In this document: one piece after another, positions 1-64,000 of the stretch
Layout of the letters: each line of letters starts with the position of its first letter
How positions within the stretch are numbered: position 1 is the first letter of the stretch
Origin: an uncultured Bdellovibrionales bacterium
GTDB taxonomy: Bacteria; Bdellovibrionota; Bdellovibrionia; Bdellovibrionales; UBA1609
Direction of reading: 5' to 3'
Length of the DNA: 64,000 bases
Assembly: GCA_903833275.1 (NCBI GenBank)
Contig: CAILEP010000013.1
Coordinates: 31,639-95,638, forward strand
Notes under the pieces: generated by a model
Told to the model about the DNA's origin: nothing
Seen by the model: the letters and a program-made list of their open reading frames with translations, nothing else
The model's database searches: none
Translations under genes and position numbers: made by a program

Positions 1-125
1 CCGCATAAAAGTCTTGTTTCAATTTAAGTCGGTCTAGGTTTTTACCGATGTTATTATAGTAAGTGACGGGAGTGTCGCTCGCGCGCGCACCCGATTCTTG
101 ATCGATTTAGAGGGGAGAAAAATAG

Positions 126-1436
126 ATGAAAAAACTTATTTTAGCAGCTGTAGCCGTGATGGGTTTCGGATCGATTGGGTTTGCGGCGCCTCCCGTCGAG
201 GGCAATGATGGTAACCCAGATCAGGATCTCGCCGCTTACAACAAAGATATTGGGGCTGATAACTCCGCGGCTATTGAAAAATGTGATAATGGGCTGAAGG
301 AAATTATAGAAAAAGCAAAGAAACTTGATACGGACCTTACCGAACAGGCAGTTGCGGCTGCAGCAGGGACCATGGGGAAAGACGCCCCGGTGAGCGTGTT
401 GTGTAACTCGGCTCAGGAGAACGCATATGAAACTATGATTAAGCAGAAGGCTGTTGCCTCAAAATTAGAAGTCGACTTCAAAAAACTTTGTGCACATGAG
501 TGCAGTGCTTCAAATTACTCAGAAGACCCCAACAGAAGTGAGCCTCAAAATGAAAAAGGCCAGCAAAAAATGCAACAGTGGCAGCGTGCTTGTAATAGAG
601 AACAAAATAAATACGAAGCGAAATATGCGGCAACAACCGCAAGCCTTAGTACGCAGGCGAGCTCTTATTCTACGTGCCTAAGCCACTGGAAAACGGGCGC
701 AAAAATCGCGGCCGGAGTTGGCGCAGTCGCTCTCGGTGTAGCTGCGTACAATCGTCACCAAGATGCCAATCACAGAGAGAAGCTGACCAATGAGGTTAAT
801 AACGCCATCATTCATAATGCTGACGGCACGACCACGGATTGTAAATTGACGACGACCTATTCGTCAGCGGCTTGTCAGCCGGCACTATTGGCCTATTGTA
901 GTAAACCGCAGAATTCGGCGATGCCGGGTTGTGGTGCGTTCACTCAGTCTTATTGCTCGGGTGCAAATGCTTCGATGTCATTTTGTTTAGCTGGTTCGGC
1001 GCGAAGCTATTGTGCGGCGCCAGGCCCAATGACGGCACAAAGCCCGGCTTGCGTATGGATGTCGAATTTGCCAGCGTCATGTTCTTCAGGCGCGGGCGCG
1101 GGTAGTATCAATTGTTTGTCGGCCCAATCGCCGACGCAACTTGCGTCACTTTGCCCGAACTTTCCGACGGACCCTCTTTGCCAGGCTTATAATTCTGGTC
1201 AAGTTGTGACTCAGCCGTCAACAGGTGCCGGAATGCCTGTCGCAGGCGCCCCTGGCACTTCGACAACATTGCCGGTTGCAAATGGTACGGCCACTTCAGC
1301 TTCAACGGGTACAACTTCGGCAGCGGGTGGGTTTGGCACAGTGACGTCGCGTTCGGCATCAACTAATCTATTTGTTGGTAATTCGTCGACGCTTTCGAGC
1401 TTGTGCGCGCAGGGCCATCTAATCGGCTGCAAATAG
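126..1436 (+). CDS. Secreted or membrane-associated Cys-rich hypothetical protein
   Basis: 436-aa ORF with an N-terminal signal peptide (MKKLILAAVAVMGFGSIGFA) and a GAGGGGAG ribosome-binding motif upstream. It has one central hydrophobic helix (IAAGVGAVALGVAAY), a Cys-rich C-terminal half and a Thr/Ser/Gly-rich tail. No family recognised. Confidence 0.5.
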   Translation: MKKLILAAVAVMGFGSIGFAAPPVEGNDGNPDQDLAAYNKDIGADNSAAIEKCDNGLKEIIEKAKKLDTDLTEQAVAAAAGTMGKDAPVSVLCNSAQENAYETMIKQKAVASKLEVDFKKLCAHECSASNYSEDPNRSEPQNEKGQQKMQQWQRACNREQNKYEAKYAATTASLSTQASSYSTCLSHWKTGAKIAAGVGAVALGVAAYNRHQDANHREKLTNEVNNAIIHNADGTTTDCKLTTTYSSAACQPALLAYCSKPQNSAMPGCGAFTQSYCSGANASMSFCLAGSARSYCAAPGPMTAQSPACVWMSNLPASCSSGAGAGSINCLSAQSPTQLASLCPNFPTDPLCQAYNSGQVVTQPSTGAGMPVAGAPGTSTTLPVANGTATSASTGTTSAAGGFGTVTSRSASTNLFVGNSSTLSSLCAQGHLIGCK

Positions 1437-1477
1437 AAAATCGAATAGACCGGCAGCGAAAAATCGGCAGACTCTCG

Positions 1478-2428
1478 CTAGATTTTTTCTAAAACTGAAA
1501 AATACATTGGGCCGGCCGCAAACGAACGGTCGGGCAAAATATAAAAGCCGTGCTTTGTCGGCTCGAGCTCTAAGCGCTGCGAGCGAACCCATGTGCTGAG
1601 CGCTTGGTCGCCAAGAATTTCATCTAAACTCAGAACTCGCAATGAGGCCGGTAATTTTTTACGGGCGCGGCGCTCGAAAAAGCGCGCGATGACATCATCA
1701 TTTTCGAGATTCGATATCGTGCAAGTCGAATAAACCAATCGCCCGCCGGGGCGAAGAGCTAATTCGGCCGAGCAGAGCAGAGAGTATTGCCGACTAGCAA
1801 GACCCTTTGACCGTTGCGGGCCCCAGTCGGCTAGGGCCTTTTCATTTTCAAGCATGTGACGTTCGCCCGAACAGGGGGCGTCGAGAAGAATGCGATCGAA
1901 GAAGGCGGCCTTGTGTAAACCAAATTGACTGGCATCAAAAGCGGATACGCGAAGGTGGCGATAAACACTATCGGGCAAATGTTCGGCCATTACTTTTTTT
2001 AATCGAAAGACTCGGTCGGGCGAGAGGTCATTTAGCCACCACTCCGTTCTTTCAGCGATGTGATCAGCGGTGGGGTCGGCGCTGGCCGCTGTTGTCGTGG
2101 GCGGTGACTCGGCATCAAATATCTGCACCAAACTTTTGCCGCCAGGGGCTGCGCACATATCGAGCACTCGCTCGCCCGGGCGCGCGCCAATCAGGCGTGC
2201 GACTAGAACCGAAGCTGGGTCAAGTTCGTAAATTGGGCGCAGAGCTGAAGTCGGCGAGACGACATCGGTCGAGCGCGCAAATGGGTTTTCAAATTTAAAT
2301 TTTGCCGCCTCAGATAATAAAGCGGAGCGAAGAGTCGGCCAGCGCTCGCCCCAAAGTTGCAGATAGTACGCATCGAACCCGACTGCGCCCCGACTTTGAT
2401 CAGATGATTTTTTAGAATCCCGTTTCAT
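1478..2428 (-). CDS. RsmB/RsmF-type (NOL1/NOP2/Sun) rRNA cytosine-C5 methyltransferase
   Basis: SAM-binding motif LDMCAAPGGKS and the two catalytic-Cys motifs LLDAPCSGERH and LVYSTCTIS, typical of m5C RNA methyltransferases. Confidence 0.8.
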   Translation of the reverse strand: MKRDSKKSSDQSRGAVGFDAYYLQLWGERWPTLRSALLSEAAKFKFENPFARSTDVVSPTSALRPIYELDPASVLVARLIGARPGERVLDMCAAPGGKSLVQIFDAESPPTTTAASADPTADHIAERTEWWLNDLSPDRVFRLKKVMAEHLPDSVYRHLRVSAFDASQFGLHKAAFFDRILLDAPCSGERHMLENEKALADWGPQRSKGLASRQYSLLCSAELALRPGGRLVYSTCTISNLENDDVIARFFERRARKKLPASLRVLSLDEILGDQALSTWVRSQRLELEPTKHGFYILPDRSFAAGPMYFSVLEKI

Positions 2429-2615
2429 GCTGAAGCACTCTTCTCAGACGTTGGGCCAATTTGCAACTTACAGACTCGATTTTTCTACAGTCGGGTTCGT
2501 TTTTTGACCGATGAAAGACTCGTCTAGTCCGAAGGCTTTTGGCTTGTTTGATTTAGCCGACGTGACTTGGACAAAAGGGGTCGTTGTGAATAAATCGGCA
2601 GTAAAAAAACGGACG

Positions 2616-3623
2616 ATGAAAGCAATAGTTGTCGCACTTTCGGCATTAACGCTCACAGCCTGCGGTACAGGCGACGGCGGCGGTGACGGCAAAGGTGGCG
2701 GCGATGGTGGTAGCAAAGCCAAAGCGGCTAAAAATTTATCGGCCACCAGCCTCTCGACCGATTTCGCGACTGATATCTCGACTGATTTCTCGACCAAAGT
2801 TATTTACGGCGACGACAATCGCCTCGATCTCTACGATGTAAAAGATGCGCGCCGCCTTCAGCTTGCCGATTCGACCGTGGCGCTTATTGCCGCAGCGAAT
2901 GTGAATGTTACGGGCGATAAAGCTCATATCGCCGCAATGCCCTTTGCCAATGCTTTCGGCTCACCATTATGCCCAACAGAACGTTTTCGCGATCAATCAA
3001 GCGCGGCGTTTTGCTCGGGGTTTTTGATAGCTCCTGATATTATAGTCACAGCCGGCCATTGCATCGCATCTGATCAGGGCCCCAAAAACGACTGTTCGCA
3101 AACGAAAATTGTTTTTGGGTTCGCTCTCAATCATGCTGGCGATTCGCTTGATGCGGTGCCAACCAGTGAAGTCTACAGTTGTGTCAAAGTTCTCAAGCGT
3201 GAACAGCTGAGTCAGGGCCAAGACTATTCAGTCATTCAGCTTGATCGTGCAGTTTCGAATCATCAACCGCTGAAATTACGAGCCAGTGGTGCGCCAGAAA
3301 TGACAGACGAGCTGATGGTGATTGGTCACCCCTCGGGCTTACCAACAAAGGTGGCAGACGGTGCTGCGGTACGCCTCATTCGCCCTGACTATATACGCGC
3401 AAGCCTCGACACCTATGGTGGCAATTCGGGCTCTGCAGTTTTCAATGTGCGCACCAACGAAGTTGAAGGGATCTTAGTTCGTGGTGAACAAGATTTTATC
3501 TATCAGGGCTCGTGCCTGGTCTCTAAAAAATGTGGGCAAAACGATTGCCGCGGTGAAGATGTGACGCGCGTTTCGTATGTCGTGCCGTACGCGCACGAGG
3601 CGCAGGCCGCGACCGCGCACTAA
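2616..3623 (+). CDS. Trypsin-like (S1 family) serine protease lipoprotein
   Basis: Catalytic-triad contexts VTAGHC (His), DYSVIQLD (Asp) and GGNSGSAVF (Ser). I moved the start to the internal ATG at 2616, which gives the lipoprotein signal MKAIVVALSALTLTAC. The ORF track starts at 2511. Confidence 0.75.
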   Translation: MKAIVVALSALTLTACGTGDGGGDGKGGGDGGSKAKAAKNLSATSLSTDFATDISTDFSTKVIYGDDNRLDLYDVKDARRLQLADSTVALIAAANVNVTGDKAHIAAMPFANAFGSPLCPTERFRDQSSAAFCSGFLIAPDIIVTAGHCIASDQGPKNDCSQTKIVFGFALNHAGDSLDAVPTSEVYSCVKVLKREQLSQGQDYSVIQLDRAVSNHQPLKLRASGAPEMTDELMVIGHPSGLPTKVADGAAVRLIRPDYIRASLDTYGGNSGSAVFNVRTNEVEGILVRGEQDFIYQGSCLVSKKCGQNDCRGEDVTRVSYVVPYAHEAQAATAH

Positions 3624-6430
3624 AAAGTTCCGATAAACAAATGCCATGCATAGTTTGATTGGCCGGTCTCAGGGTTGAGCTTGTGACCGTAATCTACACT
3701 GATTGGCCCGAGCGGAGTATTAACCCGAAAGCCAACACCGATCGATTGCTTAAACGGGTCGGTGAAGTGAAAGTTCTGTACGTTCACTTGGCCGGCGTCC
3801 CAAAAAATGACTCCGCCAATTGGGTCGCGAATTGAAAAGCGAAATTCAGATTTCAAAAGTACATAGTCACTCTCAGCCGGCACCACGAGCTGATTGAAGT
3901 TCGAGGTCAACGGAAACTGCGTGCTGCTCGGTATGCGATCGCCGCCGTTGCCTGTGTAGCCACGCACGGTCGTGTAACCGCCAAGAAAAAAGGCATTGCT
4001 GACGGGTATGCCGCTGCCCGCGAGTGGGTCGATGTTGCGTTCGTAGCCGCTGCGCACAGAGTTGGCCCAAACAAACTTTGGGCTGCCTAAGAGACGCGTG
4101 TAGTGTGAGGCAGTGCCTTCAACTTTATAGAACTGAACGGTTTCTGAGCTGCCGATCTGGGGGTCAGCGTAAGAGGCATCGGCTTTAAAAAACGACCCGC
4201 GTGTCGGCAAAAACGGATTGTCGCGATATTCAACCTCGATCACTGGGCCCACGTATCCGATGTCGATTCGGCTGGTGCGCCGAAGTGGCCCGGTGCTTGG
4301 TACAAAATATTGCACAATCGAATCGCGGCCCCAGGCTAGCCAAGAGAATTTAATATGCGAGGTGATATCTTTCTCGACGGCAAAGGTAATGCGATCGGTG
4401 GCCTGAAGCTGGGTATTATCAATATCAAGTAAAAGCTCAGAGCGCGAATAATTGGCTCGTCCGCGAAATCGGCTGTTAAACAAAAAAGGCTCGAGGTAGC
4501 CAAGGTCGACTTCGTATTCGAGTAAATTTTGATGGATCAAGTTAGATTCGATTGTGCCGTAAATACTCACGGCTCGAGCTGTACCGGCAATGTTGTTGTA
4601 TGAAACCCCTGAAAAGCCTCTAGCGGTCAATTGGTTCTTATTTGTTATGCCTGCACCAATTTTAAACAGCCCCGGGTTGGTCTCGGTCACGTCGATCACG
4701 AGTGTTCGTTGTGACACGACCGTGTTGGCCTCGAGAGTTCGCAATTCAACTTTTGAAAAGGCATGAAGATTCTCAAGCCGCTTACGGCCTTCTTCGATTA
4801 AGTTCGGCGTCAGTAGGTCACCGGTCTCAATATTGACGGCCTTAAGAATAACGTAGTCTTTGGTGAAGGTATTGCCTTGAAGGGCAATCGATTTTACGTA
4901 GACCTGCGGGCCTTCATAGATCTTAAACTCGATGGTGGCCTTCAGGCCTTTCTCGTCGTAATTGATCAGACTTTGATCTGAGTTCAAAATCGACATCTCG
5001 AGAAAACCACGGTTGTGGTAGAAATCTCGTAAAAGCCCGATACTCTCTTCGAGTTGATTGAGGTGGAGTGCGGTTTGACTCTTGATGGTCATCTGACTAA
5101 GAAGCTGATCTTCAGAAAACGATTTGACCCCGGCAAAACGAATTTGGGTAAGCTGGGTCAGGGGCCCTTCGTCGATATCGACCGCGATGGTGACGCTGTC
5201 TTTTTTCTTTGAGTAGTCGGCTCGAGCCGACTGAATTTTCGCTTTTAGAAACCCTTGGTTATTGAGCTCGGTCATTAAGTTTTTGTAACCGTTCTCTAGA
5301 TCTTCTTTGACATAGTAATGCTCTTCAATTGTATCCGAGCTGTGCTTCTCAATAAATTTTGAATAATACTTTGCCGGGCGCGAAATATGACCGGTGACTG
5401 AAATTGAGTCGATTCGAACACGAGGGCCTTCGGTTATTTGAATAATAAGTTGTTTGGTGTTCTCGCTTTGCACAAATTTTTCGCGATAGAAAACTTGCAC
5501 TTGCGAATAGCCGTTCTGATAGTAGAAGGTTCGAATTAGTTGTGAAATATCAAGGCCCACATCGTGGCTACCACGGGTAAAATCTCCGAGCTTGATCGCT
5601 TGAATGATGCGGCCATCGGTATAATCAACTTGCCCGCTCAACAGCAGCTCGTAGCGCGCGGGGTCTGTTAGATCGTAGGTTAGAATCACTTCAGTTTTTG
5701 CATTGTTGTAATTGGCATCTTTTTGTAGAACCTGTGTATTAATGTAGCGATGGTCTTTGAGATACTCGGCGACGGCTTGTTCAATTTGGGTCACAGATTC
5801 TTCAGTAAAATTATTTTTCAAATACTTCGAGGCGACTTTTCTTAACGTCTCGTTGAGCTCAGTGTTGTCAGAATTGAAAACCACGCTTTTGACTACGCAA
5901 GGCGAGCGCTCTTTGACATTGATTAAAACCTTAATGTTCGACGACCCTAAAGATTGAAAGTCATAGGCGATAATCGTATTAAAATAGCCGCGCTTGCCAT
6001 AAAGTTCTTTGACGCGCTCGCCGGCGTCGCTGACATGTGTTTCGTCAAGAAAAGTACCGGGTTTGATATTGAGAGCATTGAGGATTTCGTCTTCGCTGAT
6101 GCCTGTATTACCTGTGACGACAACCTCTGTGACTTTTCTAAGCGGGTTGCCAAGAATAATGTAGTGCTCAGAGTTTGCCTCGACGCGAACGCCGGCATAC
6201 GAATCACGACGCATTAATTCGCGAATGGCCTCGTCTAGCGCGGCCTGGGGCGGGTTCGAATAGCTAATTTCGGGGATCTTTTTCTTGAGCATTTTAATGT
6301 CTTCTTCAGAAACGCCCCGAAACTCAACGGTTCTTTCGCCGTCACTCAATGTAGATTGTTCTTCAGCCTGCGCGTTAGTATTAAAAATTAAAAGCGTGAT
6401 TGAAAAAATAAGAGCTAAGTGTTTGGTCAT
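3620..6430 (-). CDS. bamA: BamA/Omp85-family outer membrane protein assembly factor with a long POTRA region
   Basis: 936 aa with signal peptide MTKHLALIFSITLLIFNTNAQA. Repeated POTRA-like segments (for example V.GN...S.DEIL..L.IK.G) are followed by a C-terminal beta-barrel ending in the aromatic motif HLFIGTF. The start overlaps the TamB-like stop by 4 nt (ATGA). Confidence 0.8.
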   Translation of the reverse strand: MTKHLALIFSITLLIFNTNAQAEEQSTLSDGERTVEFRGVSEEDIKMLKKKIPEISYSNPPQAALDEAIRELMRRDSYAGVRVEANSEHYIILGNPLRKVTEVVVTGNTGISEDEILNALNIKPGTFLDETHVSDAGERVKELYGKRGYFNTIIAYDFQSLGSSNIKVLINVKERSPCVVKSVVFNSDNTELNETLRKVASKYLKNNFTEESVTQIEQAVAEYLKDHRYINTQVLQKDANYNNAKTEVILTYDLTDPARYELLLSGQVDYTDGRIIQAIKLGDFTRGSHDVGLDISQLIRTFYYQNGYSQVQVFYREKFVQSENTKQLIIQITEGPRVRIDSISVTGHISRPAKYYSKFIEKHSSDTIEEHYYVKEDLENGYKNLMTELNNQGFLKAKIQSARADYSKKKDSVTIAVDIDEGPLTQLTQIRFAGVKSFSEDQLLSQMTIKSQTALHLNQLEESIGLLRDFYHNRGFLEMSILNSDQSLINYDEKGLKATIEFKIYEGPQVYVKSIALQGNTFTKDYVILKAVNIETGDLLTPNLIEEGRKRLENLHAFSKVELRTLEANTVVSQRTLVIDVTETNPGLFKIGAGITNKNQLTARGFSGVSYNNIAGTARAVSIYGTIESNLIHQNLLEYEVDLGYLEPFLFNSRFRGRANYSRSELLLDIDNTQLQATDRITFAVEKDITSHIKFSWLAWGRDSIVQYFVPSTGPLRRTSRIDIGYVGPVIEVEYRDNPFLPTRGSFFKADASYADPQIGSSETVQFYKVEGTASHYTRLLGSPKFVWANSVRSGYERNIDPLAGSGIPVSNAFFLGGYTTVRGYTGNGGDRIPSSTQFPLTSNFNQLVVPAESDYVLLKSEFRFSIRDPIGGVIFWDAGQVNVQNFHFTDPFKQSIGVGFRVNTPLGPISVDYGHKLNPETGQSNYAWHLFIGTF

Positions 6431-9400
6431 TTGAAATCTCTCTTATACTCGAGATCGAGACCGAAAATGTTGCTCGTCGCATTCGTATTGGTATTGGTCG
6501 TGGTGGCGCCTGAGCTATCTTGGCCTTCCCATTCGCCAATCACCGAAACGCGTTTATTCAATTTGTACTCAGCCTTTACATCACTGGTGCTGGTTTTGCC
6601 GACGTCGCGGCTGGCGGAAGTGCCAAACACCGGGGTCCACTGTTTTCTCAAGGTAAATTTGTGATGGGTGGCCTGATCGACCTGGTTGTACGACGAACTG
6701 TAATCAAATTGTACGCCGAGGCGTTCTTCGAGTTGGCGATTAATCCCGAGTGATTGATTTAAGATCGCGCCGCCCAATTGATATGAGTTATCTGAAATGC
6801 CGGTCGATTGCGGTTGTGCGAAGGTGGTGTTTTGTTGGTCGTTTACAAAACCCAAAGTCACAAGAGAAACGAGGTCATTCTCGGCCAGCGGGGGTTCGCT
6901 GGTCATGGCGATTTTTGGGGTTTTAGCGTCACCCGTAACACGAAGATGCACGTTGTAGTCGCGCGTTTCGTTGTTGATAAGTGTTGCAGTGGCTTTAGAG
7001 TCAGCTGAAACATTTAATGAGGGGTTTGCCGGTTCAGAGTTATCCCAGTTTAAAATACCACTTTGTATTTCGAAAATATTAGACCGAAAATTTACTTGGC
7101 CGCCACGAGTGACGTTAATTTGGCCAGTCAATTTGGGCGAATCGGGCGGCCCGGCCACTTTTAACCGCCCGGTGACTTTAGAGCGAATATCGACGGGGCT
7201 GATGCTCATGCGAACTGGTAGATCTTTGGGGATATTGATATTGAGAAGCAATTCAATCGGCGAGAATCTTTGAGCGCTCAAGAATTTCGGCAAAAAGGTA
7301 CTGGGTTTAATTTCGTTCATGTTTTTGCTCGAGGCGACGGCCTTGGGCTCAATTGAACCCGAATCAATGTCGAAATTAACCGCAACGGTGTAGGGCAACC
7401 AACTGCCCTTGATCGAATAGTCGCCACTGCCGCGAGTATTAAACCCATCCGGCACATTGAGCTTGCTGTCAGTGAAAGTGCCTCGAATGTCGATGGGCAC
7501 GTTGCCCATGCCGAGAAACTGCAGGCTGCCGCTCGCGTAGAGTAGGCCACCGCCTAAGCGCCCCTTCAGCGAGTTCACGACGATCTTGTCGTTAGTAAAA
7601 ATGGCATCGCCATTCAATTGCTCAAAGGCGTGTGGGAAGTTTTTGAGTTTAATCAATCCATCTTGAATAAAAGAGGTGCCGGCAAATATCGGATGATCGA
7701 TCGGCCCATTGAGCGTAAGTGAGAACTGAGTTTGACCCCGCAATTCGTCTAAAAATGGGGTAAACAGAGTGGCAAGGCCCAAATCGATTTTACCCTCAAG
7801 CAGAAGGCCGATTTGCCCCGGCTGCTGGGCGCTCGAGCGCAGTCGCGCGTACGTGTCGGTGCCAGAAATTTCAAAGTCATGGGTCTGAATTAAGCCTTTT
7901 GTTGCCGTCAGAGAAATGGGTTTTGTTGCCGCCATTTCAGCGCGGCCATTTTTCAACCGCAGCTCATTTACAAGCAAGTGGCCGGAGAAAAGTCGCCAAT
8001 TATTTTTCGGGAATTCAAATTCAAAGTCTCCGGTCATGGTTGTTAAATAGTTGCTGGCGCGAAGGGCATCAGAAAAAATTGAAAAGGCTTGGGCAAAATT
8101 CCATCCATTGATTTTTGACTTCACGCGGACCACACCGTCTTCGGCCAAAGGGATATGAAAGTCGCCGCGCAACTTCTCGCCCATCAGTTGGCCACTGCCT
8201 TCCATTTCATGTTCTGTCATGTTGAATTTGAAATCTGAATCTGGGGTTGGTTGTTCGCCAACAGTCAACTGAGTCAATCTTCCGTTCATATCGATAAGGG
8301 GTTTGGCGATCAGACCTTGCAGGCTCATATCGAAACTCAAATTACCGGTTAGGTTCATTTTGAGGCGGGCCAAATTCTCAGACTGTTCGATTTGCAGATT
8401 GTGGCTTTGAACCTTAAGCGCCATTTGCCCTGTCGGTTTCACGTTGCCGGTGAGATTAACTGTGCTTCGGCCTTTAGTGAGATTGACCTTGCGAGCGTCG
8501 ACCAGGCCGTCTTTGGCCGAGACGTTAAAATTAATTTGGTCAAAGGTCTCATCTGCAATCGCACCGCGAAAAATTGAAGAGGTGAGATCGTAAGTCATTC
8601 GGCTGATCTCGAGCGGCCCCGAGGCTTTGAGCTGAGCCGACCCGGTGCCCGTCATGGTAAATGGTAAGTTTACTTTTCGGCTAAAAATCTGTTTGAGGTC
8701 GGCGGCTTCGAGATAGGGTGAAGAGCCATTGATTTGAATTTTTGATTGCAATATATCAATGCCGACGTCGGCTTTGAAGCGCGAGGCATTGAACTGGCCA
8801 TCTATGCCAGAAATATTGAGCTGGCCGGCCTTATAGTGCAGGCCAAATTTTGCACGCCCAATGCTAAAATCGCGCAGCCAGAACTTATCTCCGTCGGCGG
8901 TGAGGTCGATGGTGGCGGCTTTTGTACTACCGGCGGTATTGCCCTTGATCGCAGCAAACCCTTCGGGCTTGAGGTTAACTAAGTTTTTTACATCCGAAAA
9001 ATTTAGCTGCGGGGTCGAATAGTTAATTTTAAAGCCATTGTTGTAAGTGATGACGCCATCAGATTCGCCGTGAGACGCGCCGATTGCGAGTCGCGTTTGA
9101 TAGCTCACGGCTTTGGTGTCGACCGTGACCGACCCTGTAACGTCGATCTTATCGAGATCAACGAGTGTGAAGGGTTTTTCTTTGCCGGCGGTCACGCGAA
9201 GGTTTGGGCTTGAGATTGAGCCCTCGCAAACGAGGCGAAACGCTTTCTTCGATTCTCCGCGACAGGGGAGGTTGCCACTGACTTTGGTGTAGACGGGTAT
9301 CTCATGCAGGCCAAGAGCGACCAAAAGGCCATTTAAATCGAGTTCCTTCGAGGCAACTGTGGCCTTGAACTCGCCCGCTTCGCTAAAGTTGAGGTCACCA

Positions 9401-10473
9401 TTATCAACAGTGACGTCGCCGTAGTTATAGGAGAAATGGGCATGCGAAACGCGCAGCCGTTTTTCGTCGACCTTGCCACTGGCCTCAATGTTTCCGATTG
9501 AAAATTTCTCGATCTTAAAATCTTGAGTTTTGAGATTGAAGGTGGCCTGCACCTTTCGCGGCGGTACAAATTCAAATTCGGTCTCGCCGACAAATGAACC
9601 GCTCATCTGCGGAAAGTTGCTGAGGCGAAACCATTCGCGCGCCAGCTCTGAAATTTCAGCCAAATTCTCATCGGTGCGCAAGCGCGCTCGAACATCTTTG
9701 ATTTCGTTCTTGAGTAGGTTGCCGCGAACTGAGCCTGTGCCGTCAAAAAATGTTTGGCCGTGCTGCAGCCGAAGGGCCGAGAAGTAAATTCCATCTTCAT
9801 CGAATAAAAAGTTTGTATCTAGGTCGGTTTCGAAAATTGGGTTATTTCCGGTTTTTTTGAATTTGAGGCTTCGGGCTTTAATGTCGCCACGAATCGATCG
9901 AAATCTATTTTCTAAAGTTAAGTCGACCTCGTCTGACTGAAGTGCGAGGCCGTGTTCTTCTAATTTTACAGCGAAGCGAACTTTCTCAAGTGCGATAGAG
10001 TAAATCGGCAGTTGATAGATGGCTTCGAGCGAAAGGGGCCCGGTCGCTGACGGCAACCCCAGGCCCGGCGAAGCGGCATTGGCTGTTTCTTTCTTTGGGC
10101 GAATAATAATATTAAATTCAGCGCCCGAAATTTTAGCCTCGCCAATTTTTAGCTGACCGCGGGCAAGAGCCCACATGCTAAGTGAGATATCGAGTTCTGA
10201 GATCGTCGTGGGGGCGAGCGTTGTTTCGAGGCCCTTCTGTGGTAGTAAGCGCACATCGTAAAGCCGAACCCCAATGGGCAGAAGTCGAAACTCAACCGAT
10301 TGGGGCCATATGCGAATGGGTGAATTCTTTCGACTGGCGCTCTCGATTTCAACAAGCATCCATTGTTTTATGCGCGGCAAGTGATATCGGTTAAAAAAAC
10401 CGATCAGAAAAAAAATGCCGCATGCTAGAATGCTGAGAATGATGCCTCGCTTGTGCTTGACCCAAAATCTCAT
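6427..10473 (-). CDS. tamB: TamB/AsmA-like translocation and assembly module protein
   Basis: About 1,348 aa with an N-terminal anchor helix (GIILSILACGIFFLIGFF). The body is long, low-hydrophobicity and beta-rich, and the C-terminal region is DUF490-like. It sits directly upstream of, and is translationally coupled to, the BamA homologue. I chose the start at 10473 because it forms an ATGA overlap with the upstream stop. Confidence 0.7.
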   Translation of the reverse strand: MRFWVKHKRGIILSILACGIFFLIGFFNRYHLPRIKQWMLVEIESASRKNSPIRIWPQSVEFRLLPIGVRLYDVRLLPQKGLETTLAPTTISELDISLSMWALARGQLKIGEAKISGAEFNIIIRPKKETANAASPGLGLPSATGPLSLEAIYQLPIYSIALEKVRFAVKLEEHGLALQSDEVDLTLENRFRSIRGDIKARSLKFKKTGNNPIFETDLDTNFLFDEDGIYFSALRLQHGQTFFDGTGSVRGNLLKNEIKDVRARLRTDENLAEISELAREWFRLSNFPQMSGSFVGETEFEFVPPRKVQATFNLKTQDFKIEKFSIGNIEASGKVDEKRLRVSHAHFSYNYGDVTVDNGDLNFSEAGEFKATVASKELDLNGLLVALGLHEIPVYTKVSGNLPCRGESKKAFRLVCEGSISSPNLRVTAGKEKPFTLVDLDKIDVTGSVTVDTKAVSYQTRLAIGASHGESDGVITYNNGFKINYSTPQLNFSDVKNLVNLKPEGFAAIKGNTAGSTKAATIDLTADGDKFWLRDFSIGRAKFGLHYKAGQLNISGIDGQFNASRFKADVGIDILQSKIQINGSSPYLEAADLKQIFSRKVNLPFTMTGTGSAQLKASGPLEISRMTYDLTSSIFRGAIADETFDQINFNVSAKDGLVDARKVNLTKGRSTVNLTGNVKPTGQMALKVQSHNLQIEQSENLARLKMNLTGNLSFDMSLQGLIAKPLIDMNGRLTQLTVGEQPTPDSDFKFNMTEHEMEGSGQLMGEKLRGDFHIPLAEDGVVRVKSKINGWNFAQAFSIFSDALRASNYLTTMTGDFEFEFPKNNWRLFSGHLLVNELRLKNGRAEMAATKPISLTATKGLIQTHDFEISGTDTYARLRSSAQQPGQIGLLLEGKIDLGLATLFTPFLDELRGQTQFSLTLNGPIDHPIFAGTSFIQDGLIKLKNFPHAFEQLNGDAIFTNDKIVVNSLKGRLGGGLLYASGSLQFLGMGNVPIDIRGTFTDSKLNVPDGFNTRGSGDYSIKGSWLPYTVAVNFDIDSGSIEPKAVASSKNMNEIKPSTFLPKFLSAQRFSPIELLLNINIPKDLPVRMSISPVDIRSKVTGRLKVAGPPDSPKLTGQINVTRGGQVNFRSNIFEIQSGILNWDNSEPANPSLNVSADSKATATLINNETRDYNVHLRVTGDAKTPKIAMTSEPPLAENDLVSLVTLGFVNDQQNTTFAQPQSTGISDNSYQLGGAILNQSLGINRQLEERLGVQFDYSSSYNQVDQATHHKFTLRKQWTPVFGTSASRDVGKTSTSDVKAEYKLNKRVSVIGEWEGQDSSGATTTNTNTNATSNIFGLDLEYKRDFK

Positions 10474-11528
10474 CGCATGCCCTGCCCGGCCCATTTGAGC
10501 AGAAGTGAGTGGGCGGCTCGGTAGCCTGGTCGAATCGAAACGATGCTCTTCAGCAATTGTGTGGCGACGCCGAGCTGACCGAGGCCGTTGAGGGCCTGGG
10601 CTCGGTAGTAAGTGACTCCAAAAGTGGTTTCGGGGTCAGCCGAGTACTTGAGTTCAATTTGCTGTAAAAAATCGAGGCACTCGAGAAAGCGCCGCGATTG
10701 CAGAAGGCATTCAGCATAGAACCAATCGACGTTGAACCCAGGCGGGGCGATCTCGAGAATGGTCTTTGCCGATTCGTAGAAATCGAGAAAGTATAAGCCG
10801 ATGGCAAGGTCATAAGCCGATTGCGGAAAGCGGCTAGCCGCTTCGGTGAAGGCCGTGCTAATTATTCGGGCGGCCTCGGCATCGGCGGGGCTCATCTTTG
10901 CTTTTGTGAGATCAAAGCTGTCGTCGAATGATTCGAGCGCTTTGCGGGCGATAAGGGCATCGGCCCAGCGCATCTTGAAGCCTTCTTTTCGCAACTTAAG
11001 ATCGGTGTCGTGGGGGTAAACGGCGACAAGTTCATCTATCAGGCGCTGCTCTTCTTCGATCATGCGGTTTTGTTGAAAGTAATCTAATTTTGCGATGAGC
11101 TTTTGTTTGTGTTCAGCCGCATTTATCATGACGTCGTGAAAGACTTTTTCGCGAAGGGCGGCAAAGCGGGGGTCGATAGTTTCCCAAGCTGAAAAATGAA
11201 AGAGCGGTTCTTCGACTTCGTCGACAGCTAGAAAAAGTTGCGCAATAAATTCTGCTTTCGGGCGAAAACCCGAGCGCTGCAAAAGATGGCAAAATGCCAT
11301 AAGGGGCAAGCGCTTTTTTTCTTTGAACCAATCAATAAAAAGGGCGAGGGTCTCGCGATAAAAACCAGCGTGAATTAAAAAGTGTACGAAAGCGAGGCGC
11401 TCTTTGCGAGTTGGTGGCGTTGTCGTCATTCGCTTAATCAGATTGAGCGCCACGCGCTCGCTTGTGCCTTCAATGACAAGCAAGTCGCGCAATGTGCGTT
11501 CAAGATCGGCTGACGACATGTCAGACAA
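10470..11528 (-). CDS. Helical-repeat (TPR-like) hypothetical protein, first gene of the TamB-BamA operon
   Basis: 352-aa ORF with a TPR-like C-terminal region (YYRAQALNGLGQLGVATQLLKSIVSIRPGY). Its stop overlaps the TamB-like start. Confidence 0.5.
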   Translation of the reverse strand: MSDMSSADLERTLRDLLVIEGTSERVALNLIKRMTTTPPTRKERLAFVHFLIHAGFYRETLALFIDWFKEKKRLPLMAFCHLLQRSGFRPKAEFIAQLFLAVDEVEEPLFHFSAWETIDPRFAALREKVFHDVMINAAEHKQKLIAKLDYFQQNRMIEEEQRLIDELVAVYPHDTDLKLRKEGFKMRWADALIARKALESFDDSFDLTKAKMSPADAEAARIISTAFTEAASRFPQSAYDLAIGLYFLDFYESAKTILEIAPPGFNVDWFYAECLLQSRRFLECLDFLQQIELKYSADPETTFGVTYYRAQALNGLGQLGVATQLLKSIVSIRPGYRAAHSLLLKWAGQGMR

Positions 11529-11627
11529 TAGGCCTCCAAGACGTTGACGATGAGAAGCGGTGAGCCACCTCTAACCTCTTTATTGTCTTAGTGAATCTGC
11601 AAGGCGGGGAGGCCTAACATCACGCAG

Positions 11628-12194
11628 CTATTTTAAGTTTACGCGCTCTTTGTATTCGCCAGTTTCGGTGTCAATTTTCAGGGTGTCACCGACGTTGGTG
11701 TGCAATGGCACTTGTACGACCAATCCGGTCTCAAGCGTGGCGGGTTTGAATGTTCCAGTGACCGTGTTGCCTTTAAACCCAGGGTCTGTTGCAACCACTT
11801 TTAAGTTTACGCTGACAGGTAAATCTAGACCAACGGCGCGTTCGTTATAAAAGCAAACTTTGGTTTTCATGCCCTCAAGCAGATAGTTTGTGGCATCGCC
11901 CAGCACTTCTTTATTGAGGGTGACTTGATTGTAATCGGCGGGGTCCATGAAATTGTAGCCATTGTCGTCTTTGTACAGATAATCCATGTCTTTAAAAACG
12001 ATATCGGGTTCGCCAAATTTTTCGCCCGATTTAATCGTGCGCTCTAAGTTTTGGCCAGTGATCAGGTTGCGAAGTTTGGTGCGGGTGAACTGGTTGCCTT
12101 TGCCGGGTTTAACGTGTTGAAAATCAACAATAGTGAATGGTTCGCCGTCAACGAGCAGGTTCAAGCCTTTACGAAAATCACTGGTTTCGATCAT
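11628..12194 (-). CDS. efp: Elongation factor P
   Basis: 188 aa. The N-terminus (FRKGLNLLVDGEPFTIVDFQHVKPGKGNQFTRTKLRNLITG) is the conserved EF-P KOW/OB signature, including the modified-Lys loop KPGKG. Confidence 0.95.
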   Translation of the reverse strand: MIETSDFRKGLNLLVDGEPFTIVDFQHVKPGKGNQFTRTKLRNLITGQNLERTIKSGEKFGEPDIVFKDMDYLYKDDNGYNFMDPADYNQVTLNKEVLGDATNYLLEGMKTKVCFYNERAVGLDLPVSVNLKVVATDPGFKGNTVTGTFKPATLETGLVVQVPLHTNVGDTLKIDTETGEYKERVNLK

Positions 12195-12236
12195 ATGTGC
12201 CTCATGTTAGAGCTTTTTTTAATAATTTTTAAAAAC

Positions 12237-13109
12237 CTAACGATTTTTAATCTGCCGAAGGAGATCTTGCAAGAACTCAATTTTATTATCGGCCTCAGAG
12301 GCTCTAATGGGCGGCAAAGACATTTCGGAGGCATCGGCGGCGCTCTTGGGGTGCGGAATATTTTCAACATGCCGATGGTGAATGAGCTTTAAACGCTTTA
12401 CCACCTCGGGGTCAGGCCCCAAAAGGCGTTCGGCCTCATTGAGGGCTTCGAGAGCGCGGTCGATCTCATTGCGCACGATATAGGCGTCAGCCAGGCTCAA
12501 AACGCGATCGATGAACTTATTTTTCTTAACGGTGTCTTTCGACACCTGAACTTCGCCGGTCAAAGACCCGAAATCCATCTCAACTTCATTCCACTCTTTC
12601 ATGGCCTGTTGAAGGGGCTTCATGGCGAAAATATCGTCTTCGTATTCATCAGCCGTTAGGGCCTCGAGCTTTTTAACAGCCTTTTGGGCGCGCTCGTTAT
12701 CGGGGCTTAGAAACAAAAGAATTTTATAGGCCCGTAAAGCCTCTTTCGGTTTTTTTAAATAAAGCAAAACTTCGGCCAAAAGCTGATGGGCCAAAATATT
12801 TTCGGGCGAGAGTTCGGTGGCTTTGCGGAATTCAACCTCAGCATCTTTGAAGCGCTCAAGGGTCTGATAGATGCGCCCTAACGCAACGCGACCGCCAGCG
12901 AAGTTCGGGTGAATTTTCACACCAGTTTCGGCTACTTCGAGGGCTTCTTTCAACAATTGCATCTTACGATATGAGTCAGCAAGAGGCGCAAAAACCTGCG
13001 AGCGTGGGTCTTGCTCATAGAGCAGCTGGTAGCGTTCAACCTGTTGCGAATTCACTTCATCTGATTTCATCGTTGCCTTGATTCTGACACCTGTTGAAAT
13101 CGAATTCAA
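12237..13109 (-). CDS. TPR repeat protein
   Basis: Several 34-residue TPR-like units, for example ALGRIYQTLERFKDAEVEFRKATELSPEN and AHQLLAEVLLYLKKPKEALRAYKILLFLSPDN. Confidence 0.65.
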   Translation of the reverse strand: MNSISTGVRIKATMKSDEVNSQQVERYQLLYEQDPRSQVFAPLADSYRKMQLLKEALEVAETGVKIHPNFAGGRVALGRIYQTLERFKDAEVEFRKATELSPENILAHQLLAEVLLYLKKPKEALRAYKILLFLSPDNERAQKAVKKLEALTADEYEDDIFAMKPLQQAMKEWNEVEMDFGSLTGEVQVSKDTVKKNKFIDRVLSLADAYIVRNEIDRALEALNEAERLLGPDPEVVKRLKLIHHRHVENIPHPKSAADASEMSLPPIRASEADNKIEFLQDLLRQIKNR

Positions 13110-13178
13110 TAGCGTGTTTAATGGGGGCGGATTTAAAAACCAAAAAGACCTTAAAATATTGGCTTCGAGGGGGATTGT

Positions 13179-13715
13179 TTGTCGATCATTTTAGGCATTG
13201 ACCCGGGTTCACGATTAACTGGCTGGGGAGTCATCAAAACGAGCCGCAAAAGCTCCGATTTGGTTTGCCTCGGGCAGGGGGTCGTCGAAATCAACGACAA
13301 GCGGCCTCTAAGCGAGCGCCTGGGCGTGCTGATCGATGAAATTGAGTCGATCGTCGCTGAATTTAAACCCGCCATGCTTTCGGTTGAAAAAGTATTTTTT
13401 GGCAAAAACGCCGACAGTGCCTTTAAACTTGGCCAGGCCCGCGGGGTTGTTTTAGCCGTCGCCGGCCGCCACCACCTGCCGGTGTTTGAATATGCCACGC
13501 GTTCAGCTAAAAAAATGCTGACCGGCAATGGTGCGGCGACTAAAGAACATGTGCAAATGATAGTGCAGAATATGTTGAGTGTGCGCGAAACACGTCTCGA
13601 TGCGACTGACGCCCTCGCTTTGGCCATTTGCCATGCGAGCCACGCCGAGGTCACTGAACGGCTTAAAGTGCAGATTGAGGCGCGACCTAAACGACATGAG
13701 GTAAGTGAATTATGA
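13179..13715 (+). CDS. ruvC: Holliday junction resolvase RuvC
   Basis: The N-terminal ILGIDPGSRLTGWGVI motif carries the catalytic Asp. TTG start with GAGGGGGA upstream. Synteny with ruvA and ruvB. Confidence 0.9.
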   Translation: MSIILGIDPGSRLTGWGVIKTSRKSSDLVCLGQGVVEINDKRPLSERLGVLIDEIESIVAEFKPAMLSVEKVFFGKNADSAFKLGQARGVVLAVAGRHHLPVFEYATRSAKKMLTGNGAATKEHVQMIVQNMLSVRETRLDATDALALAICHASHAEVTERLKVQIEARPKRHEVSEL

Positions 13716-14284
13716 TTAGTTATCTACAAGGGGCTATTCTCACCCAAGACGACGAAACCGTTGTGATCAACGTGCGCGGGGTAGGCTACGAGGTATGGGC
13801 CTCGGCCCACACGCTCGGGGCATTGATGGGCTTATCGCAAGTGCAGGTTTGGGTTCACACCCATGTGCGCGAAGACAACATTCAGCTTTTTGGGTTCGCC
13901 ACACGAGCCGAAAAAGAGCTTTTTCTATCGCTCACCAAGGTCAATGGCATCGGGCCAAAAGTGGCCATGAAGATCTTGTCGGGCGCCCCGCTGAATTCAA
14001 TCATCCAGATGATAGATGAGGGTGACGTGCGCGGCCTTTCAAATTTGCCCAAAGTCGGCAAGAAAACGGCCGAACAAATTATTCTATCTTTAAAAGGCAA
14101 ATTGATTGTTGGTGACGAAAAATCGCCGCACGTGGGTTTTGCCGCACGTGCGGATATTATTTCGGCGCTGGTGAATTTGGGCTTTAAAATTCAGGACGTA
14201 GAAAAAGTGGTGAATAAACTTGAGCCCTCTCTCGAATTCGAAGATGGCGTTAAGGCCGGTCTTTCGCATTTGGCGACCCAGTAG
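13712..14284 (+). CDS. ruvA: Holliday junction DNA helicase subunit RuvA
   Basis: MISYLQG...VGYEV N-terminal OB domain and the HhH motif region LTKVNGIGPKVAMKIL. Overlaps the ruvC stop by 4 nt. Confidence 0.9.
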   Translation: MISYLQGAILTQDDETVVINVRGVGYEVWASAHTLGALMGLSQVQVWVHTHVREDNIQLFGFATRAEKELFLSLTKVNGIGPKVAMKILSGAPLNSIIQMIDEGDVRGLSNLPKVGKKTAEQIILSLKGKLIVGDEKSPHVGFAARADIISALVNLGFKIQDVEKVVNKLEPSLEFEDGVKAGLSHLATQ

Positions 14285-14304
14285 ATTTACTTTAGGAGCA
14301 TACT

Positions 14305-15369
14305 ATGTCACGCGTACTATCAACTGAAAAAAACGAAATTGACGGCGGCGAAGAAAAAGTCGAGCACAGCCTGCGGCCGAAAAGTTTTGACGAATTCCCA
14401 GGGCAAGAAAAAGTAAAAGAAAAATTATTGGTGTTTGTTGAGGCCGCGCGAAAACGCAAAGAGCCTCTTGATCACACCTTGCTTTGTGGCCCCCCCGGGT
14501 TGGGTAAGACTACGCTTGCGCATATTATCGCCCATCACATGGAGGTCGAGCTCAAAATCACCTCGGGGCCTGTGCTCAATCGTAAGGGCGATCTCGCGGC
14601 ACTGCTGACGAGCCTTCGCCCGCATTCTGTTTTGTTTATCGATGAGATCCATCGTTTATCGAAAGACGTTGAAGAGTATCTGTACAGCGCGATGGAAGAC
14701 TTTGCTCTCGACATCATCACCGGCGAAGGCCTCGGCGCGCGCACCATGCGTTTTAAATTGGCGCCCTTCACTTTGATTGGCGCCACCACTCGCGCGGGCT
14801 TGCTCAAAGCCCCTTTTCGCGATCGTTTCGGTATTTTAGAGCGACTTAGCTTTTACGACCGCACGGCCTTAATGGCGATTTTGAAACGCTCGGCCAATCT
14901 ATTGTCGATCGCGCTTACTGATGATGGCGCCGAAGAGATCGCGCGCCGCAGTCGAGGCACTCCGCGAGTGGCAAATCGCTTGCTTCGTCGCGTGCGCGAT
15001 TATGCCGAAGTTAAAGGTGAGGGCAAAATCACTACAGACCTTGCGCACTATTCGCTCGATCAACTCGAAGTTGACCAGCTTGGCCTCGATCAAATGGATC
15101 GCAAAATTCTCACTCTGATCATTGAAAAATTTGGCGGCGGCCCGGTAGGCATCGAGACCCTTTCGTCAGCCTTAAGCGAAGAGAACGACACCATCGAAGA
15201 GGTTTACGAGCCATTTCTATTGCAAGAGGGCTTGATGCAAAAGACCCCACGCGGTCGGGTTATCACACGAACCGCCATCGAGCATTTGCAAAAAACCGAC
15301 CCGACCCTGGCCTCGCGAGTGGCGCTGCCGCCGCGGGCTTTCGATGTGCAGACCAAACTTGATGTTTGA
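14305..15369 (+). CDS. ruvB: Holliday junction DNA helicase RuvB
   Basis: [17 protein letters not shown], Walker [12 protein letters not shown], Walker [10 protein letters not shown] and the sensor region ATTRAGLL. Confidence 0.95.
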
Positions 15370-15382
15370 GGGCGCAATCTGA

Positions 15383-16834
15383 GTGGCAAAACAAGCTGAT
15401 CGCATTTTGTCTCATGTTTTGAGAGTCTTTTCGAAATACTTTTTAGGCCTCGGGGTGGGGCTCTCGTTGCTTTCAGTTTTATACGGTATTGTGAATTACC
15501 AGGCTTACTACGGTGATGGCGCTTTTTTTGTTTTTCAAAACCTTATGTTTAAGCAGATATTTTATGACGGCACATATTGGCGGCAAAGTGACATAATTTT
15601 TCAGCTACCAGCTTTGTCTCTTAGCCTTGTATCGACAAAGCTATTCTATGACTGGGCGCCGTCGGTTTTTAACTTTACCTATTTGGTGCATCCAATTCTT
15701 AGTCTTATTTATTGTTATTGGATTGTAAAACGGTTGCGTCGGCCGTGGCTAATGCTCTTTCCGCTTGCGAGTTTTGGCTCTGCGACGCTCTGCACTCTTG
15801 GTTTTGCTGTGAGTTCGGTACCCGACGCTCTTTCATTTTTTTGGCCAGCGGCGCTCCTATTGCTTAAAGAAGAAGGGCTCGAATGGTTTGATTTTTTGCA
15901 AGTTCTCATTTTGTTGCTCGCGCTGGCCTTTAGTTACGAAGCCGATATCGCTTTGTTTTTAGTTCTACTGCTCTGGCAGAGTTATCGAGTTTGGCGACTC
16001 TACTATTTTGGTCAAAAGCATAGAGTTGAAGTTGCGGTTTTAACTGCATTGGCGATGGGGGCTTCGTGGGGCTTCTACCGGCTCTTTGGCCCGGGTGTCG
16101 GTGATAAGAATCACTTTTTTGATTCTTTTGCGAATTTGTGGGAGGGCGCTCGGCTTCTCATTCTTTATGCCGGCGTCTTATTTCCTATTGCTGTTCTCGT
16201 ATTAGCTCGGAGCTATCGATTAAAGCCTCTAATTCTTTTTGTTTTACCCATCGGCTATATTTTGATGGCGGGTTGTTCGTTTCGACTCGAGTTTTATACC
16301 AGCGCATTCTTTTTGATGCGTGCTTTTGCCCTGCCAGTGGCCGGGGTCATTCTCATGTCTCTCTACGCAATCGAGTTTAACAAAGATAGAGTATTGACGG
16401 TTTTTGAAAGGCCCACCGAAGAACGGTCGGTATTATCAATGATTGTGGCGTCAATTCTGATTATTGGGGCGATTTTCTTTGGTAGAGGGGCCCACAGAAA
16501 TGGACTCGCCATCAATCGCCTTGAGAATATGTTGGCAGAGAAAAAATCCTGCTTTGTCGTCTCTCAAGCTGATTACCGCGAAAAGCTTGGCGGTGATCTG
16601 TCGGGCTGGTCGTTGGCGCAGCTTTCATTGATAGTTCAAAAAAGCTGGCCCCCGGCGGCGATTGCGTTCGCCTCAGACCCGCTTTCAATGTTTTCAATAT
16701 ATAACAACCCCTGTGAGCGAATTGAGAGAGGGTTTTTACCCATTATTAACCAATACGAATTCGCCGAATCGAAATATCCATATCTCGATTTTTCTCGTCT
16801 AAGAGCAAAACCAAAGCTTGGCGAGAAGCCGTAG
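15383..16834 (+). CDS. Polytopic integral membrane protein, function unknown
   Basis: 483 aa with a GTG start and at least 10 predicted hydrophobic helices followed by a soluble C-terminal part. No family recognised by eye. Confidence 0.55.
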   Translation: MAKQADRILSHVLRVFSKYFLGLGVGLSLLSVLYGIVNYQAYYGDGAFFVFQNLMFKQIFYDGTYWRQSDIIFQLPALSLSLVSTKLFYDWAPSVFNFTYLVHPILSLIYCYWIVKRLRRPWLMLFPLASFGSATLCTLGFAVSSVPDALSFFWPAALLLLKEEGLEWFDFLQVLILLLALAFSYEADIALFLVLLLWQSYRVWRLYYFGQKHRVEVAVLTALAMGASWGFYRLFGPGVGDKNHFFDSFANLWEGARLLILYAGVLFPIAVLVLARSYRLKPLILFVLPIGYILMAGCSFRLEFYTSAFFLMRAFALPVAGVILMSLYAIEFNKDRVLTVFERPTEERSVLSMIVASILIIGAIFFGRGAHRNGLAINRLENMLAEKKSCFVVSQADYREKLGGDLSGWSLAQLSLIVQKSWPPAAIAFASDPLSMFSIYNNPCERIERGFLPIINQYEFAESKYPYLDFSRLRAKPKLGEKP

Positions 16835-16895
16835 ACCGCGGGCCTCGACCAAAGTCTCTCTCAATCTCAACGTGTATCTTTCCGATACGGTTGGC

Positions 16896-17177
16896 ATGAA
16901 GAAACTTTTCTTGGCCGGCATTATTTTTGTCGCCGGCTTTATATTCATAGGCTGCGCATCTGATGACAGCCGGCACATTGCTACTGTTGATGATTACGAT
17001 GATGGCTCGCGCGCTCATCCGGCAGCCTACTTGAGCGATCGTTTTCAGGTGCGTCGCGAGTTGCCCGAAAAAAAACACGGGCCCAATGCGCCGTTTTACT
17101 TCAAACGCTGTGCCTCAGCCGGCGAACGAAATTTCTATTCGCGCACGTCATACGATTGCGAATACCCGTTTAATTGA
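16896..17177 (+). CDS. Small lipoprotein, hypothetical
   Basis: The internal ATG at 16896 gives the lipoprotein signal MKKLFLAGIIFVAGFIFIGC. The track start at 16818 overlaps the preceding gene. Confidence 0.5.
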   Translation: MKKLFLAGIIFVAGFIFIGCASDDSRHIATVDDYDDGSRAHPAAYLSDRFQVRRELPEKKHGPNAPFYFKRCASAGERNFYSRTSYDCEYPFN

Positions 17178-17213
17178 TTTCTTTTTTGCCGGCGTATTTG
17201 TTATTTAGAAATT

Positions 17214-17729
17214 TTAATTTTCTGAAACAAACTCGAAGCGCGCGGCAAACCCCTCGGCGATCAGAGATTTCTTGACCGATTCGTCAACGCTCGAAGCGAG
17301 CTGCAGATCGCTTTTGTCATTGAAGATTTCTGCGTAGTGAGACTTGAGCGCTTTTGGCAAAGCCCGACTGTCACCTTTGCAACCATAATAAGATGAGAGG
17401 GCGTCGACATATTCGCCTCCGCCTTGAGCTGCTTGTTTTTTAATTTCGACAAAATTGCTGGCGATATAGAATTCGCGCTGTTTTTCGAGGCTACCGAACG
17501 CCTTGCAGGGCCCGGTTGAGCTCACATAAGAAGTCGTTGAACTCGAACTGCCGATTGTGGTCATGGCCATGGCATTGGAGAAATTGTCTTTGGTTATTGG
17601 CTTAGGATATATGATTTTCTCGCTGCAATTTTTGGCGTTGTAAGCCCAGGCCGAGGGTGTCGAAAATATCAACGGTAAAAGGGCTGTCGTAATAAGACGA
17701 GAAATAGATTGAATTGCTGTTTTACCCAT
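17214..17729 (-). CDS. Secreted hypothetical protein
   Basis: The internal Met gives the signal peptide MGKTAIQSISRLITTALLPLIFSTPSAWA. No family recognised. Confidence 0.45.
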   Translation of the reverse strand: MGKTAIQSISRLITTALLPLIFSTPSAWAYNAKNCSEKIIYPKPITKDNFSNAMAMTTIGSSSSTTSYVSSTGPCKAFGSLEKQREFYIASNFVEIKKQAAQGGGEYVDALSSYYGCKGDSRALPKALKSHYAEIFNDKSDLQLASSVDESVKKSLIAEGFAARFEFVSEN

Positions 17730-17971
17730 AGTCACCTCTGTTAAATACCACTTCACCCGATTTTTACTTTGCTGGCAAATGCCTGAGGCTTTGCTTGGAA
17801 GGGGTGTGATCTTGTGCACACTGTTGTTTTTAAGTCGCGCCGTATGACGTCCAGCAAAAAAGATCTTATCGAAAAACCATTAAGCGCAGAGCTCAAAAGC
17901 TCCACAGATAATTCGGCGGTTTGCGCCTCACTTGCAAGTTGTGGCATCAATTTTGTATAGGGATACAGCAT

Positions 17972-18874
17972 ATGTTTCTACAGCGCACGATTCGTAAAAA
18001 AGTTGAAGTCAACGGCATAGGCCTGCACACGGGTAAACCGACAAAGCTGACCTTTTGTCCAGCTCCTGAAAACACCGGCGTTTATTTTATTCGCACTGAT
18101 TTGCCCGGGCGACCGGCGCTGGCCGCCCGCGCCACGCATGTCAAAGCCACCCAGCTGGCGACCACGGTTGGCGGCGAGCACTTCTCGGTTTCAACAGTAG
18201 AGCACTGCCTTTCGACACTTTCGGCGTTTCGAATCGACAATCTTTTTATCGAGCTTGATGGGCCAGAGATACCAATCGGCGACGGCAGTGCGAAGGTTTT
18301 TCTAGATGCCATTATGGAGGCCGGTCTTTTCGAGCAAGAACAGCCTCGTAAATATGCCTATATCAATCAAACGATCTATTATGGCGACAGCGACAGGTAT
18401 GCCTATGTGGCGCCCTACAATGGCTTGCGCATCACCTGCACCATCGAGTTTCCGCACCCTAAAATAGGCAAGCAGACTATGGATATTGATATCAATGAGC
18501 AGTCGTTTGCCCGCGAAATTGCCCCGGCGCGAACCTTTGGCTTCATGCGTGACGTTGAAGCAATGCGGGCCAAGGGTTTGGCACTTGGCGGCAGTATGGA
18601 TAACGCGATAGTTCTCGATCAAGAAGAAATCCTGAACCCCGATGGCCTTCGTTTTCACGATGAGTTCGTGCGGCACAAGGTTTTAGATGCCCTGGGTGAC
18701 CTTGTGACCCTCGGTTTGCCGATTATGGGTAATTTGGTGCTTTATAAGGCCGGTCATGACCTTATGAACCGCCTGGTTAAAAAGATTCTCGAGTCGACCG
18801 ACAGTTATCGCACCATAGAGCTGGGCGCCGACTTGCCCGAAGACCCGTTTCAAGCCCAATACATCTGGGGCTAA
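17972..18874 (+). CDS. lpxC: UDP-3-O-acyl-N-acetylglucosamine deacetylase
   Basis: MFLQRTIRKKVEVNGIGLHTGKPTKLTF at the N-terminus, plus the HDEFVRHKVLDALGDL zinc/active-site region. Confidence 0.9.
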   Translation: MFLQRTIRKKVEVNGIGLHTGKPTKLTFCPAPENTGVYFIRTDLPGRPALAARATHVKATQLATTVGGEHFSVSTVEHCLSTLSAFRIDNLFIELDGPEIPIGDGSAKVFLDAIMEAGLFEQEQPRKYAYINQTIYYGDSDRYAYVAPYNGLRITCTIEFPHPKIGKQTMDIDINEQSFAREIAPARTFGFMRDVEAMRAKGLALGGSMDNAIVLDQEEILNPDGLRFHDEFVRHKVLDALGDLVTLGLPIMGNLVLYKAGHDLMNRLVKKILESTDSYRTIELGADLPEDPFQAQYIWG

Positions 18875-18962
18875 CCCCCTCGTGCTCGCTTGCAAAACAA
18901 GCCAGCCTATGATTGAAATAACTACTTCGTAAATTAAGCGCTCAAAAACAGAGAGGTTTACA

Positions 18963-20069
18963 ATGATTATTGGCGTGCCAAAAGAAATTAAAATTGGTGA
19001 AAATCGAGTCGGTCTAACAGACGCATCAGTTCGTCAATTGGTGACCGAGGGTCACACGGTTTATATCGAAAAAGATGCCGGTCTCGGCAGCCATATTTCA
19101 AACGAAACCTATGAAAAAGTCGGCGCCAAGCTTTTGCCGAGTGCAAAAGAGGTTTGGGCGAAAGCGCAGATGATCGTAAAGGTAAAAGAGCCGTTACCTG
19201 AAGAATACGATCTAATGAAAGAAGACCTTATTCTCTATACTTATTTGCATTTGGCCCCAGAGCCGAAATTAACTAAAGCGCTTTGCGATCGAAAAGTGAA
19301 AGCCATTGCTTACGAAACCATTCAGCTTGAAGACGGAAGCTTGCCGCTTTTGACTCCGATGAGCGAAGTGGCCGGTCGAATGGCGACTCAGGTCGGCGCG
19401 ACTTATTTGCAAAAAGACCGTGGCGGCATGGGCGTACTATTGGGCGGAGTCACCGGCGTCGAACGTTCAACAGTCACCGTTATCGGCGGCGGCGTTGTCG
19501 GCATTAACTCTGCAAAAATGGCAATCGGCTTAGGAGCTGAAGTTATTATTCTCGACGTCAACCATCGCCGACTTGAATATCTTGATGATGTATTTCAGGG
19601 CCGTATTCAAACGCTTTATTCGAACGCACTTAATATCGAAAAATCAGTTCAGCGCTCGCACCTCGTTATCGGCGGCGTGTTGGTGACTGGCCATCGCGCC
19701 CCGCGCCTGGTGACCAAAGAAATGGTTTCTCGAATGATGAAGGGCAGCGTGATTGTGGATGTTGCTGTCGATCAGGGCGGTTGCATTGAGACCTGCCGAC
19801 CGACTTCGCACACTCAGCCAACATTTGAAGTCGACGGAGTCATCCACTACGCCGTGCCGAACATGCCTGGCGCCGTGGCGCGCACTTCAACTTACGCTTT
19901 GAACAATGCGACCTACAAATATTGTTCAATGCTGGCTCGAATGGGCGTCGAAGATGCTATTGCAAAAGACAAAGCTCTTTATCTTGGGCTTAACGTTTAC
20001 AATGGCTATGTGGCCTACGAGCCCGTCGCTCGCGACCTGAACATGGAATACCGCCCGTACAAAATATAA
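18963..20069 (+). CDS. ald: Alanine dehydrogenase
   Basis: MIIGVPKEIKIGENRVGLT at the N-terminus and the Rossmann motif VIGGGVVGINSA. 368 aa, typical Ald length. Confidence 0.9.
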   Translation: MIIGVPKEIKIGENRVGLTDASVRQLVTEGHTVYIEKDAGLGSHISNETYEKVGAKLLPSAKEVWAKAQMIVKVKEPLPEEYDLMKEDLILYTYLHLAPEPKLTKALCDRKVKAIAYETIQLEDGSLPLLTPMSEVAGRMATQVGATYLQKDRGGMGVLLGGVTGVERSTVTVIGGGVVGINSAKMAIGLGAEVIILDVNHRRLEYLDDVFQGRIQTLYSNALNIEKSVQRSHLVIGGVLVTGHRAPRLVTKEMVSRMMKGSVIVDVAVDQGGCIETCRPTSHTQPTFEVDGVIHYAVPNMPGAVARTSTYALNNATYKYCSMLARMGVEDAIAKDKALYLGLNVYNGYVAYEPVARDLNMEYRPYKI

Positions 20070-20166
20070 TACCCGGCCTGTTTTCTGGTGGACACCGCAG
20101 CATAAATTTTTGCGGGTCCACAGCTTGTATTAACTATCGGTTCGTATGTGAGCGCCGACCGCTTTA

Positions 20167-20931
20167 TTAAAGTCGAATCGCGATATGGCCGTAGTCTTCT
20201 GTGGTCAAAACCGAAATATGATGATCGAGCAAGCGCCGCACCACCTCTGCGTGCGGGTGGCCGTACTTCGCTTTGCGTGCCGAGGCAATGGCGATCGACA
20301 GATCGGGCAGGTGCCTCAACAGGGCCTCGCCTGTACTCGTGCGGCTGCCGTGGTGACCCAAAACCAAAATACGAATGTGATATTCAGCCCGAAGTTGTTT
20401 CAGCCACAGGGCTTCGCCTTCAACGATGCTATCACCAGGCAGTAAAACCGCACCTTCGGGGGAGTCAAAAACATAGACGCGGCTGAGTAAGTTGTGATCG
20501 TGCTCGCTAACATGGGTGGGGAGTGTGGTGATTTCACGAATGCCGGCATCACGAGCGGATTCTGCCGAGCACGGGCGAGCCAATGAAAGATTTTGTTTTT
20601 TTCGCGCACTGATCTCATCAAGCGGGCCCGCGACTAGGCAAAAGCGCGGCAAATGGCGAACGGCCCAGGGCACAAACTTAATGTGATCTTCGTCGCCATG
20701 AGAAATAAAAAGATCGTTGTCGCGAGAGCGACACCAATGTTGCACGGGCGGTGGCCACTTCTCGCCACCAATATCAAAATGGTGGCAGGCGCGATCGGTG
20801 ACAATAGTCACCCAAAGACCCTGCCCAATATCCCAAATAATTAGGAGTGGTTTCAGCCCGGGCGAAATTGGCTTTGTCTGCCAAAATAAAATGCTGAGCA
20901 CCGCAAAAATTTTGACAAAAAGATGAGTCAA
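20167..20931 (-). CDS. ComEC/Rec2 C-terminal metallo-beta-lactamase domain protein (separate ORF)
   Basis: One N-terminal TM helix, then IWDIGQGLW...FDIGGE and the HGDEDH metal-binding motif. A later VLGHHGSRTS motif is typical of the ComEC MBL domain. The start overlaps the upstream ORF's stop by 4 nt. Confidence 0.75.
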   Translation of the reverse strand: MTHLFVKIFAVLSILFWQTKPISPGLKPLLIIWDIGQGLWVTIVTDRACHHFDIGGEKWPPPVQHWCRSRDNDLFISHGDEDHIKFVPWAVRHLPRFCLVAGPLDEISARKKQNLSLARPCSAESARDAGIREITTLPTHVSEHDHNLLSRVYVFDSPEGAVLLPGDSIVEGEALWLKQLRAEYHIRILVLGHHGSRTSTGEALLRHLPDLSIAIASARKAKYGHPHAEVVRRLLDHHISVLTTEDYGHIAIRL

Positions 20932-21887
20932 GGGTTGCCGGCTTTGAAATCGTAGCGATCACTGGGCCAAAAATGCTCAGAGCGATTGTGTTTTTCGTAA
21001 AAAAATAGAACGAAATGAGCACCCAAAACGTAAACGAGGGCCCACCAAGGCGCTGAAGAGTGTGCGGAGTATTTGTGAAGCGCCTCTGAGCCGCCGACAG
21101 AAAAGCCCCAGTTATCTTCAATAACGCCGAGGTAGGTTTGAATTTTCAGGGCGCCTTCAGCAAGTAAATACCAAAATTTTGCAGCTGGATAAGACAATAT
21201 CGGGATTGCGGCAACCATTAAAGCCACGGGCCAAAATATGAGAAGGGCGACCGGCTTTAGAATAAACACCATGAGTGAATTTAGAAAATGGCCGGCATCT
21301 GCATTGAGGCTGAGTGGGTAAATCGCAACGAAGGTGATCGAGCAACGGGCCAAAATTGAGCGAGTCGGCAATTGAAGCGTCAATGAAGCCAGCCAACATA
21401 TAAGAAAGGTAGTGTTGGCCAGCCAGGCGGGGTTGAAAATCGCGCAGAGGGCCCCGGCGATAAAAGAAGTGAGTGCGGTTGGCCAACTCAGGCGTTCTTC
21501 GTAACTGTATCTTTTTGCCATAAGGTGAAGCCAGGCTCGAACTAATGTCGGCGGCATTAAAGTGGCGAAAGAAAGCGCGGTGGCCCAAAAACAAGTTAAA
21601 AATTGCCCCAGTCGATTCTTTGACCCGAGCCCCTTGCGAGCCAGCAGTTCGAATAAAAAAATGTGGATTCCAGAAAGCGAAAGATAGGGGCTAAGCCGGC
21701 GACACGTTTCGCTCGTTGTTTTTTGGTCACAAATGAAGGCGCGGTAAATTTCAGAAAACGACAGATTTGAAGAGAACAGATTAAGACAGGTGATGTGAGT
21801 TTTAACAGAAACTGATGCCCAATAATTATACAAATAGGAGTTAATTAGTAGAGCGATGATTAAAGAAAAGAATAGGTACTTCCACAT
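20928..21887 (-). CDS. ComEC/Rec2 competence-channel membrane domain protein (separate ORF)
   Basis: 319-aa polytopic membrane protein directly upstream of, and coupled to, the MBL-domain ORF. Its position and topology match the ComEC competence domain. The family call rests mostly on context. Confidence 0.6.
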   Translation of the reverse strand: MWKYLFFSLIIALLINSYLYNYWASVSVKTHITCLNLFSSNLSFSEIYRAFICDQKTTSETCRRLSPYLSLSGIHIFLFELLARKGLGSKNRLGQFLTCFWATALSFATLMPPTLVRAWLHLMAKRYSYEERLSWPTALTSFIAGALCAIFNPAWLANTTFLICWLASLTLQLPTRSILARCSITFVAIYPLSLNADAGHFLNSLMVFILKPVALLIFWPVALMVAAIPILSYPAAKFWYLLAEGALKIQTYLGVIEDNWGFSVGGSEALHKYSAHSSAPWWALVYVLGAHFVLFFYEKHNRSEHFWPSDRYDFKAGNP

Positions 21888-22221
21888 ACAACTAATGCTG
21901 GTTGCAGATTTGCGGCCAAGCTCAACTGTGTTTTAACAATACAGAACGTTTAAGATTGTCCGATTCGATCCCGTTTTGTTCGACCGGACGGATGTAAGAA
22001 TATGATAAGCATTTTCTTAACATAATCATAACATCCATATAATTTCAATAATTACATATACTTAAGCACGCTTACCTTTTATGCATTTCGCTGAAACGCA
22101 TGCCTGCGCTTAAGTCTAACGTCTAGCTAACATTTAATTCCACAATTAATGTGGATAATTACCTGAACGCTCCTGCTTCAAATTATTGCATTGTGCGACA
22201 AATTCGTTAACCATTTAAGAT

Positions 22222-22872
22222 ATGAGCGATTTTTCAAAGAAAAAAATTTGGGTCGAAGAAGCAATGACTGTTGGTTTGGTCGGTATATTCACATTTTTGG
22301 GTGGCTGTGCCCAAGAAGCGCCAAAGGCCGACGCAGGTCGCCTTTTGAAAATGAGCCGACATAACCGCGTTATTCAAAATGAAGCTGAACAGACACGATT
22401 GCGCGAACTTATGCGGCACGAACGCGATAATTATCGTCGGATGTTGTCGAAAAAGTTCCCCCTGCCAAAAGTCGTAAACGAAGAGAGTTTGTACTCCGAA
22501 GTAATTCGGGCCTTTCAAGCGCGCCAAATCGATGCCGTTGATCACTACGCCGATGCGTTTCTTGAGCGTTATCCGCAGAGTGTATTTGCCGATAAAGCTA
22601 TTTATTTGAAGGGGCAGATTCATTTAATTTTGGGCTTTCCGGCTGAAGCGCTTAGAGAATTTGAGCGAGTGACGTCAGAATACCCAACCGGCAATAAATT
22701 TGTCGCGGCCCTCTTTGGCAAGGGTGTTTGCTATCGAAAACTACAGCTCTATCAATACGCCGAAAAAGTCATGGATGATGTTCGTCGCGATTACCCCGGT
22801 AGCCCCGAGTTCTATAAGACCGAGCTCGAGCGAAAATTGATTAAAGTCGAATCGGAGACTCACGAGTCATAG
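22222..22872 (+). CDS. TPR lipoprotein (YbgF/BamD-like)
   Basis: Lipoprotein signal LVGIFTFLGGC. The C-terminal region (FLERYPQSVFADKAIYLKGQIHL...EYPTGNKFVAALFGKGVCY...DYPGSPE) resembles the YbgF/BamD TPR-type repeat. Confidence 0.6.
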   Translation: MSDFSKKKIWVEEAMTVGLVGIFTFLGGCAQEAPKADAGRLLKMSRHNRVIQNEAEQTRLRELMRHERDNYRRMLSKKFPLPKVVNEESLYSEVIRAFQARQIDAVDHYADAFLERYPQSVFADKAIYLKGQIHLILGFPAEALREFERVTSEYPTGNKFVAALFGKGVCYRKLQLYQYAEKVMDDVRRDYPGSPEFYKTELERKLIKVESETHES

Positions 22873-22922
22873 TCGCCGAGTTTGGGTCGAAAATTTTGTC
22901 GAGTTTGGACAAGGAAGTTCGA

Positions 22923-24881
22923 ATGCGTTTAGAAAAGCTGCAATTGCGAAAAGTTTTAATTTTAACGGCCACCTCTGGACTGCTGCTTTTTGGCCAGCAG
23001 CAGGCGGCGCACTCCGCAAAAAAAGAAGATAACCTTGATTTCAATAATGAGCAGGAGCTTAAACTTAAAGACACGTCAGAGGATGATGCGCAATTTGAAA
23101 AAGAGCTTGAGTTAAAGCTCGACGATGATTCTAAGAAAGAGGCCAAGGCCGAACCGAAAAATTCTTCTAAAGAAGAAGTTAAAAACGAGGCAAAGCCCGA
23201 GGCCATCCCGCCCGCCGATTCGACCGCCATTGATGATGCTGGGTTCGATGCATTCGAAGAGCCCAAACAGCAAAAGGTTACAAAGCCAGAGCCAGAACCT
23301 GAGGCGCTTAAAACTGAGTCGCCGCCGCCAAGTCTCGAGGCCGAAACCTCTGTGGCGCCGATGGCCCCGGCTTCTGATGAGCCTGATTTGCAATACGAAG
23401 CAAAGCTTCATGATATCTACGCAAACTTTTACAGCTCAAAAACCCCCGATACCGAATGGCAGACCCTCGTTGGCACCCATGCTTCTGAGCGCTATCAAAT
23501 TCACAAGGGCGATAACCTTTGGAATATTAGCAAAACCCTTTTCGGAGACGGCAATTATTGGCCCAAAGTTTGGGCGCTCAATAGCAAGCTGACCAATCCG
23601 CACTTGGTGACGACGAACAATCAAATTCGTTTTATGTTAGGTGACGAGTCAGGCCCGCCAGTGTTTACCGTAACTGAAAATGCGACAGCCAATGTACAAA
23701 CCAATGTACAAGCCAACGCACAAACAAATATCGAGGCCGAGGCGCAAGGCAATGTGAAGGCCGAGGGTCAGATTGCTAAGCAAGCGCCCACCGAAGAGGC
23801 CTCAGATAACGCTGAGCCTGATATCCCACCGCCGCTAAAAATCAGTCGGCCGGTGCTTAAGCGCTTGCCGCCCAGTTTGCCCGAGTGGCAAGACACGTCT
23901 GCATCGGGTAAATACGATGAACTTGGTATCGATTATGCTCATCGTAAAATATTAGAAATAAAAGATCAGATACCTCTCGTGGGCTATATTTCTGAAAAAA
24001 TCCCTGAACCGCTCGGTGTGGTTCGTGAAGTTGAAGTCGGCAACAACATGGCTTCAGCTTTTCAATATATTTATGTCGTCATGAAAAAGGGTCAGGGCCA
24101 AGTGGGCGAAACCTATTTGGCGGTCGCGAGTCGTGGTGAGGTGCAAAGCGTGCACTCGTCAATTTCGGGGTTTTTGGGGTATTCGATCGAAGTGCAAGGC
24201 GAAGTGCAACTCGTTGAGCGGGTGGGCGCAAAAGCCCAAGTTGATGGGGAGATGTTTCGCGCTCTCGTTCTGCGAATTATTAGCCCGGTTTCAACTGAAG
24301 CGATCTTGATACCTGGCAAAATCGAAAACACCGCGGTGACTGAAAAAGGCCCTCGCAGCCAGGTCGTTGCACAAATTATTGGTGGCTCTTATTTCAATCG
24401 TCGACAGGTTTACGGAAATCAATCAATCGCATTTCTGAATCGAGGCGAATTAGATGGTCTCGAAGAAGGCCAGATATTGCCCATTCGTGCAAATCGCGCT
24501 GTTCGACTGGCCGACACCGAGGTCACTGAAAACGTTCGACCTATTGGCTGGATACGCTTAATCAAGACGACCCCTCATTTTGCAACGGGATTGGTGGTTC
24601 GAGTTTGGTCGGATGTGCTCACAGGAGACCTGACTGGTTCTGGCGAATTGCTGCCTCGGGCAAATAAGCGGGGGTCAGTAGTGGATGCCCCCAAAACGGC
24701 CTCTTCGAAAAAGCTAATTCAAGAGCTTGATGAAGATGAAGATCTTGGCGCGCCCCCAGCTAACTTGCCGATGAATAAACCAGACGGAGAATCTGAGAAA
24801 GCTCAGCCGTCAGAGCAAAATGACGGCGGCTCTAAGGGTGAGCCTGTTCTTAAATTTGACGAAGACGATTCGGGTTTTTAA
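22923..24881 (+). CDS. LysM domain-containing secreted protein
   Basis: The ATG at 22923 has AAGGAAG 5 nt upstream. Signal-like N-terminus, an acidic low-complexity region, and a LysM motif (YQIHKGDNLWNISKTLFGDGNYWPKVWALNSKLTNPHLVTTNNQIRF). Confidence 0.7.
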   Translation: MRLEKLQLRKVLILTATSGLLLFGQQQAAHSAKKEDNLDFNNEQELKLKDTSEDDAQFEKELELKLDDDSKKEAKAEPKNSSKEEVKNEAKPEAIPPADSTAIDDAGFDAFEEPKQQKVTKPEPEPEALKTESPPPSLEAETSVAPMAPASDEPDLQYEAKLHDIYANFYSSKTPDTEWQTLVGTHASERYQIHKGDNLWNISKTLFGDGNYWPKVWALNSKLTNPHLVTTNNQIRFMLGDESGPPVFTVTENATANVQTNVQANAQTNIEAEAQGNVKAEGQIAKQAPTEEASDNAEPDIPPPLKISRPVLKRLPPSLPEWQDTSASGKYDELGIDYAHRKILEIKDQIPLVGYISEKIPEPLGVVREVEVGNNMASAFQYIYVVMKKGQGQVGETYLAVASRGEVQSVHSSISGFLGYSIEVQGEVQLVERVGAKAQVDGEMFRALVLRIISPVSTEAILIPGKIENTAVTEKGPRSQVVAQIIGGSYFNRRQVYGNQSIAFLNRGELDGLEEGQILPIRANRAVRLADTEVTENVRPIGWIRLIKTTPHFATGLVVRVWSDVLTGDLTGSGELLPRANKRGSVVDAPKTASSKKLIQELDEDEDLGAPPANLPMNKPDGESEKAQPSEQNDGGSKGEPVLKFDEDDSGF

Positions 24882-25014
24882 TATTTCATAAAACCGAGTT
24901 CCGCCGAGTTTGTCCGAAAGTAGATTAGAAAATAAATTAGTCGGAAGTTTCTGTACGCCTAGGTTTACTAGGCGCGTTTTGATTCGGGCCCACTTTTTGC
25001 TTAGCCCTAATTTC

Positions 25015-25797
25015 ATGATTGAATTTATGAGCCAAGAAGAGGTCGAGTGGTGTGAGTTAAACAAAGTCCGAATCACAACGCCGGGCCAATCCGATTACCC
25101 TCAATTCTTTTCAAGCTGCACCTATCGGCCCCATTTTTTAACCTATTGGGGCCAACCGATCTGGAACGAAAAATCGATGATCTCAATTGTGGGCAGTCGA
25201 AACCCTAGTCGCCAGGCACTTGATTGGATGGAGCAAGAGCTTACACTTTTTCTCGATCGGTTTGATATGCCGGTGGTTAGCGGTGGGGCGCGCGGGGTTG
25301 ATCAACGAGCTCATCAAATTGCGTTAAGGATGGGCCGGGGCACCGTGGTGTTTGTGCCGGCAGGTTTAATGAAGCTCTATCCTGATTCACTCAAAGAGTG
25401 GGTGCCTGCCATTATTGAAAACGGCGGAGCAGTGATCAGTCAATTCGCTCCAAAAATGTCCATGCAGAAAGGTTTCTTTCACGCCCGCAATCGACTGATC
25501 GCGGCGATTTCGCCGGTGACTTTGGCGGTCGAGGCGCGAAGGCAAAGTGGCACACTTCTTACATCAAAGCATGTATTAGATATTGGTCATGCACTCGGAG
25601 TGGTCCCTAGCTTTCCGAATGAGGCGGGCCTCGGCGGTCTCGATCTCATTGTTGATGGTGGGGCTCAAATTATTCGCGATGCAGACGATCTATCAGTTTT
25701 CGCGGGAGCGGCGAAATTGGTAAATTCCAAAGCCCAAAAAGATGATGTTGGTCATCCACGCGCCGATCGACGCTGGCATTTTTCCAGACCGAATTAA
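25015..25797 (+). CDS. dprA: DNA processing protein DprA (Smf)
   Basis: Rossmann-like DprA core: ISIVGSRNPS, VVSGGARGVDQRAHQ and FFHARNRLIAAIS. The start is uncertain (ATG at 25015 or 25027; track start 24910). Confidence 0.8.
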   Translation: MIEFMSQEEVEWCELNKVRITTPGQSDYPQFFSSCTYRPHFLTYWGQPIWNEKSMISIVGSRNPSRQALDWMEQELTLFLDRFDMPVVSGGARGVDQRAHQIALRMGRGTVVFVPAGLMKLYPDSLKEWVPAIIENGGAVISQFAPKMSMQKGFFHARNRLIAAISPVTLAVEARRQSGTLLTSKHVLDIGHALGVVPSFPNEAGLGGLDLIVDGGAQIIRDADDLSVFAGAAKLVNSKAQKDDVGHPRADRRWHFSRPN

Positions 25798-26775
25798 GCT
25801 TTCAAAGCCAACGTAGACAGCCCAGTAGATTACAAGTGTGCTTATGCAAATAACCATACTGCCGCTGCGGGCGGCGCGACGATTGGTCACGGTTCCGAGG
25901 CCAAAACCAACGAGCGCCAAAATTAAGCAGGTTGCCGAAAGTGCCCAGCGGCGATGCCACTCAAGAATGAAATTAATAGATTCGTTGTCCTTGGGGTCTA
26001 GATGCTTCATCGCTTCGTGAAGCTCGCTCATGTCCATCGACTCGGGCCCACTTTTTCGTTCTTTATTTTGATTTGGGTCAAATAGGCTTATGTCGTAAGT
26101 TCCGAAATCAATTTTGGTATAAAATTCTTTGGCCGACTTATGCACACTCCCGCTGAATAAACGCAGCAGGGCTTCTTGCCCGACATCTGTGGCGTGGGTC
26201 ACAAGTTCGCCTTCTTTGGCGATTATTGTGAGCGGCGATGCTTGATCACGTTCGTCGAAAATAAAAACCTTTTTAAGAATGCCTTCGCTCGAATTAACTT
26301 TGCTTGCGTAAATGACGAGATCAAAGGCCCCTTCTGAAAAAACGCCCTCACGAATAGAAACCGCCGGCCGGGTCTGCATGAGTTTGCCAATTAGATTGTT
26401 GAGCTGCAGGTTGCCCCACGGGGCCAAGCGAAACGAAACTTGCAAAGAGAGCACAGAGATAAGGGCGCCAAGTACAAGGGCCGGCAGCAACAAATGAAAT
26501 TGGCCCAGACCTAAGGCTTTGAAGGCGACAATTTCAGAATCACCACTCATGCGCCCATAAGTAAGCAAGACCGCAAACATCAACGCGATTGGCAATAAAA
26601 TTGGAAGAAAGCCAAGTGCGGTAAAAAAAATGAGCTGTAGCGTGGCGCTGAATTTTGCGCCGTGAATGATCACATACTCGCTCAATTGAAATGACTGAAA
26701 CATTATCAACACGAGAATGAAAATGGTCATGCCCAAAAGAAAAATGGGCAAGAGCTCAAACACAATATACTTCAT
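25693..26775 (-). CDS. LptF/LptG-family (YjgP/YjgQ) LPS export permease
   Basis: N-terminus MKYIVFELLPIFLLGMTIFILVLIMF. The topology is three TM helices, a periplasmic domain, then three TM helices, typical of the family. Confidence 0.75.
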   Translation of the reverse strand: MKYIVFELLPIFLLGMTIFILVLIMFQSFQLSEYVIIHGAKFSATLQLIFFTALGFLPILLPIALMFAVLLTYGRMSGDSEIVAFKALGLGQFHLLLPALVLGALISVLSLQVSFRLAPWGNLQLNNLIGKLMQTRPAVSIREGVFSEGAFDLVIYASKVNSSEGILKKVFIFDERDQASPLTIIAKEGELVTHATDVGQEALLRLFSGSVHKSAKEFYTKIDFGTYDISLFDPNQNKERKSGPESMDMSELHEAMKHLDPKDNESINFILEWHRRWALSATCLILALVGFGLGTVTNRRAARSGSMVICISTLVIYWAVYVGFESLIRSGKMPASIGAWMTNIIFLGFGIYQFRRSREN

Positions 26776-26848
26776 GGCCAAGCGGCCGCGAGCTAACTCA
26801 TTCACAACTAGCCTTGACGAAAATTACCAAAATTAATCAAAATCAAAT

Positions 26849-27745
26849 ATGCTTCGCATATTTTTAGTTATAGATGATTATAACGAACTTATTTACCTTC
26901 AATCACTCTTAAAAAAGCTTGGCTTCGATGTTGAGGGTTTGCAGAACCAAAAGAAGTATGCGGACGTAAGTCTGGGTTTCAATCCGCAGATCCTGATCAC
27001 CACTGCGCGGGGCAGAAAAGTGGACGGCCTGGCGCTCTCCCGCAGCATCGCCAAGCGGCGTGGGATACCCAAGGTGATCGCCCTGCGGTCGCCAGGTGAC
27101 TCCTTTAGCCCCAGTGATTTCGAAGATGCCGGCGTTGACGAGGTGCTCGATAGCCCTATTAACCCCAAGAAGTTGCTCTTGTGCATCGCTACTCTTGGGG
27201 CGGTCGATGAAGTTGTGTTGCTCGAGAAGTACGTCAAGATCAAAGCCAACGCCATGGTTACCGACGAAGAAGCGCAGCTGATCACAGTTTTTGATGACAA
27301 TGGCCAGCCGAGCCAAGATATCCAACGCGTGAAGGCCGCGCTTGAGACAGCCCACAAACAAATTGTGGAGGGTGGGGATGCGGCGGCCCGCTTTCCGCTG
27401 GCAAATGCGAATGGCACCAGTGAGGCGGTCTCTGATGCAGTCGGGGTCAAAGAGTTTTCGGTTACTCCAACGGCGGACCGTACTTCGACCGATGCGAAGC
27501 ACGATAGAGATACTCCAACTGAAAGCTCAGCATTGGCCGATGAAATCGGCGTCGGGCCCGCGCGCCAGTTGCGATTTGATAAATGGATTGGTGAAATGGG
27601 AAAGCTGCCGGTTAGCTATTTTGATAGATCTCGAATTCTCGAGTTTAATCGTAAAATTCGAGAGCAGGGCTCGACTGAAGATATTGAAGAAATCGAGTCA
27701 GATCGACGCGATTTCGTGCGCGCATTATTTAAAGGTAAAAAATAA
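26849..27745 (+). CDS. Receiver-like (probable pseudo-receiver) domain protein
   Basis: The N-terminal beta-alpha pattern IFLVIDDYNELIYLQSLLKKLGFDV resembles a CheY-like receiver. The expected phospho-acceptor position reads ILITTARG, with no Asp. The C-terminal half is acidic and low-complexity. Confidence 0.5.
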   Translation: MLRIFLVIDDYNELIYLQSLLKKLGFDVEGLQNQKKYADVSLGFNPQILITTARGRKVDGLALSRSIAKRRGIPKVIALRSPGDSFSPSDFEDAGVDEVLDSPINPKKLLLCIATLGAVDEVVLLEKYVKIKANAMVTDEEAQLITVFDDNGQPSQDIQRVKAALETAHKQIVEGGDAAARFPLANANGTSEAVSDAVGVKEFSVTPTADRTSTDAKHDRDTPTESSALADEIGVGPARQLRFDKWIGEMGKLPVSYFDRSRILEFNRKIREQGSTEDIEEIESDRRDFVRALFKGKK

Positions 27746-27779
27746 GCTAGCTTAATTTTTTGCGCAGGCGAGCGTTTTT

Positions 27780-29717
27780 TTAGCCGGCACTTTTCTTAAA
27801 AAACTTTGTCACAACTGTTGAAAAGTCGTCGCTAAAATTACTTTTTGATGGGCGCGAATAATTCTGTTTAATGAACATGATTTCGCGTTTGGCATCTTCG
27901 AAAAATGGGTCAAGGCTCATGGCGTGTTTAAAGTGCATATAGGCCTTCTGAACTTGGCCGGTGAGCTCGTAGTACATCCCTCTCACTAGATAGTATTTGG
28001 CCCCGTGCCGATCTTCGTGGGCAACCTTGGGTAGTAGGCTTGAGATCATTTCGGCCAATTCGCGGCGGTTGGCGCGATGCCTTTTTTCTTTAATGAGGGC
28101 CCAGATATAATAAATTATCGTGTCGCTGCGCCGGCCCTTCATGGTCATTGCGCGCTTAAAAGTTTTGCGCGCATCTTTAAAGGCTCGCTGTTGTAACAGG
28201 CGTTGGCCCTCTTCAAAAGTTGATTCAGCTTTAAGAATTTCATCCGCCAAACCGACTTCGAGAGTTCTTACGTAGTTTTCGTGCTTAGCCGGGACGCTAA
28301 GGGTTTGAAAGGCATCCGTAATTTTAGTGAAGATATCTTGGGTCACATTGCGCAACTCTGCCGGGGCGGATTGCGGCAATTTGTCGGGGTGAAATGTCTT
28401 AGCTAGATCGTGGTAGGCACGGTTGATTTCAGAAGGCTTTGCACTGCGTCCGACGCCGAGAGTTTCAAAGTAATTCTGTTTCTGAATATCTTGCCAGATG
28501 CTCGAAAGCCGAGTGAGCTTAGTGTCTGAGCCTTCGCTATAACCCAGTTTTGGCCCGAATCGTAAAATTCTTTGGGCCAACATAAAATAAATCGCGCGAT
28601 AGATATCATTCTCAACTTTTTTGTTAGTCGCCACAATTTCGTGAATAGGGCGGGCCCAAACCTGCGAGCCCGGCATGCGCATAAAGGGTCGTAAGGCCGG
28701 TAGGTCTTTAACCATGTCTAGATGACTTTGGTGCGCACTTAATATCAGAGGGTTGTCAAACCAGTGGGTAAAAAAAGATTTAAGCCACTCAGGGGTTATT
28801 TTTGAACAGATCCAATCGCTACAAAGTTGTGTGAATCGAAAGGCATCGATAAAAACCGTGGGCTCGGCGCGACTGTCAGAAACAAATGAGATTTTAACGC
28901 TGGCATCTTGAATCGTCTTTGAAATACGAATGACCATTTGTTCGTGTTGAACAATTTCAATCGCGTGTGGCGACAAATAAGAGTTCTCAATAAGCATTTC
29001 GCCAATTCTCTTGCCGCCAGAAGTTTGAGCCAAAATCTCTTCGACTTCTTCGGGGGTTGTAAAACCCTTTTCGACGAGCAGCACGCCGAAATAAGATTCG
29101 ACATCCGGGTGTTTGACGAAATCAATTCGGCCTCGGTTGAAGCCAACGTGGCTCGAGCGCCCATCATCGTAGGTGATATTGAGAAACCCCGAAATCTGCG
29201 AATCAAGTAGGAGCGAATAGATAAATGGCAAATCAAAGCCATGCACGAGTTTGGTGTTTTCAATTGCGAGAAGTTTGTCGCGCGCAGAGTATTGTTCTTT
29301 AGCGTAAAGTTGTGGCAGCGGTTCTTGCGCTTCGTCGAGCGTATCGGCAAAGGCCGTGTCGTAAATATCTATCAGTGATTGTAGATCGAACGGCTTATTC
29401 AAAAAGGCTTTAGCGTGGGTTCGAGAAAGCGCATCGCCCGAGAAGGCGCGATCTTTGTAAATGCCGCTAGTGAGAACGGTCACCAATTTGGGGTAGGCGG
29501 CGACATTCTCCGCCACAAAATCGACGCCGTTTTTTTGCGGCAGCAGGCAATCCACCACCATCCCGTGGTAAACAGAAAGCTTTAAAGCCGACTTAGCCAG
29601 TTGAGCAGTGCCCACCAGCTTGACCGTATAACCAGCTCGTTTGAGCCCCTCTTCAAGGGCTCGGCCCAGAGTCGGGTCGTCTTCGACTATGAGAATTTGA
29701 AGTTCTGCCTTTTGCAT
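27780..29717 (-). CDS. Response-regulator receiver / J-domain / TPR fusion protein
   Basis: Receiver domain: LQILIVEDDPTLGRALEEGL...GMVVDCLLPQKNG. J domain: NYFETLGVGRSAKPSEINRAYHDLAKTFHPDK, including the HPD motif. The C-terminus is TPR-like. I chose the start at ATG 29717 (MQKAELQ) to avoid overlapping divergent trxA. Confidence 0.75.
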   Translation of the reverse strand: MQKAELQILIVEDDPTLGRALEEGLKRAGYTVKLVGTAQLAKSALKLSVYHGMVVDCLLPQKNGVDFVAENVAAYPKLVTVLTSGIYKDRAFSGDALSRTHAKAFLNKPFDLQSLIDIYDTAFADTLDEAQEPLPQLYAKEQYSARDKLLAIENTKLVHGFDLPFIYSLLLDSQISGFLNITYDDGRSSHVGFNRGRIDFVKHPDVESYFGVLLVEKGFTTPEEVEEILAQTSGGKRIGEMLIENSYLSPHAIEIVQHEQMVIRISKTIQDASVKISFVSDSRAEPTVFIDAFRFTQLCSDWICSKITPEWLKSFFTHWFDNPLILSAHQSHLDMVKDLPALRPFMRMPGSQVWARPIHEIVATNKKVENDIYRAIYFMLAQRILRFGPKLGYSEGSDTKLTRLSSIWQDIQKQNYFETLGVGRSAKPSEINRAYHDLAKTFHPDKLPQSAPAELRNVTQDIFTKITDAFQTLSVPAKHENYVRTLEVGLADEILKAESTFEEGQRLLQQRAFKDARKTFKRAMTMKGRRSDTIIYYIWALIKEKRHRANRRELAEMISSLLPKVAHEDRHGAKYYLVRGMYYELTGQVQKAYMHFKHAMSLDPFFEDAKREIMFIKQNYSRPSKSNFSDDFSTVVTKFFKKSAG

Positions 29718-29852
29718 GCACTTATCTATCGGAAATTCGTAGGGATAAGTGATGCAATCGCGATAGAATATAGACCTTTGTCGGGTATTGAAGTATTCTA
29801 GGAATTCAAACATATTGAGATAGCCGCATGAGCATGGCGTTAAGGAGTCCAA

Positions 29853-30179
29853 ATGGCCGGATTGACGAACCCAATTACTGATCAAACCTTTGAGCAAGAA
29901 GTTCTTAAATCTTCAACACCTGTGTTGGTTGATTTTTGGGCCGAATGGTGTGGCCCGTGCCGAAGTCTAGCTCCGAAGCTCGAAGAGATTGCGACCGAGA
30001 TGGCAAAGCAGGTGCGTGTCGTTAAAATCAATATCGATGAGAACCCGAATACTCCAGCTAAGTTTGGAATTCGAAGCATTCCGACAATTATCCTTTTCAA
30101 AAATGGCAAAGATGTTGAGCAGCTGCTCGGCAACCTACCCAAAGATAATATCGTCGAAATGATCAAGCGCCACATCTAG
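29853..30179 (+). CDS. trxA: Thioredoxin
   Basis: 108 aa with the WAEWCGPCR active site. Confidence 0.92.
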   Translation: MAGLTNPITDQTFEQEVLKSSTPVLVDFWAEWCGPCRSLAPKLEEIATEMAKQVRVVKINIDENPNTPAKFGIRSIPTIILFKNGKDVEQLLGNLPKDNIVEMIKRHI

Positions 30180-30180
30180 T

Positions 30181-30209
30181 GGAAAAAAGGTACGGCGTAC
30201 CTTTTTTCC
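30181..30209. terminator. Bidirectional rho-independent terminator between convergent trxA and rodA
   Basis: Perfect 13-bp stem GGAAAAAAGGTAC / GTACCTTTTTTCC with a 3-nt loop. Each arm carries an A/T run, so it can terminate both strands. Confidence 0.7.
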
Positions 30210-30211
30210 TT

Positions 30212-31333
30212 CTAGAACAGAAACTTTCGATATGAAACAGACGAAATAATGCCAAGGCTTGCCATGGTGGTGATCATTATCGAGCCACCATAGGACAAAA
30301 GGGGCAGTGGCACGCCCACAATTGGCAATAGGCCAATGACCATCGAGATGTTCACGAAGACGTGCGAAAATAAAATAGCGGCGGCGCCCATGGCCACTAA
30401 AATTCCGAATCGATCACGGGCTTGCGAAGCGATTCGCGCACTCATAAAAAGTAAAATCATGAGAAGGCTTACAACGGTCATGCTGCCGATAAAGCCGTGT
30501 TCTTCGCTCAAGACCGAAAAAATAAAATCGGTGTGGCGCTCGGGCAAAAACTCGAGTTGCGATTGTGTCCCTTTGCGAAAACCTTTGCCGATAATTTTGC
30601 CGCTGCCGACAGCGATTCGCGATTGGATGCTATTGTAACCCGCGCCGCGGGGGTCTTTGCCGGGGGCAATAAACATCAGGACGCGATTTTTTTGATAGGG
30701 TTTAAGGCCGAAGCTCCAAACAAGTGGGGCGGCGACAAGGCTTGTGACCATAAAAAACATCAAAATTGAGGTCTTTACTTTCACGAACAAGATCATGGTA
30801 ATAAAAATCGTGATGAGCAGAAGACCCGTGCCAAGATCGGGTTGCTTTACAATAAGCGCCGTCGGGATGAGCGTCATGATCGACGGGATAATCAGGTCAA
30901 TAAAGCCTAGGCCATCAGGCCGGTTTGCTTTTGAAAGAAGTTTTGCCAGCGCGAAAACCAAAAATATCTTCATCGTTTCGGAAGGCTGATAGTGAAAAAA
31001 ACCAAGATCAAGCCAGCGCTTAGCGCCGAGCGAAGAGTGCCCCGCGATTAAGACAACAGCGAGCGCTGCCACGTTAATTGCGTAAAGCGCGTAGGCGACT
31101 CGGCCAAAAATTTTATAATCAACCAAGGTCATCCCGAGAAAAATACACCAGCCCATTACCAGCCAAACTAGCTGCTGCCAGAACAAATTTGTTTGATTTG
31201 TGAGGTTCACCCCATGTGTCGCGCTGTAAAGGTTGATCAGACCAATCACATTCAGTGCGAGAATGACAAAAATTAAATTCGCGTCGAGGCGTCTAAAGAA
31301 GGTGCGCTCTTCAACCTGCATGTCGAAATTCAT
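30212..31333 (-). CDS. rodA: Rod shape-determining protein RodA (SEDS family)
   Basis: FtsW/RodA/SpoVE family pattern: 10 TM helices, QPSETMKI, and the C-terminal GLLPIVGVPLPLLSYGGS motif. Coupled to mrdA. Confidence 0.9.
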   Translation of the reverse strand: MNFDMQVEERTFFRRLDANLIFVILALNVIGLINLYSATHGVNLTNQTNLFWQQLVWLVMGWCIFLGMTLVDYKIFGRVAYALYAINVAALAVVLIAGHSSLGAKRWLDLGFFHYQPSETMKIFLVFALAKLLSKANRPDGLGFIDLIIPSIMTLIPTALIVKQPDLGTGLLLITIFITMILFVKVKTSILMFFMVTSLVAAPLVWSFGLKPYQKNRVLMFIAPGKDPRGAGYNSIQSRIAVGSGKIIGKGFRKGTQSQLEFLPERHTDFIFSVLSEEHGFIGSMTVVSLLMILLFMSARIASQARDRFGILVAMGAAAILFSHVFVNISMVIGLLPIVGVPLPLLSYGGSIMITTMASLGIISSVSYRKFLF

Positions 31334-33315
31334 TCGTCAGACTCCTCTTCAACCACCACAGGCTTCGATTCGATTTTGGGGGCGTTTTTAGCTTTAATAA
31401 GCTCGGGATGATACTTTTCTATGTAGGCGCGAATCACATCGCGCACGACGGGTGCGGCGCCAACGTTGCCATGGCAGGAGTGTTCGGCCAAAACACCGAC
31501 AATAATCTCCGGGTTTTCTGAAGGGGCAAAGGCGATAAACGAACCGTGATGGCGCTGCATGAGAGGACGAGTTTCACAGCGAGTGAAAATGTCGTCGGCA
31601 CTAAAGGCCATCACTTGGCTGGTGCCAGTTTTGCCGGCCATTTCGACGCCCGGTATCTTCCACCAGCGGGCGGTGCCGTGATCGCCATTAGCAACAAGAC
31701 GCATCGCCTCGCGCACGACGTCGATGTTCTTTGGGTCAACCCGCACGCCCTCAGGCGAAGGCTCGGTGATGTCGCGAACAATCGAGGGTTGAAACTCTTG
31801 TAAAACCTTTTGGTTTTCGTCGACAATTTTTTTAATCAAGATTGGTCGGTAAAGTTTGCCTTTTGTACCGATGGTATTATAGGCAAGTGTCATCTGAAGC
31901 AAATTGACCAACACAAAACCTTGGCCGATGGCATTTGATAGATTTTCACCCGGTTGCCACGCTTCGCCTTTTTGTTTTAACTTCCACTCTTCAGTCGGAA
32001 AGACGCCAGAAGCTTCATTGCTGAGATCGATGCCGGTGCGAGCGCCCAGGCCCATCATTTTCGCATACTTCGCTATGTTGTCGATGCCGAGGGCAATGCC
32101 CATTTTGTAAAAGAAGATGTTACTCGACTGTTCGATGGCCTGATAAATATTAATTCGTCCGTGACCTTGTTTGAGTGAATCATGATAAAGTCGATTGCCG
32201 AATCGCATCTGCCCTGGGGCATCGATGATCGTATTCGGAGTCAAAACGTTTTCTTGTAAAGCCGCCAGTGCCACCACAGGTTTAATTGTCGAGCCCGGTG
32301 AGTAGTGATCTTGAATAATTTTATTTCGCAGCGGTTTGAATTGATCGTTGATCAACTGATTCCACATCTCATTGCTTAGGCCGCGCGCAAATCGATTCGG
32401 ATTAAAAGAAGGGGTGTTCACCCAAGCCAATATTTCACCATTGGTTTTGAGTGCCACCAGACCGCCAATGCGCGGCCCGACTCGATCTGTTTGTTCGAGC
32501 ATGGCTTTGAGAGCCGCCTCTTGAATATCTTTGTCGATAGTCAGGATTATATTATGACCCGGTGTTGCTGGCTGCGGCTTGATCTCAAGAAAGGCTTTAT
32601 TTTGCGTCGGTGACTGCCGGCCATGGGCGTCCACCTCAACATAGCTCAAGCCATTTTTACCACGCAGGTGAAGATCCCAAACCTCTTCGAGACCGCTTTG
32701 GCCAATAATGTCATCTTGTTGAAGAACCGCTTTGCCAAGGTATTTGGTATTATAAGTCTCAAGTTGTTTTTTCGAAACCACGCCCACGTATCCAAAAAGC
32801 TGAGCCCCATTCTGGTCGAGAGGGTAAAAGCGTAATACCATCTCGTCAACGTTCAGCCCCGGGTGCTCAATGCGAATGCGCTTGAGGCGAAAAACCTCTT
32901 CGAGAGAAAGATTTTCTTTAATAACGACCGGGGCGGAGGGCCCGTTTTTTCTTCGGCTGACTTTTACCGCTTCAACAATTTTCGCAGGCTCGATGCTTAG
33001 AATTTTACCAACATCATCGGCGGTGTCTTCAAGATCGGTGGCATATTGCGGAGAAATCGTCGCGTCAAAACCGGTGATATTGTCGACGAGAATGCGGCCT
33101 TCTCGGTCAAGAATTAAGCCTCGCGGTGCACGAATTTTATTTTCTTTAACACGATTTTTCTCTGAGTACTCGCGTAACTCGTCGCCCGATATAATCTGCA
33201 GAAACCAAAGTCGCATGAACATCGCGAGAAGCGTGACCCCGAGTACAAGGTAGACCAGCCGAAAGCGGCTGACCAAATCACGGCCATCATCTTCTGAATT
33301 TTCAAATTCACTCAC
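31330..33315 (-). CDS. mrdA: Penicillin-binding protein 2 (elongasome transpeptidase)
   Basis: N-terminal anchor, then the transpeptidase motifs SPGSTIKP (SxxK), SSN and KTGTSQ (KTG). Synteny: mreC-mreD-mrdA-rodA. Confidence 0.9.
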   Translation of the reverse strand: MSEFENSEDDGRDLVSRFRLVYLVLGVTLLAMFMRLWFLQIISGDELREYSEKNRVKENKIRAPRGLILDREGRILVDNITGFDATISPQYATDLEDTADDVGKILSIEPAKIVEAVKVSRRKNGPSAPVVIKENLSLEEVFRLKRIRIEHPGLNVDEMVLRFYPLDQNGAQLFGYVGVVSKKQLETYNTKYLGKAVLQQDDIIGQSGLEEVWDLHLRGKNGLSYVEVDAHGRQSPTQNKAFLEIKPQPATPGHNIILTIDKDIQEAALKAMLEQTDRVGPRIGGLVALKTNGEILAWVNTPSFNPNRFARGLSNEMWNQLINDQFKPLRNKIIQDHYSPGSTIKPVVALAALQENVLTPNTIIDAPGQMRFGNRLYHDSLKQGHGRINIYQAIEQSSNIFFYKMGIALGIDNIAKYAKMMGLGARTGIDLSNEASGVFPTEEWKLKQKGEAWQPGENLSNAIGQGFVLVNLLQMTLAYNTIGTKGKLYRPILIKKIVDENQKVLQEFQPSIVRDITEPSPEGVRVDPKNIDVVREAMRLVANGDHGTARWWKIPGVEMAGKTGTSQVMAFSADDIFTRCETRPLMQRHHGSFIAFAPSENPEIIVGVLAEHSCHGNVGAAPVVRDVIRAYIEKYHPELIKAKNAPKIESKPVVVEEESDE

Positions 33316-33851
33316 ACGACCTCCGACTCAGTGTGTTTTGGAGGTTCTTTGTTTGTAAGTCGATCGATGGCTGAGAATAAATAAAACAGCGGCAACGAAA
33401 ACGCCGCGGTTAGAATAGGTCGCATCAGCCAGTCGTAAAAGTGAAAATCGACCACGGCGGTTTCTTCGATAATATGAGAGAGGATAAAAGTGGCGAGCGG
33501 AAGAATGAGAGCCGAGATCCCGCACGCTAGCATAAACGAGTTGGGGCCGGCCCACAAAACTCGATCACGAAGCATATACAAAACACCGAGCACGGCCAGG
33601 TTCATACCGAAAGCCATGTCGAGAGGGGCGCCGCTCATGGTGACAACCGCAAAAGAGACAAGGTAGCTCATAATCACCGCCTCGGTGATTGAGCGATAGA
33701 GCGCCCAGTAACTTAAAACAGCGAGCCACATATAAGGCGCCGGAAAGAATCCGAAAACGTGATACCACAGCGACGCCTGAAACCCGGCGAGCACGCAGGT
33801 CGCGATCGCGAATACTAAATAGTTGAGTATTTTGAAACTCAGCTCACGCAT
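33312..33851 (-). CDS. mreD: Rod shape-determining protein MreD
   Basis: 179-aa polytopic membrane protein in the conserved slot between mreC and mrdA. The call is mainly from synteny and topology. Confidence 0.7.
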   Translation of the reverse strand: MRELSFKILNYLVFAIATCVLAGFQASLWYHVFGFFPAPYMWLAVLSYWALYRSITEAVIMSYLVSFAVVTMSGAPLDMAFGMNLAVLGVLYMLRDRVLWAGPNSFMLACGISALILPLATFILSHIIEETAVVDFHFYDWLMRPILTAAFSLPLFYLFSAIDRLTNKEPPKHTESEVV

Positions 33852-34690
33852 CAGTTAACTCGTTCAAGATCTTGATTGTTGGCATTGAGAATAACAAACA
33901 CCTCTTCAAGATTGGCGGCGCTGACGATGGGTTGAAGTGTGACTTCTTGGCCGAGGCCATATTCGTCTTTCTTCACATTGGTCACTTCGCCAATCGGAAA
34001 GCCCTTCGGGAAATAATTATCGATACCGCTTGTGACTACGGTATCACCGTCTTGAACATCGTCGCTTCGTTTAAGAAAAGTCAGCGCGCAAGAGTCTTTG
34101 CTTTGCCCCTGGATAATGCCGCGAGCACGCGATCTTTGCACGATCCCGTCGACCACGGCGTAGCGGTCGGTGATCAGAAGAATTTTTGAGATTTTGGCCT
34201 CGACTTCAATAGCATAGCCGACGACCCCTGAAATGGTAATAACGCCCATGCCCTTTTTTACGCCGTGGTCTTCGCCGCGGTCGATTGTCACAGTGTCGTA
34301 TTCTGTCAGCAAATCGCGGCCGATAATTCGCGCGCCAAGCAAATTCATGTTCGCTTTTTGTTTAAACTCGAGCAGGCGACTCAGGCGTTCATTTTCAAGT
34401 TTAAGCTCGGTGAGGGCCCCGAGTTGCGCTTTAAGTTCGGCCAATTCTTTTTCAAGTTTCTGATTTTTCTTATTAGTGTCGACGAGATTGAGATAATCTT
34501 TGGTTGTACTACGGACCCCCGAGCTGAGCCCGGCATAAGAGTTCTGGGTTGTGGCCGTTAAGTAGTAGAAGGGCTCAAGAATCCAGGGGCGATTTGGGTT
34601 CTGCTGCTGCATGTTGACAGAGAAAAGCGGGATCGCCACGAGAAGCGCGATAGTAAAGATCTTTTTCAGATCAAAATTAAAAAAATTCAA
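33851..34690 (-). CDS. mreC: Rod shape-determining protein MreC
   Basis: N-terminal TM helix, a coiled coil (LEKELAELKAQLGALTELKLENERLSRLLEF), then the beta-rich MreC core with GMGVITISGVVG and FPKGFPIG. Confidence 0.85.
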   Translation of the reverse strand: MNFFNFDLKKIFTIALLVAIPLFSVNMQQQNPNRPWILEPFYYLTATTQNSYAGLSSGVRSTTKDYLNLVDTNKKNQKLEKELAELKAQLGALTELKLENERLSRLLEFKQKANMNLLGARIIGRDLLTEYDTVTIDRGEDHGVKKGMGVITISGVVGYAIEVEAKISKILLITDRYAVVDGIVQRSRARGIIQGQSKDSCALTFLKRSDDVQDGDTVVTSGIDNYFPKGFPIGEVTNVKKDEYGLGQEVTLQPIVSAANLEEVFVILNANNQDLERVN

Positions 34691-34817
34691 GGGATGGTCT
34701 CCTACCCAAATACCCTAGCAAATAGCCGGGTTGTTTCAACTCGATTGTGCTTGATAAAATAGATAAAAAAAGCCAATCTAACGGCTTCGAAAAGTAATTT
34801 AATGAGGAGCATGCCAT

Positions 34818-36302
34818 ATGAGTTCACTGCTGGAACAACTTCGCCACCCAAGTCGCGTTCGTAATATCAAGGCGGTAGTTATTTTCGGGCTCTTTGGATT
34901 GATCTGTCTTATGTTTGTTTTTACCGGTTTGACCCCAGATCGCGGCGGCGTTACCGGCAACTCAACAGCCGCTACTGTCAACCAAACGGTCATTTCAGCC
35001 CAAGACCTTCAAGAGCGCGTGAGTCAGTATGAAGCCCAAGCCGGGCCTGACAAAGGCATGCCTGCCGCTCAGCGCCAAATGCGCACCCAGCGCATCAGAG
35101 AAAACGCGTTGCAGGAGCTTGTGAGCTACGAAGTGGTCTTTCAGTCGGCGCAGAACGCAGGTATTTTACCCACCGCCGCCGCCACCCGCAGTTTGATCGT
35201 AAATATACCGGCATTTCAAGAAGACGGGCGTTTCGCCAGAGAAATGTATCAGCGCTATCTTCAGTATCGAAATATTTCAGCCGGCGAATTTGAATCAAAG
35301 GTGAAACGTGACGTCGTAATTAGTCAGGTTCGCGACATTTTCTTTTCAGCCTGGGCCCAGCCAACCCTAATAGATGATTTGCAGAATCAGGCCCGTGACA
35401 CCAAATTGAACCTCGAGGTCATCAAAATCGACCCGAAGACACTGGCCTCGTCGTCTGTGTCGGCTGAAGACGTCGGCCAATATTTGGCCAAAGCCGAAAA
35501 TAAAGAGAAGGCGAAGTCTTATTTCAGCTCGCATAAAGAGGAGTTTTCGACTCCGGATCAGATTCGAGCGCGTCATATTCTTCTCAAGGGCGACACCGAT
35601 GCGGTTTTGAAAAAGGCCCAAGAAATTAAAAAAGGCCTCACCAAGGCCAATTTTGCCGAACAGGCCAAGAAATTCTCTGAAGATCAGGGGTCGAAAGACA
35701 AGGGCGGCGATCTTAACTATTTCAGTCGCGGGCAGATGGTGCCCGAATTTGAAGCGGTGGCATTTGGTCTAAAAGTTGGCCAGATTTCAGAGCCGGTAAA
35801 ATCGCCGTTTGGCTATCACATCATTTTGCTCGACGATAAGCGTGCGGCCGAAGTTAAAACTTTCGAAGTTGCTGAAAAAGAAATTGCTCGTAATTTGGCG
35901 GCCGAAGAAAAGCGCGAAAAGGTGAATGAAGAATTCGCAACCGGGCTTAAAGGCAAAGGCGATATCGGTGGCTTGTTAGCGCGTTATAATTTGAAATGGC
36001 AAGATTTAGGGGCTGTTTCAGTTACTCAAAATTTTATCGATAAAGTTGAATCCGGCGACCAGATTATTGAGGCCGCGTTGAATTTGAAACCTGGTCAAGT
36101 TTACCCAGATCTTGTTCGGGCCGGGCCACAAAGTTATGTGGTGCGACTGAAATCAGTGGTGGTTGCCGCTGAAAAATCGGATAGCAAAAAATCAGCATCT
36201 TCACTCGCGCGATTTGGCGGGGGCGGCGAAGCTTTGGGTCTTTGGGCCGAAGAACTTCGTAAAGAATCTCGAATTCGTTTGAACGATTCGATGATGAAAT
36301 AG
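34818..36302 (+). CDS. PpiD/SurA-like parvulin-type peptidyl-prolyl isomerase chaperone
   Basis: N-terminal membrane anchor (AVVIFGLFGLICLMFVF). Parvulin domain: IRARHILLKGD...FSEDQGSKDKGGDLNYFSRGQMVPEFEAVAF...SPFGYHIILL. Confidence 0.8.
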   Translation: MSSLLEQLRHPSRVRNIKAVVIFGLFGLICLMFVFTGLTPDRGGVTGNSTAATVNQTVISAQDLQERVSQYEAQAGPDKGMPAAQRQMRTQRIRENALQELVSYEVVFQSAQNAGILPTAAATRSLIVNIPAFQEDGRFAREMYQRYLQYRNISAGEFESKVKRDVVISQVRDIFFSAWAQPTLIDDLQNQARDTKLNLEVIKIDPKTLASSSVSAEDVGQYLAKAENKEKAKSYFSSHKEEFSTPDQIRARHILLKGDTDAVLKKAQEIKKGLTKANFAEQAKKFSEDQGSKDKGGDLNYFSRGQMVPEFEAVAFGLKVGQISEPVKSPFGYHIILLDDKRAAEVKTFEVAEKEIARNLAAEEKREKVNEEFATGLKGKGDIGGLLARYNLKWQDLGAVSVTQNFIDKVESGDQIIEAALNLKPGQVYPDLVRAGPQSYVVRLKSVVVAAEKSDSKKSASSLARFGGGGEALGLWAEELRKESRIRLNDSMMK

Positions 36303-36335
36303 TCGACAATTAAGTAAAGCTTAAACTCCAAATTG

Positions 36336-36373
36336 TCTCAACTTGAGCTGTCTCACGTTGAGATTTTTTATTT
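36336..36373 (+). terminator. Rho-independent terminator after the ppiD-like gene
   Basis: TCTCAAC ... GTTGAGA stem (alternative inner stem TCTCA/TGAGA), followed directly by TTTTTTATTT. Confidence 0.55.
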
Positions 36374-36464
36374 AAATTTTCTCCGCTGTTTTAAGCGGCA
36401 TTGTAGTGCGGCTGACGATTTAAGCCCCTAACTTATCTCGACTTTCGTCCGATAAGCTAACCAT

Positions 36465-38423
36465 ATGGTTCGCATTTTCTTGAAGCTCACAATTTATCTT
36501 TTGATGTTTCTGTCATTCGCATCCTATGCGCATGGGCAGAACACCAATAGCCAAAACGCCGCGGGCCAAATGCAACCGTCATTGAATGGGCATCATTACA
36601 TCGAAGGCGAACTCATCATAAAATTAAAGGGGGCGTCTGGCCCTACGGTGCTTGGCCGAGCCGCCAAGTCGATTCATGCCGGCGCGTTTCTATCGCGAGC
36701 CTCTGGCCAACACAACATGTCGCTGAGAAGCTCATACCCTGAAATGGGCGTCTATCATTTTAAGTTGAAGGCCGGTCAAAGGGTGTCTGAAGCCCTTACC
36801 AATTTAAAAAACGATCCAGATATCGAGTATGCTGAGCCCAATTTTACTTTTTCTAAATCGAGCGTGGTTTCGGCAACGCAGTACTATACCGCATCCCAAG
36901 TGGTGTCGATGTCGTCGGCTGCCTCAGGTGGGTACCTCGCCACCGGCGCCGCCATTGAAGTGACTAGCTCGTGGGGCCAGGTGTCGCGAAATACGACTCC
37001 GATAGTGGCCATTATCGACACCGGGCTTGATACGGCTCACCCAGTTTTTGTGGGCACGGGCGCGGTTTGGACTAACCCCGGTGAAATCCCGAACAATCAA
37101 ATCGACGATGACCGCAATGGATATATAGACGACGTTCACGGTTTTAACTTTGTATCGAATACCGGTGAAATGATCGACGATGATGGTCACGGAACGCACT
37201 GTGCGGGTATTGTCCTTGGCGTCGGTCAGAATATATATGGAGCCGCCTATTCTCCATCGCTTATTAAAATCATGCCCCTCAAATTTTTGGATGGCTCAGG
37301 CTACGGCCAAACATCGGATGCCATTCGCGCGATTTATTATGCAGTAAATAATGGCGCTTCAGTTATTAGCAATTCTTGGGGCGGCCCTGATTATTCGGCG
37401 GCGCTACAAGAGGCCATCGCCTACGCCTACGATGCAGGTGTTATATTTGTTGCGGCGGCTGGTAACAACAGCGCAAACAATGACGTATCAACGATGTATC
37501 CGGCAAACTATACCGTCCCCAATGTGGTGTCTGTTGCCGCCACAACTGATGACGATTCACTGGCTTACTTTTCAGATTTTGGAGCCACTTCAGTCCCGCT
37601 CGCAGCACCCGGGATGATGATTATCAGCACGATGCCGGGCGGTGGCTTTCAAACAATGTCGGGCACGAGTATGGCGACCCCGTTTGTCGCTGGTTTAGCG
37701 GCCCTTATGAAGGCGCAGCAACCAGGGTTGCTCTCTTATCAGGCGAAACAATTGATCATGGGCAATATCGATGTGCCCCAAAATTCTCATGGTGCAAGGT
37801 TGCTTGCCGGCAAAACCAGTACGCAGGGGCGACTCAACGTTTACAATACGATTGAGGCTACAAAAAACGCCACGATTCAAACAGATCAGCCGGCCTATAC
37901 TTTTACCAATATCGATCGGCAGCTCGCGTCTTCAATCGCGGCGTCTGGTTGCGGCCTCGTTAAGAAAATGATCAATGAAGGGCCCAACGACACTTTCGGT
38001 GGTGGTCAAGGTGCGCCCGAATCATGGTCTGTTCTGGTTGTGCTTGGGCTCTTCGCCTTGCCAATTTTGATTTACAATTCTCTTCGCCGTAAAGAACAAG
38101 TTCAGCGCCGTCAACATGATCGCTTTAAAATCGACACCCAAGTCAAAGTTCAAGTTGGCGGCCGCGACCTTGTTGGCTCAATCAGCAGCATCTCGTTGGG
38201 TGGAGTGCAGCTCAATACCGATGCCCTCATCGAACAGGGCGGTATCGTCAGCATGGCAATCCGTAGCCCCGATGGTGCCGAGCAAATCAAGATCGAAGGT
38301 CGTATTGTTTGGAGTGAAGATCAAAAATCTTACGGTGTGCAATTCGCCGAAACGACGGCGACAATTCGCGAGCAAATTAGTTCATGGACAACCGGACTAC
38401 AGAAAGTACCCGTTAAAAAATGA
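36465..38423 (+). CDS. S8 subtilisin-like serine protease fused via one TM helix to a C-terminal PilZ domain
   Basis: Signal peptide MVRIFLKLTIYLLMFLSFASYAHG. S8 triad contexts AIIDTGLD, HGTHCAG and GTSMATP. TM helix WSVLVVLGLFALPILIYNSL at 38025-38084. The 112-aa tail carries PilZ motifs RQHDR (RxxxR) and SISLGG (D/N-x-S-x-x-G with Ser in the first position). Confidence 0.8.
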   Translation: MVRIFLKLTIYLLMFLSFASYAHGQNTNSQNAAGQMQPSLNGHHYIEGELIIKLKGASGPTVLGRAAKSIHAGAFLSRASGQHNMSLRSSYPEMGVYHFKLKAGQRVSEALTNLKNDPDIEYAEPNFTFSKSSVVSATQYYTASQVVSMSSAASGGYLATGAAIEVTSSWGQVSRNTTPIVAIIDTGLDTAHPVFVGTGAVWTNPGEIPNNQIDDDRNGYIDDVHGFNFVSNTGEMIDDDGHGTHCAGIVLGVGQNIYGAAYSPSLIKIMPLKFLDGSGYGQTSDAIRAIYYAVNNGASVISNSWGGPDYSAALQEAIAYAYDAGVIFVAAAGNNSANNDVSTMYPANYTVPNVVSVAATTDDDSLAYFSDFGATSVPLAAPGMMIISTMPGGGFQTMSGTSMATPFVAGLAALMKAQQPGLLSYQAKQLIMGNIDVPQNSHGARLLAGKTSTQGRLNVYNTIEATKNATIQTDQPAYTFTNIDRQLASSIAASGCGLVKKMINEGPNDTFGGGQGAPESWSVLVVLGLFALPILIYNSLRRKEQVQRRQHDRFKIDTQVKVQVGGRDLVGSISSISLGGVQLNTDALIEQGGIVSMAIRSPDGAEQIKIEGRIVWSEDQKSYGVQFAETTATIREQISSWTTGLQKVPVKK

Positions 38424-38934
38424 AGCGGAATTTCGCCATAAGATCGGTCTGCAGATAACCACGGTACACGTCTTTGCCGAACCAGCTAGCAAAAGACATC
38501 GACTCGGCACCGAACGAAATCGCCGGTGTAAAATCATATAAGAGGCCAATAGCCCAGCTTGGCCCAAGAAGGGTTTGGCTGCCACTGTTGTCAGTTGGTT
38601 TTACGAAAAGAATACCGAAGCCAGGTGAAACATAAAGATCCCACTGCTGGCGGCTAAAGTGCGGGCGAATAAAAGCACCAACAGTTGTGATGCCGCGAGC
38701 GCCAAGCGTTTGATCGTCTGGATCAATGCGAAAATAACCACCAAGGCCGAAAGTTCGGTTGAAGCCATTTTCAAAATCAAGACCGAGGGCGGCGCCGCCA
38801 TGTGTGAAACCAAAGTTCACAAGAAGTGCATTCTTGCCTTCGGCCAAGTCGGCATGAGCTGCGCTTGTCATAAGAGTCGTTAAAGAAATAAGAATCGACG
38901 TGATTACAGCGTAAATCAATCGCGAGCTCGTCAT
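38413..38934 (-). CDS. Small outer-membrane beta-barrel protein (OmpW/OmpA-barrel-like)
   Basis: Signal peptide ending AAHA. Alternating Gly/aromatic beta-strand pattern, and a C-terminal aromatic signature KFRFIF. Confidence 0.6.
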   Translation of the reverse strand: MTSSRLIYAVITSILISLTTLMTSAAHADLAEGKNALLVNFGFTHGGAALGLDFENGFNRTFGLGGYFRIDPDDQTLGARGITTVGAFIRPHFSRQQWDLYVSPGFGILFVKPTDNSGSQTLLGPSWAIGLLYDFTPAISFGAESMSFASWFGKDVYRGYLQTDLMAKFRFIF

Positions 38935-38950
38935 GTTGTGGTCCTCGAAT

Positions 38951-39388
38951 TTATGCTTTTGGAGCCCAAGAGTTACAGCTGCCTTTTGCGTCTACAAGAA
39001 CTTTAGGTAGAAGCGCGCAAGTGGCTTTAACAGGAGTGGCTTTTGTCATATTGAAAAGAGCGCAGTTATCGCAAGTCTGCTCGCCAGCTTTCCAAACTTT
39101 GCCAGCGGCCCCAGGTTTGTCAGCTTTTGTAGCTTTTTTTGCTTTAAGAGCGGCATCAAGATTGCTGACATAACCGATTCCGGCGGCAATTTTTACGCTT
39201 TCTTCGTTAGCGGCGTCTTTACGCTTCGCTTTTGTCATGTCGATAAGGCCGAGTTCTTCAGCGGCCCAGGTCACACTGCGAGCGAGAGCTTGTACGACAA
39301 CCCCTGCGCTTGTGTAAAAAATAATTTTTTTGAAAAATTCGCGGCGGGCACTGATAGTCTGGTTGTTAGTTTCAGTAGGTGTGTTCAT
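38951..39388 (-). CDS. High-potential iron-sulfur protein (HiPIP) with Tat signal
   Basis: Twin-arginine motif ARREFFKK. The C-terminal cysteine pattern is C-x2-C-x14-C-x13-C-x2-W (CDNC...C...CNSW), giving the classical HiPIP 3/15/14 spacing. Confidence 0.75.
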   Translation of the reverse strand: MNTPTETNNQTISARREFFKKIIFYTSAGVVVQALARSVTWAAEELGLIDMTKAKRKDAANEESVKIAAGIGYVSNLDAALKAKKATKADKPGAAGKVWKAGEQTCDNCALFNMTKATPVKATCALLPKVLVDAKGSCNSWAPKA

Positions 39389-39409
39389 GTTGTGCTCCCT
39401 AATAATTAA

Positions 39410-40051
39410 TTAAACGTTTCTTGCAGCGTAATATTCTGTGAAGAGACCAGCATCAAAGGTAAACGGAACATGCTCAGTGCTCGGTACGTTTTGAACGATG
39501 CCTACATCTTTGCCGCTCTGTTCTTCTTTGCGTAAGAAATCAGCCACTTCAAGACGGGGAGATTGTTTTGCGCGCAAATAAATCTGATTTTGGGTGCCTT
39601 TGTCTGTCAAGGTAACTTGATCGCCCACTTTTAAAACATAAGAGCTGATGTCGACTTTGCTGCCATTGATACGAATATGACCATGGCTGACCATCTGACG
39701 TGCTGAACGAATGCTCGGTGCAAAACCAAGACGAAATACGACGTTATCGAGGCGAAGTTCGAGAAGGCCCATAAGCTTGGCTGTCCAGTTGGCGCCTTTG
39801 CCTGATTTTGCATTACGAATAAATCGGCGAAGTTGTTCTTCGCGCAATTCATAGTGCCGACGAATTTTTTGTTTTTCTTCAAGACGAAGTGCGTAGTCTG
39901 AAAACTTACGTCGTTTGTTACCGTTTTGACCTGGAGGATATGGTCGTCGCTCAAGTGCCCCGGCTTTGCCGAGACCTGGTAATTCGACCCCTAGACGACG
40001 TTGAATGCGAAAGCGTGCTACTTTACCGGCTCTTTTCATAACTGTTGCCAC
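39410..40051 (-). CDS. rpsD: 30S ribosomal protein S4
   Basis: RFRIQRRLGVELPGLGKAG, YALRLEEKQKIRRHYELREEQ and the S4 RNA-binding domain RLDNVVFRLGFAPSIRSARQMVSHGHIRING. Confidence 0.95.
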   Translation of the reverse strand: MATVMKRAGKVARFRIQRRLGVELPGLGKAGALERRPYPPGQNGNKRRKFSDYALRLEEKQKIRRHYELREEQLRRFIRNAKSGKGANWTAKLMGLLELRLDNVVFRLGFAPSIRSARQMVSHGHIRINGSKVDISSYVLKVGDQVTLTDKGTQNQIYLRAKQSPRLEVADFLRKEEQSGKDVGIVQNVPSTEHVPFTFDAGLFTEYYAARNV

Positions 40052-40149
40052 CTCGAAAATGTTTTATAACGAACCGCAGGATATACCGACAAAAATGGCG
40101 GCGATCAAGCGCTTTCTCAGGCGGCTATTTGAGGGGGGCTTATAGGGCG

Positions 40150-40173
40150 GATTAACAGGGCCGATTAACAGGG
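40150..40173. repeat. Direct repeat GATTAACAGGG x2 (13-bp period) in the rpsD upstream region
   Basis: GATTAACAGGG occurs at 40150-40160 and again at 40163-40173, read directly from the sequence. Confidence 0.9.
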
Positions 40174-40198
40174 GCGACCACGGGGCAGCGGAGGCCGC

Positions 40199-41635
40199 CT
40201 AGTGGGTGCGGGTCAGGTTGTTCTGGTTGATAAGGTCGCGAAGATCGTGGCCAAACCCAGATAGATTGGCCGGGTCTCGTATTGTAAGGCGGTTGTCGTC
40301 GACCTGAAGCTCTTGCTGGCCAACTTGTTGGCCAGGTTGGTGGTCGATCGAAAACTGCGCCTTCGGGATATTGGCGGTATTAACCGGTATTGAGCCTGAA
40401 ACATTGACCCCACCATCAAGAATCGCCAGCGCTCTGTAGGCGTTGAGACGCTTCTGGTACCGGGTTTTGCCGGCCAGCTTGCCGGGCTCAAGGTCGCCGG
40501 TTTCGGTAAGGTGGCGAATAATTCTTTGGGCATCAAAGTCGCCGAAGCGAGCCTTGATAAGGGCCGCAACACCGGTCACGACGGCTGTGGCCTGCGAGGT
40601 GCCTGTCATATATCCATAGTTGCCACCAGGTAACGTGGAGTAAATCTTTTTACCTGGAGCTGCAATATCAACCGATTGTTCGCCGTAGTTGCTTGAGGGC
40701 AGTACGTTGCGGTCTTCGTCGAAGGCCGTGACCGAGATAATATTGTCGAGGCCATAATCGGCGGGGTAGTACTTTTTGATATCCGAGTTCGACTGTTCGT
40801 TGCCGGCGGCGGCGACAAAGAGAATTCCCTTTTCGCGAGCAAGGGCAATGGCATCGCGTTCTTTATCGCTGGGCTCTAGACCGCCGCCCGAGTAGTTAAT
40901 GATGTTGGCGCCTTTTTGCACGCAGTAGCGAATCGCGCGTACGGTGTTAACCAGGTTATTGTTATTGGTTGATTCGGGGTCGTAGTATTTGGCGATAATA
41001 AGAGTGACGTGTGGGCTCACGCCGATGGCCCCGCGGCCGTTGACTCCTCCAGCGGCGCCGATGGCGCCGGCGATGTGGGTGCCATGACCGTGATGATCTG
41101 TGAGGTCGCCGTTGTTCGCGATAAAGTTACAGCCATGGATGTCGTCGACGCAGCCATCAGCATCGTCGTCGACTTGGTTGGTGGCCTTATCGCGGCCAAA
41201 CTGATCGCGACCACTTTCACCAGGGTTCACCCAAAGGTTCGGCTTGAGGTCAGGATGGTTGACATCGACGCCGGTGTCGATCACGCAGACCTTAACGTCC
41301 TTGCTGCCAAGGGCACGATGGCGCACCCAGGCTTCTTGAGTTTGTATCGATTTGAGATCCCACTTTTGTGACATAGCGGGGTCGTTTAAAAGCGCATCGA
41401 TTTCTTTTGTGGATTCGACTTTGGCCTTCATCGGTTCGCCGAGTTGGGTTTGGCGCACGGTCTTCGAGTTTCGGAGGCTGGCGAGATCGGCTTGCTCATC
41501 ATAGTTGGATTCGCTGCGCAGTTGGGCCACTCGCGCCATGTTGAATTGAATGGCGATAACGAGAGAGATAACACCGGCCCCAAATAGGATAAGGCCCTTT
41601 CTATCTCGTTTGTGTTGACCTTTCTGCTGAGCCAT
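40199..41635 (-). CDS. Secreted S8 subtilisin-like serine protease
   Basis: N-terminal anchor or signal (LILFGAGVISLVIAIQF). Triad contexts CVIDTGVD, HGHGTHIAG and GTSQATA. AAAGAGGTG ribosome-binding site upstream of the ATG. Confidence 0.85.
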   Translation of the reverse strand: MAQQKGQHKRDRKGLILFGAGVISLVIAIQFNMARVAQLRSESNYDEQADLASLRNSKTVRQTQLGEPMKAKVESTKEIDALLNDPAMSQKWDLKSIQTQEAWVRHRALGSKDVKVCVIDTGVDVNHPDLKPNLWVNPGESGRDQFGRDKATNQVDDDADGCVDDIHGCNFIANNGDLTDHHGHGTHIAGAIGAAGGVNGRGAIGVSPHVTLIIAKYYDPESTNNNNLVNTVRAIRYCVQKGANIINYSGGGLEPSDKERDAIALAREKGILFVAAAGNEQSNSDIKKYYPADYGLDNIISVTAFDEDRNVLPSSNYGEQSVDIAAPGKKIYSTLPGGNYGYMTGTSQATAVVTGVAALIKARFGDFDAQRIIRHLTETGDLEPGKLAGKTRYQKRLNAYRALAILDGGVNVSGSIPVNTANIPKAQFSIDHQPGQQVGQQELQVDDNRLTIRDPANLSGFGHDLRDLINQNNLTRTH

Positions 41636-41664
41636 ATTCGCACCTCTTTGATACTGACTTAAAG

Positions 41665-41680
41665 AGCAAGAGTGATGCCG
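41665..41680 (-). promoter_or_regulatory. Sigma-54-type (-24/-12) promoter candidate for the S8 protease gene
   Basis: The minus strand reads CGGCATCACTCTTGCT, that is GGCA-N7-TTGC with correct GG-N10-GC spacing. It ends about 30 nt upstream of the ATG at 41635. Confidence 0.55.
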
Positions 41681-41773
41681 AGATCTACATGGACTAACTA
41701 TATGTAATTACTGGGGTATCATTATGGGAGCAAGGGGTTTTTCGATCACTTTCTAGAGGGCTGTCGACAGTTT

Positions 41774-41809
41774 GGTCACAGAGGAGGTCACAGAGGCGGT
41801 CACAGAGGG
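41774..41809. repeat. Three perfect-phase 12-bp tandem repeats, GGTCACAGAGG(A/C/G)
   Basis: GGTCACAGAGGA GGTCACAGAGGC GGTCACAGAGGG, read directly. It lies about 95-145 bp upstream of the sigma-54-like element of the protease gene. Confidence 0.9.
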
Positions 41810-41867
41810 GCGGCACTCGATTTTCAAGCGCGAGCCACGCCTATTGTCTGATATTAATGATTTGAAA

Positions 41868-42590
41868 TTAGTTAGTGGTGGTCACCAAGCAAGAGTTGGT
41901 CGAAGTGAGGGCTTCTTCGAGAGAGAAGAAGGTAGTCCCGCCGCCGACAGCGACTGGAGTAATGAAATCAACAGTGCCGGCGGTGCCGGCCGAATTGATA
42001 TTTGTATAATAGGCATTCGGGCCACCATAAGTTGAGGTGTCCATTGAATTGCCGCCCACTTTAGTTTTTGTACCAGTGATGGTGTAGGTATCTAAGCCGT
42101 CATTATCGAAGTTCAAAATATCTTGCGTCGAGGCGAGGTTAATCGAGCTAACGGGTTTGCTGCTATTATTGATGACGCCAACAAGTGTATCGTCGGCGCC
42201 GTCGTAAGGGCCCTGGCCGGTAAAATAGAGTGATTCGCCGAGATCAGTAACGATGATAATGACGCCACATTCAGAATCGTGCCCGACTGCAGGGCAAATC
42301 GCTTGGACCATCGCTTGGGTAATACCAGCGGGGAGTGTTGTGATGATTGGAGTGTCGGTGGCTTTGGGTATGCAAACGACAGGTGGTTTGGTATCGGGGG
42401 GTGTGGTACCGCCGGTACCGCCGCCTTGGGCATTGTTGCTTGCAGCAACTGAGGGCGATGAAAAATTAACTCCACCGCAGTTTTGAAATAGAAGTACGGT
42501 GAGGCCGCTGACAATAATCAGCACGCTGCGAATTTTAATGAGTGCAATTAATGTTCGAATTTTTTTGTTAATAACCAATAGATTTGTCAT
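41868..42590 (-). CDS. Putative lipoprotein, hypothetical
   Basis: The internal Met at 42590 gives MTNLLVINKKIRTLIALIKIRSVLIIVSGLTVLLFQNC. The mature part is Gly/Thr-rich and beta-rich. No family recognised. Confidence 0.5.
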   Translation of the reverse strand: MTNLLVINKKIRTLIALIKIRSVLIIVSGLTVLLFQNCGGVNFSSPSVAASNNAQGGGTGGTTPPDTKPPVVCIPKATDTPIITTLPAGITQAMVQAICPAVGHDSECGVIIIVTDLGESLYFTGQGPYDGADDTLVGVINNSSKPVSSINLASTQDILNFDNDGLDTYTITGTKTKVGGNSMDTSTYGGPNAYYTNINSAGTAGTVDFITPVAVGGGTTFFSLEEALTSTNSCLVTTTN

Positions 42591-42795
42591 GTGTGCCCCT
42601 CTTCCCTCAACTCTATGATTTGCAATTAAAATGCCATGGGGCGAGCGGCTGCACCGAGTAGGATGTCTCATTTTAAGAATCGTCTGCAGAAGAAATGGTC
42701 AATGTCTAAAACGTTCACATCTGGGCGCGGTGCGTGCGGGGCTTGGTTAGAAATTATGCGCTTTATTTTGGGTTGAAATTGAGTACAGTGAACCC

Positions 42796-43629
42796 ATGCC
42801 AAAAAATATTCGAGTCTCTTTGATAAAAACCGTCGTCAGCTTTGCCATCATTGCAACTGTGACGCTAACGGCGGTGCCGAAATCGTCGAGCGCGACGCTC
42901 GCCTTCAGCAGTTTGAGCGCTGACGATCTGGCGGGCATCATCGCAGATTTTGGTGCCGTTTTTGCTCACAGTTCGGTTTCACCGGCCACTCAATTGGGGG
43001 GCGGTTTTGGTTTTGAGTTGGGGCTCGTGGGCGGCTTGGCGAAAACTCCGCGCATTAAAAGCTTGGCCGATGCTGCGTCACCTGGTTCGGATGTTAAATA
43101 TTTACCCGACGCCGGGATACTCGTGGCGGTGTCCGTACCAATGGGGTTTAAATTCGAGCTTGAGCTTTTGCCAACCTTGTCGGGTTATGGTGTCGGTCTT
43201 AAAAAAACGTCGTATGCCATTCAATGGAATTTAACGGACACTGTTTTACCCCTGCCTGTGGATCTTGCATTTAAATTTCATTCGTCGGTGGTGACGGCCT
43301 CTTTTAGCCAGGATGTACTGGGCACGGTTGAAGATGTGCAGATTCAAGACTCAATTCGGGGCTATGATCTAATTGTCAGTAAGTCTTTCGTATTGCTCGA
43401 ACCCTATTTGGGTTTTGGCCTTATTCAAGCTTTTGGTGACGTTAATTTGAGTGGTGGAACCAATTCGATTTTTGCGTTTACCAATAGCTTATCGGTGTCG
43501 TCGAGCGTGAAGAGCTACGAGGTTTTTGCTGGTGGCAATTTACATTTGGCTCACTTTAATTTTGGTTTAGAGGTCGCGCGCTTATTTTCGACCTCGCGAG
43601 CCTTAATGAAACTAAGCGCGAGTTTTTAA
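42796..43629 (+). CDS. Outer-membrane beta-barrel protein, hypothetical
   Basis: Signal peptide (VVSFAIIATVTLTAVPKSSSA), alternating beta-strand pattern, and a C-terminal Phe (KLSASF). Confidence 0.55.
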   Translation: MPKNIRVSLIKTVVSFAIIATVTLTAVPKSSSATLAFSSLSADDLAGIIADFGAVFAHSSVSPATQLGGGFGFELGLVGGLAKTPRIKSLADAASPGSDVKYLPDAGILVAVSVPMGFKFELELLPTLSGYGVGLKKTSYAIQWNLTDTVLPLPVDLAFKFHSSVVTASFSQDVLGTVEDVQIQDSIRGYDLIVSKSFVLLEPYLGFGLIQAFGDVNLSGGTNSIFAFTNSLSVSSSVKSYEVFAGGNLHLAHFNFGLEVARLFSTSRALMKLSASF

Positions 43630-44751
43630 TTAGGGTGAAAATTTAAAAAGGTATTTTTCGTTTTCATACGAACCTAGTTTATTCATGCGGGCCAATAGAA
43701 TCATAGGCCGAGTCGGGTCTTTGTATTTGGTGCAATCGACAGCCCAAAGCACAACGTCGTGGCCAGAAAATTTGTCATTGGCCACAATGGGCGCCTTATC
43801 TAAGTCAGTACTAACTCGACAGGCCTCAAGGGCGGCAGCAATAACTGGGTTGTTGGTTGGTTTCTTTACATCTACATCGTGAGTGAGCGGGTAGTCATAA
43901 ATGCGTACATCAAAATTACCACCCTCAAGAAAGGGCACCATCGCTCGTTCTGTGTCGAGAAATGCAAACACCTTTTCTTGGTCAAATTTACAGCCGAAGG
44001 CGCCTTTAACAGTGTCAGAGCAAAAGTCTTGTATATAAAGCTGCCGAGGTGTTTTTCGAATTAGTTTAAGCAAGGCCGCATTCGATATGGCGTGGGAGTC
44101 ACCGTAAAGCCCCAGGCGATAAAGGCTAATTTGCAAACCAAGCAAATTGAAATTGGGCTGATTTATTCTATTTGGGGTTTGAGTGAGCTCCCAGAGATAG
44201 AGATCAAAACTAAGTGCAGCGAAAAGTGGCTGAGGGCCCCCTCTTCGTACATTGCCTTCGTGAATAAGTGTTAAGGTTTGCACATTAATTGGCATTTCAA
44301 AAAACCGCGGCGTCAGGTAGGTGTGCCCTGCATTGTCAGACCAAGCAATGATTTCGAATTTTTTGAGATCAAACCCCGGAAACATTTCTGAAATAGTGGC
44401 GACATACTCTTGGCGTACGGCCTCGAGTTTTTTGGGGTCAACAGTTTCGACTGGTATATAGGTATGTATGTTGCCAATAGCATCTTCAGCCAAATACGAC
44501 GTAATTTCATCACTCAAGCCCGTAAGGTCTAAGGTCGCGTGAACGCCAGCGCGCAAAGCTTTTGGCAAAACATAAAAATCATCTTGGGTTTCAGGCGCCT
44601 TCACCTTGAGCCCTGCCTCGGCCAGCGTCACGCATTTCTGGGGAGTGATACAGACAACACCGCCGCCATGGGCGTCATCACCGGCGTGGGCATTTAGCGA
44701 AGTGAGTGCGGCAGCAAGTGCCAAAAGTGTGGGTAAAATATAAAGTTTCAT
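43630..44751 (-). CDS. Secreted hypothetical protein
   Basis: Signal peptide MKLYILPTLLALAAALTSLNAHA. No family recognised. The start overlaps the stop of the upstream HTH gene by 4 nt. Confidence 0.5.
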   Translation of the reverse strand: MKLYILPTLLALAAALTSLNAHAGDDAHGGGVVCITPQKCVTLAEAGLKVKAPETQDDFYVLPKALRAGVHATLDLTGLSDEITSYLAEDAIGNIHTYIPVETVDPKKLEAVRQEYVATISEMFPGFDLKKFEIIAWSDNAGHTYLTPRFFEMPINVQTLTLIHEGNVRRGGPQPLFAALSFDLYLWELTQTPNRINQPNFNLLGLQISLYRLGLYGDSHAISNAALLKLIRKTPRQLYIQDFCSDTVKGAFGCKFDQEKVFAFLDTERAMVPFLEGGNFDVRIYDYPLTHDVDVKKPTNNPVIAAALEACRVSTDLDKAPIVANDKFSGHDVVLWAVDCTKYKDPTRPMILLARMNKLGSYENEKYLFKFSP

Positions 44752-45590
44752 CGCGGTTCTCCTTTTTCTAACGGAAATAAACTGACAGTTAATTGGTAGA
44801 CTTGTTCTTTCTTTTCAGATTCTAAAAGTGCCGACATGCGTTCTTGAAACTCTTCAATTAGCTCGCGCGCCTCGGGCAATTTCGAAAGCGCAACCGCCAT
44901 AGTCATCGAGGTCATGGTACGAGTTTCAACCGGGTCATTTTCAAGCGACTCGATCGATTTTAGTCTCAAGGCTTTTTGCAAACTTCTTAACGCCGGGGTG
45001 CTTACCGATTTATTTGCGGTTGTGAGCTTTTCTTTTGTGCGCCAATATCGCTCATTTCGTTTCTCGAGCAAGCCGAGTTGCACGAGGCGATCGATTGCAA
45101 TTTTAATTGTAGTTTCGGTTTCGCCTAAGCGAGCAGCCAACCATTTAAGCCCGCGTTTGAAGGCCGGCCCTTTGCGATAGGCATCAGTGCGCACAAGCTG
45201 CAAAATAGCCATGTGTTGCCATTCGGCCATGGCCGAGAACAATTCATTTTCGAGATTTGTGCGATCAAGAAGCGCACGCTCAATTTCGGCGCGCCTTCGC
45301 AAGCTTGGTGCCGCTTGCGAATGGGTGTGCGTGGCGCCAGCAGCCTCATTGTGTTTATTAATGAGTGCGTCCAATATTTGATTTCGTTTGCGTGGGCTTA
45401 TATTCAAACGCTCACAAAACTGAACCGCCGTTTTCGCGGTGAGAGGGCGGCGCCCACTTAAGATAGACGAAAGCGTACCATTGTTGGTTTGCAATAGTTT
45501 TGCGAATGCACGCAGCGAATAGCGAGGGTTGCGCTTAAGTCGCAGCTGCAATTCGTCTCGTAAAAATTGAGTGGTCATTTCGTGTTTCAT
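44748..45590 (-). CDS. TIGR02147/DUF4423-like HTH protein
   Basis: The N-terminus (FLRDELQLRLKRNPRYSLRAFAKLLQTNNGTLSSILSGRRPLT) matches my recollection of the TIGR02147 family HTH region. Needs HMM confirmation. Confidence 0.55.
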   Translation of the reverse strand: MKHEMTTQFLRDELQLRLKRNPRYSLRAFAKLLQTNNGTLSSILSGRRPLTAKTAVQFCERLNISPRKRNQILDALINKHNEAAGATHTHSQAAPSLRRRAEIERALLDRTNLENELFSAMAEWQHMAILQLVRTDAYRKGPAFKRGLKWLAARLGETETTIKIAIDRLVQLGLLEKRNERYWRTKEKLTTANKSVSTPALRSLQKALRLKSIESLENDPVETRTMTSMTMAVALSKLPEARELIEEFQERMSALLESEKKEQVYQLTVSLFPLEKGEPR

Positions 45591-45645
45591 CTGGCGCCAA
45601 TATAAATGATCTCGCGCCCAACGCCTACGAAAAATGCACCAGAGT

Positions 45646-45664
45646 GCTGCAATTTAATTGCAGC
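45646..45664. promoter_or_regulatory. Perfect palindrome GCTGCAATT-T-AATTGCAGC upstream of the HTH gene
   Basis: 9-bp arms around a single central base, 56-74 bp upstream of the start at 45590. Candidate operator. Confidence 0.4.
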
Positions 45665-45682
45665 GGGTAAGACTTTCGTGAT

Positions 45683-45699
45683 TGTCAAAAATTTTGACA
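45683..45699. promoter_or_regulatory. Perfect palindrome TGTCAAAA-A-TTTTGACA
   Basis: 8-bp arms around a single central base in the same intergenic region. Could be an operator or a hairpin. Confidence 0.35.
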
Positions 45700-45735
45700 G
45701 TGAAGGCGTGGCAAAAGAGCCGCGCGAGCTTTCTA

Positions 45736-46959
45736 TCAATTCGCGTATAAATTGAATATGGCCGGGTTAGCTAACTGAATCCATGCCAAGGCTTCTTGAT
45801 CAAGCCCTCGAGACATTTCTATAAGACGCCTGTAGGCCCCATTTTTAGACCTGGCTTTAGTTGTTGAAGAATCTAAAAGGTAACTTCGCAAATAGGCTTG
45901 CCGCCATAAATGCTCAACGAACCCGCGATTGCCCGAATTTCTACCCCTTGCCGCCGAAATAAAGAACTGCAAAACCGTGTCATCAGTTAAGGCCACGGTC
46001 GGCAGGGTATTGAAGTAAGTCGTTTGAGCATCGGTCAATGATCGGCCTGACTCTAATGCAAAAATAGTCAGCCTAATAAAATCCAAATGATTATCACAAG
46101 CCATTGCGGTATCTTTCAGAGCGGCGATTTTCTCTTCGCTTCTCTTTTCGTTCACTATACCAACTCCAAAATTGGGTAGAATAGGGTAGCCCAAGCCAGC
46201 AAGCCTTGCGATTTCTAAACTATAGGTTCCGCAATTATTAGACAGGAAGTCATAATTAAAGCGTTGTCTATATTCTGAATTCACGCAGTTGAGTCGTTCA
46301 ATCGCAATAGATTCGGATTCATTTTTTAGCAGCGGCACAGGCAGGCAAATGATCCCGCCTTTATCTAGAGAATTATGAAGTTCTCGATCGGCGCGGGGGT
46401 CTTGTGTCTCAAAAATCCCATCGTCAATCATAAAAGCAACATGTTCAGCCGGCATGATTTGGTGGGCTGGTGTCAGATTATTTGAAAGACTTGACTGCAG
46501 GTTATTGGTGCAGATTTGAATTCGTTTTGATAATTTTGAGGTCGCATAGACAGGGCTTTTTAAAACGCCAACTAGGTCAGAAAGAAGATCCGATAGCGAC
46601 GCACCGGGGTTTAATATGCTGTCAGCCGATTTATAGGCTGCAACGTCTAATTGGGATTTTTGTTGAAAGCCTTTCACCAAATGCACAGAAGCGGCGCCCA
46701 CATTTGCAAGTCTTTGTGTTGTTTTGCCAATAGCAATCATTTCGACCGTGTGGCCAATCAAACGCGGTAAGAAATTAAGAGCTTTCTTTGAGCTCGACTC
46801 GTTCTTTGGGCCCCATTGCTCTAAGATTTGGGCTTGAACTTCTTTGGGCACACTATCCCATTGTTCTGAAGAGATTTCTGGCTCTGCCCATGCTGTGCGG
46901 AGGCCCACGATGCCTAAACAAACAATCGTTAAAAAATATACGCAGGTCTTAGCAATCAT
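45736..46959 (-). CDS. Secreted hypothetical protein
   Basis: 407 aa with signal peptide MIAKTCVYFLTIVCLGIVGLRTAWA. No family recognised. Confidence 0.5.
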   Translation of the reverse strand: MIAKTCVYFLTIVCLGIVGLRTAWAEPEISSEQWDSVPKEVQAQILEQWGPKNESSSKKALNFLPRLIGHTVEMIAIGKTTQRLANVGAASVHLVKGFQQKSQLDVAAYKSADSILNPGASLSDLLSDLVGVLKSPVYATSKLSKRIQICTNNLQSSLSNNLTPAHQIMPAEHVAFMIDDGIFETQDPRADRELHNSLDKGGIICLPVPLLKNESESIAIERLNCVNSEYRQRFNYDFLSNNCGTYSLEIARLAGLGYPILPNFGVGIVNEKRSEEKIAALKDTAMACDNHLDFIRLTIFALESGRSLTDAQTTYFNTLPTVALTDDTVLQFFISAARGRNSGNRGFVEHLWRQAYLRSYLLDSSTTKARSKNGAYRRLIEMSRGLDQEALAWIQLANPAIFNLYAN

Positions 46960-47200
46960 ATTTATACCTCTAATTTCGAAATTATAAATGCAGAGGGATC
47001 TGGTTGAAAGACCGTTTGAAAAATCGATTTGATTGTCTAAATGTTAGTCAAAGGGTTCGATCTTTCTTCTTTTTGTGGAGAATTAACAAGACCGGGTCTC
47101 GGCCCCTGTGGCTGGTTTCAGAAACTGTCCCGCTACTGTGGGCTGCCGTCTGTGGACTGAAACTGTTATTACCCACAAATACTCCGCTAAAAGAAGAAAT

Positions 47201-47227
47201 AACCCAAAAGGCGTCGCGATTGACGCC
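47201..47227 (-). terminator. Rho-independent terminator after the Ig-like lipoprotein gene
   Basis: The minus strand reads GGCGTC-AATCGC-GACGCC followed by TTTTGGGTTATTTCTTCTTTT, about 30 nt after the stop at 47258. Confidence 0.6.
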
Positions 47228-47257
47228 CTATTGCTACCAAAAAGTGCTTGGCGCTTT

Positions 47258-48112
47258 TTAGTTGGTTCTGCCGCCGCCGCATGCAGCAGTGAGTGGGCCG
47301 CGGCCGACGTCGTTGACGGTGACTGATTGCACCGAGCCACCCGCATTCGATACAACGACATAAACCGGGCTTGTGCCTGCTGTGATGGGGTCGGTGTAAC
47401 TGGAGAGGGTTGCCCCGGCAACTGCGAGGCCGTTTTTGTACCATTGATAACTGAGGGGGTAAGTCGCGACGTTGACTGCTGAAGCGACCACAGAAAGAAC
47501 CCAGCCGTCACCGGCACAAAAAACGGTTGTCGTCGGGGTGCCGAGTGGTTGAGTGGTAATTGTCGGTGGGGGTACTGGGGCCGGCGCTGCATTGGGGGCG
47601 CATGTCGCGTTTGTTGGAGTTGGGTTGAGAGCGTTAGAGGCACAGGTAAATGTCGCTGTGCCTTTGTTGGTCGAAATGTCGCTTACGGTTGCGGTTGCGC
47701 CGTTTAATACGCTGGCTCCGCCAGGGGCAGAGCAGGTGTAAGCGCCGACCTTCCACGTAAGCGTGGCGGGTTCGGCACAGCTGAGATCACAAGTGGACCC
47801 TGCGGTTTCGGTCAATACCCCAGCGTTGCAACTGTAGATCGCGCTGCCGAGAGAGGGCAAAGTGGCGTTAACGGTGATTGTTGAGCCGGAGGTCAAAGTT
47901 ATAATAGATGAGGGAGCCATACAGGTGGCCGTACCGACCGTCCAGAGGAGCGAGGCGGGTGGGGCGCAGGGGGCCGTTGCCGACGAAGCCCCACTGTACT
48001 GTGACAAATCGACTGACTTTGCGCAGTTTTGAAAAACCAGCGAAGTGATAGTTGAAGTGAAGAGCAGAACCACAAAAAGCACTTTTCGAGATTTTATAAA
48101 ATTTTGATTCAT
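47258..48112 (-). CDS. Lipoprotein with repeated Cys-bounded modules and a C-terminal Ig-like domain
   Basis: Signal MNQNFIKSRKVLFVVLLFTSTITSLVFQNC. Two units of about 60 aa (C.P..L.W.VG...C.AP...). An Ig-like signature is also present (PLSYQWYKNGLAVAGAT...PVYVVVSNAGGSVQS). Confidence 0.6.
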   Translation of the reverse strand: MNQNFIKSRKVLFVVLLFTSTITSLVFQNCAKSVDLSQYSGASSATAPCAPPASLLWTVGTATCMAPSSIITLTSGSTITVNATLPSLGSAIYSCNAGVLTETAGSTCDLSCAEPATLTWKVGAYTCSAPGGASVLNGATATVSDISTNKGTATFTCASNALNPTPTNATCAPNAAPAPVPPPTITTQPLGTPTTTVFCAGDGWVLSVVASAVNVATYPLSYQWYKNGLAVAGATLSSYTDPITAGTSPVYVVVSNAGGSVQSVTVNDVGRGPLTAACGGGRTN

Positions 48113-48162
48113 CTAGTCCTTATCGGCTCAATTTGAGAAAACTTGAGGTCGAGTCTAGTGAT

Positions 48163-48936
48163 TTATTTAGCGTCAGAATTGAAGTTTTGCTGAGAAATAA
48201 TGTGCCAGAGGGTCTCATTAAAAGTGTCGGCGGCAATTATCAGCACAGGCAAAGTGTCGCGGCCTTTGTTTTTATGCAGGGCAGAGGGCATTTGGCCGAC
48301 CCCGCCGAATTGGCTGAACCAACTTTTTCGCAGAGCGAGCGAATTGCTGATAAAAGTCTTATTTTCAGGTTTCTTTTTCAGGCGACCGTACTCAAATGAG
48401 CTTAAAACCGAAAAGTCATTATTCGTGCTGATCGATTCGAGGGTTTGTTGGCCGACTTCGAGTTGGTGTTTAAATTTTTTTTTGCCCGGAGTGCGAATGG
48501 TGAAAATCACGTCAAAATCGCCATTGAAAAAACGCTCTTCAAGTTCGTTTTGATCAAAAACATCGAGCTCAACGATTTGTAGTTTCGTGTGTTGGTAAAG
48601 GCGATGGATGACGGTCAGGGCAAGAGAGCTTAAGCCTTCAAGCGTACCGACATGAATATGGGTTGGCACCTGCAGCTCGAGCACCTCGCGAATTGAACTT
48701 TGTAATTTTCGCGAGTTCTGTGAGTAGACCTCGGCAAGGCGAAACGCAGCTGGCGTCCACGCCGATTTTCGTTTGGCCGTACGATCAAGCAAAGTGACAT
48801 CGAATTCTTTCTCGAGTTGGGCCACGAGGCGTGAGAGCTGTGGCTGACTTAGGCCCACATGCGCGCTAGCGCCGGTCAGGTTTTTAAAATGAACGGCGCG
48901 GCTGAGAACTGACAGCGGCCAATGAAGTGTATCCAT
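48163..48936 (-). CDS. LysR-family transcriptional regulator (short)
   Basis: N-terminal wHTH: FKNLTGASAHVGLSQPQLSRLVAQLEKEFDVTLLDRT. Confidence 0.8.
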   Translation of the reverse strand: MDTLHWPLSVLSRAVHFKNLTGASAHVGLSQPQLSRLVAQLEKEFDVTLLDRTAKRKSAWTPAAFRLAEVYSQNSRKLQSSIREVLELQVPTHIHVGTLEGLSSLALTVIHRLYQHTKLQIVELDVFDQNELEERFFNGDFDVIFTIRTPGKKKFKHQLEVGQQTLESISTNNDFSVLSSFEYGRLKKKPENKTFISNSLALRKSWFSQFGGVGQMPSALHKNKGRDTLPVLIIAADTFNETLWHIISQQNFNSDAK

Positions 48937-48953
48937 GCCGCGTTGTCATACCT

Positions 48954-49613
48954 TTAATGCATGAAGCTTTTCAAGATATTTTCAGCCATGGCATCAGCCA
49001 AATCGAAAAGATCTTCTTCTGACTTAATTTGCGCGCCGTGAAGCCCAGAACTGTGCATCAAGGCCAGGCCCCGCCACCCGGCAAGTAGCTGCAAGGCCAG
49101 GCTATCGAGCGGCGAATCGGCTCGCAAATCATGGCTTTCACCCAACACGATAACCAAGTTTTGTTGGGCAAGCTCAAAGGCCGCCGCCAGCGGGGGAGTG
49201 GTTTCGTCGTTATTTTGATATGAAAAAAGAAGGTGCGCTCTTTTGGGTGAGCGCCACGCTAGCTGCATAATGTTTCGCCCGACGTGTTGAATTTGAAGCT
49301 GCAACGAAACTGGGTAAAAAAGTGGCGCAGCTAATATTTTTTCGCCAATGTCGACGAGTGTCTTTTGCAGAACTTCTTCAATAAGCGCCGTTTTACTTTT
49401 GAAGTGGCGGTAGGGGGCATTGTGGCTGACGCCCGCGAGTTGCGCGGTCTCGCGTAAACTGAATTCGCCTCGGCGTGATTGTTGGCCTGGGCCCGCCTGT
49501 TGGCCTCGGCCTGGGCGGCCACCAGTTTCATGTTCAAGCAAATTTTCGGCGGCCATGATCAGTGCGTCTCTTAAATTACCGTGATGATATGTCATATGCC
49601 TTTGATAATGCAC
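48954..49613 (-). CDS. TetR-family transcriptional regulator
   Basis: HTH region FSLRETAQLAGVSHNAPYRHFKSKTALIEE. A Gly/Gln/Arg-rich insertion precedes it. The start is ambiguous (49613 or 49595). Confidence 0.8.
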   Translation of the reverse strand: MHYQRHMTYHHGNLRDALIMAAENLLEHETGGRPGRGQQAGPGQQSRRGEFSLRETAQLAGVSHNAPYRHFKSKTALIEEVLQKTLVDIGEKILAAPLFYPVSLQLQIQHVGRNIMQLAWRSPKRAHLLFSYQNNDETTPPLAAAFELAQQNLVIVLGESHDLRADSPLDSLALQLLAGWRGLALMHSSGLHGAQIKSEEDLFDLADAMAENILKSFMH

Positions 49614-49659
49614 ATTCTACGGTTATGTGGGCAGTGGCAACATAGCCACAGCGGTGATT

Positions 49660-50928
49660 CTAGCTATTGGTCGGGGCATTAGTTGAGACGCCATGCACTT
49701 GCGCCGGTGGGCTCAGGTAACTAAAAAAATCGGGCGACAGAATCATGGGTATTTCGAGTTTGAATCGGGCGTTTACGAAACTTAAAAATGTCCCACTGAA
49801 GCCTACCCATAGATCAGGAGTTGCCCAAAAAACGTCGTCGCTACTCCAAAACAGTGTGCCTTCTTTTTTTTGGGACAGAATATCCAGCGACGCCAGATCG
49901 TGGTCGAGTTCGATGTCGATTGAATGCAACGAATCTTTTTTGCAATCAATGCCTTTGCGCTTGAGCTCGCTGAGGAGGTTGAGTCGACCGGCGACCCCGT
50001 GGCAGAGAGTGGTGTTGTCATATCGGCGATTCGAAACAACTCGTTCAATCGCCCAATCCGAGACGCAATCAGTGGCTGTCGTTTTTGAAACCAAATCTGC
50101 CCAAAGCAGGCCGGCGGCACCGTGACACCAATTTAAGTTATTGGCCAACACGGGTGAGCCAGCGCGATACCTTAGCGATGTCTTCTGCGAATTCTGCGCG
50201 TATTTCAAGATTGATAGTCGAATTATTTCAGAAAGTTCGGTGATCGAGGGGTCTTCAATCAAATGGCTCAGTCGCTTAAGCACCATATAAAGGCCGATGC
50301 TTCCGTGGGCGACCCCAGAATAAATATCCTCGATGCCTTCATCGACGTTGGCGTCACGAATGCCTAAGACATTCTCTGAATTTTCAATTTTCTTAATCAA
50401 GGTCTTTGCCTTTTCCAAAACCAAATTGTGGATCCTGTTTGCCTGTGGGCTTAGGCTCGACTTTTCAAAGCTTTCAAGCCAAATGCAAGCCGCGTAAAGA
50501 ACACCTTGGCTGCCAGAGAAGAAATCAGAAAGCTCGACGTTTTCGAGCGAATAGATCAGCATTTCTTCTGCTGATTGGGTCATTGCTGTACTTCCAATAA
50601 AATTACCGGCTGCGGCTATACTCAGGGCCACCCCGGCATTACCAGTGAAAAAGCCATGGGATTTTTGGTCTATGCCGTTTTCGATTAGCCAGGTGGCGGC
50701 GAGGCGCACACGCTTTTCAATTAATTTTTTGAGCGGCTCACTTTTGAGATGGGGGCGAAGAGCAAGGAGAGCAAGTATAATCCCGCCGCTACCGAGATTA
50801 AGACCGCGCATCTGAGCATCTGGGTATAGATGTTCATTTCGCCAATAACCCCGACTTTCGGTTTCGTTGCAGACCCAATAACTCTCGAGTTTATTTAGGT
50901 ATTCGGCGGCCATTTTATCAAGAGACAT
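49660..50928 (-). CDS. Stand-alone LanC-like lanthionine cyclase
   Basis: LanC signature motifs SGVAHGSIG, NWCHGAAGLLWA and TLCHGVAGRL, giving the Cys/Cys-His zinc-ligand set. Repeated GxxG-containing helices fit an alpha-toroid. The start overlaps the kinase ORF's end by 11 nt. Confidence 0.8.
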   Translation of the reverse strand: MSLDKMAAEYLNKLESYWVCNETESRGYWRNEHLYPDAQMRGLNLGSGGIILALLALRPHLKSEPLKKLIEKRVRLAATWLIENGIDQKSHGFFTGNAGVALSIAAAGNFIGSTAMTQSAEEMLIYSLENVELSDFFSGSQGVLYAACIWLESFEKSSLSPQANRIHNLVLEKAKTLIKKIENSENVLGIRDANVDEGIEDIYSGVAHGSIGLYMVLKRLSHLIEDPSITELSEIIRLSILKYAQNSQKTSLRYRAGSPVLANNLNWCHGAAGLLWADLVSKTTATDCVSDWAIERVVSNRRYDNTTLCHGVAGRLNLLSELKRKGIDCKKDSLHSIDIELDHDLASLDILSQKKEGTLFWSSDDVFWATPDLWVGFSGTFLSFVNARFKLEIPMILSPDFFSYLSPPAQVHGVSTNAPTNS

Positions 50929-52321
50929 TATCTAATCCCCCAGCTAGAAGGTTTTGAATATCAGAAATTTTAGGGCGATCAATTGGGTTCGGGCTTAAGC
51001 AGGCAAGAATTATATTTTTCAAAGGTCTGTTGATTTTGGATATTTCGACCAAGCGACGCAATCGATCGTCACCGCTTGCAATAAATGAGGGATTGGTGCC
51101 GGTGCGTAGATGAAATAGGCAGCAGCCGAGGCTGTAAATATCCTGTTCGAATGAAGCCTCGATAAAGCGAGAGGGCTGGCTGGCCGCAGCGGCAATTAAT
51201 TCTGGCGAGTCATGGCCAGGGGTGCGAAAGCCATCCTGAACTTCACCCACGCGTTTGGCGTTGTCGAAGTCGAGAATGGCGAGTTGTCCAGCTTCAGTGC
51301 CGGCCCCGCGGTCATGAATAGTTGCAGAAGCCCCAAGAGCTAGAAAGTTTGCAAGTTTCAAATCACCGTGCACGATGCCGAGTGCGTGAATCTCTGCGAC
51401 CTGATCGGCGAGGAGTGCGTCTATTGAGGTCGAATGAAGGGCCAGTTTGTCGAGTCGAATGCCGGCAATATTTTTTACCGCAAGGGTCGTCCATTTTTCA
51501 TTTTGCCAAAACTCTAAAGGAGTCGGGACAAAACTGAGTTGTCTTAAGGCTTCAAGGCTTCGAGCTTCATTTGCAATTCTTGCTGCCGCAGCGTGGTCTT
51601 TTGTCGGTACTCGTTTAACAAAGACTTTTTCTATATTTCGAAGGTCAATGGCCTCGGCGACTTGAGACGGAAATGTTTTTATGACCTTGGTGACCCTAAA
51701 TGAAAAGCCGTTGGGTGATTCGATTAATTCACGACTCTCACTCCGCTCGCTATTGTCGCTTTCATACTTGTCTATTACGATTTCGGCATTGGCTAAGCTG
51801 CGGTAATAACGAACAGGTTGCCCTCGGCTGTTCTCAAAGAAAAGAGAGCGATAGGGCCCTCGGCGAAAAAAAAGTGTCGTGCTGTTTTGGGCTAAACTTT
51901 CGTTTGGAACATCGGGGCCGTCGAAGTCTTTAATATGGGCCACAAACCAGTCGACGACCTGTTGAAACTCTCCGTCGTTGTTCGGATAAAAGGTCATTAC
52001 TTTACCAATTTGGCTTGAGCCGGCCGCCCCGCTATTGATGGTCTCAACACCATTCAATGTCGACGGAAGCTTAAAGGCCACACTTGGAAACGAATGCCAG
52101 TTTGCAATCATTGCCGTTATCACACTAGAAAGGCCATTTTTGCTAAACGAGGCGTGGATCTTTCGCCCGCTGTCTCCTGGCGGATTATCAAGTGGTATAA
52201 ATAATCGCCAGGCAAACCCGCGAGTTTTAATTGAAGAGGTATTCCATTTCTCGAGTTCAGAGGCTGAACTTTCAAGGTCTTGCAATTTTTCGCCAAATTG
52301 TGATTGCATGAAATACCTCAC
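50918..52321 (-). CDS. Lanthipeptide-synthetase-like lyase + Ser/Thr kinase didomain protein (no cyclase domain)
   Basis: The C-terminal half has kinase motifs VFVKRV (Lys), HGDLKLANF (catalytic loop) and ILDFDNA (DFG-like). The N-terminal half has RKIHASF, AFKLPS and GKVMTFYPN. These resemble the WK(L/I)H(V/I)S and GKF(I/V)T(I/V)YP motifs I recall from LanL/LanKC phospho-Ser/Thr lyase domains. Confidence 0.65.
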   Translation of the reverse strand: MRYFMQSQFGEKLQDLESSASELEKWNTSSIKTRGFAWRLFIPLDNPPGDSGRKIHASFSKNGLSSVITAMIANWHSFPSVAFKLPSTLNGVETINSGAAGSSQIGKVMTFYPNNDGEFQQVVDWFVAHIKDFDGPDVPNESLAQNSTTLFFRRGPYRSLFFENSRGQPVRYYRSLANAEIVIDKYESDNSERSESRELIESPNGFSFRVTKVIKTFPSQVAEAIDLRNIEKVFVKRVPTKDHAAAARIANEARSLEALRQLSFVPTPLEFWQNEKWTTLAVKNIAGIRLDKLALHSTSIDALLADQVAEIHALGIVHGDLKLANFLALGASATIHDRGAGTEAGQLAILDFDNAKRVGEVQDGFRTPGHDSPELIAAAASQPSRFIEASFEQDIYSLGCCLFHLRTGTNPSFIASGDDRLRRLVEISKINRPLKNIILACLSPNPIDRPKISDIQNLLAGGLDNVS

Positions 52322-52333
52322 TCAAATTCGAGT

Positions 52334-53014
52334 TTAGTGCTTTGAAATGCTATTCGCGCCCGAAGTTTCTTTCTTAACACTGGCAAAATTGCCATATTCG
52401 ACAGTGTTTGAACCGCTGAGCTCCATTTGTAGAGAATGGCCCTCAAGATTCAAAAGGTTCGCTGAGTTCGCGCCGCTTGCAACGAGAATAAGATCTTTTA
52501 CATTGCCACCAATCTTAATTGTGCTGCTGCCAGAAAGATTGACGTGAAAATCCGTGGTTTGAGAAAGATCGAGTTCAAGTTGCGAGCGGCCAGACAGTTC
52601 AACGCTAGAGAGCGAAAGTTTTTGAATCTTGCCCATAGGCAAATTGACAGCGCCGCTTAATTCAATTTTCGCTAGCGATGACAAGTTTTTAACCTTCAAC
52701 CGTAGAGTGGGTCGCTTTGATGGGCTAATCCAGTGGCCCATCGAGATCTTGAGTTCGCCAAGATCGGACTTTATTGAAACTTGATCAATGAGGTTCTCAT
52801 CTATTGTAAACGAGACCGTATTATCTAATCCTGATTCGACATTAACTTCGAAGTTGCCACTGATATCAATTGAGTTAATTGAGTTTTCGAGCGAAACGGT
52901 TCGAGTCGACTGCAAGCCGTTGCCATTTGTCAATGGCCAGGCGTGCACGAGTGATGAAGTCAGAATTGATGCTGCCAACATGAGGGCCTGTTTAAATCGC
53001 GTTTGAGTGTACAT
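52334..53014 (-). CDS. DUF2807-like (GIN-domain beta-helix) secreted protein
   Basis: Signal peptide ...LTSSLVHA. Repeated S-G-x-x-x-(I/V) rungs (LSGSSTIKI, VASGANSANL, LSGSNTVEY, TSGANSISK) are typical of DUF2807. Confidence 0.55.
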   Translation of the reverse strand: MYTQTRFKQALMLAASILTSSLVHAWPLTNGNGLQSTRTVSLENSINSIDISGNFEVNVESGLDNTVSFTIDENLIDQVSIKSDLGELKISMGHWISPSKRPTLRLKVKNLSSLAKIELSGAVNLPMGKIQKLSLSSVELSGRSQLELDLSQTTDFHVNLSGSSTIKIGGNVKDLILVASGANSANLLNLEGHSLQMELSGSNTVEYGNFASVKKETSGANSISKH

Positions 53015-53507
53015 AATTTGGGTTCTCCATTTCTTTGTTTAATTCGGTTTTTATGAAAAATAGGCCAAGCCCTGATTTGCGGCAATAGTCGCGCAGGGAT
53101 TCAGACCCGCCAAGGGGGCCGGTGCCGAGTGACTGTCGTCCCCCCATAAAAAGAGAATGAATGCGAACAAGTTTTCGAGCTTCATTTAAAAACTCATAAG
53201 CATTCATGTTGAGGTCGATGTCGTCAAACTCACAGACCACAACACGATCCGCCCCGGCGGCGATCAATTCAGCTACTTTTTCGTCAACGGGGGGATACTT
53301 CGCTCTTTGCTCGGTATTGTTGGGCAAAAAGACAGCTGGGTGTGGATGAAGCAGAATAACAGCAATGCCAACTTGATTGGCTCGCGCAACTGTCTGCAAT
53401 TGCGCGATCAATTCACTGTGTTTAAGTTGCCAGGGCTGATATGCCCCCACGCACGAAATGTAACTTTCGTGCGTTGTTTCGTTTGATTTCACCAACCTCG
53501 TTCTCAT
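52992..53507 (-). CDS. FMN adenylyltransferase (RibF N-terminal, FAD_syn)-like protein with degenerate HxGH motif
   Basis: It aligns by eye along its length with the E. coli RibF N-domain. LLHPHPAVF matches LFEPQPLELF, AAGADRVVVCEFD matches ECGVDYVLCVRFD, and FMGGRQSLGTG matches VGDDFRFGAG. GNFDGVHRGH is replaced by GAYQPWQLKH. There is no riboflavin kinase domain. Confidence 0.6.
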   Translation of the reverse strand: MRTRLVKSNETTHESYISCVGAYQPWQLKHSELIAQLQTVARANQVGIAVILLHPHPAVFLPNNTEQRAKYPPVDEKVAELIAAGADRVVVCEFDDIDLNMNAYEFLNEARKLVRIHSLFMGGRQSLGTGPLGGSESLRDYCRKSGLGLFFIKTELNKEMENPNYVHSNAI

Positions 53508-53513
53508 TTGAGC

Positions 53514-53912
53514 CTACACAATGCTTGACGGGGTTTCGATCATGCGAGCGCTCGTTGCGCAGCAACCAGAGCAGGCGCACGTGCCATTGCAGGCGAACTC
53601 AATCCCTTCAACGTATTTTTCTTCGCCAAGAATCTCCATTTGTGCGTCAAGGCTGATATTACGCGCAGACATAACTTTAATTGGATTTTGAGTGAACTCG
53701 ATTGCAAGCGTCGGGTCGGCTTTCAAATCTAGTTTGAGCTGATTCACTTTGGCTTGAATTTCAGCAAAGATTTGTACGCGATTGCCTAACTCTTGCGCTC
53801 TTGGCGTTGGGACTTCTGCTTTTTCGTTTGCTGCATTTGCGTTTACTGCGGCGACCATGGCTGACGCCAATGCTCCTAGTTCTAACGTGGTTTGCATTAC
53901 TGTCTTACTCAT
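53514..53912 (-). CDS. Candidate lanthipeptide-type precursor (132 aa; long leader plus Cys/Ser/Thr-rich C-terminal core)
   Basis: The ATG at 53912 is preceded by AAGGGGA 6-7 nt upstream. The C-terminal 29 aa, IEFACNGTCACSGCCATSARMIETPSSIV, hold 5 Cys and 7 Ser/Thr. It is the first gene of the operon carrying the lyase-kinase and LanC. The track's 206-aa version (to 54134) overlaps the upstream gene and lacks an RBS. Confidence 0.55.
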   Translation of the reverse strand: MSKTVMQTTLELGALASAMVAAVNANAANEKAEVPTPRAQELGNRVQIFAEIQAKVNQLKLDLKADPTLAIEFTQNPIKVMSARNISLDAQMEILGEEKYVEGIEFACNGTCACSGCCATSARMIETPSSIV

Positions 53913-53966
53913 TTGGTTTCCCCTTTGTGAGGTTAATGACCGATTATTCGGTCTGCAGGGGATAAG

Positions 53967-53982
53967 AGCAAACAGCATGCCG
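53967..53982 (-). promoter_or_regulatory. Sigma-54-type (-24/-12) promoter candidate for the precursor/lanthipeptide-like operon
   Basis: The minus strand reads CGGCATGCTGTTTGCT, that is GGCA-N7-TTGC with canonical GG-N10-GC spacing. It ends about 55 nt upstream of ATG 53912. It shares the GGCAT...TTGCTCTT context with the 41665-41680 element. Confidence 0.55.
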
Positions 53983-54036
53983 GTATTGCCGGACGCCAAT
54001 CTATGCTGGTTTGCTTTGTGGATTGAATTCTTAATT

Positions 54037-54069
54037 CTGTCCAAGAATTTGGACCAATAACTTGGACAG
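54037..54069. promoter_or_regulatory. 9-bp inverted repeat CTGTCCAAG-N15-CTTGGACAG upstream of the sigma-54-like element
   Basis: Perfect arms read directly. It lies 55-90 bp upstream of the -24 element and just after the hydrolase stop at 54085. It could be an enhancer-binding-protein site or a terminator hairpin. Confidence 0.4.
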
Positions 54070-54084
54070 TTCTTTAAATGCAGC

Positions 54085-54882
54085 CTACGGCTTTGGCTCG
54101 ATTGTGGTGGATTCAAATTCTTTGAGACGCTCAATTAACCATTCGGGGTCATCAAGTGGCAGGTCGTGACCGGCGGTGGGGTGAAACTTGAGTGTGATTG
54201 GTGCTTGAGGCAAAGCATTTGTAGAAAGCTTTTCGGCGATCATTTTCGAGCATCGCGAATCGACCATGCGATCTTTGAGCGACGATACGATCAGCGTCGG
54301 GATGGCGATTTGAGACGGGCAGCTGAACAAGGCAGCAGCGGTTGTCTGCCGCCAAACCTTATCGCGCAACATCGGGTGCTTTTTGGCGATGTCGACCATG
54401 GCGTTGATGATGACCGGGTCTTTGTCTTTCAAATTTGAAATTAACTTGAGCGACTGAACTTCTCTTTTTTCAGGTTCTTTCGCCGCGGCCATACGGCCGG
54501 CCGAATACAAAGCAAAAGGTGAGAGGCGTTGAAAAAGCGAAGAGACGTCGCGGGCGCTTGAATTGATGACGACGAGTTTTTTGAAGTCATCTGGGTAGCG
54601 CGCCACCCAGTCGAGCGCAATCATGCCGCCGAGAGAGACGCCAAGTAGCCCGAAATTATTTTGCGGGCCGCTTGAGAAAAACCGCTCGCGCAAATAATCG
54701 GTGTGGGCGGCGATTGAGAGCGGCACTTTGGCGTTACTTTCGGTGCCAAAGCCAGGCAAATCAAGGCATAGCACTTGGCTCGACGAATCAGCGTTCCTGC
54801 GCAAGGCCATTTGTAAAGCCTCTGGTAGATCGAGCCAGTGTTCTTTAACTCGGCCCAGCCCACGTAAAAGTAACCAGTTCAT
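54085..54882 (-). CDS. Alpha/beta-fold hydrolase
   Basis: Nucleophile elbow GVSLGGMIA (GxSxG) and a C-terminal HPTAGHDLP (catalytic His region). 265 aa. The start overlaps the M14-like gene's stop by 4 nt. Confidence 0.8.
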   Translation of the reverse strand: MNWLLLRGLGRVKEHWLDLPEALQMALRRNADSSSQVLCLDLPGFGTESNAKVPLSIAAHTDYLRERFFSSGPQNNFGLLGVSLGGMIALDWVARYPDDFKKLVVINSSARDVSSLFQRLSPFALYSAGRMAAAKEPEKREVQSLKLISNLKDKDPVIINAMVDIAKKHPMLRDKVWRQTTAAALFSCPSQIAIPTLIVSSLKDRMVDSRCSKMIAEKLSTNALPQAPITLKFHPTAGHDLPLDDPEWLIERLKEFESTTIEPKP

Positions 54883-55988
54883 GAATTGCCTCGATCGCGC
54901 CAGACGCTGTGGTTTAAAGTGGCTTGTTTAAAAAAATCTAAAAGAGGTCGATGGCGGCGCATGATGCGCCGATAGCGATGGGGCAAAATGGGGTTAAAGA
55001 TGCCGTGGCGGGTGAAGAGTTGCATTGGGTTTTTCTTTAGCCAGCTCCAGGAACCCATTTCAAGACACCAGGGGATAAAAATACGACCGTCGCTCGCGAA
55101 ATTTTTTTGATGCTCGTCAAAAATAAAATCCCACGGGTCGCCGTGTAGTAAATAACTTTGATGCTGGGGTTCGACAATATAAACGTGATGAGGGTAGGCC
55201 CCCGCGAGCAATTCAGAAACGCGATTGACTTGCGCTCGATACGGAAAGTTTTCACGACTTCGTGAGTACGGAAACCAAAGTCGGTCGCGCATGCCAAAAC
55301 CCGAATGGACATCGAGCGCCATTGAAAAACGGCTGGGCAGCATTTCGCGTTTTAAAAAATCGATGAGCGTGCGCGTTTCGACCTCCATCTCGGCCCCGGC
55401 TTTGCCGCGATACCAAGGCAGGCGGGGGCTAATGCGGTGGCCCGAAACGAGGGGTTTCAAATCACCATGGGCTTCGACCGGGGCGTTTCTCATAATGTCA
55501 ACCCCGCGCGGGTTCGAGCGCGAGTTCAGATACATGCCACCGGGGTTTACAATCGGTATTGCAACGAGCCGCATATGTCGAAAAGTTTCTTGTAAGGTTT
55601 CATCCCATGCGAGTTGTGAAAGCAGAGGTGTAAGAAAATTGATGGCCACATGAGAGCCGACGCGTTCGAGGCCGTGGACCCCGGCAAAGATACCAAAGGT
55701 CGGTAGCGAGCGATCATCAGGCCCGAGTGTAAGGCCGTAGATCGGTAAAGTGCGATCATCGGCTTGCACTTCGCTCAGTTTTTCAACACGACCGAATTTT
55801 TGCCACTGCTCAATCAGGGCGTTTTGATTTTCAATTTCAACAAGGTTGGGGTTGAGCATTTGTTTAAGATACCTTCTTGCATCGAATAATTGTATCGAAG
55901 TTGTGTCGAATTTTTTCGCGGCTAATGACATCTTGCGTGACATTAAGATCGACAGTATTTTTGAAATCGTGTTCGAAGAGTGATGCAA
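54879..55988 (-). CDS. M14-family zinc carboxypeptidase-like protein (DUF2817-like)
   Basis: FAGVHGLERVG contains the HxxE zinc motif. A later ALDVHSGFG supplies a second zinc His context. Confidence 0.6.
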   Translation of the reverse strand: MHHSSNTISKILSILMSRKMSLAAKKFDTTSIQLFDARRYLKQMLNPNLVEIENQNALIEQWQKFGRVEKLSEVQADDRTLPIYGLTLGPDDRSLPTFGIFAGVHGLERVGSHVAINFLTPLLSQLAWDETLQETFRHMRLVAIPIVNPGGMYLNSRSNPRGVDIMRNAPVEAHGDLKPLVSGHRISPRLPWYRGKAGAEMEVETRTLIDFLKREMLPSRFSMALDVHSGFGMRDRLWFPYSRSRENFPYRAQVNRVSELLAGAYPHHVYIVEPQHQSYLLHGDPWDFIFDEHQKNFASDGRIFIPWCLEMGSWSWLKKNPMQLFTRHGIFNPILPHRYRRIMRRHRPLLDFFKQATLNHSVWRDRGNS

Positions 55989-56037
55989 GCCTTGCGGACT
56001 TTGGTCTTGATCAAAATGAGCATATCGATCAGCTTTG

Positions 56038-56097
56038 ATTTCGAGGTGTGTAATTTTTCACTCAAAGCTGAATTTTGGCGCTGAATGACCTCGAAAT
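56038..56097. promoter_or_regulatory. 10-bp inverted repeat ATTTCGAGGT-N40-ACCTCGAAAT upstream of a sigma-54-like promoter
   Basis: Perfect arms at 56038-56047 and 56088-56097, 75-135 bp upstream of the -24 element at 56173. Confidence 0.35.
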
Positions 56098-56172
56098 AAG
56101 TCTAGTTCTTAGACAACGACAAAACGTTGTACGAAAAAATTAAATTTTGAATGGGTGTGGCGGCCCTGGTTG

Positions 56173-56188
56173 TGGCACGCAAGCTGCA
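56173..56188 (+). promoter_or_regulatory. Sigma-54-type (-24/-12) promoter candidate
   Basis: TGGCACGCAAGCTGCA matches TGGCACG-N4-TTGCW at all but one -12 position. It ends 45 nt upstream of ATG 56233, the first gene of the + strand string that ends in the giant cytochrome ORF. Confidence 0.6.
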
Positions 56189-56232
56189 CAGTTAGGTCAT
56201 TGTTCGATTCAATTGTCACGTGTGGGGGTTTT

Positions 56233-56898
56233 ATGATTCGCAGCATTCGCGTTTTGGCGATCGTGTCTTGCTTTGGGCTGTTTACAACAGCGTGTGGGGT
56301 CTCAACCAATGGCTTTGAAACTAGCGCGTCGAGTGCAAATGGGTCACAAGCTGTTGTCCCACTCGACCCGATTGCGGCCACCAATAAAGATATCGCGACT
56401 TTAAATACCAGGATTAGTGGCCTCAACACTTCGTTGACCGGCTCGAGCGGTCAACTTGATTTGATTACTTTGCTCAATTTGCAAACTCAGGCGGGCTCTG
56501 GAAGTTCATCAACAAGTAGTAATAAATTGAGTCAAGCGATCGGTAAACTTCTCGACAACTTAGTGGCCGGCGCGACGGCGGTTTATAATCAAATTAAAAC
56601 CACGGGTGTAAATATCCAGACTCGAATCGCGCAGTTGAACCCGGCCGACGCGACTCAAGCGAAAGTGATCGCACAGCTTCAGACATTTCAAACCGACCTC
56701 GTGCAATTTAAAACCCAGGTTGATACTGCCCTTAATAGTCTGGCGGCCAAAATGATCACTCTAGAGGCCAAAGTCGACAGCGACATTGCCAATATGAATT
56801 CATCTAGCCCTCTGACCTGGGTTGTAGAAGTTTATTGGGTCCCGGTGAAGACCCAAATTCAGCAGCACCATGATGCACTAGTGGCGCTTACGCAGTAG
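56233..56898 (+). CDS. Lipoprotein with predicted coiled-coil region, hypothetical
   Basis: The ATG at 56233 is preceded by GTGGGGG. Lipoprotein signal MIRSIRVLAIVSCFGLFTTAC. The mature part is Gln/Leu/Thr-rich and heptad-like. Confidence 0.55.
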   Translation: MIRSIRVLAIVSCFGLFTTACGVSTNGFETSASSANGSQAVVPLDPIAATNKDIATLNTRISGLNTSLTGSSGQLDLITLLNLQTQAGSGSSSTSSNKLSQAIGKLLDNLVAGATAVYNQIKTTGVNIQTRIAQLNPADATQAKVIAQLQTFQTDLVQFKTQVDTALNSLAAKMITLEAKVDSDIANMNSSSPLTWVVEVYWVPVKTQIQQHHDALVALTQ

Positions 56899-56982
56899 AG
56901 GCCCATTCAAAGGTCGATTAATGGCCTTCAGAATTGCGCCGAAGTTGATCGGCCATGCGATTCAATTTACTCTGAACATCAC

Positions 56983-57327
56983 ATGAAAAAGCCAAAGTTA
57001 GCTGTGGTTAAAAAGAGTGGGTCAAAAATGGGTGCGAGAAAAAAAGGTGAGAGCGAAGAGCTCGAGAACTCTGAAGAGCAAACGACTACCGGTGTAAATG
57101 CCTTGCCGATAAGGACCGACCCGTTTGCTAGGTCACTTAACAAATCAAAAGCCGGCAAAAACGCAACGGCTCATTTTAAAACAGACCGACGCACAGAAGA
57201 GCGACCCGAAACGTCGGGTCGGCGGCATTTTTTGAGGCCGTCGGCTGGTTTGAAGCGCCGCGGGTACATTATCGCTGCAGTTTTACTTGTGGCCATTATT
57301 GCTATTTGTACTTGGCTACTGAAATAA
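56983..57327 (+). CDS. Small basic protein with C-terminal TM helix, hypothetical
   Basis: 114 aa with a Lys/Arg-rich N-terminal part and the C-terminal helix YIIAAVLLVAIIAICTWLL. Confidence 0.4.
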   Translation: MKKPKLAVVKKSGSKMGARKKGESEELENSEEQTTTGVNALPIRTDPFARSLNKSKAGKNATAHFKTDRRTEERPETSGRRHFLRPSAGLKRRGYIIAAVLLVAIIAICTWLLK

Positions 57328-57427
57328 ATTTGTATTTTGAAAAAGTGTCTCAATTTGGGAATTTGAGTTTAATAGCCCTTTTGAAAATGCCGATAAGTAT
57401 CACATAGAAAACAAGCAGTTAAACCGC

Positions 57428-60400
57428 ATTAAGAAAAGAATCTTGGCCATCGTTATTGCGACCATGGCATTGCCGTTTATTTTTCAAGCCTGCGGCGTAA
57501 AACAACCAACGGTTGATCGCAATCTATCGTCTGCCGGCTATAGCCATTCGGGCAACGAGACAAACTGTTCGATGTGCCACGAAGGTCAACGCCCAAGTTC
57601 CACGCTATCGTTTAGCAATTTAAATTTTAATTCGTTGCCCTTTGATTACACAACACATGGTGCGGGTTTTGATTGTTACGAGTGCCATGCCAATAACACG
57701 ATGGGTTTTCGCGCACCGGCCGAATGGGCCAACGGGCGCTACAAGCATCCGGCGTCGCTGACAAAGTGTGCGACCTGCCATACTCCGCAACGGCCGGTGA
57801 ATTCTGTGGGGCCGAACACTTACACCGCTGTGGCATTTGTTCATTCGGTGAGCGGGCTTGGCGACTGTGCTGGTTGTCACCAGGCGACAATGGCCACGCA
57901 ATTTGCTTCGCTGGCAGATTGGCAAGGTGGGGCTGGGGCGCCTGCGATTTTAAAATTTGATGTTCGAAATAGTATTTCGGTGAACGAACAAATACCGACT
58001 TACTCGGCGACCAGCATTTCAATTCTGACGCCGCAAACGCAAGTGATCCCGATGAACATGAGCCACGCATCGGCGCAAATACCTCAGTCGGTCATTAACA
58101 ACTGCGTGCTTTGCCACGTGAGCGCTTATGCGACCCCACCGAGTTATTACCCTGGGGTTTTTCACGCCGCTATCGGCACCCAGCCATCAACTTGTGTCGA
58201 TTGCCATCGTGTAGTCGACATGCCGGTTGGTTTTGTTGGCACCACAAACGTCGGCCGCAACCCGGCGGGCCCTGAAATGAAACATGACGCCGTTGTGTGG
58301 TCGAAAAATTTGAGCGGCAGTTATGCGGCGACCAGTTCGGCCCTCGTTACCAATGATTGCAATGTCTGTCACCAGGTGCCGACCAACACTTCGCTCGGTG
58401 AGGCGTCGTGGCGCGTACCGACCACTGCGATCAGCGGCGGGAGTGTTTTTTATCACGCGTCGCTTGCGGCCAAAGGTCTCTCGCAACCGACTTCGTGTTT
58501 AGATTGCCACGCCAACAGCATGATCGCCGGGCCGCAACCAGCGGTGGCCTTGAACACGACTGTCATGCGCTTTGACCATTCTTGGAGTGTGTTGGGCAGT
58601 GGTGATTGCGTCACCTGTCACACGGCGCCGACGACTTTGGCGCAGACATCTTCTTTACTCGCCACTCCGTGGGTGGGCGGTGTTTTTCACCAACCGGCGA
58701 TCGATGCAACGTTGACGAGATGTGATTCTTGTCACGATGTTGCGGGCCGTTCGCAACGACCGACGGGCACCAGTTTGACAACTCCAAATGGCGTCGTTAA
58801 TAATTTCACCGCGTACAACGCGGCCGTCGCCCCTTTTGATACCTCAACACACGGCGCGCCACTTGATTGCATCGTCTGTCACGCGGCGACTGTGACCAAA
58901 TCGTCGGTCGCCAATTGGGCGGGCGGCAATTTCTATCATTTGGCTGCGAACACCGCGGGCACATTGACCTCATGTGTAGGCTGCCACGAAAGCGAGAGAC
59001 CGCTTTTAACCGTTGGCCCTAATGCTTTAATCGGTTCGGCGTTTAGTCATTTAACAAGTGGGCAGGGTGATTGCGTCGCCTGTCACCGCGCGACCGTTGT
59101 CGGCGGCACTGTTAATGATGGGCTGGGGCCGGTTTTGATCACCGGGGGTAAATTTGCAAAGTACAACACGACCAACACCACCACATGGGGCGATACTGAT
59201 TGGTATGGTGGGGTCACTTATAACCCGACCGGTCTTATGGGCCCGAACCCTGACCCCAATACTCCGCCGACTACGATTTCAGCAATTCAGTTGAGCTCGA
59301 ACACGGCCAATCTTTCGCAAATTACGACGAGCATAAACACTCAAACTCTCATTGGCCAAATGAGGCACACGTCAATTCAGGTGCCAGCCGTATTTTTTAC
59401 CGGCGCGAATTTGACCACCGCCAGCCCAGATGGTTCTTGCGCTGGCGCTTATTGCTGTTCGACTTGCCATACAAATTTGAAAGCGGCAGTGCCGGCTTTT
59501 GTGCCAGGCATTTTTCACGCAACTCTTACCGCTAATTCTTTGACGGCACCAACCGCGTGCCAAGATTGCCACGTCAATACAACTCCGAAAGATATCGTTG
59601 GGGCCGCGCCGCTACTCGCACCAATGGACCACGCCGCCGCTTTGTCGGGGGGCGGTTCTGCTGCTGCGAGCTTTGATTGTTTTGCCTGCCATAGTGCGAG
59701 CCCTCAAGGCCCACCCAATACATTTGGTGGTGGAACATTTCATGCGAACTTGAGCGGGCAGAACCCAAATAATTGCACGACCTGCCACTTTACGTCTTTG
59801 CCAACCGGGCTTTTTGCGCCGGTGCCCAATTATTCTCTAGCTTCAGCTTATGTAACGGGCATGAGGCACACGTCGACATTTGTCGCTGGTGATTGCGCCG
59901 CTTGCCATGCGCTTTCGAATATTTCAACATTGCCGGTCGTGACTTCAAGTTGGACGGGCGGTTTGTTTCATAAAAACACTTTGCCGAACGGTCTGACCTC
60001 ATGCAGTGATTGTCACACCACTAAGCCTTCGGGCTATGCGCAAAGTCTCAACGACACTCAGCACATGAATCACTCATCAACCAATGTCGGCAATGATTGC
60101 GCGATTTGCCATCAGGCTGAGTTGGTTATTGGTGCAACCCCGAATTCGTGGAGCCGATCGGCCCTCTTTCACACCGCCGTCCCGACCCCCGCTAGCTGTC
60201 GAGAGTGTCATGGCCTTAGTAACGGCGGCGGGGCCGTCGTTGGCACTAACAATGATTTGCCGGGCGTGGCGAATTACGGCGCGACGCTAATTAATTCAGG
60301 GACTTTAACCACATCGCCTGTGGCCGTGGCCGGCACCTATGATAAAATCGATCACACTGAAATTGATGTTGCCGGTCGAGATTGCAATTACTGTCACACG

Positions 60401-63400
60401 ACAGCGGGTATGGCGGCCAATGCGGGCGTCAAGTGGAAGTCGGCTTCGTTTCACGTTCAATTTTCTTCGAATACGCAAATCACTGGCCGTTGCGATTCTT
60501 GCCATATTGGTTTGAAGCCGACAGTTGTAGTCAATGGTGAAGATCACAGTCAGCTCGGTACAACCGATTGCAACTCATGCCACAATTATCCCGGCACGGG
60601 CATTGTCGGCGGCAGTGGTTCTTCGGCACCAAACTGGTTGGGCGCGACTTCATTGCCGACAACTTTAAAAACGGATTTGAATAAGAGTGTCGTATTGGTT
60701 GTGCAAATCCCGACCTATAATAGTACGTCGATATCATTATTGACCCCGCAGCCCGATGTTATCGCCATGAACATGAATCACTCGACAACCCAGGTGCCGC
60801 GCGCCAACCTCGATGATTGCATCATTTGTCATGCCGGTGCTTTTTCAAAACCGGCGAATTATACGGGCGGGGTATTTCATAATTCGTTGACCGCCGCAAC
60901 CTTGGCGCAGCCGACAACTTGTAGCGAGTGTCATGCGACTACCGATATGCCCATCGGTTTTATCGGCCCCACCGATTCAACTCGCACCCCCGCGGGCCCC
61001 GAGATGAAACACAACGCCGTTGTTTGGCAGAAGAATATCACCAGCGGTGTTTTCGCAGCGACAGCCACCCCGATGGTCGCCAACGACTGCGTCGTTTGCC
61101 ACCAAGTGCCGACCGCCTCACCGGGCAGTGGTAATGGTTGGAATATCCCGCCTGCTGCAATTAGTGCGGGCGCTGTTGCGTACTATCACGCGTCACTCGG
61201 CAACTCGAGCGTGGCGCAACCGGCTTCGTGTTTAGATTGCCACGCCAATAGCCGACCTGTTACGCCCGTTACAGGTACACTTTCGAACTTCGATCATTCG
61301 GCGACAATCGCCGGCATGGGCGATTGTAATGCTTGTCACGCGACGCCCACATCGGTGGCGCAAGTGACAGCTCTCAAACCGTGGTCGGGCGGAGTCTTTC
61401 ATTCGGTCGCGATTAACGCGACACTCACGTCTTGTAACTCATGCCACAATTCGCAGAGACCTACGGCTGCGACTTTTACAACTTCAGGCGGAGTGACGAC
61501 GGCCTTCACCGCCTACAACGCGGCCGTGAAACCATTTGATCTTGCGTCTCATGGCGGCGCTTTAGACTGCAAAGTTTGTCATACGCCAGGCACGTACACA
61601 GGTGCCGCGAGCTGGGCCGGCGGGGCCTTCGATCACTTGGCCGCCAACACGGCGGGCACTCTCACATCATGCTCAAACTGTCATACGACACAACGGCCAG
61701 CTGGCACGGTTGGCCCCAATGCTCTCATTAATTATGCATTCAATCACACGTTAAACGGGTCAGGCGATTGTATCGCTTGTCACCGCGCTTCGGTTGTTGG
61801 CGGCACGGTGAATGATGGCAATGGTAATATTATTATTTCAGCCGGTGGGCATTTCGCTAATTACGCGACGGCAAACGGGGCCGCTTGGGGCGATAGCGAT
61901 TGGTATGGCGGCGAAACTTATGACTCTATTGCGCTGATGGGCCCGAACCCGGCGCTGACGCCGCTTTCGATTACGGCATTGCATCTCAGTTCGGTCAGTG
62001 CGCCGCTTTCGCAGATCTCAGTCACCAGCAATACCCAAACTTTTGCCGGCCAGATGATGCATACGTCGACAGCGGTGCCGTCCGTTTTCTTTACCGGCGC
62101 GAACTTAACAACGGCCAACTCCAACGGCACTTGCGCGGGGGCGTATTGTTGTTCGACCTGTCATGCGAATTTAACGAACGCTACTCCGGCTTACTTGCCC
62201 GGTGTATTTCACGCGACAATTACAGCCCATGCGCTGCCGTCGGTGACGAAGTGCAAAGACTGTCACATTAATACGGCCCCAAAAGATATCGTCGGGGTGG
62301 GTAGCCCGAGTTTGCCGTTAACTATTGGGCTCACGACGCCGATGGATCACGCGGCTTTGCTCTCGGGCGGTGGCACGGCGTACTCTTCGTTTGATTGTTA
62401 CACTTGTCACGCGGCCAGCACGCAGGGCCCGCCGAATACTTTTAGTGGCGGTAAATTTCATGCAAGTCTTGGCGCCCAAACCCCGAGTAACTGCACGACT
62501 TGCCATTTTACGACTTTGCCGATCGGTACGTTTGCGCCGTTGCCGCTCTACCCGGCGGCGACCACTTTCGTGAGTGGCTTTAAACATTCGTCGGCTTTTG
62601 TTTCGGGCGATTGTTCTTCTTGTCATACGCTGACTAATATTAGTTCGTTGCCAGTGGCCACTACTTCTTGGGCCGGCGGCCATTTTCACAAAACAAATGG
62701 CCCCGTTGGCATTACGTCTTGCACCGAGTGTCACTCGTCGGCGCCTTCAAGTGTGACGATGAGCTCGAACGATTCGCAGCACATGGATCACACTGCAGTG
62801 TCGGCCTTGTATGACTGCGCGGTTTGCCACACGGGTGATTTAGTGGCGGGTACAACCCCCACCGCGTGGAACAAACTAACAAAGTTTCACACCATCGCGC
62901 CTAACCCAGCGACTTGCCAAGAATGTCATGGCCTTGCCAACGGCAGTTTAGTAGCTGGCAATGGCAATGATATACCGGGCGTTCTTAATTATGGTTCTAA
63001 CGTTGTTAGCACGGATTCGATCACAACTTCGTCGGTGGCACCAGCCAGTACGCATGATAAAATAGATCATGCGGTAGTTGATGTCGGCAGCCAAGATTGC
63101 AACTTCTGTCACACGGTCGTGGGCATGACCGCCGGTGGCGGGGTTAAATGGATGGCGGCAAAGTTTCATGCGAAGTTTGCGTCAAATGCGCAAATTCTCG
63201 AGCGTTGCGATTCTTGCCACACGAATTTGAAGCCGACAGTTATTGTCGGTGGTGAAGATCACAGTTTGATCGGCACTCAAGATTGCGCGAAATGCCATAT
63301 GTACCCGGGCACCGGTGCGGTCGGCGGGGCGGGCGCGACGGCGCCAAATTGGTTGGGCGCAGTGGCTGTGCCGACGACCCCGAAATTTGATGCGACGAAA

Positions 63401-64000
63401 TCAGTGCCAATCACAGTGCAGGTGCCAACTTACGTCAGCACTTCGATCACGGTGGTAACACCGCTGGCCGCGAGCATCCCGATGAACATGAATCACCAAA
63501 CGACGCAAATTAGCACGGCCAACATGGCGACTTGCTCAACATGCCACGCGGGTTATGTCACTGACAATTACACCGGTGGAGTCTTGCACGCTTCGCTCGC
63601 CGCAGCAGGCATTGCGCAACCTGTGACCTGTGCCGAATGTCACACCTTCGGCAATTTGCCGTCGGGGTTTATGGGCGCCTTTGGGCCGACGTTAACACCG
63701 CGAGTGCCGCCTTCGCCTGAAATGATTCACAATGCGGTGACTTGGGTTGCGAACACCGCCGGAACTTACGTTAAGTCGGCAACAAGTATCGTCACCACAG
63801 ATTGTTCTTCGTGCCATTTGGTGCCGACCACTCCGCCAGCTAGTGGCAATGGTTGGAGCAAATCGATTGCGACTCTTGCAAGCACTGTCACGTCATATTA
63901 TCACCCGTCGCTTTCGGCGAAAGCGTTAGCACAGCCGACCTCATGCTTAGATTGCCACGCCAACAGTCGACCGAGCGGCGCGATCACCGGCACACTCACG
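57428..64000 (+). CDS. Giant multihaem c-type cytochrome-like lipoprotein (partial; continues beyond window end)
   Basis: I translated this frame by hand (codon starts at 57341, 57344 and so on). There are no stop codons from 57341 to 64000. It contains 48 CxxCH motifs, the first at 57566-57580 and the last at 63944-63958. N-terminal lipoprotein-type signal KKRILAIVIATMALPFIFQAC. It is absent from the ORF track because it has no stop in the window. The start is tentative: ATT 57428, TTG 57443, or the first ATG at 57464. Confidence 0.85.
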   Translation, partial: MKKRILAIVIATMALPFIFQACGVKQPTVDRNLSSAGYSHSGNETNCSMCHEGQRPSSTLSFSNLNFNSLPFDYTTHGAGFDCYECHANNTMGFRAPAEWANGRYKHPASLTKCATCHTPQRPVNSVGPNTYTAVAFVHSVSGLGDCAGCHQATMATQFASLADWQGGAGAPAILKFDVRNSISVNEQIPTYSATSISILTPQTQVIPMNMSHASAQIPQSVINNCVLCHVSAYATPPSYYPGVFHAAIGTQPSTCVDCHRVVDMPVGFVGTTNVGRNPAGPEMKHDAVVWSKNLSGSYAATSSALVTNDCNVCHQVPTNTSLGEASWRVPTTAISGGSVFYHASLAAKGLSQPTSCLDCHANSMIAGPQPAVALNTTVMRFDHSWSVLGSGDCVTCHTAPTTLAQTSSLLATPWVGGVFHQPAIDATLTRCDSCHDVAGRSQRPTGTSLTTPNGVVNNFTAYNAAVAPFDTSTHGAPLDCIVCHAATVTKSSVANWAGGNFYHLAANTAGTLTSCVGCHESERPLLTVGPNALIGSAFSHLTSGQGDCVACHRATVVGGTVNDGLGPVLITGGKFAKYNTTNTTTWGDTDWYGGVTYNPTGLMGPNPDPNTPPTTISAIQLSSNTANLSQITTSINTQTLIGQMRHTSIQVPAVFFTGANLTTASPDGSCAGAYCCSTCHTNLKAAVPAFVPGIFHATLTANSLTAPTACQDCHVNTTPKDIVGAAPLLAPMDHAAALSGGGSAAASFDCFACHSASPQGPPNTFGGGTFHANLSGQNPNNCTTCHFTSLPTGLFAPVPNYSLASAYVTGMRHTSTFVAGDCAACHALSNISTLPVVTSSWTGGLFHKNTLPNGLTSCSDCHTTKPSGYAQSLNDTQHMNHSSTNVGNDCAICHQAELVIGATPNSWSRSALFHTAVPTPASCRECHGLSNGGGAVVGTNNDLPGVANYGATLINSGTLTTSPVAVAGTYDKIDHTEIDVAGRDCNYCHTTAGMAANAGVKWKSASFHVQFSSNTQITGRCDSCHIGLKPTVVVNGEDHSQLGTTDCNSCHNYPGTGIVGGSGSSAPNWLGATSLPTTLKTDLNKSVVLVVQIPTYNSTSISLLTPQPDVIAMNMNHSTTQVPRANLDDCIICHAGAFSKPANYTGGVFHNSLTAATLAQPTTCSECHATTDMPIGFIGPTDSTRTPAGPEMKHNAVVWQKNITSGVFAATATPMVANDCVVCHQVPTASPGSGNGWNIPPAAISAGAVAYYHASLGNSSVAQPASCLDCHANSRPVTPVTGTLSNFDHSATIAGMGDCNACHATPTSVAQVTALKPWSGGVFHSVAINATLTSCNSCHNSQRPTAATFTTSGGVTTAFTAYNAAVKPFDLASHGGALDCKVCHTPGTYTGAASWAGGAFDHLAANTAGTLTSCSNCHTTQRPAGTVGPNALINYAFNHTLNGSGDCIACHRASVVGGTVNDGNGNIIISAGGHFANYATANGAAWGDSDWYGGETYDSIALMGPNPALTPLSITALHLSSVSAPLSQISVTSNTQTFAGQMMHTSTAVPSVFFTGANLTTANSNGTCAGAYCCSTCHANLTNATPAYLPGVFHATITAHALPSVTKCKDCHINTAPKDIVGVGSPSLPLTIGLTTPMDHAALLSGGGTAYSSFDCYTCHAASTQGPPNTFSGGKFHASLGAQTPSNCTTCHFTTLPIGTFAPLPLYPAATTFVSGFKHSSAFVSGDCSSCHTLTNISSLPVATTSWAGGHFHKTNGPVGITSCTECHSSAPSSVTMSSNDSQHMDHTAVSALYDCAVCHTGDLVAGTTPTAWNKLTKFHTIAPNPATCQECHGLANGSLVAGNGNDIPGVLNYGSNVVSTDSITTSSVAPASTHDKIDHAVVDVGSQDCNFCHTVVGMTAGGGVKWMAAKFHAKFASNAQILERCDSCHTNLKPTVIVGGEDHSLIGTQDCAKCHMYPGTGAVGGAGATAPNWLGAVAVPTTPKFDATKSVPITVQVPTYVSTSITVVTPLAASIPMNMNHQTTQISTANMATCSTCHAGYVTDNYTGGVLHASLAAAGIAQPVTCAECHTFGNLPSGFMGAFGPTLTPRVPPSPEMIHNAVTWVANTAGTYVKSATSIVTTDCSSCHLVPTTPPASGNGWSKSIATLASTVTSYYHPSLSAKALAQPTSCLDCHANSRPSGAITGTLT
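58052..64000 (+). repeat. Intragenic 2,715-bp (905-codon) tandem super-repeat: two full copies, a partial third, and a tail fragment N-terminal to them
   Basis: The anchor motif PMNM(S/N)H starts at 58052, 60767 and 63482, each 2,715 bp apart. The following CxxCH motifs at 58103, 60818 and 63533 are also exactly 2,715 bp apart. Each full unit has 20 CxxCH motifs. The copies have diverged, with roughly half to two-thirds of residues identical by eye. Confidence 0.9.

What the first reader, a model, noticed from the sequence alone, without database searches (positions are those of the whole stretch)
36465..38423. Subtilase-TM-PilZ fusion: an exported S8 protease tethered to a cytoplasmic c-di-GMP-receptor-type domain
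The ORF combines four parts:

- a cleavable-looking signal peptide;
- a complete S8 catalytic domain (DTG, HGTH, GTSMATP);
- a single TM helix at 38025-38084;
- a 112-aa C-terminal tail with the PilZ motifs RQHDR (RxxxR) and SISLGG (the D/NxSxxG motif, with Ser in place of D/N).

The predicted topology puts the protease outside the cytoplasmic membrane and the PilZ domain inside. This suggests second-messenger control of the activity, release or localisation of an extracytoplasmic protease. I am not aware of this architecture having been characterised.
Basis: partly seen in the sequence, partly recalled or inferred. Interest (0 to 1): 0.65.

Follow-up and report, generated by a model that had tools for sequence, protein, structure and literature searches.

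The report
Membrane-tethered subtilase with cytoplasmic PilZ domain
This gene encodes a subtilisin-type protease that sits outside the inner membrane and is tied by one membrane helix to a cytoplasmic c-di-GMP-receptor (PilZ) domain; the design is conserved across Bdellovibrio-like bacteria and was catalogued in 2008, but I found no functional study of it.

Summary
ORF 36465-38423 (+), 652 aa, has five parts:
- a signal peptide;
- an I9-like propeptide;
- a complete S8 catalytic domain (Pfam E 1e-51);
- one TM helix (aa 521-540);
- a 112-aa tail that matches Pfam PilZ at 61-66 bits (cut-off 22.5).

In 238 full-length relatives the catalytic D/H/N/S, both Arg of RxxxR, and the Ser and Gly-Gly of xxSxGG are invariant or nearly so. 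The D/N position is always Thr or Ser. The PilZ domain is as conserved as the protease domain (59% against 62% mean pairwise identity).

The architecture is not new as a catalogue entry. A 2008 survey lists "Subt-PilZ" for one B. bacteriovorus HD100 protein. I identify that protein as Bd2545, which is 43% identical to the window protein end to end. Bd2545 was counted among that organism's pilZ genes in 2010. It is attack-phase enriched in both transcriptome and proteome data. I found no functional study.

Most likely it is an inner-membrane-tethered periplasmic zymogen protease whose localisation, oligomeric state or release responds to cytoplasmic c-di-GMP. Two unexplained features point to a processing or dimerisation step: an invariant lone Cys (GCG) next to the membrane and an invariant Pro in the middle of the TM helix.

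The parts
36336..36369 (+). Hairpin followed by a run of six T just after the upstream ppiD-like gene. It is a probable intrinsic terminator, so the S8-PilZ gene is probably its own transcription unit.
   Evidence: Sequence read. The RNA fold gives -14.2 kcal/mol, z = -4.4, with 0 of 200 shuffles folding as well.
36465..38423 (+). Complete ORF, 652 aa plus stop: signal peptide, propeptide, S8 domain, linker, TM helix, PilZ domain.
   Evidence: An identical protein (P0001) occurs on metagenome contigs of about 100-118 kb.
36465..36536 (+). Sec-type signal peptide (aa 1-24). R3 and K7 form the n-region, followed by a hydrophobic core; the predicted cleavage site is A-H-G|Q.
   Evidence: Hydropathy. 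Q25 and the A-x-(A/G)-Q pattern are nearly invariant in the family. No dedicated signal-peptide predictor was available.
36567..36842 (+). Fervidolysin-type (I9-like) N-terminal propeptide, aa 35-126. This implies the protein is made as a zymogen.
   Evidence: Pfam PF22148, E 4.9e-9, 36.9 bits against a cut-off of 21. The AF2 model shows alternating strands and helices at pLDDT 78-95. Foldseek matches pro-subtilisin and SUB1 pro-plus-catalytic structures.
36996..37769 (+). Peptidase S8 catalytic domain, aa 178-435. Catalytic residues: D185 (nt 37017-37019), H242 (37188-37190), oxyanion N339 (37479-37481), S402 (37668-37670). It also carries an invariant acidic loop, D214-D215-x-x-N218-G219-x-x-D222-D223.
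   Evidence: Pfam E 1.3e-51. D185, H242, N339 and S402 are invariant in 238 of 238 members. The closest solved structure is deseasin MCP-01, 3vv3: phmmer E 4e-64 and Foldseek TM-score 0.83 with 41% identity. pLDDT exceeds 90.
37911..37973 (+). Conserved periplasmic juxtamembrane motif, aa 483-503: DRxLASxxA-x-x-G-C-G-x-V-x-K. The invariant Cys496 is at nt 37950-37952.
   Evidence: C496 and G497 are present in 238 of 238 members, and C496 is the only Cys in 147 of 238 proteins. Its function is unexplained.
37974..38021 (+). Variable Gly/Pro/Ser-rich tether, aa 504-519.
   Evidence: Its length is 5-25 aa across the family, with 36% Gly, 13% Pro and 10% Ser. pLDDT is below 50.
38025..38084 (+). 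Single transmembrane helix, aa 521-540, with the invariant Pro533. It is followed by a basic cluster, RRKEQVQRR.
   Evidence: Kyte-Doolittle peak of 2.14. AF2 predicts a helix at 521-543 with pLDDT 79-84. P533 is present in 238 of 238 members. Net charge is +3.4 after the helix and -0.3 before it.
38103..38390 (+). PilZ domain, aa 547-642. R548-R549-x-x-x-R553 lies at nt 38106-38123. S575-I-S577-L-G579-G580 lies at nt 38187-38204.
   Evidence: Pfam PF07238 at 60.9 bits, or 65.8 bits for the tail alone, against a cut-off of 22.5. R549, R553, G579 and G580 are invariant, S577 is present in 234 of 238, and I576 in 222 of 238. In the phmmer alignment to the B. subtilis protein YpfA (5vx6), S575 lines up with the N of the chain's NISAGG and RRQHDR with RRQYVR. 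The tail model has six strands and a C-terminal helix, but pLDDT is only 63.

Best explanation
The gene encodes a type I, single-pass inner-membrane protein.

**Proposed sequence of events**
1. A Sec signal peptide exports the N-terminal part.
2. That part is a subtilase zymogen: an I9-like propeptide followed by an active S8 domain related to deseasin MCP-01.
3. The zymogen folds and self-activates in the periplasm.
4. It stays tied to the membrane through a conserved juxtamembrane motif, a flexible Gly-rich tether and one TM helix.
5. The C-terminal 112 aa form a canonical-type PilZ domain in the cytoplasm. This domain most likely binds c-di-GMP through RRxxxR and [T/S]-I-S-x-G-G.

**Proposed function**

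c-di-GMP occupancy is passed across or along the membrane to control where and when the protease acts. It could do so by changing oligomeric state or partner and subcellular localisation, or by gating cleavage in the juxtamembrane or TM region that frees the protease. This would be a one-polypeptide counterpart of inside-out c-di-GMP control of periplasmic proteolysis.

**What is shown and what is inferred**
- Shown: domain content, intact catalytic and ligand-binding motifs, topology signals, equally strong purifying selection on both domains, and orthology to B. bacteriovorus Bd2545, an attack-phase protein.
- Inferred: c-di-GMP binding.
- Speculative: the mode of coupling.
For: **Domains and motifs**
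- Pfam assigns the S8, PilZ and propeptide domains.
- The catalytic D/H/N/S residues and R549, R553, G579 and G580 are invariant in 238 of 238 members, and S577 is present in 234.
- Mean pairwise identity is 0.59 for PilZ against 0.62 for S8, so both are under equal constraint.

**Topology**
- There are two hydrophobic segments only, and the positive-inside rule holds.
- AF2 gives pLDDT above 90 for the S8 domain and about 80 for the TM helix.
- Structural neighbours are pro-subtilisins and deseasin MCP-01.

**Ligand binding**
- A Ser at the D/N position is compatible with binding, as in PA2989 (10.1101/814665).
- The RRxxxR and xxSxGG motifs align with those of the B. subtilis PilZ-domain protein YpfA (5vx6).

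**Fixed pairing of the two halves**
- The GCG-TM-PilZ module was found only on S8 proteins in a search of 1.84 billion representatives: every long hit with E below 1e-14 that I scanned was an S8 fusion.

**Orthologue data**
- Bd2545 is 43% identical over aa 31-647 and was identified through synteny.
- It was detected with 13 unique peptides. Abundance is highest from attack phase to 1 h and about 2.5-fold lower at 4 h.
- Its transcript falls on leaving attack phase.

**Related architecture**
- Other architectures in which PilZ domains share a polypeptide with a normally periplasmic domain have the next most similar PilZ domains: PilZ-PilZ-TonB_C proteins.
Against: - No binding or activity data exist for any family member in the literature I could search.
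- The canonical D/N of the second motif is never present in this family.
- AF2 models the N-terminal half of the PilZ domain poorly (pLDDT 36-51).
- Foldseek gives only non-significant PilZ matches, best E 0.18.
- A family profile finds no solved PilZ structure at E up to 0.01.
- How a single TM helix followed by a floppy Gly-rich tether could pass a conformational signal to the protease is unclear. That argues for control of localisation, oligomerisation or release rather than allosteric control of catalysis.
- No diguanylate cyclase or phosphodiesterase gene appears among the genes Pfam-scanned in about 14-53 kb of the window.
Confidence: 0.6

Rival explanations
1. Release or sorting model. 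The conserved GCG motif, the Gly-rich linker, the Pro-containing TM helix and the basic cluster act as a processing or sorting signal, in the manner of MYXO-CTERM or GlyGly-CTERM signals. The protease would be cut from its anchor, possibly lipidated on Cys496, and then passed to the cell surface or the medium. The PilZ domain left behind would only gate or time that cleavage. This overlaps with the best explanation and is a specific version of its "release" branch.
For: - C496-G497 is invariant, and C496 is the only Cys in 147 of 238 members, so it has no disulfide partner within the chain.
- Pro533 in the middle of the TM helix is invariant. From general knowledge, helix-breaking residues are typical of substrates of intramembrane proteases.
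- A Gly-rich segment lies just before the TM helix and an Arg/Lys cluster just after it.
- Known precedents from my own knowledge: the V. cholerae protease VesB with rhombosortase, and Myxococcus MYXO-CTERM proteins.
Against: - No NCBIfam model, including the sorting-signal models, matches the 33-75 aa linker/TM constructs at E up to 10.
- The Cys lies 24-42 residues before the mid-TM Pro, farther than in MYXO-CTERM as I recall it.
- A folded 112-aa domain follows the TM helix, whereas known sorting signals end the protein.
- No rhombosortase, exosortase or CPBP-type gene appears among the Pfam-scanned genes.
- No other ORF in about 230 kb of held loci has a similar tail.
Confidence: 0.25
2. 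The tail is a PilZ-fold adaptor that does not bind c-di-GMP, like the type II PilZ proteins of Xanthomonas. It would simply dock the membrane protease to a cytoplasmic partner or to a cell pole.
For: [quoted passage not shown]
- Sequence similarity to solved c-di-GMP-bound PilZ domains is weak.
- The partial Foldseek matches with the highest probability (0.77-0.90) are to the PilZ proteins XC1028 and XAC1133; the title of entry 3dsg describes XC1028 as having "trivial c-di-GMP binding activity". These matches cover only about 53 columns, and the top-ranked hit by E-value is c-di-GMP-bound Alg44.
Against: - R549 and R553 are invariant and R/K548 is present in 208 of 238 members. S577, G579 and G580 are conserved and the hydrophobic I576 is kept. 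Non-binding PilZ proteins have lost exactly these motifs (10.1101/814665).
- A Ser at the D/N position still allows binding in PA2989.
Confidence: 0.12
3. Outside-in model. [quoted passage not shown] That state could be substrate engagement, autoprocessing or shedding. The signal would then run from the envelope to the cytoplasm rather than the other way.
For: Only the architecture itself and the equal conservation of both domains support this. Nothing specific does.
Against: - The characterised PilZ proteins I know of are receptors that control an attached or partner output (general knowledge; review).
- The orthologue's abundance is low, about 5 on a log2 scale that reaches above 10. That makes a c-di-GMP sink role unlikely.
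Confidence: 0.05

Closest known systems
Bd2545 (Q6MK66, CAE80343.1) of Bdellovibrio bacteriovorus HD100, the 'Subt-PilZ' architecture of Tripathi & Sowdhamini 2008
   Same: It is an orthologue: 43% identity over aa 31-647. It has the same order of parts, namely signal peptide, propeptide, S8, GCG motif, Gly linker, TM helix with Pro, RRxHDRFK and xTISxGG. It belongs to the same family of at least 238 full-length members.
   Different: The genomic neighbourhood differs. Bd2545 lies between a DUF502 gene and mgtE. The window gene lies between a ppiD-like gene and an OMP/HiPIP pair, next to mreCD-pbp2-rodA. Bd2545 itself has only expression data and no functional study.
Deseasin MCP-01 (PDB 3vv3) and pro-subtilisins or SUB1
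   Same: MCP-01 is the closest solved catalytic domain: phmmer E 4e-64, 41% identity, TM-score 0.83. The arrangement of propeptide and catalytic domain resembles pro-subtilisin E, Tk-subtilisin and SUB1.
   Different: None of the C-terminal domains I recall for secreted MCP-01 (P-proprotein, PKD) was detected by Pfam. Instead the protein has a membrane anchor and a cytoplasmic PilZ domain.
Mycosins (MycP, the subtilases associated with type VII secretion)
   Same: The layout is similar: signal peptide, subtilase domain, then a C-terminal TM anchor. The mycosin model is the best NCBIfam hit (TIGR03921, 131.6 bits).
   Different: The score is far below the family cut-off of 278.75. No T7SS genes are nearby. 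As I recall them, mycosins have only a short cytoplasmic tail and no PilZ domain, and they occur in Actinobacteria and Firmicutes.
Alg44 and BcsA (PilZ domains fused to membrane-embedded secretion or synthesis machinery)
   Same: A cytoplasmic PilZ domain sits in the same polypeptide as a membrane-spanning segment and an extracytoplasmic or membrane output. The Alg44 PilZ domain is the top, non-significant Foldseek hit for the tail.
   Different: From general knowledge, Alg44 has its PilZ domain at the N-terminus and a periplasmic HlyD-like domain, and BcsA is a multi-pass glycosyltransferase. Neither is a protease. Here the PilZ domain is C-terminal, follows a single TM helix, and the output is an S8 protease.
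The LapD-LapG system of Pseudomonas (inside-out c-di-GMP control of a periplasmic protease)
   Same: It is a functional analogy only: cytoplasmic c-di-GMP sensing governs a periplasmic protease.
   Different: From general knowledge, LapD senses through a degenerate EAL domain and sequesters a separate cysteine protease, LapG. Here the receptor is a PilZ domain, the protease is a serine S8 enzyme, and both lie in one chain. No HAMP, GGDEF, EAL or LapG-type domain was detected.

Membership tests
Peptidase S8 (subtilase) | Match to PF00082 above the gathering score | tested here: met
   176.1 bits against a cut-off of 21.8, E 1.3e-51, aa 178-435.
Peptidase S8 (subtilase) | Catalytic triad in the order Asp-His-Ser, with the oxyanion Asn | tested here: met
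   D185 (DTG), H242 (HGTH), N339 and S402 (GTSMA) are invariant in 238 of 238 relatives.
Peptidase S8 (subtilase) | Subtilisin fold with an N-terminal inhibitor or chaperone propeptide | tested here: met
   AF2 pLDDT exceeds 90 for the domain. Foldseek to 3vv3 gives TM-score 0.83, and there are matches to pro-subtilisins. PF22148 scores 36.9 bits against a cut-off of 21.
Canonical c-di-GMP-binding PilZ domain (PF07238) | Match to the PilZ profile above the gathering score, over the full length | tested here: met
   60.9 bits, or 65.8 for the tail alone, against a cut-off of 22.5. Profile positions 1-100 of 102 are covered.
Canonical c-di-GMP-binding PilZ domain (PF07238) | RxxxR motif at the N-terminal edge of the domain | tested here: met
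   R549-QHD-R553 is preceded by R548. R549 and R553 are invariant in 238 of 238 members.
Canonical c-di-GMP-binding PilZ domain (PF07238) | [D/N]hSxxG motif | tested here: inconclusive
   The sequence is S575-I-S577-L-G-G. The h, S and G positions are conserved, but position 1 is Thr or Ser in 237 of 238 members and never D or N. The same Ser substitution occurs in PA2989, which is reported to bind c-di-GMP (10.1101/814665).
Canonical c-di-GMP-binding PilZ domain (PF07238) | Six-stranded beta-barrel with a C-terminal helix | tested here: inconclusive
   The model has six strands (E20-29, E32-41, E59-65, E72-82, E87-92 in the tail model; the full-length model shows a comparable set) followed by a terminal helix. 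Confidence is low (pLDDT 63.5), and the best Foldseek hits are PilZ domains only at E 0.18 or worse.
Canonical c-di-GMP-binding PilZ domain (PF07238) | Specific binding of c-di-GMP | not testable with these tools
   This needs DRaCALA, ITC or MST on the purified tail. The capture-compound dataset of Rotem et al. 2016 (PMC4686195) is not held.
Mycosin (T7SS subtilase, TIGR03921) | Score above the equivalog cut-off, and a T7SS gene neighbourhood | tested here: not met
   131.6 bits against a cut-off of 278.75. The neighbours are ppiD, mreCD-pbp2-rodA, an OMP gene, a HiPIP gene and rpsD.
C-terminal sorting signals (MYXO-CTERM, PEP-CTERM, GlyGly-CTERM) | Match to a sorting-signal model, with the signal at the extreme C-terminus | tested here: not met
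   No NCBIfam hit at E up to 10 for three linker/TM constructs. A 112-aa PilZ domain follows the TM helix.
Anti-phage defence subtilases (PADLOC; IteS) | Specific model match and a defence-island context | tested here: not met
   Only the generic PADLOC "subtilase" model matches, at 83.9 bits. IteS scores E 0.14. The gene sits in a conserved housekeeping neighbourhood.

The most novel reading that the evidence does not exclude
The family would be the first direct fusion of a c-di-GMP receptor to a protease. In this reading it works as a single-polypeptide inside-out switch. c-di-GMP binding to the cytoplasmic PilZ domain drives dimerisation, perhaps locked by the lone periplasmic Cys496. Alternatively it licenses cleavage at the juxtamembrane motif or the Pro-containing TM helix, so that an active subtilase is deployed from the inner membrane. 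In predatory Bdellovibrio this would couple the c-di-GMP burst required for prey invasion to envelope or prey proteolysis.
Probability: 0.3. Interest if true: 0.72.

Novelty: new member of a known kind. Interest (0 to 1): 0.5.

Why it matters
c-di-GMP is known to control extracytoplasmic proteolysis only indirectly, through LapD and LapG. A receptor and a protease in one chain would be the simplest such device and a clean model for signalling across a single TM helix.

The family is conserved in every Bdellovibrio genome named in the hit lists and in related Pseudobdellovibrionaceae MAGs. Its HD100 member, Bd2545, is an attack-phase protein in a genetically tractable predator whose prey invasion depends on c-di-GMP, so the hypothesis can be tested directly.

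The value of this particular window is modest. It adds a divergent orthologue (43% identical) and a different, conserved neighbourhood. It also helped reveal family-wide invariants that the catalogue mentions of the architecture I could read do not describe: the lone Cys, the mid-TM Pro and Thr/Ser at the D/N position.

Tried and rejected
It returned just Bdellovibrio sp. HCB288 and an unrelated Halobacillus subtilase. An alignment query would have reached further.
2. A homology search with the TM helix plus tail alone returned only 5 short fragments and gave no information on architecture.
4. AF2 on the tail with a 98-row alignment gave pLDDT of only 63.5. Foldseek against the PDB gave PilZ domains on top, but none significant.
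5. A family profile of the tail against PDB sequences gave no hit at E up to 0.01.
6. NCBIfam on the linker/TM constructs, to test the sorting-signal idea, gave no hits. A regex and hydropathy scan of the held loci for other Cys-TM-RR tails found nothing convincing.
7. From accession arithmetic I guessed that the HD100 orthologue was Bd2692. That was wrong. Genome position and neighbours identify Bd2545.
8. Rotem et al. 2016, the c-di-GMP capture-compound proteomics study, is not in the library. The supplement of the Tn-seq paper does not use Bd locus tags.
9. I considered a defence-system reading and rejected it (and the conserved housekeeping context).
10. I considered an operon with ppiD and judged it unlikely, because a strong terminator hairpin lies between the two genes.
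Full report

Yes. ORF 36465..38423 (+) is intact and encodes 652 aa.

Pfam finds three domains:
- Fervidolysin_NPro-like propeptide, aa 35-126, E 4.9e-9.
- Peptidase_S8, aa 178-435, E 1.3e-51.
- PilZ, aa 547-642, 60.9 bits against a gathering score of 22.5. The tail alone scores 65.8 bits and covers 100 of 102 profile positions.

A hydropathy scan shows exactly two hydrophobic segments. One is the N-terminal signal peptide (aa 1-22..SYAHG|Q). The other is aa 520-540, which is nt 38025-38084.

No NCBIfam equivalog passes its cut-off. The best hit is the T7SS mycosin model, at 131.6 bits against a cut-off of 278.75.

**2. Is it a chance fusion or a family?**

It is a family.
- All 120 best database hits to the window protein (47-100% identity, about 590-675 aa) carry PF00082 plus PF07238.
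- So do all 120 best hits to the orthologue from Bdellovibrio sp. HCB288.
- Named members come from B. bacteriovorus (HD100, Tiberius and others), B. svalbardensis, B. reynosensis, many Bdellovibrio sp. isolates, and Bdellovibrionales or Pseudobdellovibrionaceae MAGs.
- A few MAG labels (Nitrospira, Bacillota, Cellvibrio) are probably binning errors. That is my inference.
- The window itself matches metagenome contigs of about 100-118 kb.

Conservation in an alignment of 238 full-length members:

| Feature | Conservation |
|---|---|
| D185, H242, N339, S402 | invariant |
| Acidic loop D214, N218-G219, D222-D223 | invariant (D215 in 236 of 238) |
| R549, R553 | invariant |
| R/K548 | 208 of 238 |
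| Position 575 | Thr 146, Ser 91, Cys 1; never D or N |
| I576 | 222 of 238 |
| S577 | 234 of 238 |
| G579, G580 | invariant |
| W616, Y623, G624, W641 | invariant |

Mean pairwise identity is 0.59 for PilZ and 0.62 for the catalytic domain. It is 0.43 for the propeptide and 0.35 for the TM helix. Both functional halves are therefore under comparably strong purifying selection, as expected if the PilZ ligand site is in use.

A search of 1.84 billion representative proteins with aa 476-652 gave 287 hits at E below 1e-3 and 83 below 1e-10. The six long or partial hits with strong scores that I scanned were all S8-PilZ proteins. The next most similar PilZ domains are in multi-PilZ proteins ending in TonB_C. 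The juxtamembrane-TM-PilZ module was thus found only with this subtilase.

**3. Topology**

Across the family, net charge is -0.3 in the 12 residues before the TM helix and +3.4 in the 12 residues after it.

AF2, run on the full length with 76 aligned sequences, gives mean pLDDT 81:
- The propeptide is mostly at 78-95 and the S8 core mostly above 90.
- The helix at 521-543 is at about 80.
- The linker at 495-517 is disordered, below 50.
- The PilZ domain has an N-terminal half, including RxxxR and the first two strands, at 36-51. Its C-terminal half is at 63-79.

The signal peptide, a single TM helix and the positive-inside rule together place the protease outside the cytoplasm and the PilZ domain inside it. 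With an inner-membrane anchor and a tether of only 5-25 residues, the active domain should be periplasmic unless it is cleaved off. That last point is inference.

**4. The protease**

- The closest solved structure is the subtilase deseasin MCP-01 (3vv3): phmmer E 4e-64, Foldseek TM-score 0.83, 41% identity.
- Matches covering both propeptide and catalytic domain go to Plasmodium SUB1, pro-subtilisin E, Tk-subtilisin and fervidolysin.
- I therefore expect the usual subtilase path: the propeptide assists folding, is then cut off by the enzyme itself and is degraded. This follows from established knowledge of the family and was not tested.

**5. The PilZ domain**

- The RRxxxR and xhSxGG motifs are present. 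In the phmmer alignment to the B. subtilis protein YpfA (5vx6), S575 lines up with the Asn of the chain's NISAGG and RRQHDR with RRQYVR.
- The missing D/N is a trait of the whole family. Galperin & Chou report that PA2989, with a typical RxxxR and a Ser at this position, binds c-di-GMP. They also note that PilZ domains in fusion proteins invariably retain binding motifs (10.1101/814665).
- The structural tests were inconclusive. The tail model has pLDDT 63.5 with six strands and a C-terminal helix. The top Foldseek hits are the Alg44 and other PilZ domains, but only at E 0.18 or worse. A family profile finds no PDB sequence at E up to 0.01.
- I rate c-di-GMP binding as likely, about 0.7, but unproven.

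**6.

(a) A conserved periplasmic juxtamembrane motif, DRxLASxxA-x-x-G-C-G-x-V-x-K (aa 483-503).
- C496-G497 is invariant in 238 of 238 members.
- This Cys is the only cysteine in 147 of 238 proteins, and no second conserved Cys exists. It cannot form a conserved intramolecular disulfide.

(b) A variable Gly/Pro/Ser-rich tether.

(c) An invariant Pro533 in the middle of the TM helix.

These features suggest dimerisation through an intermolecular disulfide, or a lipidation or processing site. A GC motif, a TM helix and a basic cluster recall MYXO-CTERM and GlyGly-CTERM sorting signals; that comparison is from memory. However, no NCBIfam model matches, the spacing is longer, and a folded domain follows the helix. 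I record this as unexplained.

**7. Context**

In the window the gene order is:
- REC-DnaJ-TPR protein (-)
- rodA, pbp2, mreD-like, mreC (-)
- ppiD/SurA-like PPIase (+, 34818-36302)
- S8-TM-PilZ (+)
- a small OMP-like gene (-, overlapping the stop codon by 11 nt)
- HiPIP (-)
- rpsD (-)
- a second subtilase without a PilZ domain (40199-41635, 38% identical in the catalytic domain)

- The block of mreC-to-rodA, ppiD, S8-PilZ and the OMP gene (with HiPIP beyond it in L003 and L004 but not L005) recurs in three relatives at 48-61% identity (L003, L004, L005).
- It does not recur in the genus Bdellovibrio, where the gene lies between a DUF502 gene and mgtE.
- A hairpin of -14.2 kcal/mol (z = -4.4) followed by a run of six T lies right after ppiD. 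The gene is therefore probably transcribed on its own.
- I read the synteny as residence in a stable core-genome region, not as a functional operon.
- No GGDEF, EAL or HD-GYP gene, and no rhomboid, CPBP or exosortase gene, appears among the genes scanned in about 14-53 kb.
- PADLOC gives only a generic subtilase match.

**8. What is known**

- Tripathi & Sowdhamini 2008 list Subt-PilZ as a single-occurrence architecture (NP_969350.1, B. bacteriovorus), labelled only "Signalling" (PMC2605481).
- A 2020 review notes that PilZ occurs with Peptidase_S8 among 221 Pfam architectures (PMC7288161).
- I identified the HD100 protein as follows. Cluster P0163 includes CAE80343.1, "Subtilisin like serine protease", from strain ATCC 15356. 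Its locus, at about 2.455 Mb of a 3.78-Mb genome, is flanked by a DUF502 gene and mgtE plus two ABC transporter genes. In the proteome supplement of PMC12546842 these correspond to Bd2546, Bd2544, Bd2543 and Bd2542, with Bd2545 annotated "Subtilisin like serine protease, peptidase S8 family".
- Bd2545 is 43% identical to the window protein over aa 31-647, including the GCG motif, the TM Pro, RRxHDRFK and TISQGG.
- Lambert et al. 2010 name Bd2545 among three pilZ genes that are significantly down-regulated on leaving attack phase (PMC2797640).
- In the 2025 proteome it was seen with 13 unique peptides at low abundance. Values on the log2 scale are 5.02 in attack phase, 5.17 at 1 h, 3.71 at 4 h and 4.09 at 7 h. 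I inferred the log2 scale from Bd2269.
- "Bd2545" occurs in the main text of only that one relevant paper. Searches combining PilZ with subtilase, subtilisin, Peptidase_S8 or protease found no functional work.

**9. Verdict**

The finding is real and correctly read. The gene is a new, divergent member of a family that has been catalogued but not studied experimentally.

Compared with characterised c-di-GMP effectors, the family is a distinct variant:
- Its membrane-plus-PilZ logic resembles that of Alg44 and BcsA.
- Its biological logic, cytoplasmic c-di-GMP governing periplasmic proteolysis, resembles that of LapD and LapG.
- Its anchoring resembles that of mycosins.
- It is a member of none of these (see the membership tests).

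The most likely mechanism is c-di-GMP-dependent control of the localisation, oligomerisation or release of a tethered periplasmic subtilase. Allosteric control of catalysis through a floppy tether seems less likely.

Interest is moderate at 0.5. It is a directly testable and potentially instructive signalling device in a tractable predator. The architecture itself has been in the databases and the literature since 2008.

Noticed in passing
window 37950-37952 (Cys496) within 37911-37973: A juxtamembrane GCG motif is invariant in 238 of 238 family members. This Cys is the only cysteine in 147 of 238 proteins. Pro533 in the middle of the TM helix (nt 38061-38063) is also invariant. The roles of both residues are unknown; dimerisation, lipidation or a cleavage site are candidates.
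   Followed up: partly
window 40199-41635 (-): A second subtilase lies 1.8 kb downstream. It is 477 aa, matches Peptidase_S8 at E 5e-52, and is 38% identical to the S8-PilZ catalytic domain, including the acidic DDDxxGxxDD loop. It has no TM helix or PilZ domain. It is absent from the syntenic loci L003-L005.
   Followed up: partly
window 49660-52321 (-): Two adjacent, slightly overlapping ORFs encode RamC_N plus a protein kinase domain (50918-52321) and a LanC-like cyclase (49660-50928). They look like a split class III/IV lanthipeptide synthetase. TetR- and LysR-type regulator genes lie just downstream.
   Followed up: no
window 27780-36302 and loci L003, L004, L005: A block is conserved across relatives whose S8-PilZ proteins are only 48-61% identical. 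It runs: REC-DnaJ-TPR protein, thioredoxin, rodA-pbp2-mreD-mreC, a divergent ppiD-like PPIase, S8-PilZ, a small OMP gene; a HiPIP gene follows the OMP gene in L003 and L004 but not L005. In L004 an AAA_14/DUF4143 gene is inserted between ppiD and S8-PilZ.
   Followed up: yes
proteins P0338, P0340, P0345 (representative library): Outside the family, the PilZ domains most similar to this one are in proteins of 720-1060 aa that have two or three PilZ domains and a C-terminal TonB_C domain. This is another architecture that combines PilZ domains with a normally periplasmic domain in one polypeptide.
   Followed up: partly
window 38413-38934 (-) and 38951-39388 (-): A small 173-aa OMP beta-barrel-like gene converges on the S8-PilZ gene and overlaps its stop codon by 11 nt. 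It is followed by a HiPIP gene with a Tat-like RREFFKK signal. The OMP-like gene keeps this position in all three syntenic relatives (no Pfam hit on record for the L005 copy); the HiPIP gene follows it in L003 and L004 only.
   Followed up: partly
window 36336-36369: A strong hairpin (-14.2 kcal/mol, z = -4.4) followed by a run of six T lies after the ppiD-like gene. The consensus terminator scan missed it, probably because of one mismatch in the stem.
   Followed up: yes

Follow-up and report, generated by a model that had tools for sequence, protein, structure and literature searches.

Class IV lanthipeptide synthetases (LanL), such as VenL and SgbL, combine on a single polypeptide a lyase of the OspF type with a Ser/Thr kinase and a LanC cyclase that has Cys-Cys-His zinc ligands, whereas class III synthetases (LanKC; ThurKC, CurKC, LabKC) have homologous lyase and kinase domains and a cyclase without these ligands. 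Proteobacteria are among the hosts of fused LanL relatives. The cyclase stands alone in class I systems, where LanC acts with LanB and dehydration uses glutamyl-tRNA, and class V systems (LanK, LanY, LanX) place phosphorylation/elimination dehydration and cyclization on separate proteins, the kinase being APH-like, the lyase HopA1-like and the cyclase not a LanC. Lanthipeptide dehydratases may themselves be divided into separate polypeptides, as in split-LanB systems such as pinensin (PMC7268733). [quoted passage not shown]

The window (the whole 64,000-nt stretch of DNA analyzed here, from an uncultured Bdellovibrionales bacterium) contains such a split. The original prediction of five co-directional minus-strand genes at 49660-53912 proved correct, each ORF being confirmed at its predicted coordinates: a LanA-like precursor peptide of 132 aa (53514..53912), an FMN-adenylyltransferase (FMNAT)-like protein of 171 aa (52992..53507), a DUF2807 (GIN/toastrack-like) protein of 226 aa (52334..53014), a lyase-kinase of 467 aa as annotated (50918..52321), and a stand-alone LanC-type cyclase of 422 aa (49660..50928). 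We consider that this cassette probably specifies a class IV-type lanthipeptide (thioether-ring RiPP) pathway in which the three LanL domains are divided between two proteins whose translation is coupled. The genes are closely packed, with a gap of 6 nt between the precursor and FMNAT-like genes, as predicted, and overlaps of 23 nt between the FMNAT-like and DUF2807 genes and 11 nt between the lyase-kinase and LanC genes. The predicted 12-nt gap did not stand: the most likely start of the lyase-kinase is ATG 52309, 8 nt downstream of a GAGG Shine-Dalgarno sequence and also chosen in the metagenome gene calls, giving a protein of 463 aa and a gap of 24 nt.

Two divergent metagenomic cassettes (P0003 and P0018) share the gene order peptide, FAD_syn, DUF2807, lyase-kinase, LanC, and the genes flanking the three cassettes are unrelated; in P0018 the first gene encodes 121 aa. 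The locus had been described as an undescribed two-component variant. The split holds, and we found no published description of a split class IV-like cassette in open-access PubMed Central papers and bioRxiv preprints, but "two-component" is too narrow because the conserved cassette has five genes, of which the FMNAT-like and DUF2807 genes form an integral part. TetR (48954-49613) and LysR (48163-48936) genes adjoin the cassette downstream (Pfam), as predicted, and are not kept beside the other cassettes. Among the ORFs scanned with Pfam between 47258 and 55988 there are no LanB, LanM, LanT/C39, or ABC transporter domains, in keeping with the predicted absence of a LanT-type exporter, and LanB dehydratase domains (PF04738/PF14028) are also absent from the gene tables of related cassettes. 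No leader protease or LanT belongs to the conserved cassette in the window or the two divergent relatives. PADLOC anti-phage models gave only generic kinase-domain matches, with none for LanC, the DUF2807 protein, the FAD_syn-like protein, or the peptide.

The lyase-kinase appears from its domain content to be the N-terminal two-thirds of a LanL, an OspF/RamC_N-type phospho-Ser/Thr lyase joined to a Ser/Thr kinase (Pfam RamC_N, E 5.7e-15; Pkinase, E 2e-14). The suspected resemblance of RKIHASF and GKVMTFYPN to lyase domains is confirmed by the RamC_N match and by the alignment of GRKIHAS, FKL, IGKVMTFYP, and FFRRGPY with the lyase domains of the solved LanKC/LanL-type structures 8car, 9wop, and 8sao, so that the N-terminal half does have detectable lyase similarity. 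VHGDLKLANF and LDFDNA are located in the kinase half. Of the kinase motifs originally proposed, VHGDLKLAN and DFD are present and conserved, while the ATP-anchoring Lys is less certainly assigned and is probably K236 in VFVKR. Ten residues of the protein (K54, H56, K84, K107, R153, H318, D320, K322, N325, and D351) are invariant in all three split members.

The separate cyclase (Pfam LANC_like, E 2.2e-28) has the LanC catalytic His and Cys-Cys-His zinc-ligand set (His208, Cys268, Cys309, and His310, from AHGSIG, WCHGAAG, and LCHGVAG). The WCHG and CHG motifs reported earlier are thus real, and by alignment the protein keeps its predicted zinc-ligand residues; of the 109 relatives aligned with it, fused or fragmentary, 94 show the same H208/C268/C309/H310 pattern. 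In fused LanL relatives, the cyclase domain aligns with residues from about 21 to 384 of this protein, and the fused proteins retrieved by the lyase-kinase are the same ones whose cyclase domains match the window LanC.

Profile scores favor class IV over class III for both proteins. Against the LanL model NF038150 (NCBIfam), the lyase-kinase matches positions 9-454 (E 7.5e-32; LanKC model, E 7.6e-24) and LanC matches positions 505-784 (E 1.1e-21). The LANC_like, RamC_N, and Pkinase models all find their domains. In both halves, and in all relatives tested, the LanL model outscores LanKC. LanL is the best NCBIfam match of the lyase-kinase half, and for the LanC half LanM scores slightly above LanL. 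The bit scores against NF038150 (110.5 for the lyase-kinase and 76.9 for LanC) are far under the curated cutoff of 650, and the locus is therefore a remote relative of the family; the fused relatives also fall below this cutoff, at 260-362 bits.

The window enzymes share with VenL and SgbL the lyase, kinase, and LanC with zinc-ligand residues in the same N-to-C order. They differ in that LanL has all three domains on one polypeptide, whereas here there are two ORFs. The cassette further differs from class IV systems in its precursor, which runs to some 130 aa and has a signal-like N-terminus and a putative leader of the NHLP kind, in its conserved FMNAT-like and DUF2807 genes, and in its diderm host (TamA/TamB/SurA present). 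Unlike LanKC, the window cyclase has the zinc-ligand residues, and the class III model scores lower. The cyclase stands alone as in class I and in split-LanB systems, but LanB is missing, dehydration would proceed by kinase and lyase and not by glutamyl-tRNA, and the LanC has its greatest similarity to the cyclase domains of LanL. As in class V, phosphorylation/elimination and cyclization are on separate proteins, but here a lyase of the RamC_N/OspF type shares its chain with a Pkinase domain, and cyclization would fall to a true LanC.

The first gene of the cassette, predicted as the precursor, has a Shine-Dalgarno sequence, AAAGGGGA, 7 nt 5′ of its ORF. Its product is unusually long: a Sec-like signal at the N-terminus is followed by a helical, putatively NHLP-like leader, then by a core rich in Cys, Ser, and Thr and a tail that varies. 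Within a homologue of 57% identity (P0153), the core CNGTCACSGCCATS (residues 108-121; 53550..53591, minus strand) is identical, and the tails of the two peptides differ. The core contains five Cys, two Thr, and two Ser, and is presumed to hold the sites of dehydration and thioether formation; all Cys residues of the precursor are confined to it. The peptide can also be aligned with small ORFs that neighbor the fused LanL relatives (invariant D66, P77, Q91, L95, C108, T111, and C112), some of which are also linked to DUF2807 or FAD_syn genes. Judged from these sequence comparisons, the invariant core in the homologue, the alignment to fused-LanL precursors, and the restriction of Cys to the core mark the candidate as a real precursor. 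The fused metagenomic clusters (P0004/L171, P0005/L169, and P0090/L172) have a homologous precursor leader and a core starting with Cxx(x)TC; DUF2807 adjoins in L169 and FAD_syn in L171. They differ from the window in having single-chain enzymes, and none has the full five-gene order. The window peptide matches no family model above threshold, including the NHLP/Nif11-type leader models (TIGR03793, NF038399, and TIGR04509).

Residues 1-27 (53832..53912, minus strand) form a putative Sec signal peptide, in which the hydrophobic stretch LGALASAMVAAV (12-residue Kyte-Doolittle mean 2.14) is followed by an A-x-A motif, Ala-Asn-Ala, at residues 25-27. The signal-like segment has a single Lys ahead of it and a Glu at position 11, and that of P0153 is without any basic residue. 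We compared five precursors (those of the window, P0153, L169, L171, and L172) and found a Sec-like N-terminus in four. The same layout occurs in P0153, L169, and L172; the L171 precursor and the cytoplasmic cassette proteins lack it. DUF2807 is encoded at three of the four loci with signal-bearing precursors; the fourth, a 5.3-kb contig, has an S41 peptidase instead. The Sec-like signal may be the reason why a LanT exporter is missing and, given the two together, Sec is the probable export route of the modified peptide.

The FMNAT-like protein (Pfam FAD_syn, E 1.4e-13) consists of the FAD_syn domain only and ends at 171 aa without the riboflavin-kinase half. In an alignment to E. coli RibF, GNFDGVHRGH corresponds to GAYQPWQLKH here, so that by this alignment the nucleotide-binding signature is degenerate and HxGH is lost. 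The protein thus has neither the GxFDGxHxGH signature nor the C-terminal riboflavin-kinase domain of a RibF, and all RibF equivalog scores (NCBIfam) are far under cutoff. It may be inactive, because the HxGH signature is lacking. Both divergent cassettes have a FAD_syn gene, and another lies downstream from the fused LanL of P0004, where its product is 30% identical to the window protein, with the common motifs GxWxPxxxxH and LLHPHPA. The DUF2807 protein (Pfam, E 9.5e-21) has an N-terminal hydrophobic stretch (Kyte-Doolittle mean 1.88) and its own signal peptide, and matches the lipoprotein of PDB 3jx8 at E 0.007; on these features we presume it to be a periplasmic partner. Its gene occurs in both divergent cassettes and upstream of the fused LanL of P0005.

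These features suggest the following pathway. The 132-aa precursor would be bound via its helical leader, and the cytoplasmic lyase-kinase would use ATP to phosphorylate Ser/Thr in CNGTCACSGCCATS and eliminate the phosphate to give dehydroalanine or dehydrobutyrine. The zinc-dependent LanC would then steer core Cys residues onto the dehydrated residues, forming lanthionine or methyllanthionine rings. During the probable Sec export, the signal would be cut after Ala-Asn-Ala. The DUF2807 protein, with its signal peptide, could then act as a periplasmic or extracellular partner (immunity, chaperone, or receptor). The degenerate FMNAT-like protein would be a conserved accessory, either a tailoring enzyme or a noncatalytic scaffold.

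Three other readings bear on this scheme, the first of which concerns the split itself. LanL genes broken by frameshifts do occur in the databases (P0021, 536 + 84 + 264 aa; P0031, 526 + 253 aa), and the two ORFs might come from an ordinary single-chain LanL, through a frameshift in sequencing or assembly or through recent pseudogenization; one same-species assembly (L164) shows a 1-nt indel against the window, with its LanC called at 374 aa. The broken genes are colinear with fused LanL over three or four frames, whereas tblastn of a fused LanL meets just two frames in the window. The single break, between residues 451 and 510 of the query, falls exactly in the variable kinase-cyclase linker of an otherwise colinear pair, and LanC is full length at 422 aa. 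Direct reading of the coupling junction (50918..50941, minus strand) places a ribosome-binding site, GGGGGA (50941-50936), 7 nt ahead of the ATG of LanC (50928-50926), with the TGA stop of the lyase-kinase at 50920-50918. Four other same-species assemblies match the window at at least 99.9%, and the contigs L001, L163, and L164, from other assemblies (99.93-99.995% identity), span the junction with no indel there. The predicted coupled cyclase ORF with its 11-nt overlap also recurs in the divergent cassettes, with overlaps of 11 nt (P0003) and 20 nt (P0018), whose lyase-kinases share only 41% and 28% identity with that of the window. The frameshift or pseudogene reading is effectively refuted by these observations, and we give it almost no weight. 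Gene order suggests that the split likely had a single origin; the P0018 lyase-kinase resembles fused LanLs more closely than it does its window counterpart.

The other two readings accept the split and concern the product. It is unlikely, though worth weighing, that the 132-aa product, instead of being a peptide natural product released from a leader, remains a small protein that is exported, loses its signal (leaving ∼105 aa) and works in the periplasm with DUF2807, for example in an envelope or stress role, its Cys cluster being lanthionine-stapled or metal-binding. The Sec-like signal, the well-conserved helical region of ∼60 residues (predicted at pLDDT 70-80), the lack of a leader protease or LanT, and the frequent company of the signal-bearing DUF2807 protein fit such a role, as does the CxxxCxCxxCC spacing of the core, which we take to resemble metal-binding motifs. 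However, in the precursor homologues the helical region repeatedly matches NHLP-clan RiPP leader models at the equivalent segment, albeit below threshold (E 0.001 to 0.09; 13-19 bits vs. cutoffs of 34-51); the aligned precursors vary widely in core length and sequence, as is typical of leader-core RiPP architecture; and the complete lyase-kinase and LanC set favors thioether chemistry over plain metal binding. Less probable still is a distinct product class, in which the peptide is dehydrated but LanC or the FMNAT-like protein adds a non-lanthionine modification (a small-molecule thiol or side-chain nucleotidylation). Eukaryotic LanCL proteins add a small-molecule thiol, and for the conserved nucleotidyltransferase-fold protein we found no lanthipeptide-cluster precedent in open-access PubMed Central papers and bioRxiv preprints. 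Human LanC-like proteins moreover group with the class IV cyclase clade (PMC7268733). Against this, the 14 invariant core residues hold five Cys and four Ser/Thr, ideal for intramolecular rings, the best alignment of LanC is to LanL cyclase domains, and the FMNAT-like protein lacks HxGH and is missing from some related fused clusters.

For the class IV-type pathway that we prefer, the pathway type is a known one, antibiotic-type and ring-forming; the natural split of its enzyme is rare and new.

The five open reading frames that the original prediction placed at 49660-53912 are present exactly as claimed, all on the minus strand, and comparison with Pfam and NCBIfam models bears out the lyase, kinase and LanC identities given to their products. 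In cassette order they comprise a candidate precursor of 132 aa without a family match (53514-53912), a 171-aa FMNAT-like protein consisting of FAD_syn only (52992-53507; E = 1.4e-13), a 226-aa DUF2807 protein (52334-53014; E = 9.5e-21), a 467-aa lyase-kinase (50918-52321; RamC_N, E = 5.7e-15; Pkinase, E = 2e-14), and a 422-aa LanC (49660-50928; LANC_like, E = 2.2e-28). The spacing predicted between the genes holds, except for the start of the lyase-kinase, which is most likely the ATG at 52309 behind a GAGG Shine-Dalgarno sequence, giving 463 aa. Against the class IV (LanL) model NF038150, the lyase-kinase occupies model positions 9-454 and LanC positions 505-784, and this model outscores the class III model for both halves (NCBIfam). 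At the residue level, the N-terminal motifs thought to be lyase-like can be aligned to lyase domains in solved structures of LanKC/LanL-type enzymes, the expected kinase motifs appear as the catalytic loop VHGDLKLAN and DFD, and the expected zinc-ligand motifs of LanC supply the catalytic His together with the Cys-Cys-His set (H208, C268, C309, and H310).

The split between lyase-kinase and LanC is real and is not a frameshift of a single-chain LanL. When HMMER was run exhaustively with the lyase-kinase against 1.84 billion representative proteins, most of those retrieved were 850-900 aa long, and their C-terminal domains align with almost the whole of the window LanC, so that the two ORFs together are colinear with a single-chain LanL. 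The His/Cys/Cys/His pattern is kept in 94 of the 109 relatives aligned with the window LanC, and those relatives are therefore class IV-type. The multiple alignment places the break in a variable linker that runs from the kinase C terminus to the first cyclase helix. A frameshift, the alternative to the separate, translationally coupled LanC ORF that had been proposed, is supported neither by tblastn, nor by the junction sequence, nor by same-species contigs: a fused LanL matches the window in just two frames, parted between fused-protein residues 451 and 510; a GGGGGA Shine-Dalgarno sequence lies 7 nt ahead of the LanC ATG, within the 3′ end of the kinase gene; and four contigs of the same species, drawn from separate ENA or Logan samples, match the window at 99.93%-100% identity, with no junction indel in any of the three that span it (L001, L163, and L164). 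L164 (ENA ERZ18668490) differs from the window by a 1-nt indel, and gene calling gives it a LanC of 374 aa rather than 422 aa; either this assembly contains an error or the strain carries a truncated cyclase. Two further proteins considered as natural splits, P0021 and P0031, were rejected: they match a fused LanL in three or four frames and include partial LanC pieces only, a pattern that, unlike the window's, indicates frameshift fragments of fused genes.

The family is rare, with just two proteins below E = 1e-30 among the 1.84 billion. The exhaustive search gave a single close homologue of the lyase-kinase, P0003 (443 aa, 41% identity, E = 4e-85). Its cassette, on a contig of 11.7 kb, consists of a 132-aa gene followed by FAD_syn (170 aa), DUF2807 (224 aa), the lyase-kinase, and LANC_like (402 aa), the last two overlapping by 11 nt as in the window. 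A more divergent lyase-kinase, P0018 (422 aa, 28% identity to the window protein), is encoded on a 19-kb contig in the same order: a 121-aa gene, FAD_syn (154 aa), DUF2807 (245 aa), the lyase-kinase, and LANC_like (411 aa), here with an overlap of 20 nt. Word-indexed protein searches with the lyase-kinase returned itself and one weak kinase match only; a scan of metagenome contigs, its output dominated by generic kinases, recovered no cassette; and a scan of genome contigs found only fused LanLs of another cluster type, with P450, PhyH, and TauD neighbours.

Since the flanking genes are dissimilar among all three loci, we take the five genes to be the unit. Neither the TetR and LysR genes, found directly after LanC as predicted, nor the upstream peptidases belong to the conserved cassette. 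The latter are an alpha/beta-hydrolase (S33-like, 265 aa) and an M14 zinc carboxypeptidase (369 aa) at 54085-55988 on the minus strand, with a 4-nt overlap; the pair, which precedes the precursor on its strand by 172 nt, is absent from both related cassettes and could process the precursor leader or tail. Directly downstream from the LysR gene is a 284-aa protein without a family match (47258-48112, minus), with a lipoprotein-like N terminus (ending LVFQNC) and repeated Cys-containing segments, which also neighbours the cassette in those same-species contigs long enough to reach it (L001, L163, and L164).

The P0018 lyase-kinase is closer to the fused LanLs than to the window protein. This placement reflects either a fast branch leading to the window and P0003 proteins, or an old split, or more than one origin of the split; we favour a common origin, given that the gene order is identical.

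The proposal that the 132-aa ORF, which has a good Shine-Dalgarno sequence, is the precursor gains support from a homologue in the P0003 cassette and from alignable small ORFs beside fused LanLs. The homologue, P0153, is the first gene of its cassette and is 57% identical to the window precursor; both carry the block ISLDAQxEILGEEKYxEGxEFxCNGTCACSGCCATS unchanged, and their C-terminal tails diverge. Word-indexed protein searches with the precursor yielded nothing beyond itself and P0153, and a two-sequence profile added no further match. The small ORFs directly beside fused LanLs encode 166 aa (contig L169), ∼103 aa (L171, absent from the gene calls), and 176 aa (L172). All aligned precursors share the leader motif [AS]D..F.......[ND]P..V[LM]..RG[IL]...Q.E[IL]L and a core beginning Cxx(x)TC, with D66, P77, Q91, L95, C108, T111, and C112 invariant, and all cysteines of all five peptides are confined to the C-terminal core. 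Leader models of the NHLP clan of RiPPs match repeatedly below threshold at the same leader position, which is suggestive only of an NHLP-like segment. AlphaFold models the precursor at a mean pLDDT of 55, with helices at residues 37-101 (pLDDT ∼70-80) and a core without confident structure.

At the N terminus of four of the five precursors, a hydrophobic stretch of 12 residues (Kyte-Doolittle mean 1.7-2.1) precedes A-x-A; the corresponding value is 0.76 for the L171 precursor and at most 0.44 for the three cytoplasmic cassette proteins. The stretch in these four precursors resembles the signal peptide of the DUF2807 protein itself. Just past the precursor stop, ∼33 nt into the FMNAT-like gene, is a perfect 10-bp inverted repeat (53449-53474) with a mRNA-strand fold z-score of −2.0 and no U-tract. 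Hairpins after lanA genes tune the precursor/enzyme ratio in other clusters, and by analogy this repeat might do the same. Upstream of the precursor, a sigma-70 scan detected no promoter, and an Rfam scan of the window gave no match.

Elements of the accessory set recur beside fused LanLs. Upstream of P0005 (contig L169) are a DUF2807 gene and a signal-bearing precursor; downstream from P0004 (L171), the best fused match, is a FAD_syn protein of 273 aa, which shares 30% identity with its window counterpart as well as GxWxPxxxxH and LLHPHPA; and the P0090 locus (L172) has a signal-bearing precursor and, downstream, an S41 peptidase. Accessory sets differ in P0111, Azohydromonas L003, and the gammaproteobacterial MAG L004. 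The window FMNAT-like protein lacks a riboflavin-kinase half, and GNFDGVHRGH of Escherichia coli RibF corresponds in it to GAYQPWQLKH; this degenerate signature and the missing half suggest that it may be non-canonical or inactive. A PDB sequence search with this protein gave no match, and AlphaFold without an alignment modeled it at pLDDT 42.

Other lyase-kinase arrangements came to light in these searches. A separate proteobacterial class IV-type cluster family, which appears uncharacterised, combines a fused LanL with P450, PhyH, and TauD oxygenases (L003, L004, and L174/L175); its short precursors (L003, 7674-7928 region; L004, 7674-7898) end in the conserved core HMCPWHTC(A/Q)ATRH. Further stand-alone lyase-kinases of ∼450-495 aa (P0084 on L002, P0094 on L166, P0044, and P0115), several with SQRGKGGVY, may be cyclase-free dehydratases of another pathway; no LanC adjoins P0084 or P0094 on their short contigs.

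Elsewhere in the window, a 652-aa subtilase (36465-38423, plus) has a fervidolysin-like prodomain, Peptidase_S8, and a C-terminal PilZ domain; a protease joined to a c-di-GMP-binding domain is unusual. Another S8 protease is encoded at 40199-41635. A 705-aa protein (27780-29897, minus) combines a response-regulator receiver with a DnaJ J-domain, and a paralogue of the TIGR02147 family, which is expanded in Fibrobacter and Bdellovibrio-like bacteria, lies at 44748-45590 (minus, E = 3e-30). Over ∼57460-64000 (plus; L163 1-6434), G+C climbs from ∼0.48 to ∼0.55 and GC skew flips sign past 58 kb; among the genes tabulated for the overlapping contig is a giant ORF of >3159 aa, running off the contig end, with MtrC/MtrF-type multihaem cytochrome domains.

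LanL and LanKC enzymes phosphorylate Ser/Thr with ATP, eliminate the phosphate with an OspF-type lyase, and add Cys in a zinc-assisted step on the LanC fold. In the cassette, the cytoplasmic lyase-kinase would dehydrate Thr111, Ser115, Thr120, Ser121, and possibly residues of the tail, and the separate LanC would form (methyl)lanthionine rings with the five cysteines. The modified peptide would presumably leave by Sec, with cleavage of its signal; the DUF2807 protein may act in the periplasm, and the FMNAT-like protein may have some role in the pathway. [quoted passage not shown] Markers in the window (TamA-like Omp85, TamB, SurA, and PBP2) identify the host as a diderm. We tentatively suggest, with rather less than even confidence, an undescribed diderm-specific lanthipeptide pathway in which a two-piece LanL and a degenerate FMN-adenylyltransferase-fold protein accompany a precursor with a Sec signal and an NHLP-like leader, and a dedicated DUF2807 (toastrack-like) protein deals with the product in the periplasm. 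The Sec signal of the precursor would then direct the ring-bearing product to the periplasm through general secretion, in place of a LanT transporter.

Lanthipeptides are sorted into classes by the architecture of their enzymes. The cassette works like a class IV LanL but departs from that class in having two polypeptides instead of one and in scoring below the curated cutoff. The zinc ligands of its LanC set it apart from class III (LanKC), the lack of a LanB from class I, and its different lyase, kinase, and cyclase families from class V. A defence-system reading was rejected, as PADLOC gave generic kinase matches only, and the dehydrazole paper, considered as a source of a related kinase/lyase, was not relevant. 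The genome mining of Walker et al. makes a class III/IV call only where LanC-like and kinase domains occur in one protein (PMC7268733), so cassettes like the window's would be left "unclassified" and missed. Consistent with the original view of an undescribed variant, searches of open-access PubMed Central papers and bioRxiv preprints turned up no description of a split LanL or LanKC, of a tie between DUF2807 or FAD synthetase and lanthipeptides, or of a lanthipeptide precursor with a Sec signal.

A naturally split LanL would offer a native system for studying communication between lyase-kinase and cyclase, a question left open by the in-trans work on ThurKC (PMC10604976), as well as separable parts for peptide engineering, and would add a rare diderm group to the known range of class IV-type chemistry. 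The recurrent linkage to DUF2807 and FMNAT-like proteins, together with signal-bearing precursors, points to an export route and accessory functions for which the literature searched gave no lanthipeptide precedent. If the proposed pathway is correct, lanthionine chemistry would here serve an envelope-located function rather than that of a classical secreted antibiotic.

Follow-up and report, generated by a model that had tools for sequence, protein, structure and literature searches.

A putative sigma-54 promoter conserved ahead of a lipoprotein gene family in Bdellovibrio-like bacteria

The window analysed here, a stretch of 64,000 nucleotides, carries at 56173–56188 on its forward strand a -24/-12 element which is very probably a functional sigma-54 promoter of the lipoprotein gene 56233–56898, and probably also of the small membrane-protein gene which comes next (Table 1). 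As judged from comparison with the loci of related lipoproteins, this promoter belongs to the lipoprotein gene family and not to the locus of the giant multihaem cytochrome further downstream. The first-pass annotation of this DNA had proposed a sigma-54-type promoter at the site, and the element turned out to be evolutionarily maintained across the loci of the lipoprotein family; its further view that the promoter controls the cytochrome locus was not supported in the form given, since the promoter tracks the lipoprotein and the cytochrome gene possesses a FliA-type match of its own. The rest of the window is ordinary chromosome, with genes for EF-P, RuvABC, LpxC, MreC, PBP2, RodA and ribosomal protein S4, and the best named relatives of its RuvB are found in the Bdellovibrionales and Pseudobdellovibrionaceae. 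The DNA comes from a metagenome contig.

Table 1. Features of the lipoprotein–cytochrome region, in window coordinates
Feature	Position	Strand	Remarks
Divergent M14 carboxypeptidase gene	54879..55859	-	Pfam Peptidase_M14; shares a 373-nt intergenic region with the lipoprotein gene
Second perfect 10-bp inverted repeat, TCAGCTTTGA-N23-TCAAAGCTGA	56029..56071		Absent from the first-pass annotation
Perfect 10-bp inverted repeat, ATTTCGAGGT-N40-ACCTCGAAAT	56038..56097		Candidate upstream activator site
6-bp inverted repeat, ACAACG-N6-CGTTGT	56113..56130		Arms 56113–18 and 56125–30; in a moderately conserved block, 56080–56142
Putative sigma-54 (-24/-12) element, TGGCACG-caag-CTGCA	56173..56188	+	From sequence reading and orthologue comparison
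Predicted 5' UTR	56199..56232	+	Start placed about 12 nt past the GC by general sigma-54 promoter geometry
Lipoprotein gene, 221 aa	56233..56898	+	Lipobox Cys21; first gene of the unit; founder of a four-helix lipoprotein family that had no annotation
Small protein gene, 114 or 99 aa (start at ATG 56983 or ATG 57028, respectively)	56983..57327	+	C-terminal hydrophobic helix
Sigma-28/FliA-type promoter match, TTAAT-N16-CCGATA(A)	57369..57395	+	Immediately precedes the cytochrome gene
Giant multihaem cytochrome gene, 3159 aa in full	57464..64000, continuing beyond the window as far as the equivalent of 66943	+	Alternative TTG start at 57443

The sequence TGGCACGCAAGCTGCA fills 56173–56188 on the plus strand, with its GG at 56174–75 and its GC at 56186–87, 10 nt apart. 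Eleven of the 12 specified positions of TGGCACGcaagCTGCA agree with TGGCACG-N4-TTGCW at the correct GG-N10-GC spacing, the single mismatch being a C for the first T of TTGCW; what had been reported of the motif at first pass (its place before the ATG at 56233, the one mismatch and the spacing) was borne out in full. It is intergenic, is oriented towards the lipoprotein gene and lies at promoter distance from it, the ATG being 44 nt past the end of the motif and the GC 46 nt before the ATG. No sigma-70-like -35/-10 pair was found on the plus strand of the intergenic region. With up to one mismatch allowed, TGGCACG-N4-TTGCW is expected 1.0 times per 64-kb window and occurred at least once in 60 of 100 shuffles (the core TGGCAC-N6-TGCW is expected 0.35 times per window), so that the match alone is weak evidence. 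Among the 656 GG-N10-GC sites in 77 kb this one scored highest, by a weighted consensus of our own rather than a published matrix.

Canonical sigma-54 promoters follow the consensus mrNrYTGGCACG-N4-TTGCWNNw (Barrios et al. 1999, as quoted in PMC2725144). The element resembles them in its exact TGGCACG and TGCA, in the GG and GC standing exactly 10 nt apart, in its intergenic position, orientation and suitable distance to the ATG, in the absence of sigma-70 hexamers and in a presumed distant activator, and it differs from them in the C noted above and in having neither an adjoining activator gene nor a recognisable IHF site. CTGCA is likewise found in the nifH promoter of Klebsiella. Within the predicted 5' UTR there is a Shine-Dalgarno sequence, GTGGGGG (56222–56228), which is invariant in the four-way alignment described below, and a GGGGG run precedes the lipoprotein ATG in 8/8 loci.

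Only two close relatives of the lipoprotein were found among 5.8 billion proteins, those of the loci L003 (70% identical) and L004 (65%), both on short contigs which include the upstream DNA. When the window was aligned with these two, 13/13 positions of GTGGCACG....CTGCA proved invariant and 0/4 positions of the spacer did (CAAG, AGGC and ACCT in the window, L003 and L004, respectively), the flanks being 46–49% identical pairwise over the 162 remaining aligned columns with no other invariant run longer than 3 nt. The chance of such a pattern in the three loci is about 2e-5. In terms of the alignment, invariant contacts around a free spacer are the signature expected of bases which sigma-54 contacts. 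At the same place L021, a locus on a JGI contig whose protein is 49% identical, has TGGCACG-cact-CTGCA; across the four closest loci (window, L003, L004 and L021) the 12 contact bases are invariant and the spacer varies freely, identity in the flanks being about 47%.

More distant members of the family carry comparable elements upstream of the lipoprotein ATG: TGGCATG-gtgg-GTGCA in L022 (32% protein identity), TGGTCCG-gcat-TTGCT in L025 (25%) and TGGCATT-aaat-CTGCA in L023 (22%), all three 39–49 nt before the ATG. These alter the flanking bases yet keep GG-N10-GC and TGC[A/T]. The contig of L024 starts inside a fitting element, CATA-gccc-CTGCA. In the family loci with readable upstream DNA (n = 7, the window included) the site lies 36–52 nt from the ATG, and in 6/6 other loci (1 to 20.7 kb) every other GG-N10-GC site, on whichever strand, ranks below the one ahead of the lipoprotein gene. 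The relaxed pattern TGG-N9-TGCW, chosen after the hits had been seen, has a shuffle probability of 0.009–0.022 per locus in the upstream 100 nt; multiplied over four independent lineages, this comes to 5e-8. The loci sampled were 8 of about 46 family representatives, picked by rank and not at random. It is because the lipoprotein-upstream site is top-ranked in every locus, with a joint chance of 5e-8, that we judge the sigma-54 promoter to be very probably real; on the same comparison, it would be an ancestral attribute of the lipoprotein family in Bdellovibrio-like bacteria. A k-mer search for a common upstream motif returned only A/T-rich words and CGACAAAA in 4/7 loci, which is too weak to call.

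The lipoprotein itself has no Pfam match. A profile search of 1.84 billion representatives yielded about 46 family representatives of 190–250 aa, from Bdellovibrio-like bacteria, and the lipobox cysteine is invariant in the family alignment; a scan of JGI metagenomes with the three-sequence lipoprotein alignment found nothing. The AlphaFold model is an all-helical bundle (pLDDT 82.7). Foldseek gave no match to this model in the PDB at E <= 0.001, none of the 50 best being significant, so no function follows from the structure.

The divergent pairing of the M14 peptidase and lipoprotein genes recurs in L004 and L021 with intergenic regions of 363–373 nt, and in L003, as probably also in L004, the lipoprotein gene is followed by the start region and N-terminus of the small protein. 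Elsewhere the downstream neighbours are a convergent RND pump gene (L021), a convergent MatE gene (L023), an S66 peptidase and an amidase (L022) and an HNH gene (L025); the L003 and L004 contigs stop before any cytochrome could appear. A cytochrome of about 70 haems downstream of the lipoprotein gene was seen only in the lineage of the window. Since relatives keep the promoter and the lipoprotein without a cytochrome downstream, we assign the promoter to the lipoprotein and not to the cytochrome.

Several further observations concern these neighbourhoods. The lipoprotein family repeatedly adjoins peptidase genes, namely M14, M28, S66 (with an Amidase_2 gene) and S8, in the window, L021, L022, L023 and L025, and three of the lipoprotein loci have the same TetR, LysR and alpha/beta-hydrolase genes close by as well, a hint that a cell-envelope neighbourhood has been conserved. 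The M14 peptidase was tried as an anchor in a collection with one genome per bacterial or archaeal species, from which the source species is absent; it led to 11 loci with 42–50% identity, none with the lipoprotein, the cytochrome or TGGCAC-N6-TGCW. About 75–85 nt upstream of the M14 start, TTGCGTGACA (55933–55942 in the window) is conserved in the window and L021, with AGCGTGACA in L004. It may be the peptidase gene's own promoter or operator.

The cytochrome, whose full length was read from L019 (10001–19480), has Pfam Cytochrome_C7 and MtrC/MtrF II–IV domains, 67 CxxCH and 3 CxxxCH motifs (about 70 haems) and a lipoprotein-type signal peptide. Its nearest homologues are 31–46% identical, the named ones coming from Myxococcota-type metagenome-assembled genomes, and the homologue loci L016–L018 differ in their neighbours and lack an upstream sigma-54 site; no orthologous cytochrome locus was found. 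The G+C content of the gene is 53–57% vs 46–50% in its neighbours, a difference compatible with later insertion; taken with the distant Myxococcota-type homologues, it suggests that a Bdellovibrio-like lineage acquired the cytochrome.

The match at 57369–57395, which lies 47–68 nt before the cytochrome start, recalls TTAAG-N16-CCGATA, the FliA consensus of two thirds of the attack-phase promoters of B. bacteriovorus (PMC3627812). It is like those promoters in 10/11 positions and in its right spacing; the likeness concerns the cytochrome gene's site, not the sigma-54 element at 56173–56188. At up to one mismatch the window holds 3 such sites vs 0.72 expected, 2/3 of them upstream of genes. The site also fits the E. 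coli-type pattern TAAA-N15-GCCGATAA with 1 mismatch, a pattern with 3 matches in the window vs 0.49 expected. Two further observations may be set beside these: another sigma-28 match, TTAAG-N16-CCGATG, is found at 24–50, ahead of the window's first gene, and the window has 12 copies of the octamer GCCGATAA vs 2.6 expected.

Two other explanations of this arrangement have to be considered, one concerning the nature of the element and the other its reach. The conserved GTGGCACG-N4-CTGCA might be the operator of another DNA-binding protein, or a variant of a sigma-70-family promoter, with a chance resemblance to sigma-54 sites; in its favour, half of the eight sequences are near variants of a single site, and the assignment to sigma-54 is made from sequence. 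Such an origin is nevertheless highly improbable, given that the conserved positions are exactly the sigma-54 contacts while the non-contact spacer is free to vary, that distant members retain GG-N10-GC and TGC[A/T] despite the changes in their flanks, that the element is not palindromic, that 36–52 nt to the ATG suits a promoter and that no -10/-35 pair is conserved nearby. As for its reach, the first-pass reading was that the sigma-54 promoter controls the whole string of lipoprotein, small protein and giant cytochrome genes and that the cytochrome is gated by an enhancer-binding protein (EBP). We would call this quite conceivable, if somewhat short of probable. The three genes are on one strand with gaps of 84 nt and about 115–136 nt, no terminator of the hairpin plus U-run type was found between them, no further sigma-54 or sigma-70 match precedes the cytochrome gene, the small-protein gene is kept after the lipoprotein gene in L003 and probably L004, and there is a precedent in cbcBA of Geobacter sulfurreducens, which is expressed from a sigma-54 promoter via BccR (bioRxiv 10.1101/2021.04.15.440034). 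Against it stand the retention of the promoter with the lipoprotein in cytochrome-free loci (L021, L022, L023 and L025), the FliA-type match of the cytochrome gene's own at 57369–57395, the homologues elsewhere which lack an upstream sigma-54 site, and a G+C content above that of the neighbours and compatible with later insertion. Because the cytochrome gene has this sigma-28/FliA match, EBP gating is possible by way of read-through and is not implied, and, going by the promoter matches, sigma-28 control of the attack-phase type is at least as likely as EBP gating.

If the element behaves as a sigma-54 promoter, RNA polymerase with sigma-54 would bind the -24 GG and the -12 GC as a closed complex, and transcription would start near 56199 only once an AAA+ enhancer-binding protein, bound upstream and presumably encoded elsewhere in the genome, hydrolyses ATP. 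The lipoprotein gene would be driven from 56173–56188, the small membrane-protein gene probably also, and the cytochrome gene could receive read-through from the same promoter in addition to having its own sigma-28-type match. These steps are taken from how all sigma-54 promoters work. The motif, where it lies and its conservation were observed directly, and we infer from them that the site depends on sigma-54 in vivo, where transcription starts, that an activator acts and binds upstream, and that genes are co-transcribed. The first pass had remarked that the window encodes no EBP, and indeed neither a motif scan nor Pfam disclosed a Sigma54_activat or enhancer-binding protein gene in the window or in the next 13 kb (77 kb in all). 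A Pseudobdellovibrio metagenome-assembled genome (locus L015) encodes an activator of the NtrC type (receiver/Sigma54_activat/HTH_8), B. bacteriovorus has an RpoN-like gene, bd0843 (PMC3464611), and rpoN is present in Bacteriovorax marinus (PMC3526173). Between the candidate activator site and the promoter, matches to the IHF consensus WATCAANNNNTTR reach no better than 2 mismatches in any locus, and no match at all was found in L021 or L025.

Both inverted repeats named at first pass, the 10-bp and the 6-bp one, were present when the sequence was read again. The 10-bp repeat has the arms ATTTCGAGGT (56038–47) and ACCTCGAAAT (56088–97), and the second repeat TCAGCTTTGA (56029–38) and TCAAAGCTGA (56062–71), base 56038 being common to both. 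A single 19-nt left element, that is, pairs with two separate downstream elements, and the repeats are interlocked over 56029–56097. When the 373-nt intergenic region was shuffled, 4.4% of the shuffles had a perfect inverted repeat of 10 bp within 80 nt and 1.3% had two or more. A 9/10 inverted repeat is found in L003 at the same distance from the -24 element as the window's 10-bp repeat, and two direct copies of GTCGAGTTA are found in L022 at the same distances; L004 and L021 have nothing comparable to the 10-bp repeat at those positions. Repeats thus occur at similar positions in 3/7 loci, and their sequence is not conserved. Nor is the 6-bp repeat conserved in sequence, each close orthologue having a different palindrome, centred roughly 65 to 90 nt before the inferred start; those which align with it are TTGTCGATGTTT/AAACGTCGACAA in L021, TATTTTTTC/GACAAAATA in L003 and TATTTTTC-N4-GAAAAATA in L004. 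A separate peculiarity of L021 (9906–9934), as compared with the other three orthologues, is that the conserved upstream block (CGACAAAAAA) and the -24 element are set further apart by an inserted 11 bp, which is one helical turn.

The first pass had placed the repeats where EBP sites are expected. That part of its account stands in so far as they exist and the 10-bp repeat is statistically unusual; it is weakened by their want of sequence conservation in L004 and L021. The inverted repeats, being statistically unusual but not sequence-conserved, are therefore unproven as activator sites, and these patterns, seen after the fact, are compatible with an activator site. We accordingly think it possible, though less likely than not, that the interlocked 10-bp repeats are activator binding sites (UAS) of the sigma-54 promoter. 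Their position, 102–170 nt before the inferred start, is the classic one for a UAS; two perfect repeats were as rare in shuffles as stated above; at matching places relative to the -24 T, about -135 and -85, there are repeats in L003 (inverted) and in L022 (direct) too; a TCGAG core is common to the window arms and the L022 repeats; and the L021 insertion, at one helical turn, keeps the helical phasing. On the other side, besides the missing repeats of L004 and L021, arms 23–40 nt apart are not what a dimer dyad usually looks like, the sites might just as well belong to the divergent M14 peptidase gene, and the positional coincidences were spotted by eye, afterwards. The repeats might alternatively represent RNA or DNA secondary structure, for example in the leader of the divergent M14 mRNA, and here one can point to the minus-strand fold of 56020–56105, which is more stable than shuffles (z = -2.9), and to the left arm, which differs between the window and L003 as do its partners, giving an appearance of covariation. 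Secondary structure is very unlikely all the same: the plus strand of the window, and both strands in L003 and L004, fold no better than shuffles (z -1.3 to +0.9), the two helices would cross each other, and Rfam gave no match, either for the whole window at gathering score or for 55800–57500 at E <= 1. RNA folding of the repeat region in the window, L003 and L004 gave no conserved structure.

Other parts of the window deserve mention in their own right. A likely lanthipeptide cluster occupies 49660–53982 on the minus strand; its 132-aa ORF (53514–53912) ends in a Cys/Ser/Thr-rich tail (...ACNGTCACSGCCATS...) and is followed by genes for a FAD_syn-like protein, a DUF2807 protein, a RamC_N+Pkinase protein and, separately, a LANC_like protein. 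About 55 nt before the ATG of this ORF there is a weaker site of sigma-54 type, CGGCATG-ctgt-TTGCT (53982–53967). Again on the minus strand, at 41665–41820, sigma-54-like CGGCATC-actc-TTGCT is found 30 nt before an S8 peptidase gene (40199–41635), and three tandem copies of CCTCTGTGACC lie about 110–150 nt further upstream, a distance typical of an activator site. Two unusual domain combinations were also encountered, an S8 subtilase with a C-terminal PilZ (c-di-GMP-binding) domain (36465–38423, plus strand) and a 705-aa protein with a response-regulator receiver and a DnaJ domain (27780–29897, minus strand).

In Geobacter sulfurreducens a sigma-54 promoter which lies before two hypothetical genes drives cbcBA through the activator BccR (bioRxiv 10.1101/2021.04.15.440034). 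On likeness of arrangement, this is the closest functional analogue involving cytochromes: in both cases a sigma-54 promoter, here a putative one, is followed by small hypothetical genes and then by multihaem cytochrome genes on the same strand. In Geobacter, however, the gene for the activator is the divergent neighbour and is retained together with the cytochromes, whereas here the divergent gene encodes an M14 peptidase and no activator was found within 77 kb; the promoter here tracks the lipoprotein family, not the cytochrome; and the cytochromes are unrelated in type, CbcA being a 7-haem inner-membrane protein and the present one a 3159-aa lipoprotein of about 70 haems. The pspA promoter of E. 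coli, which depends on sigma-54, PspF and IHF, likewise drives an all-helical, envelope-associated protein of about 220 aa. PspA, though, is cytoplasmic and has no signal peptide. Unlike it, the lipoprotein has no PspA-type chain among its 50 best Foldseek matches and no sequence or Pfam similarity, and its promoter has no IHF site.

What lends this case modest further interest is the family-wide conservation of the sigma-54 element and a possible dual sigma-54/sigma-28 control of the giant cytochrome; the promoter type itself is ordinary, as is a sigma-54 promoter before a cell-envelope gene. One might imagine a lipoprotein family which is universally sigma-54-dependent and often beside peptidase genes, behind which a cytochrome of about 70 haems was inserted in one lineage and came under dual control, by EBP/sigma-54 read-through and by attack-phase sigma-28. 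We think this combined scheme unlikely; were it true, an extracellular-electron-transfer-type protein would be under both sigma-54 and sigma-28, and the giant cytochrome would be turned on within the hunting programme of what is likely a predatory bacterium. As matters stand, the regulation of the giant cytochrome should not be presumed to be EBP-gated. A motif match with about even odds of being noise has become a well-supported promoter assigned to the right gene, and a new lipoprotein family with a common, putative sigma-54 promoter would provide a way into the RpoN regulon of Bdellovibrio-like bacteria, which has been little studied.
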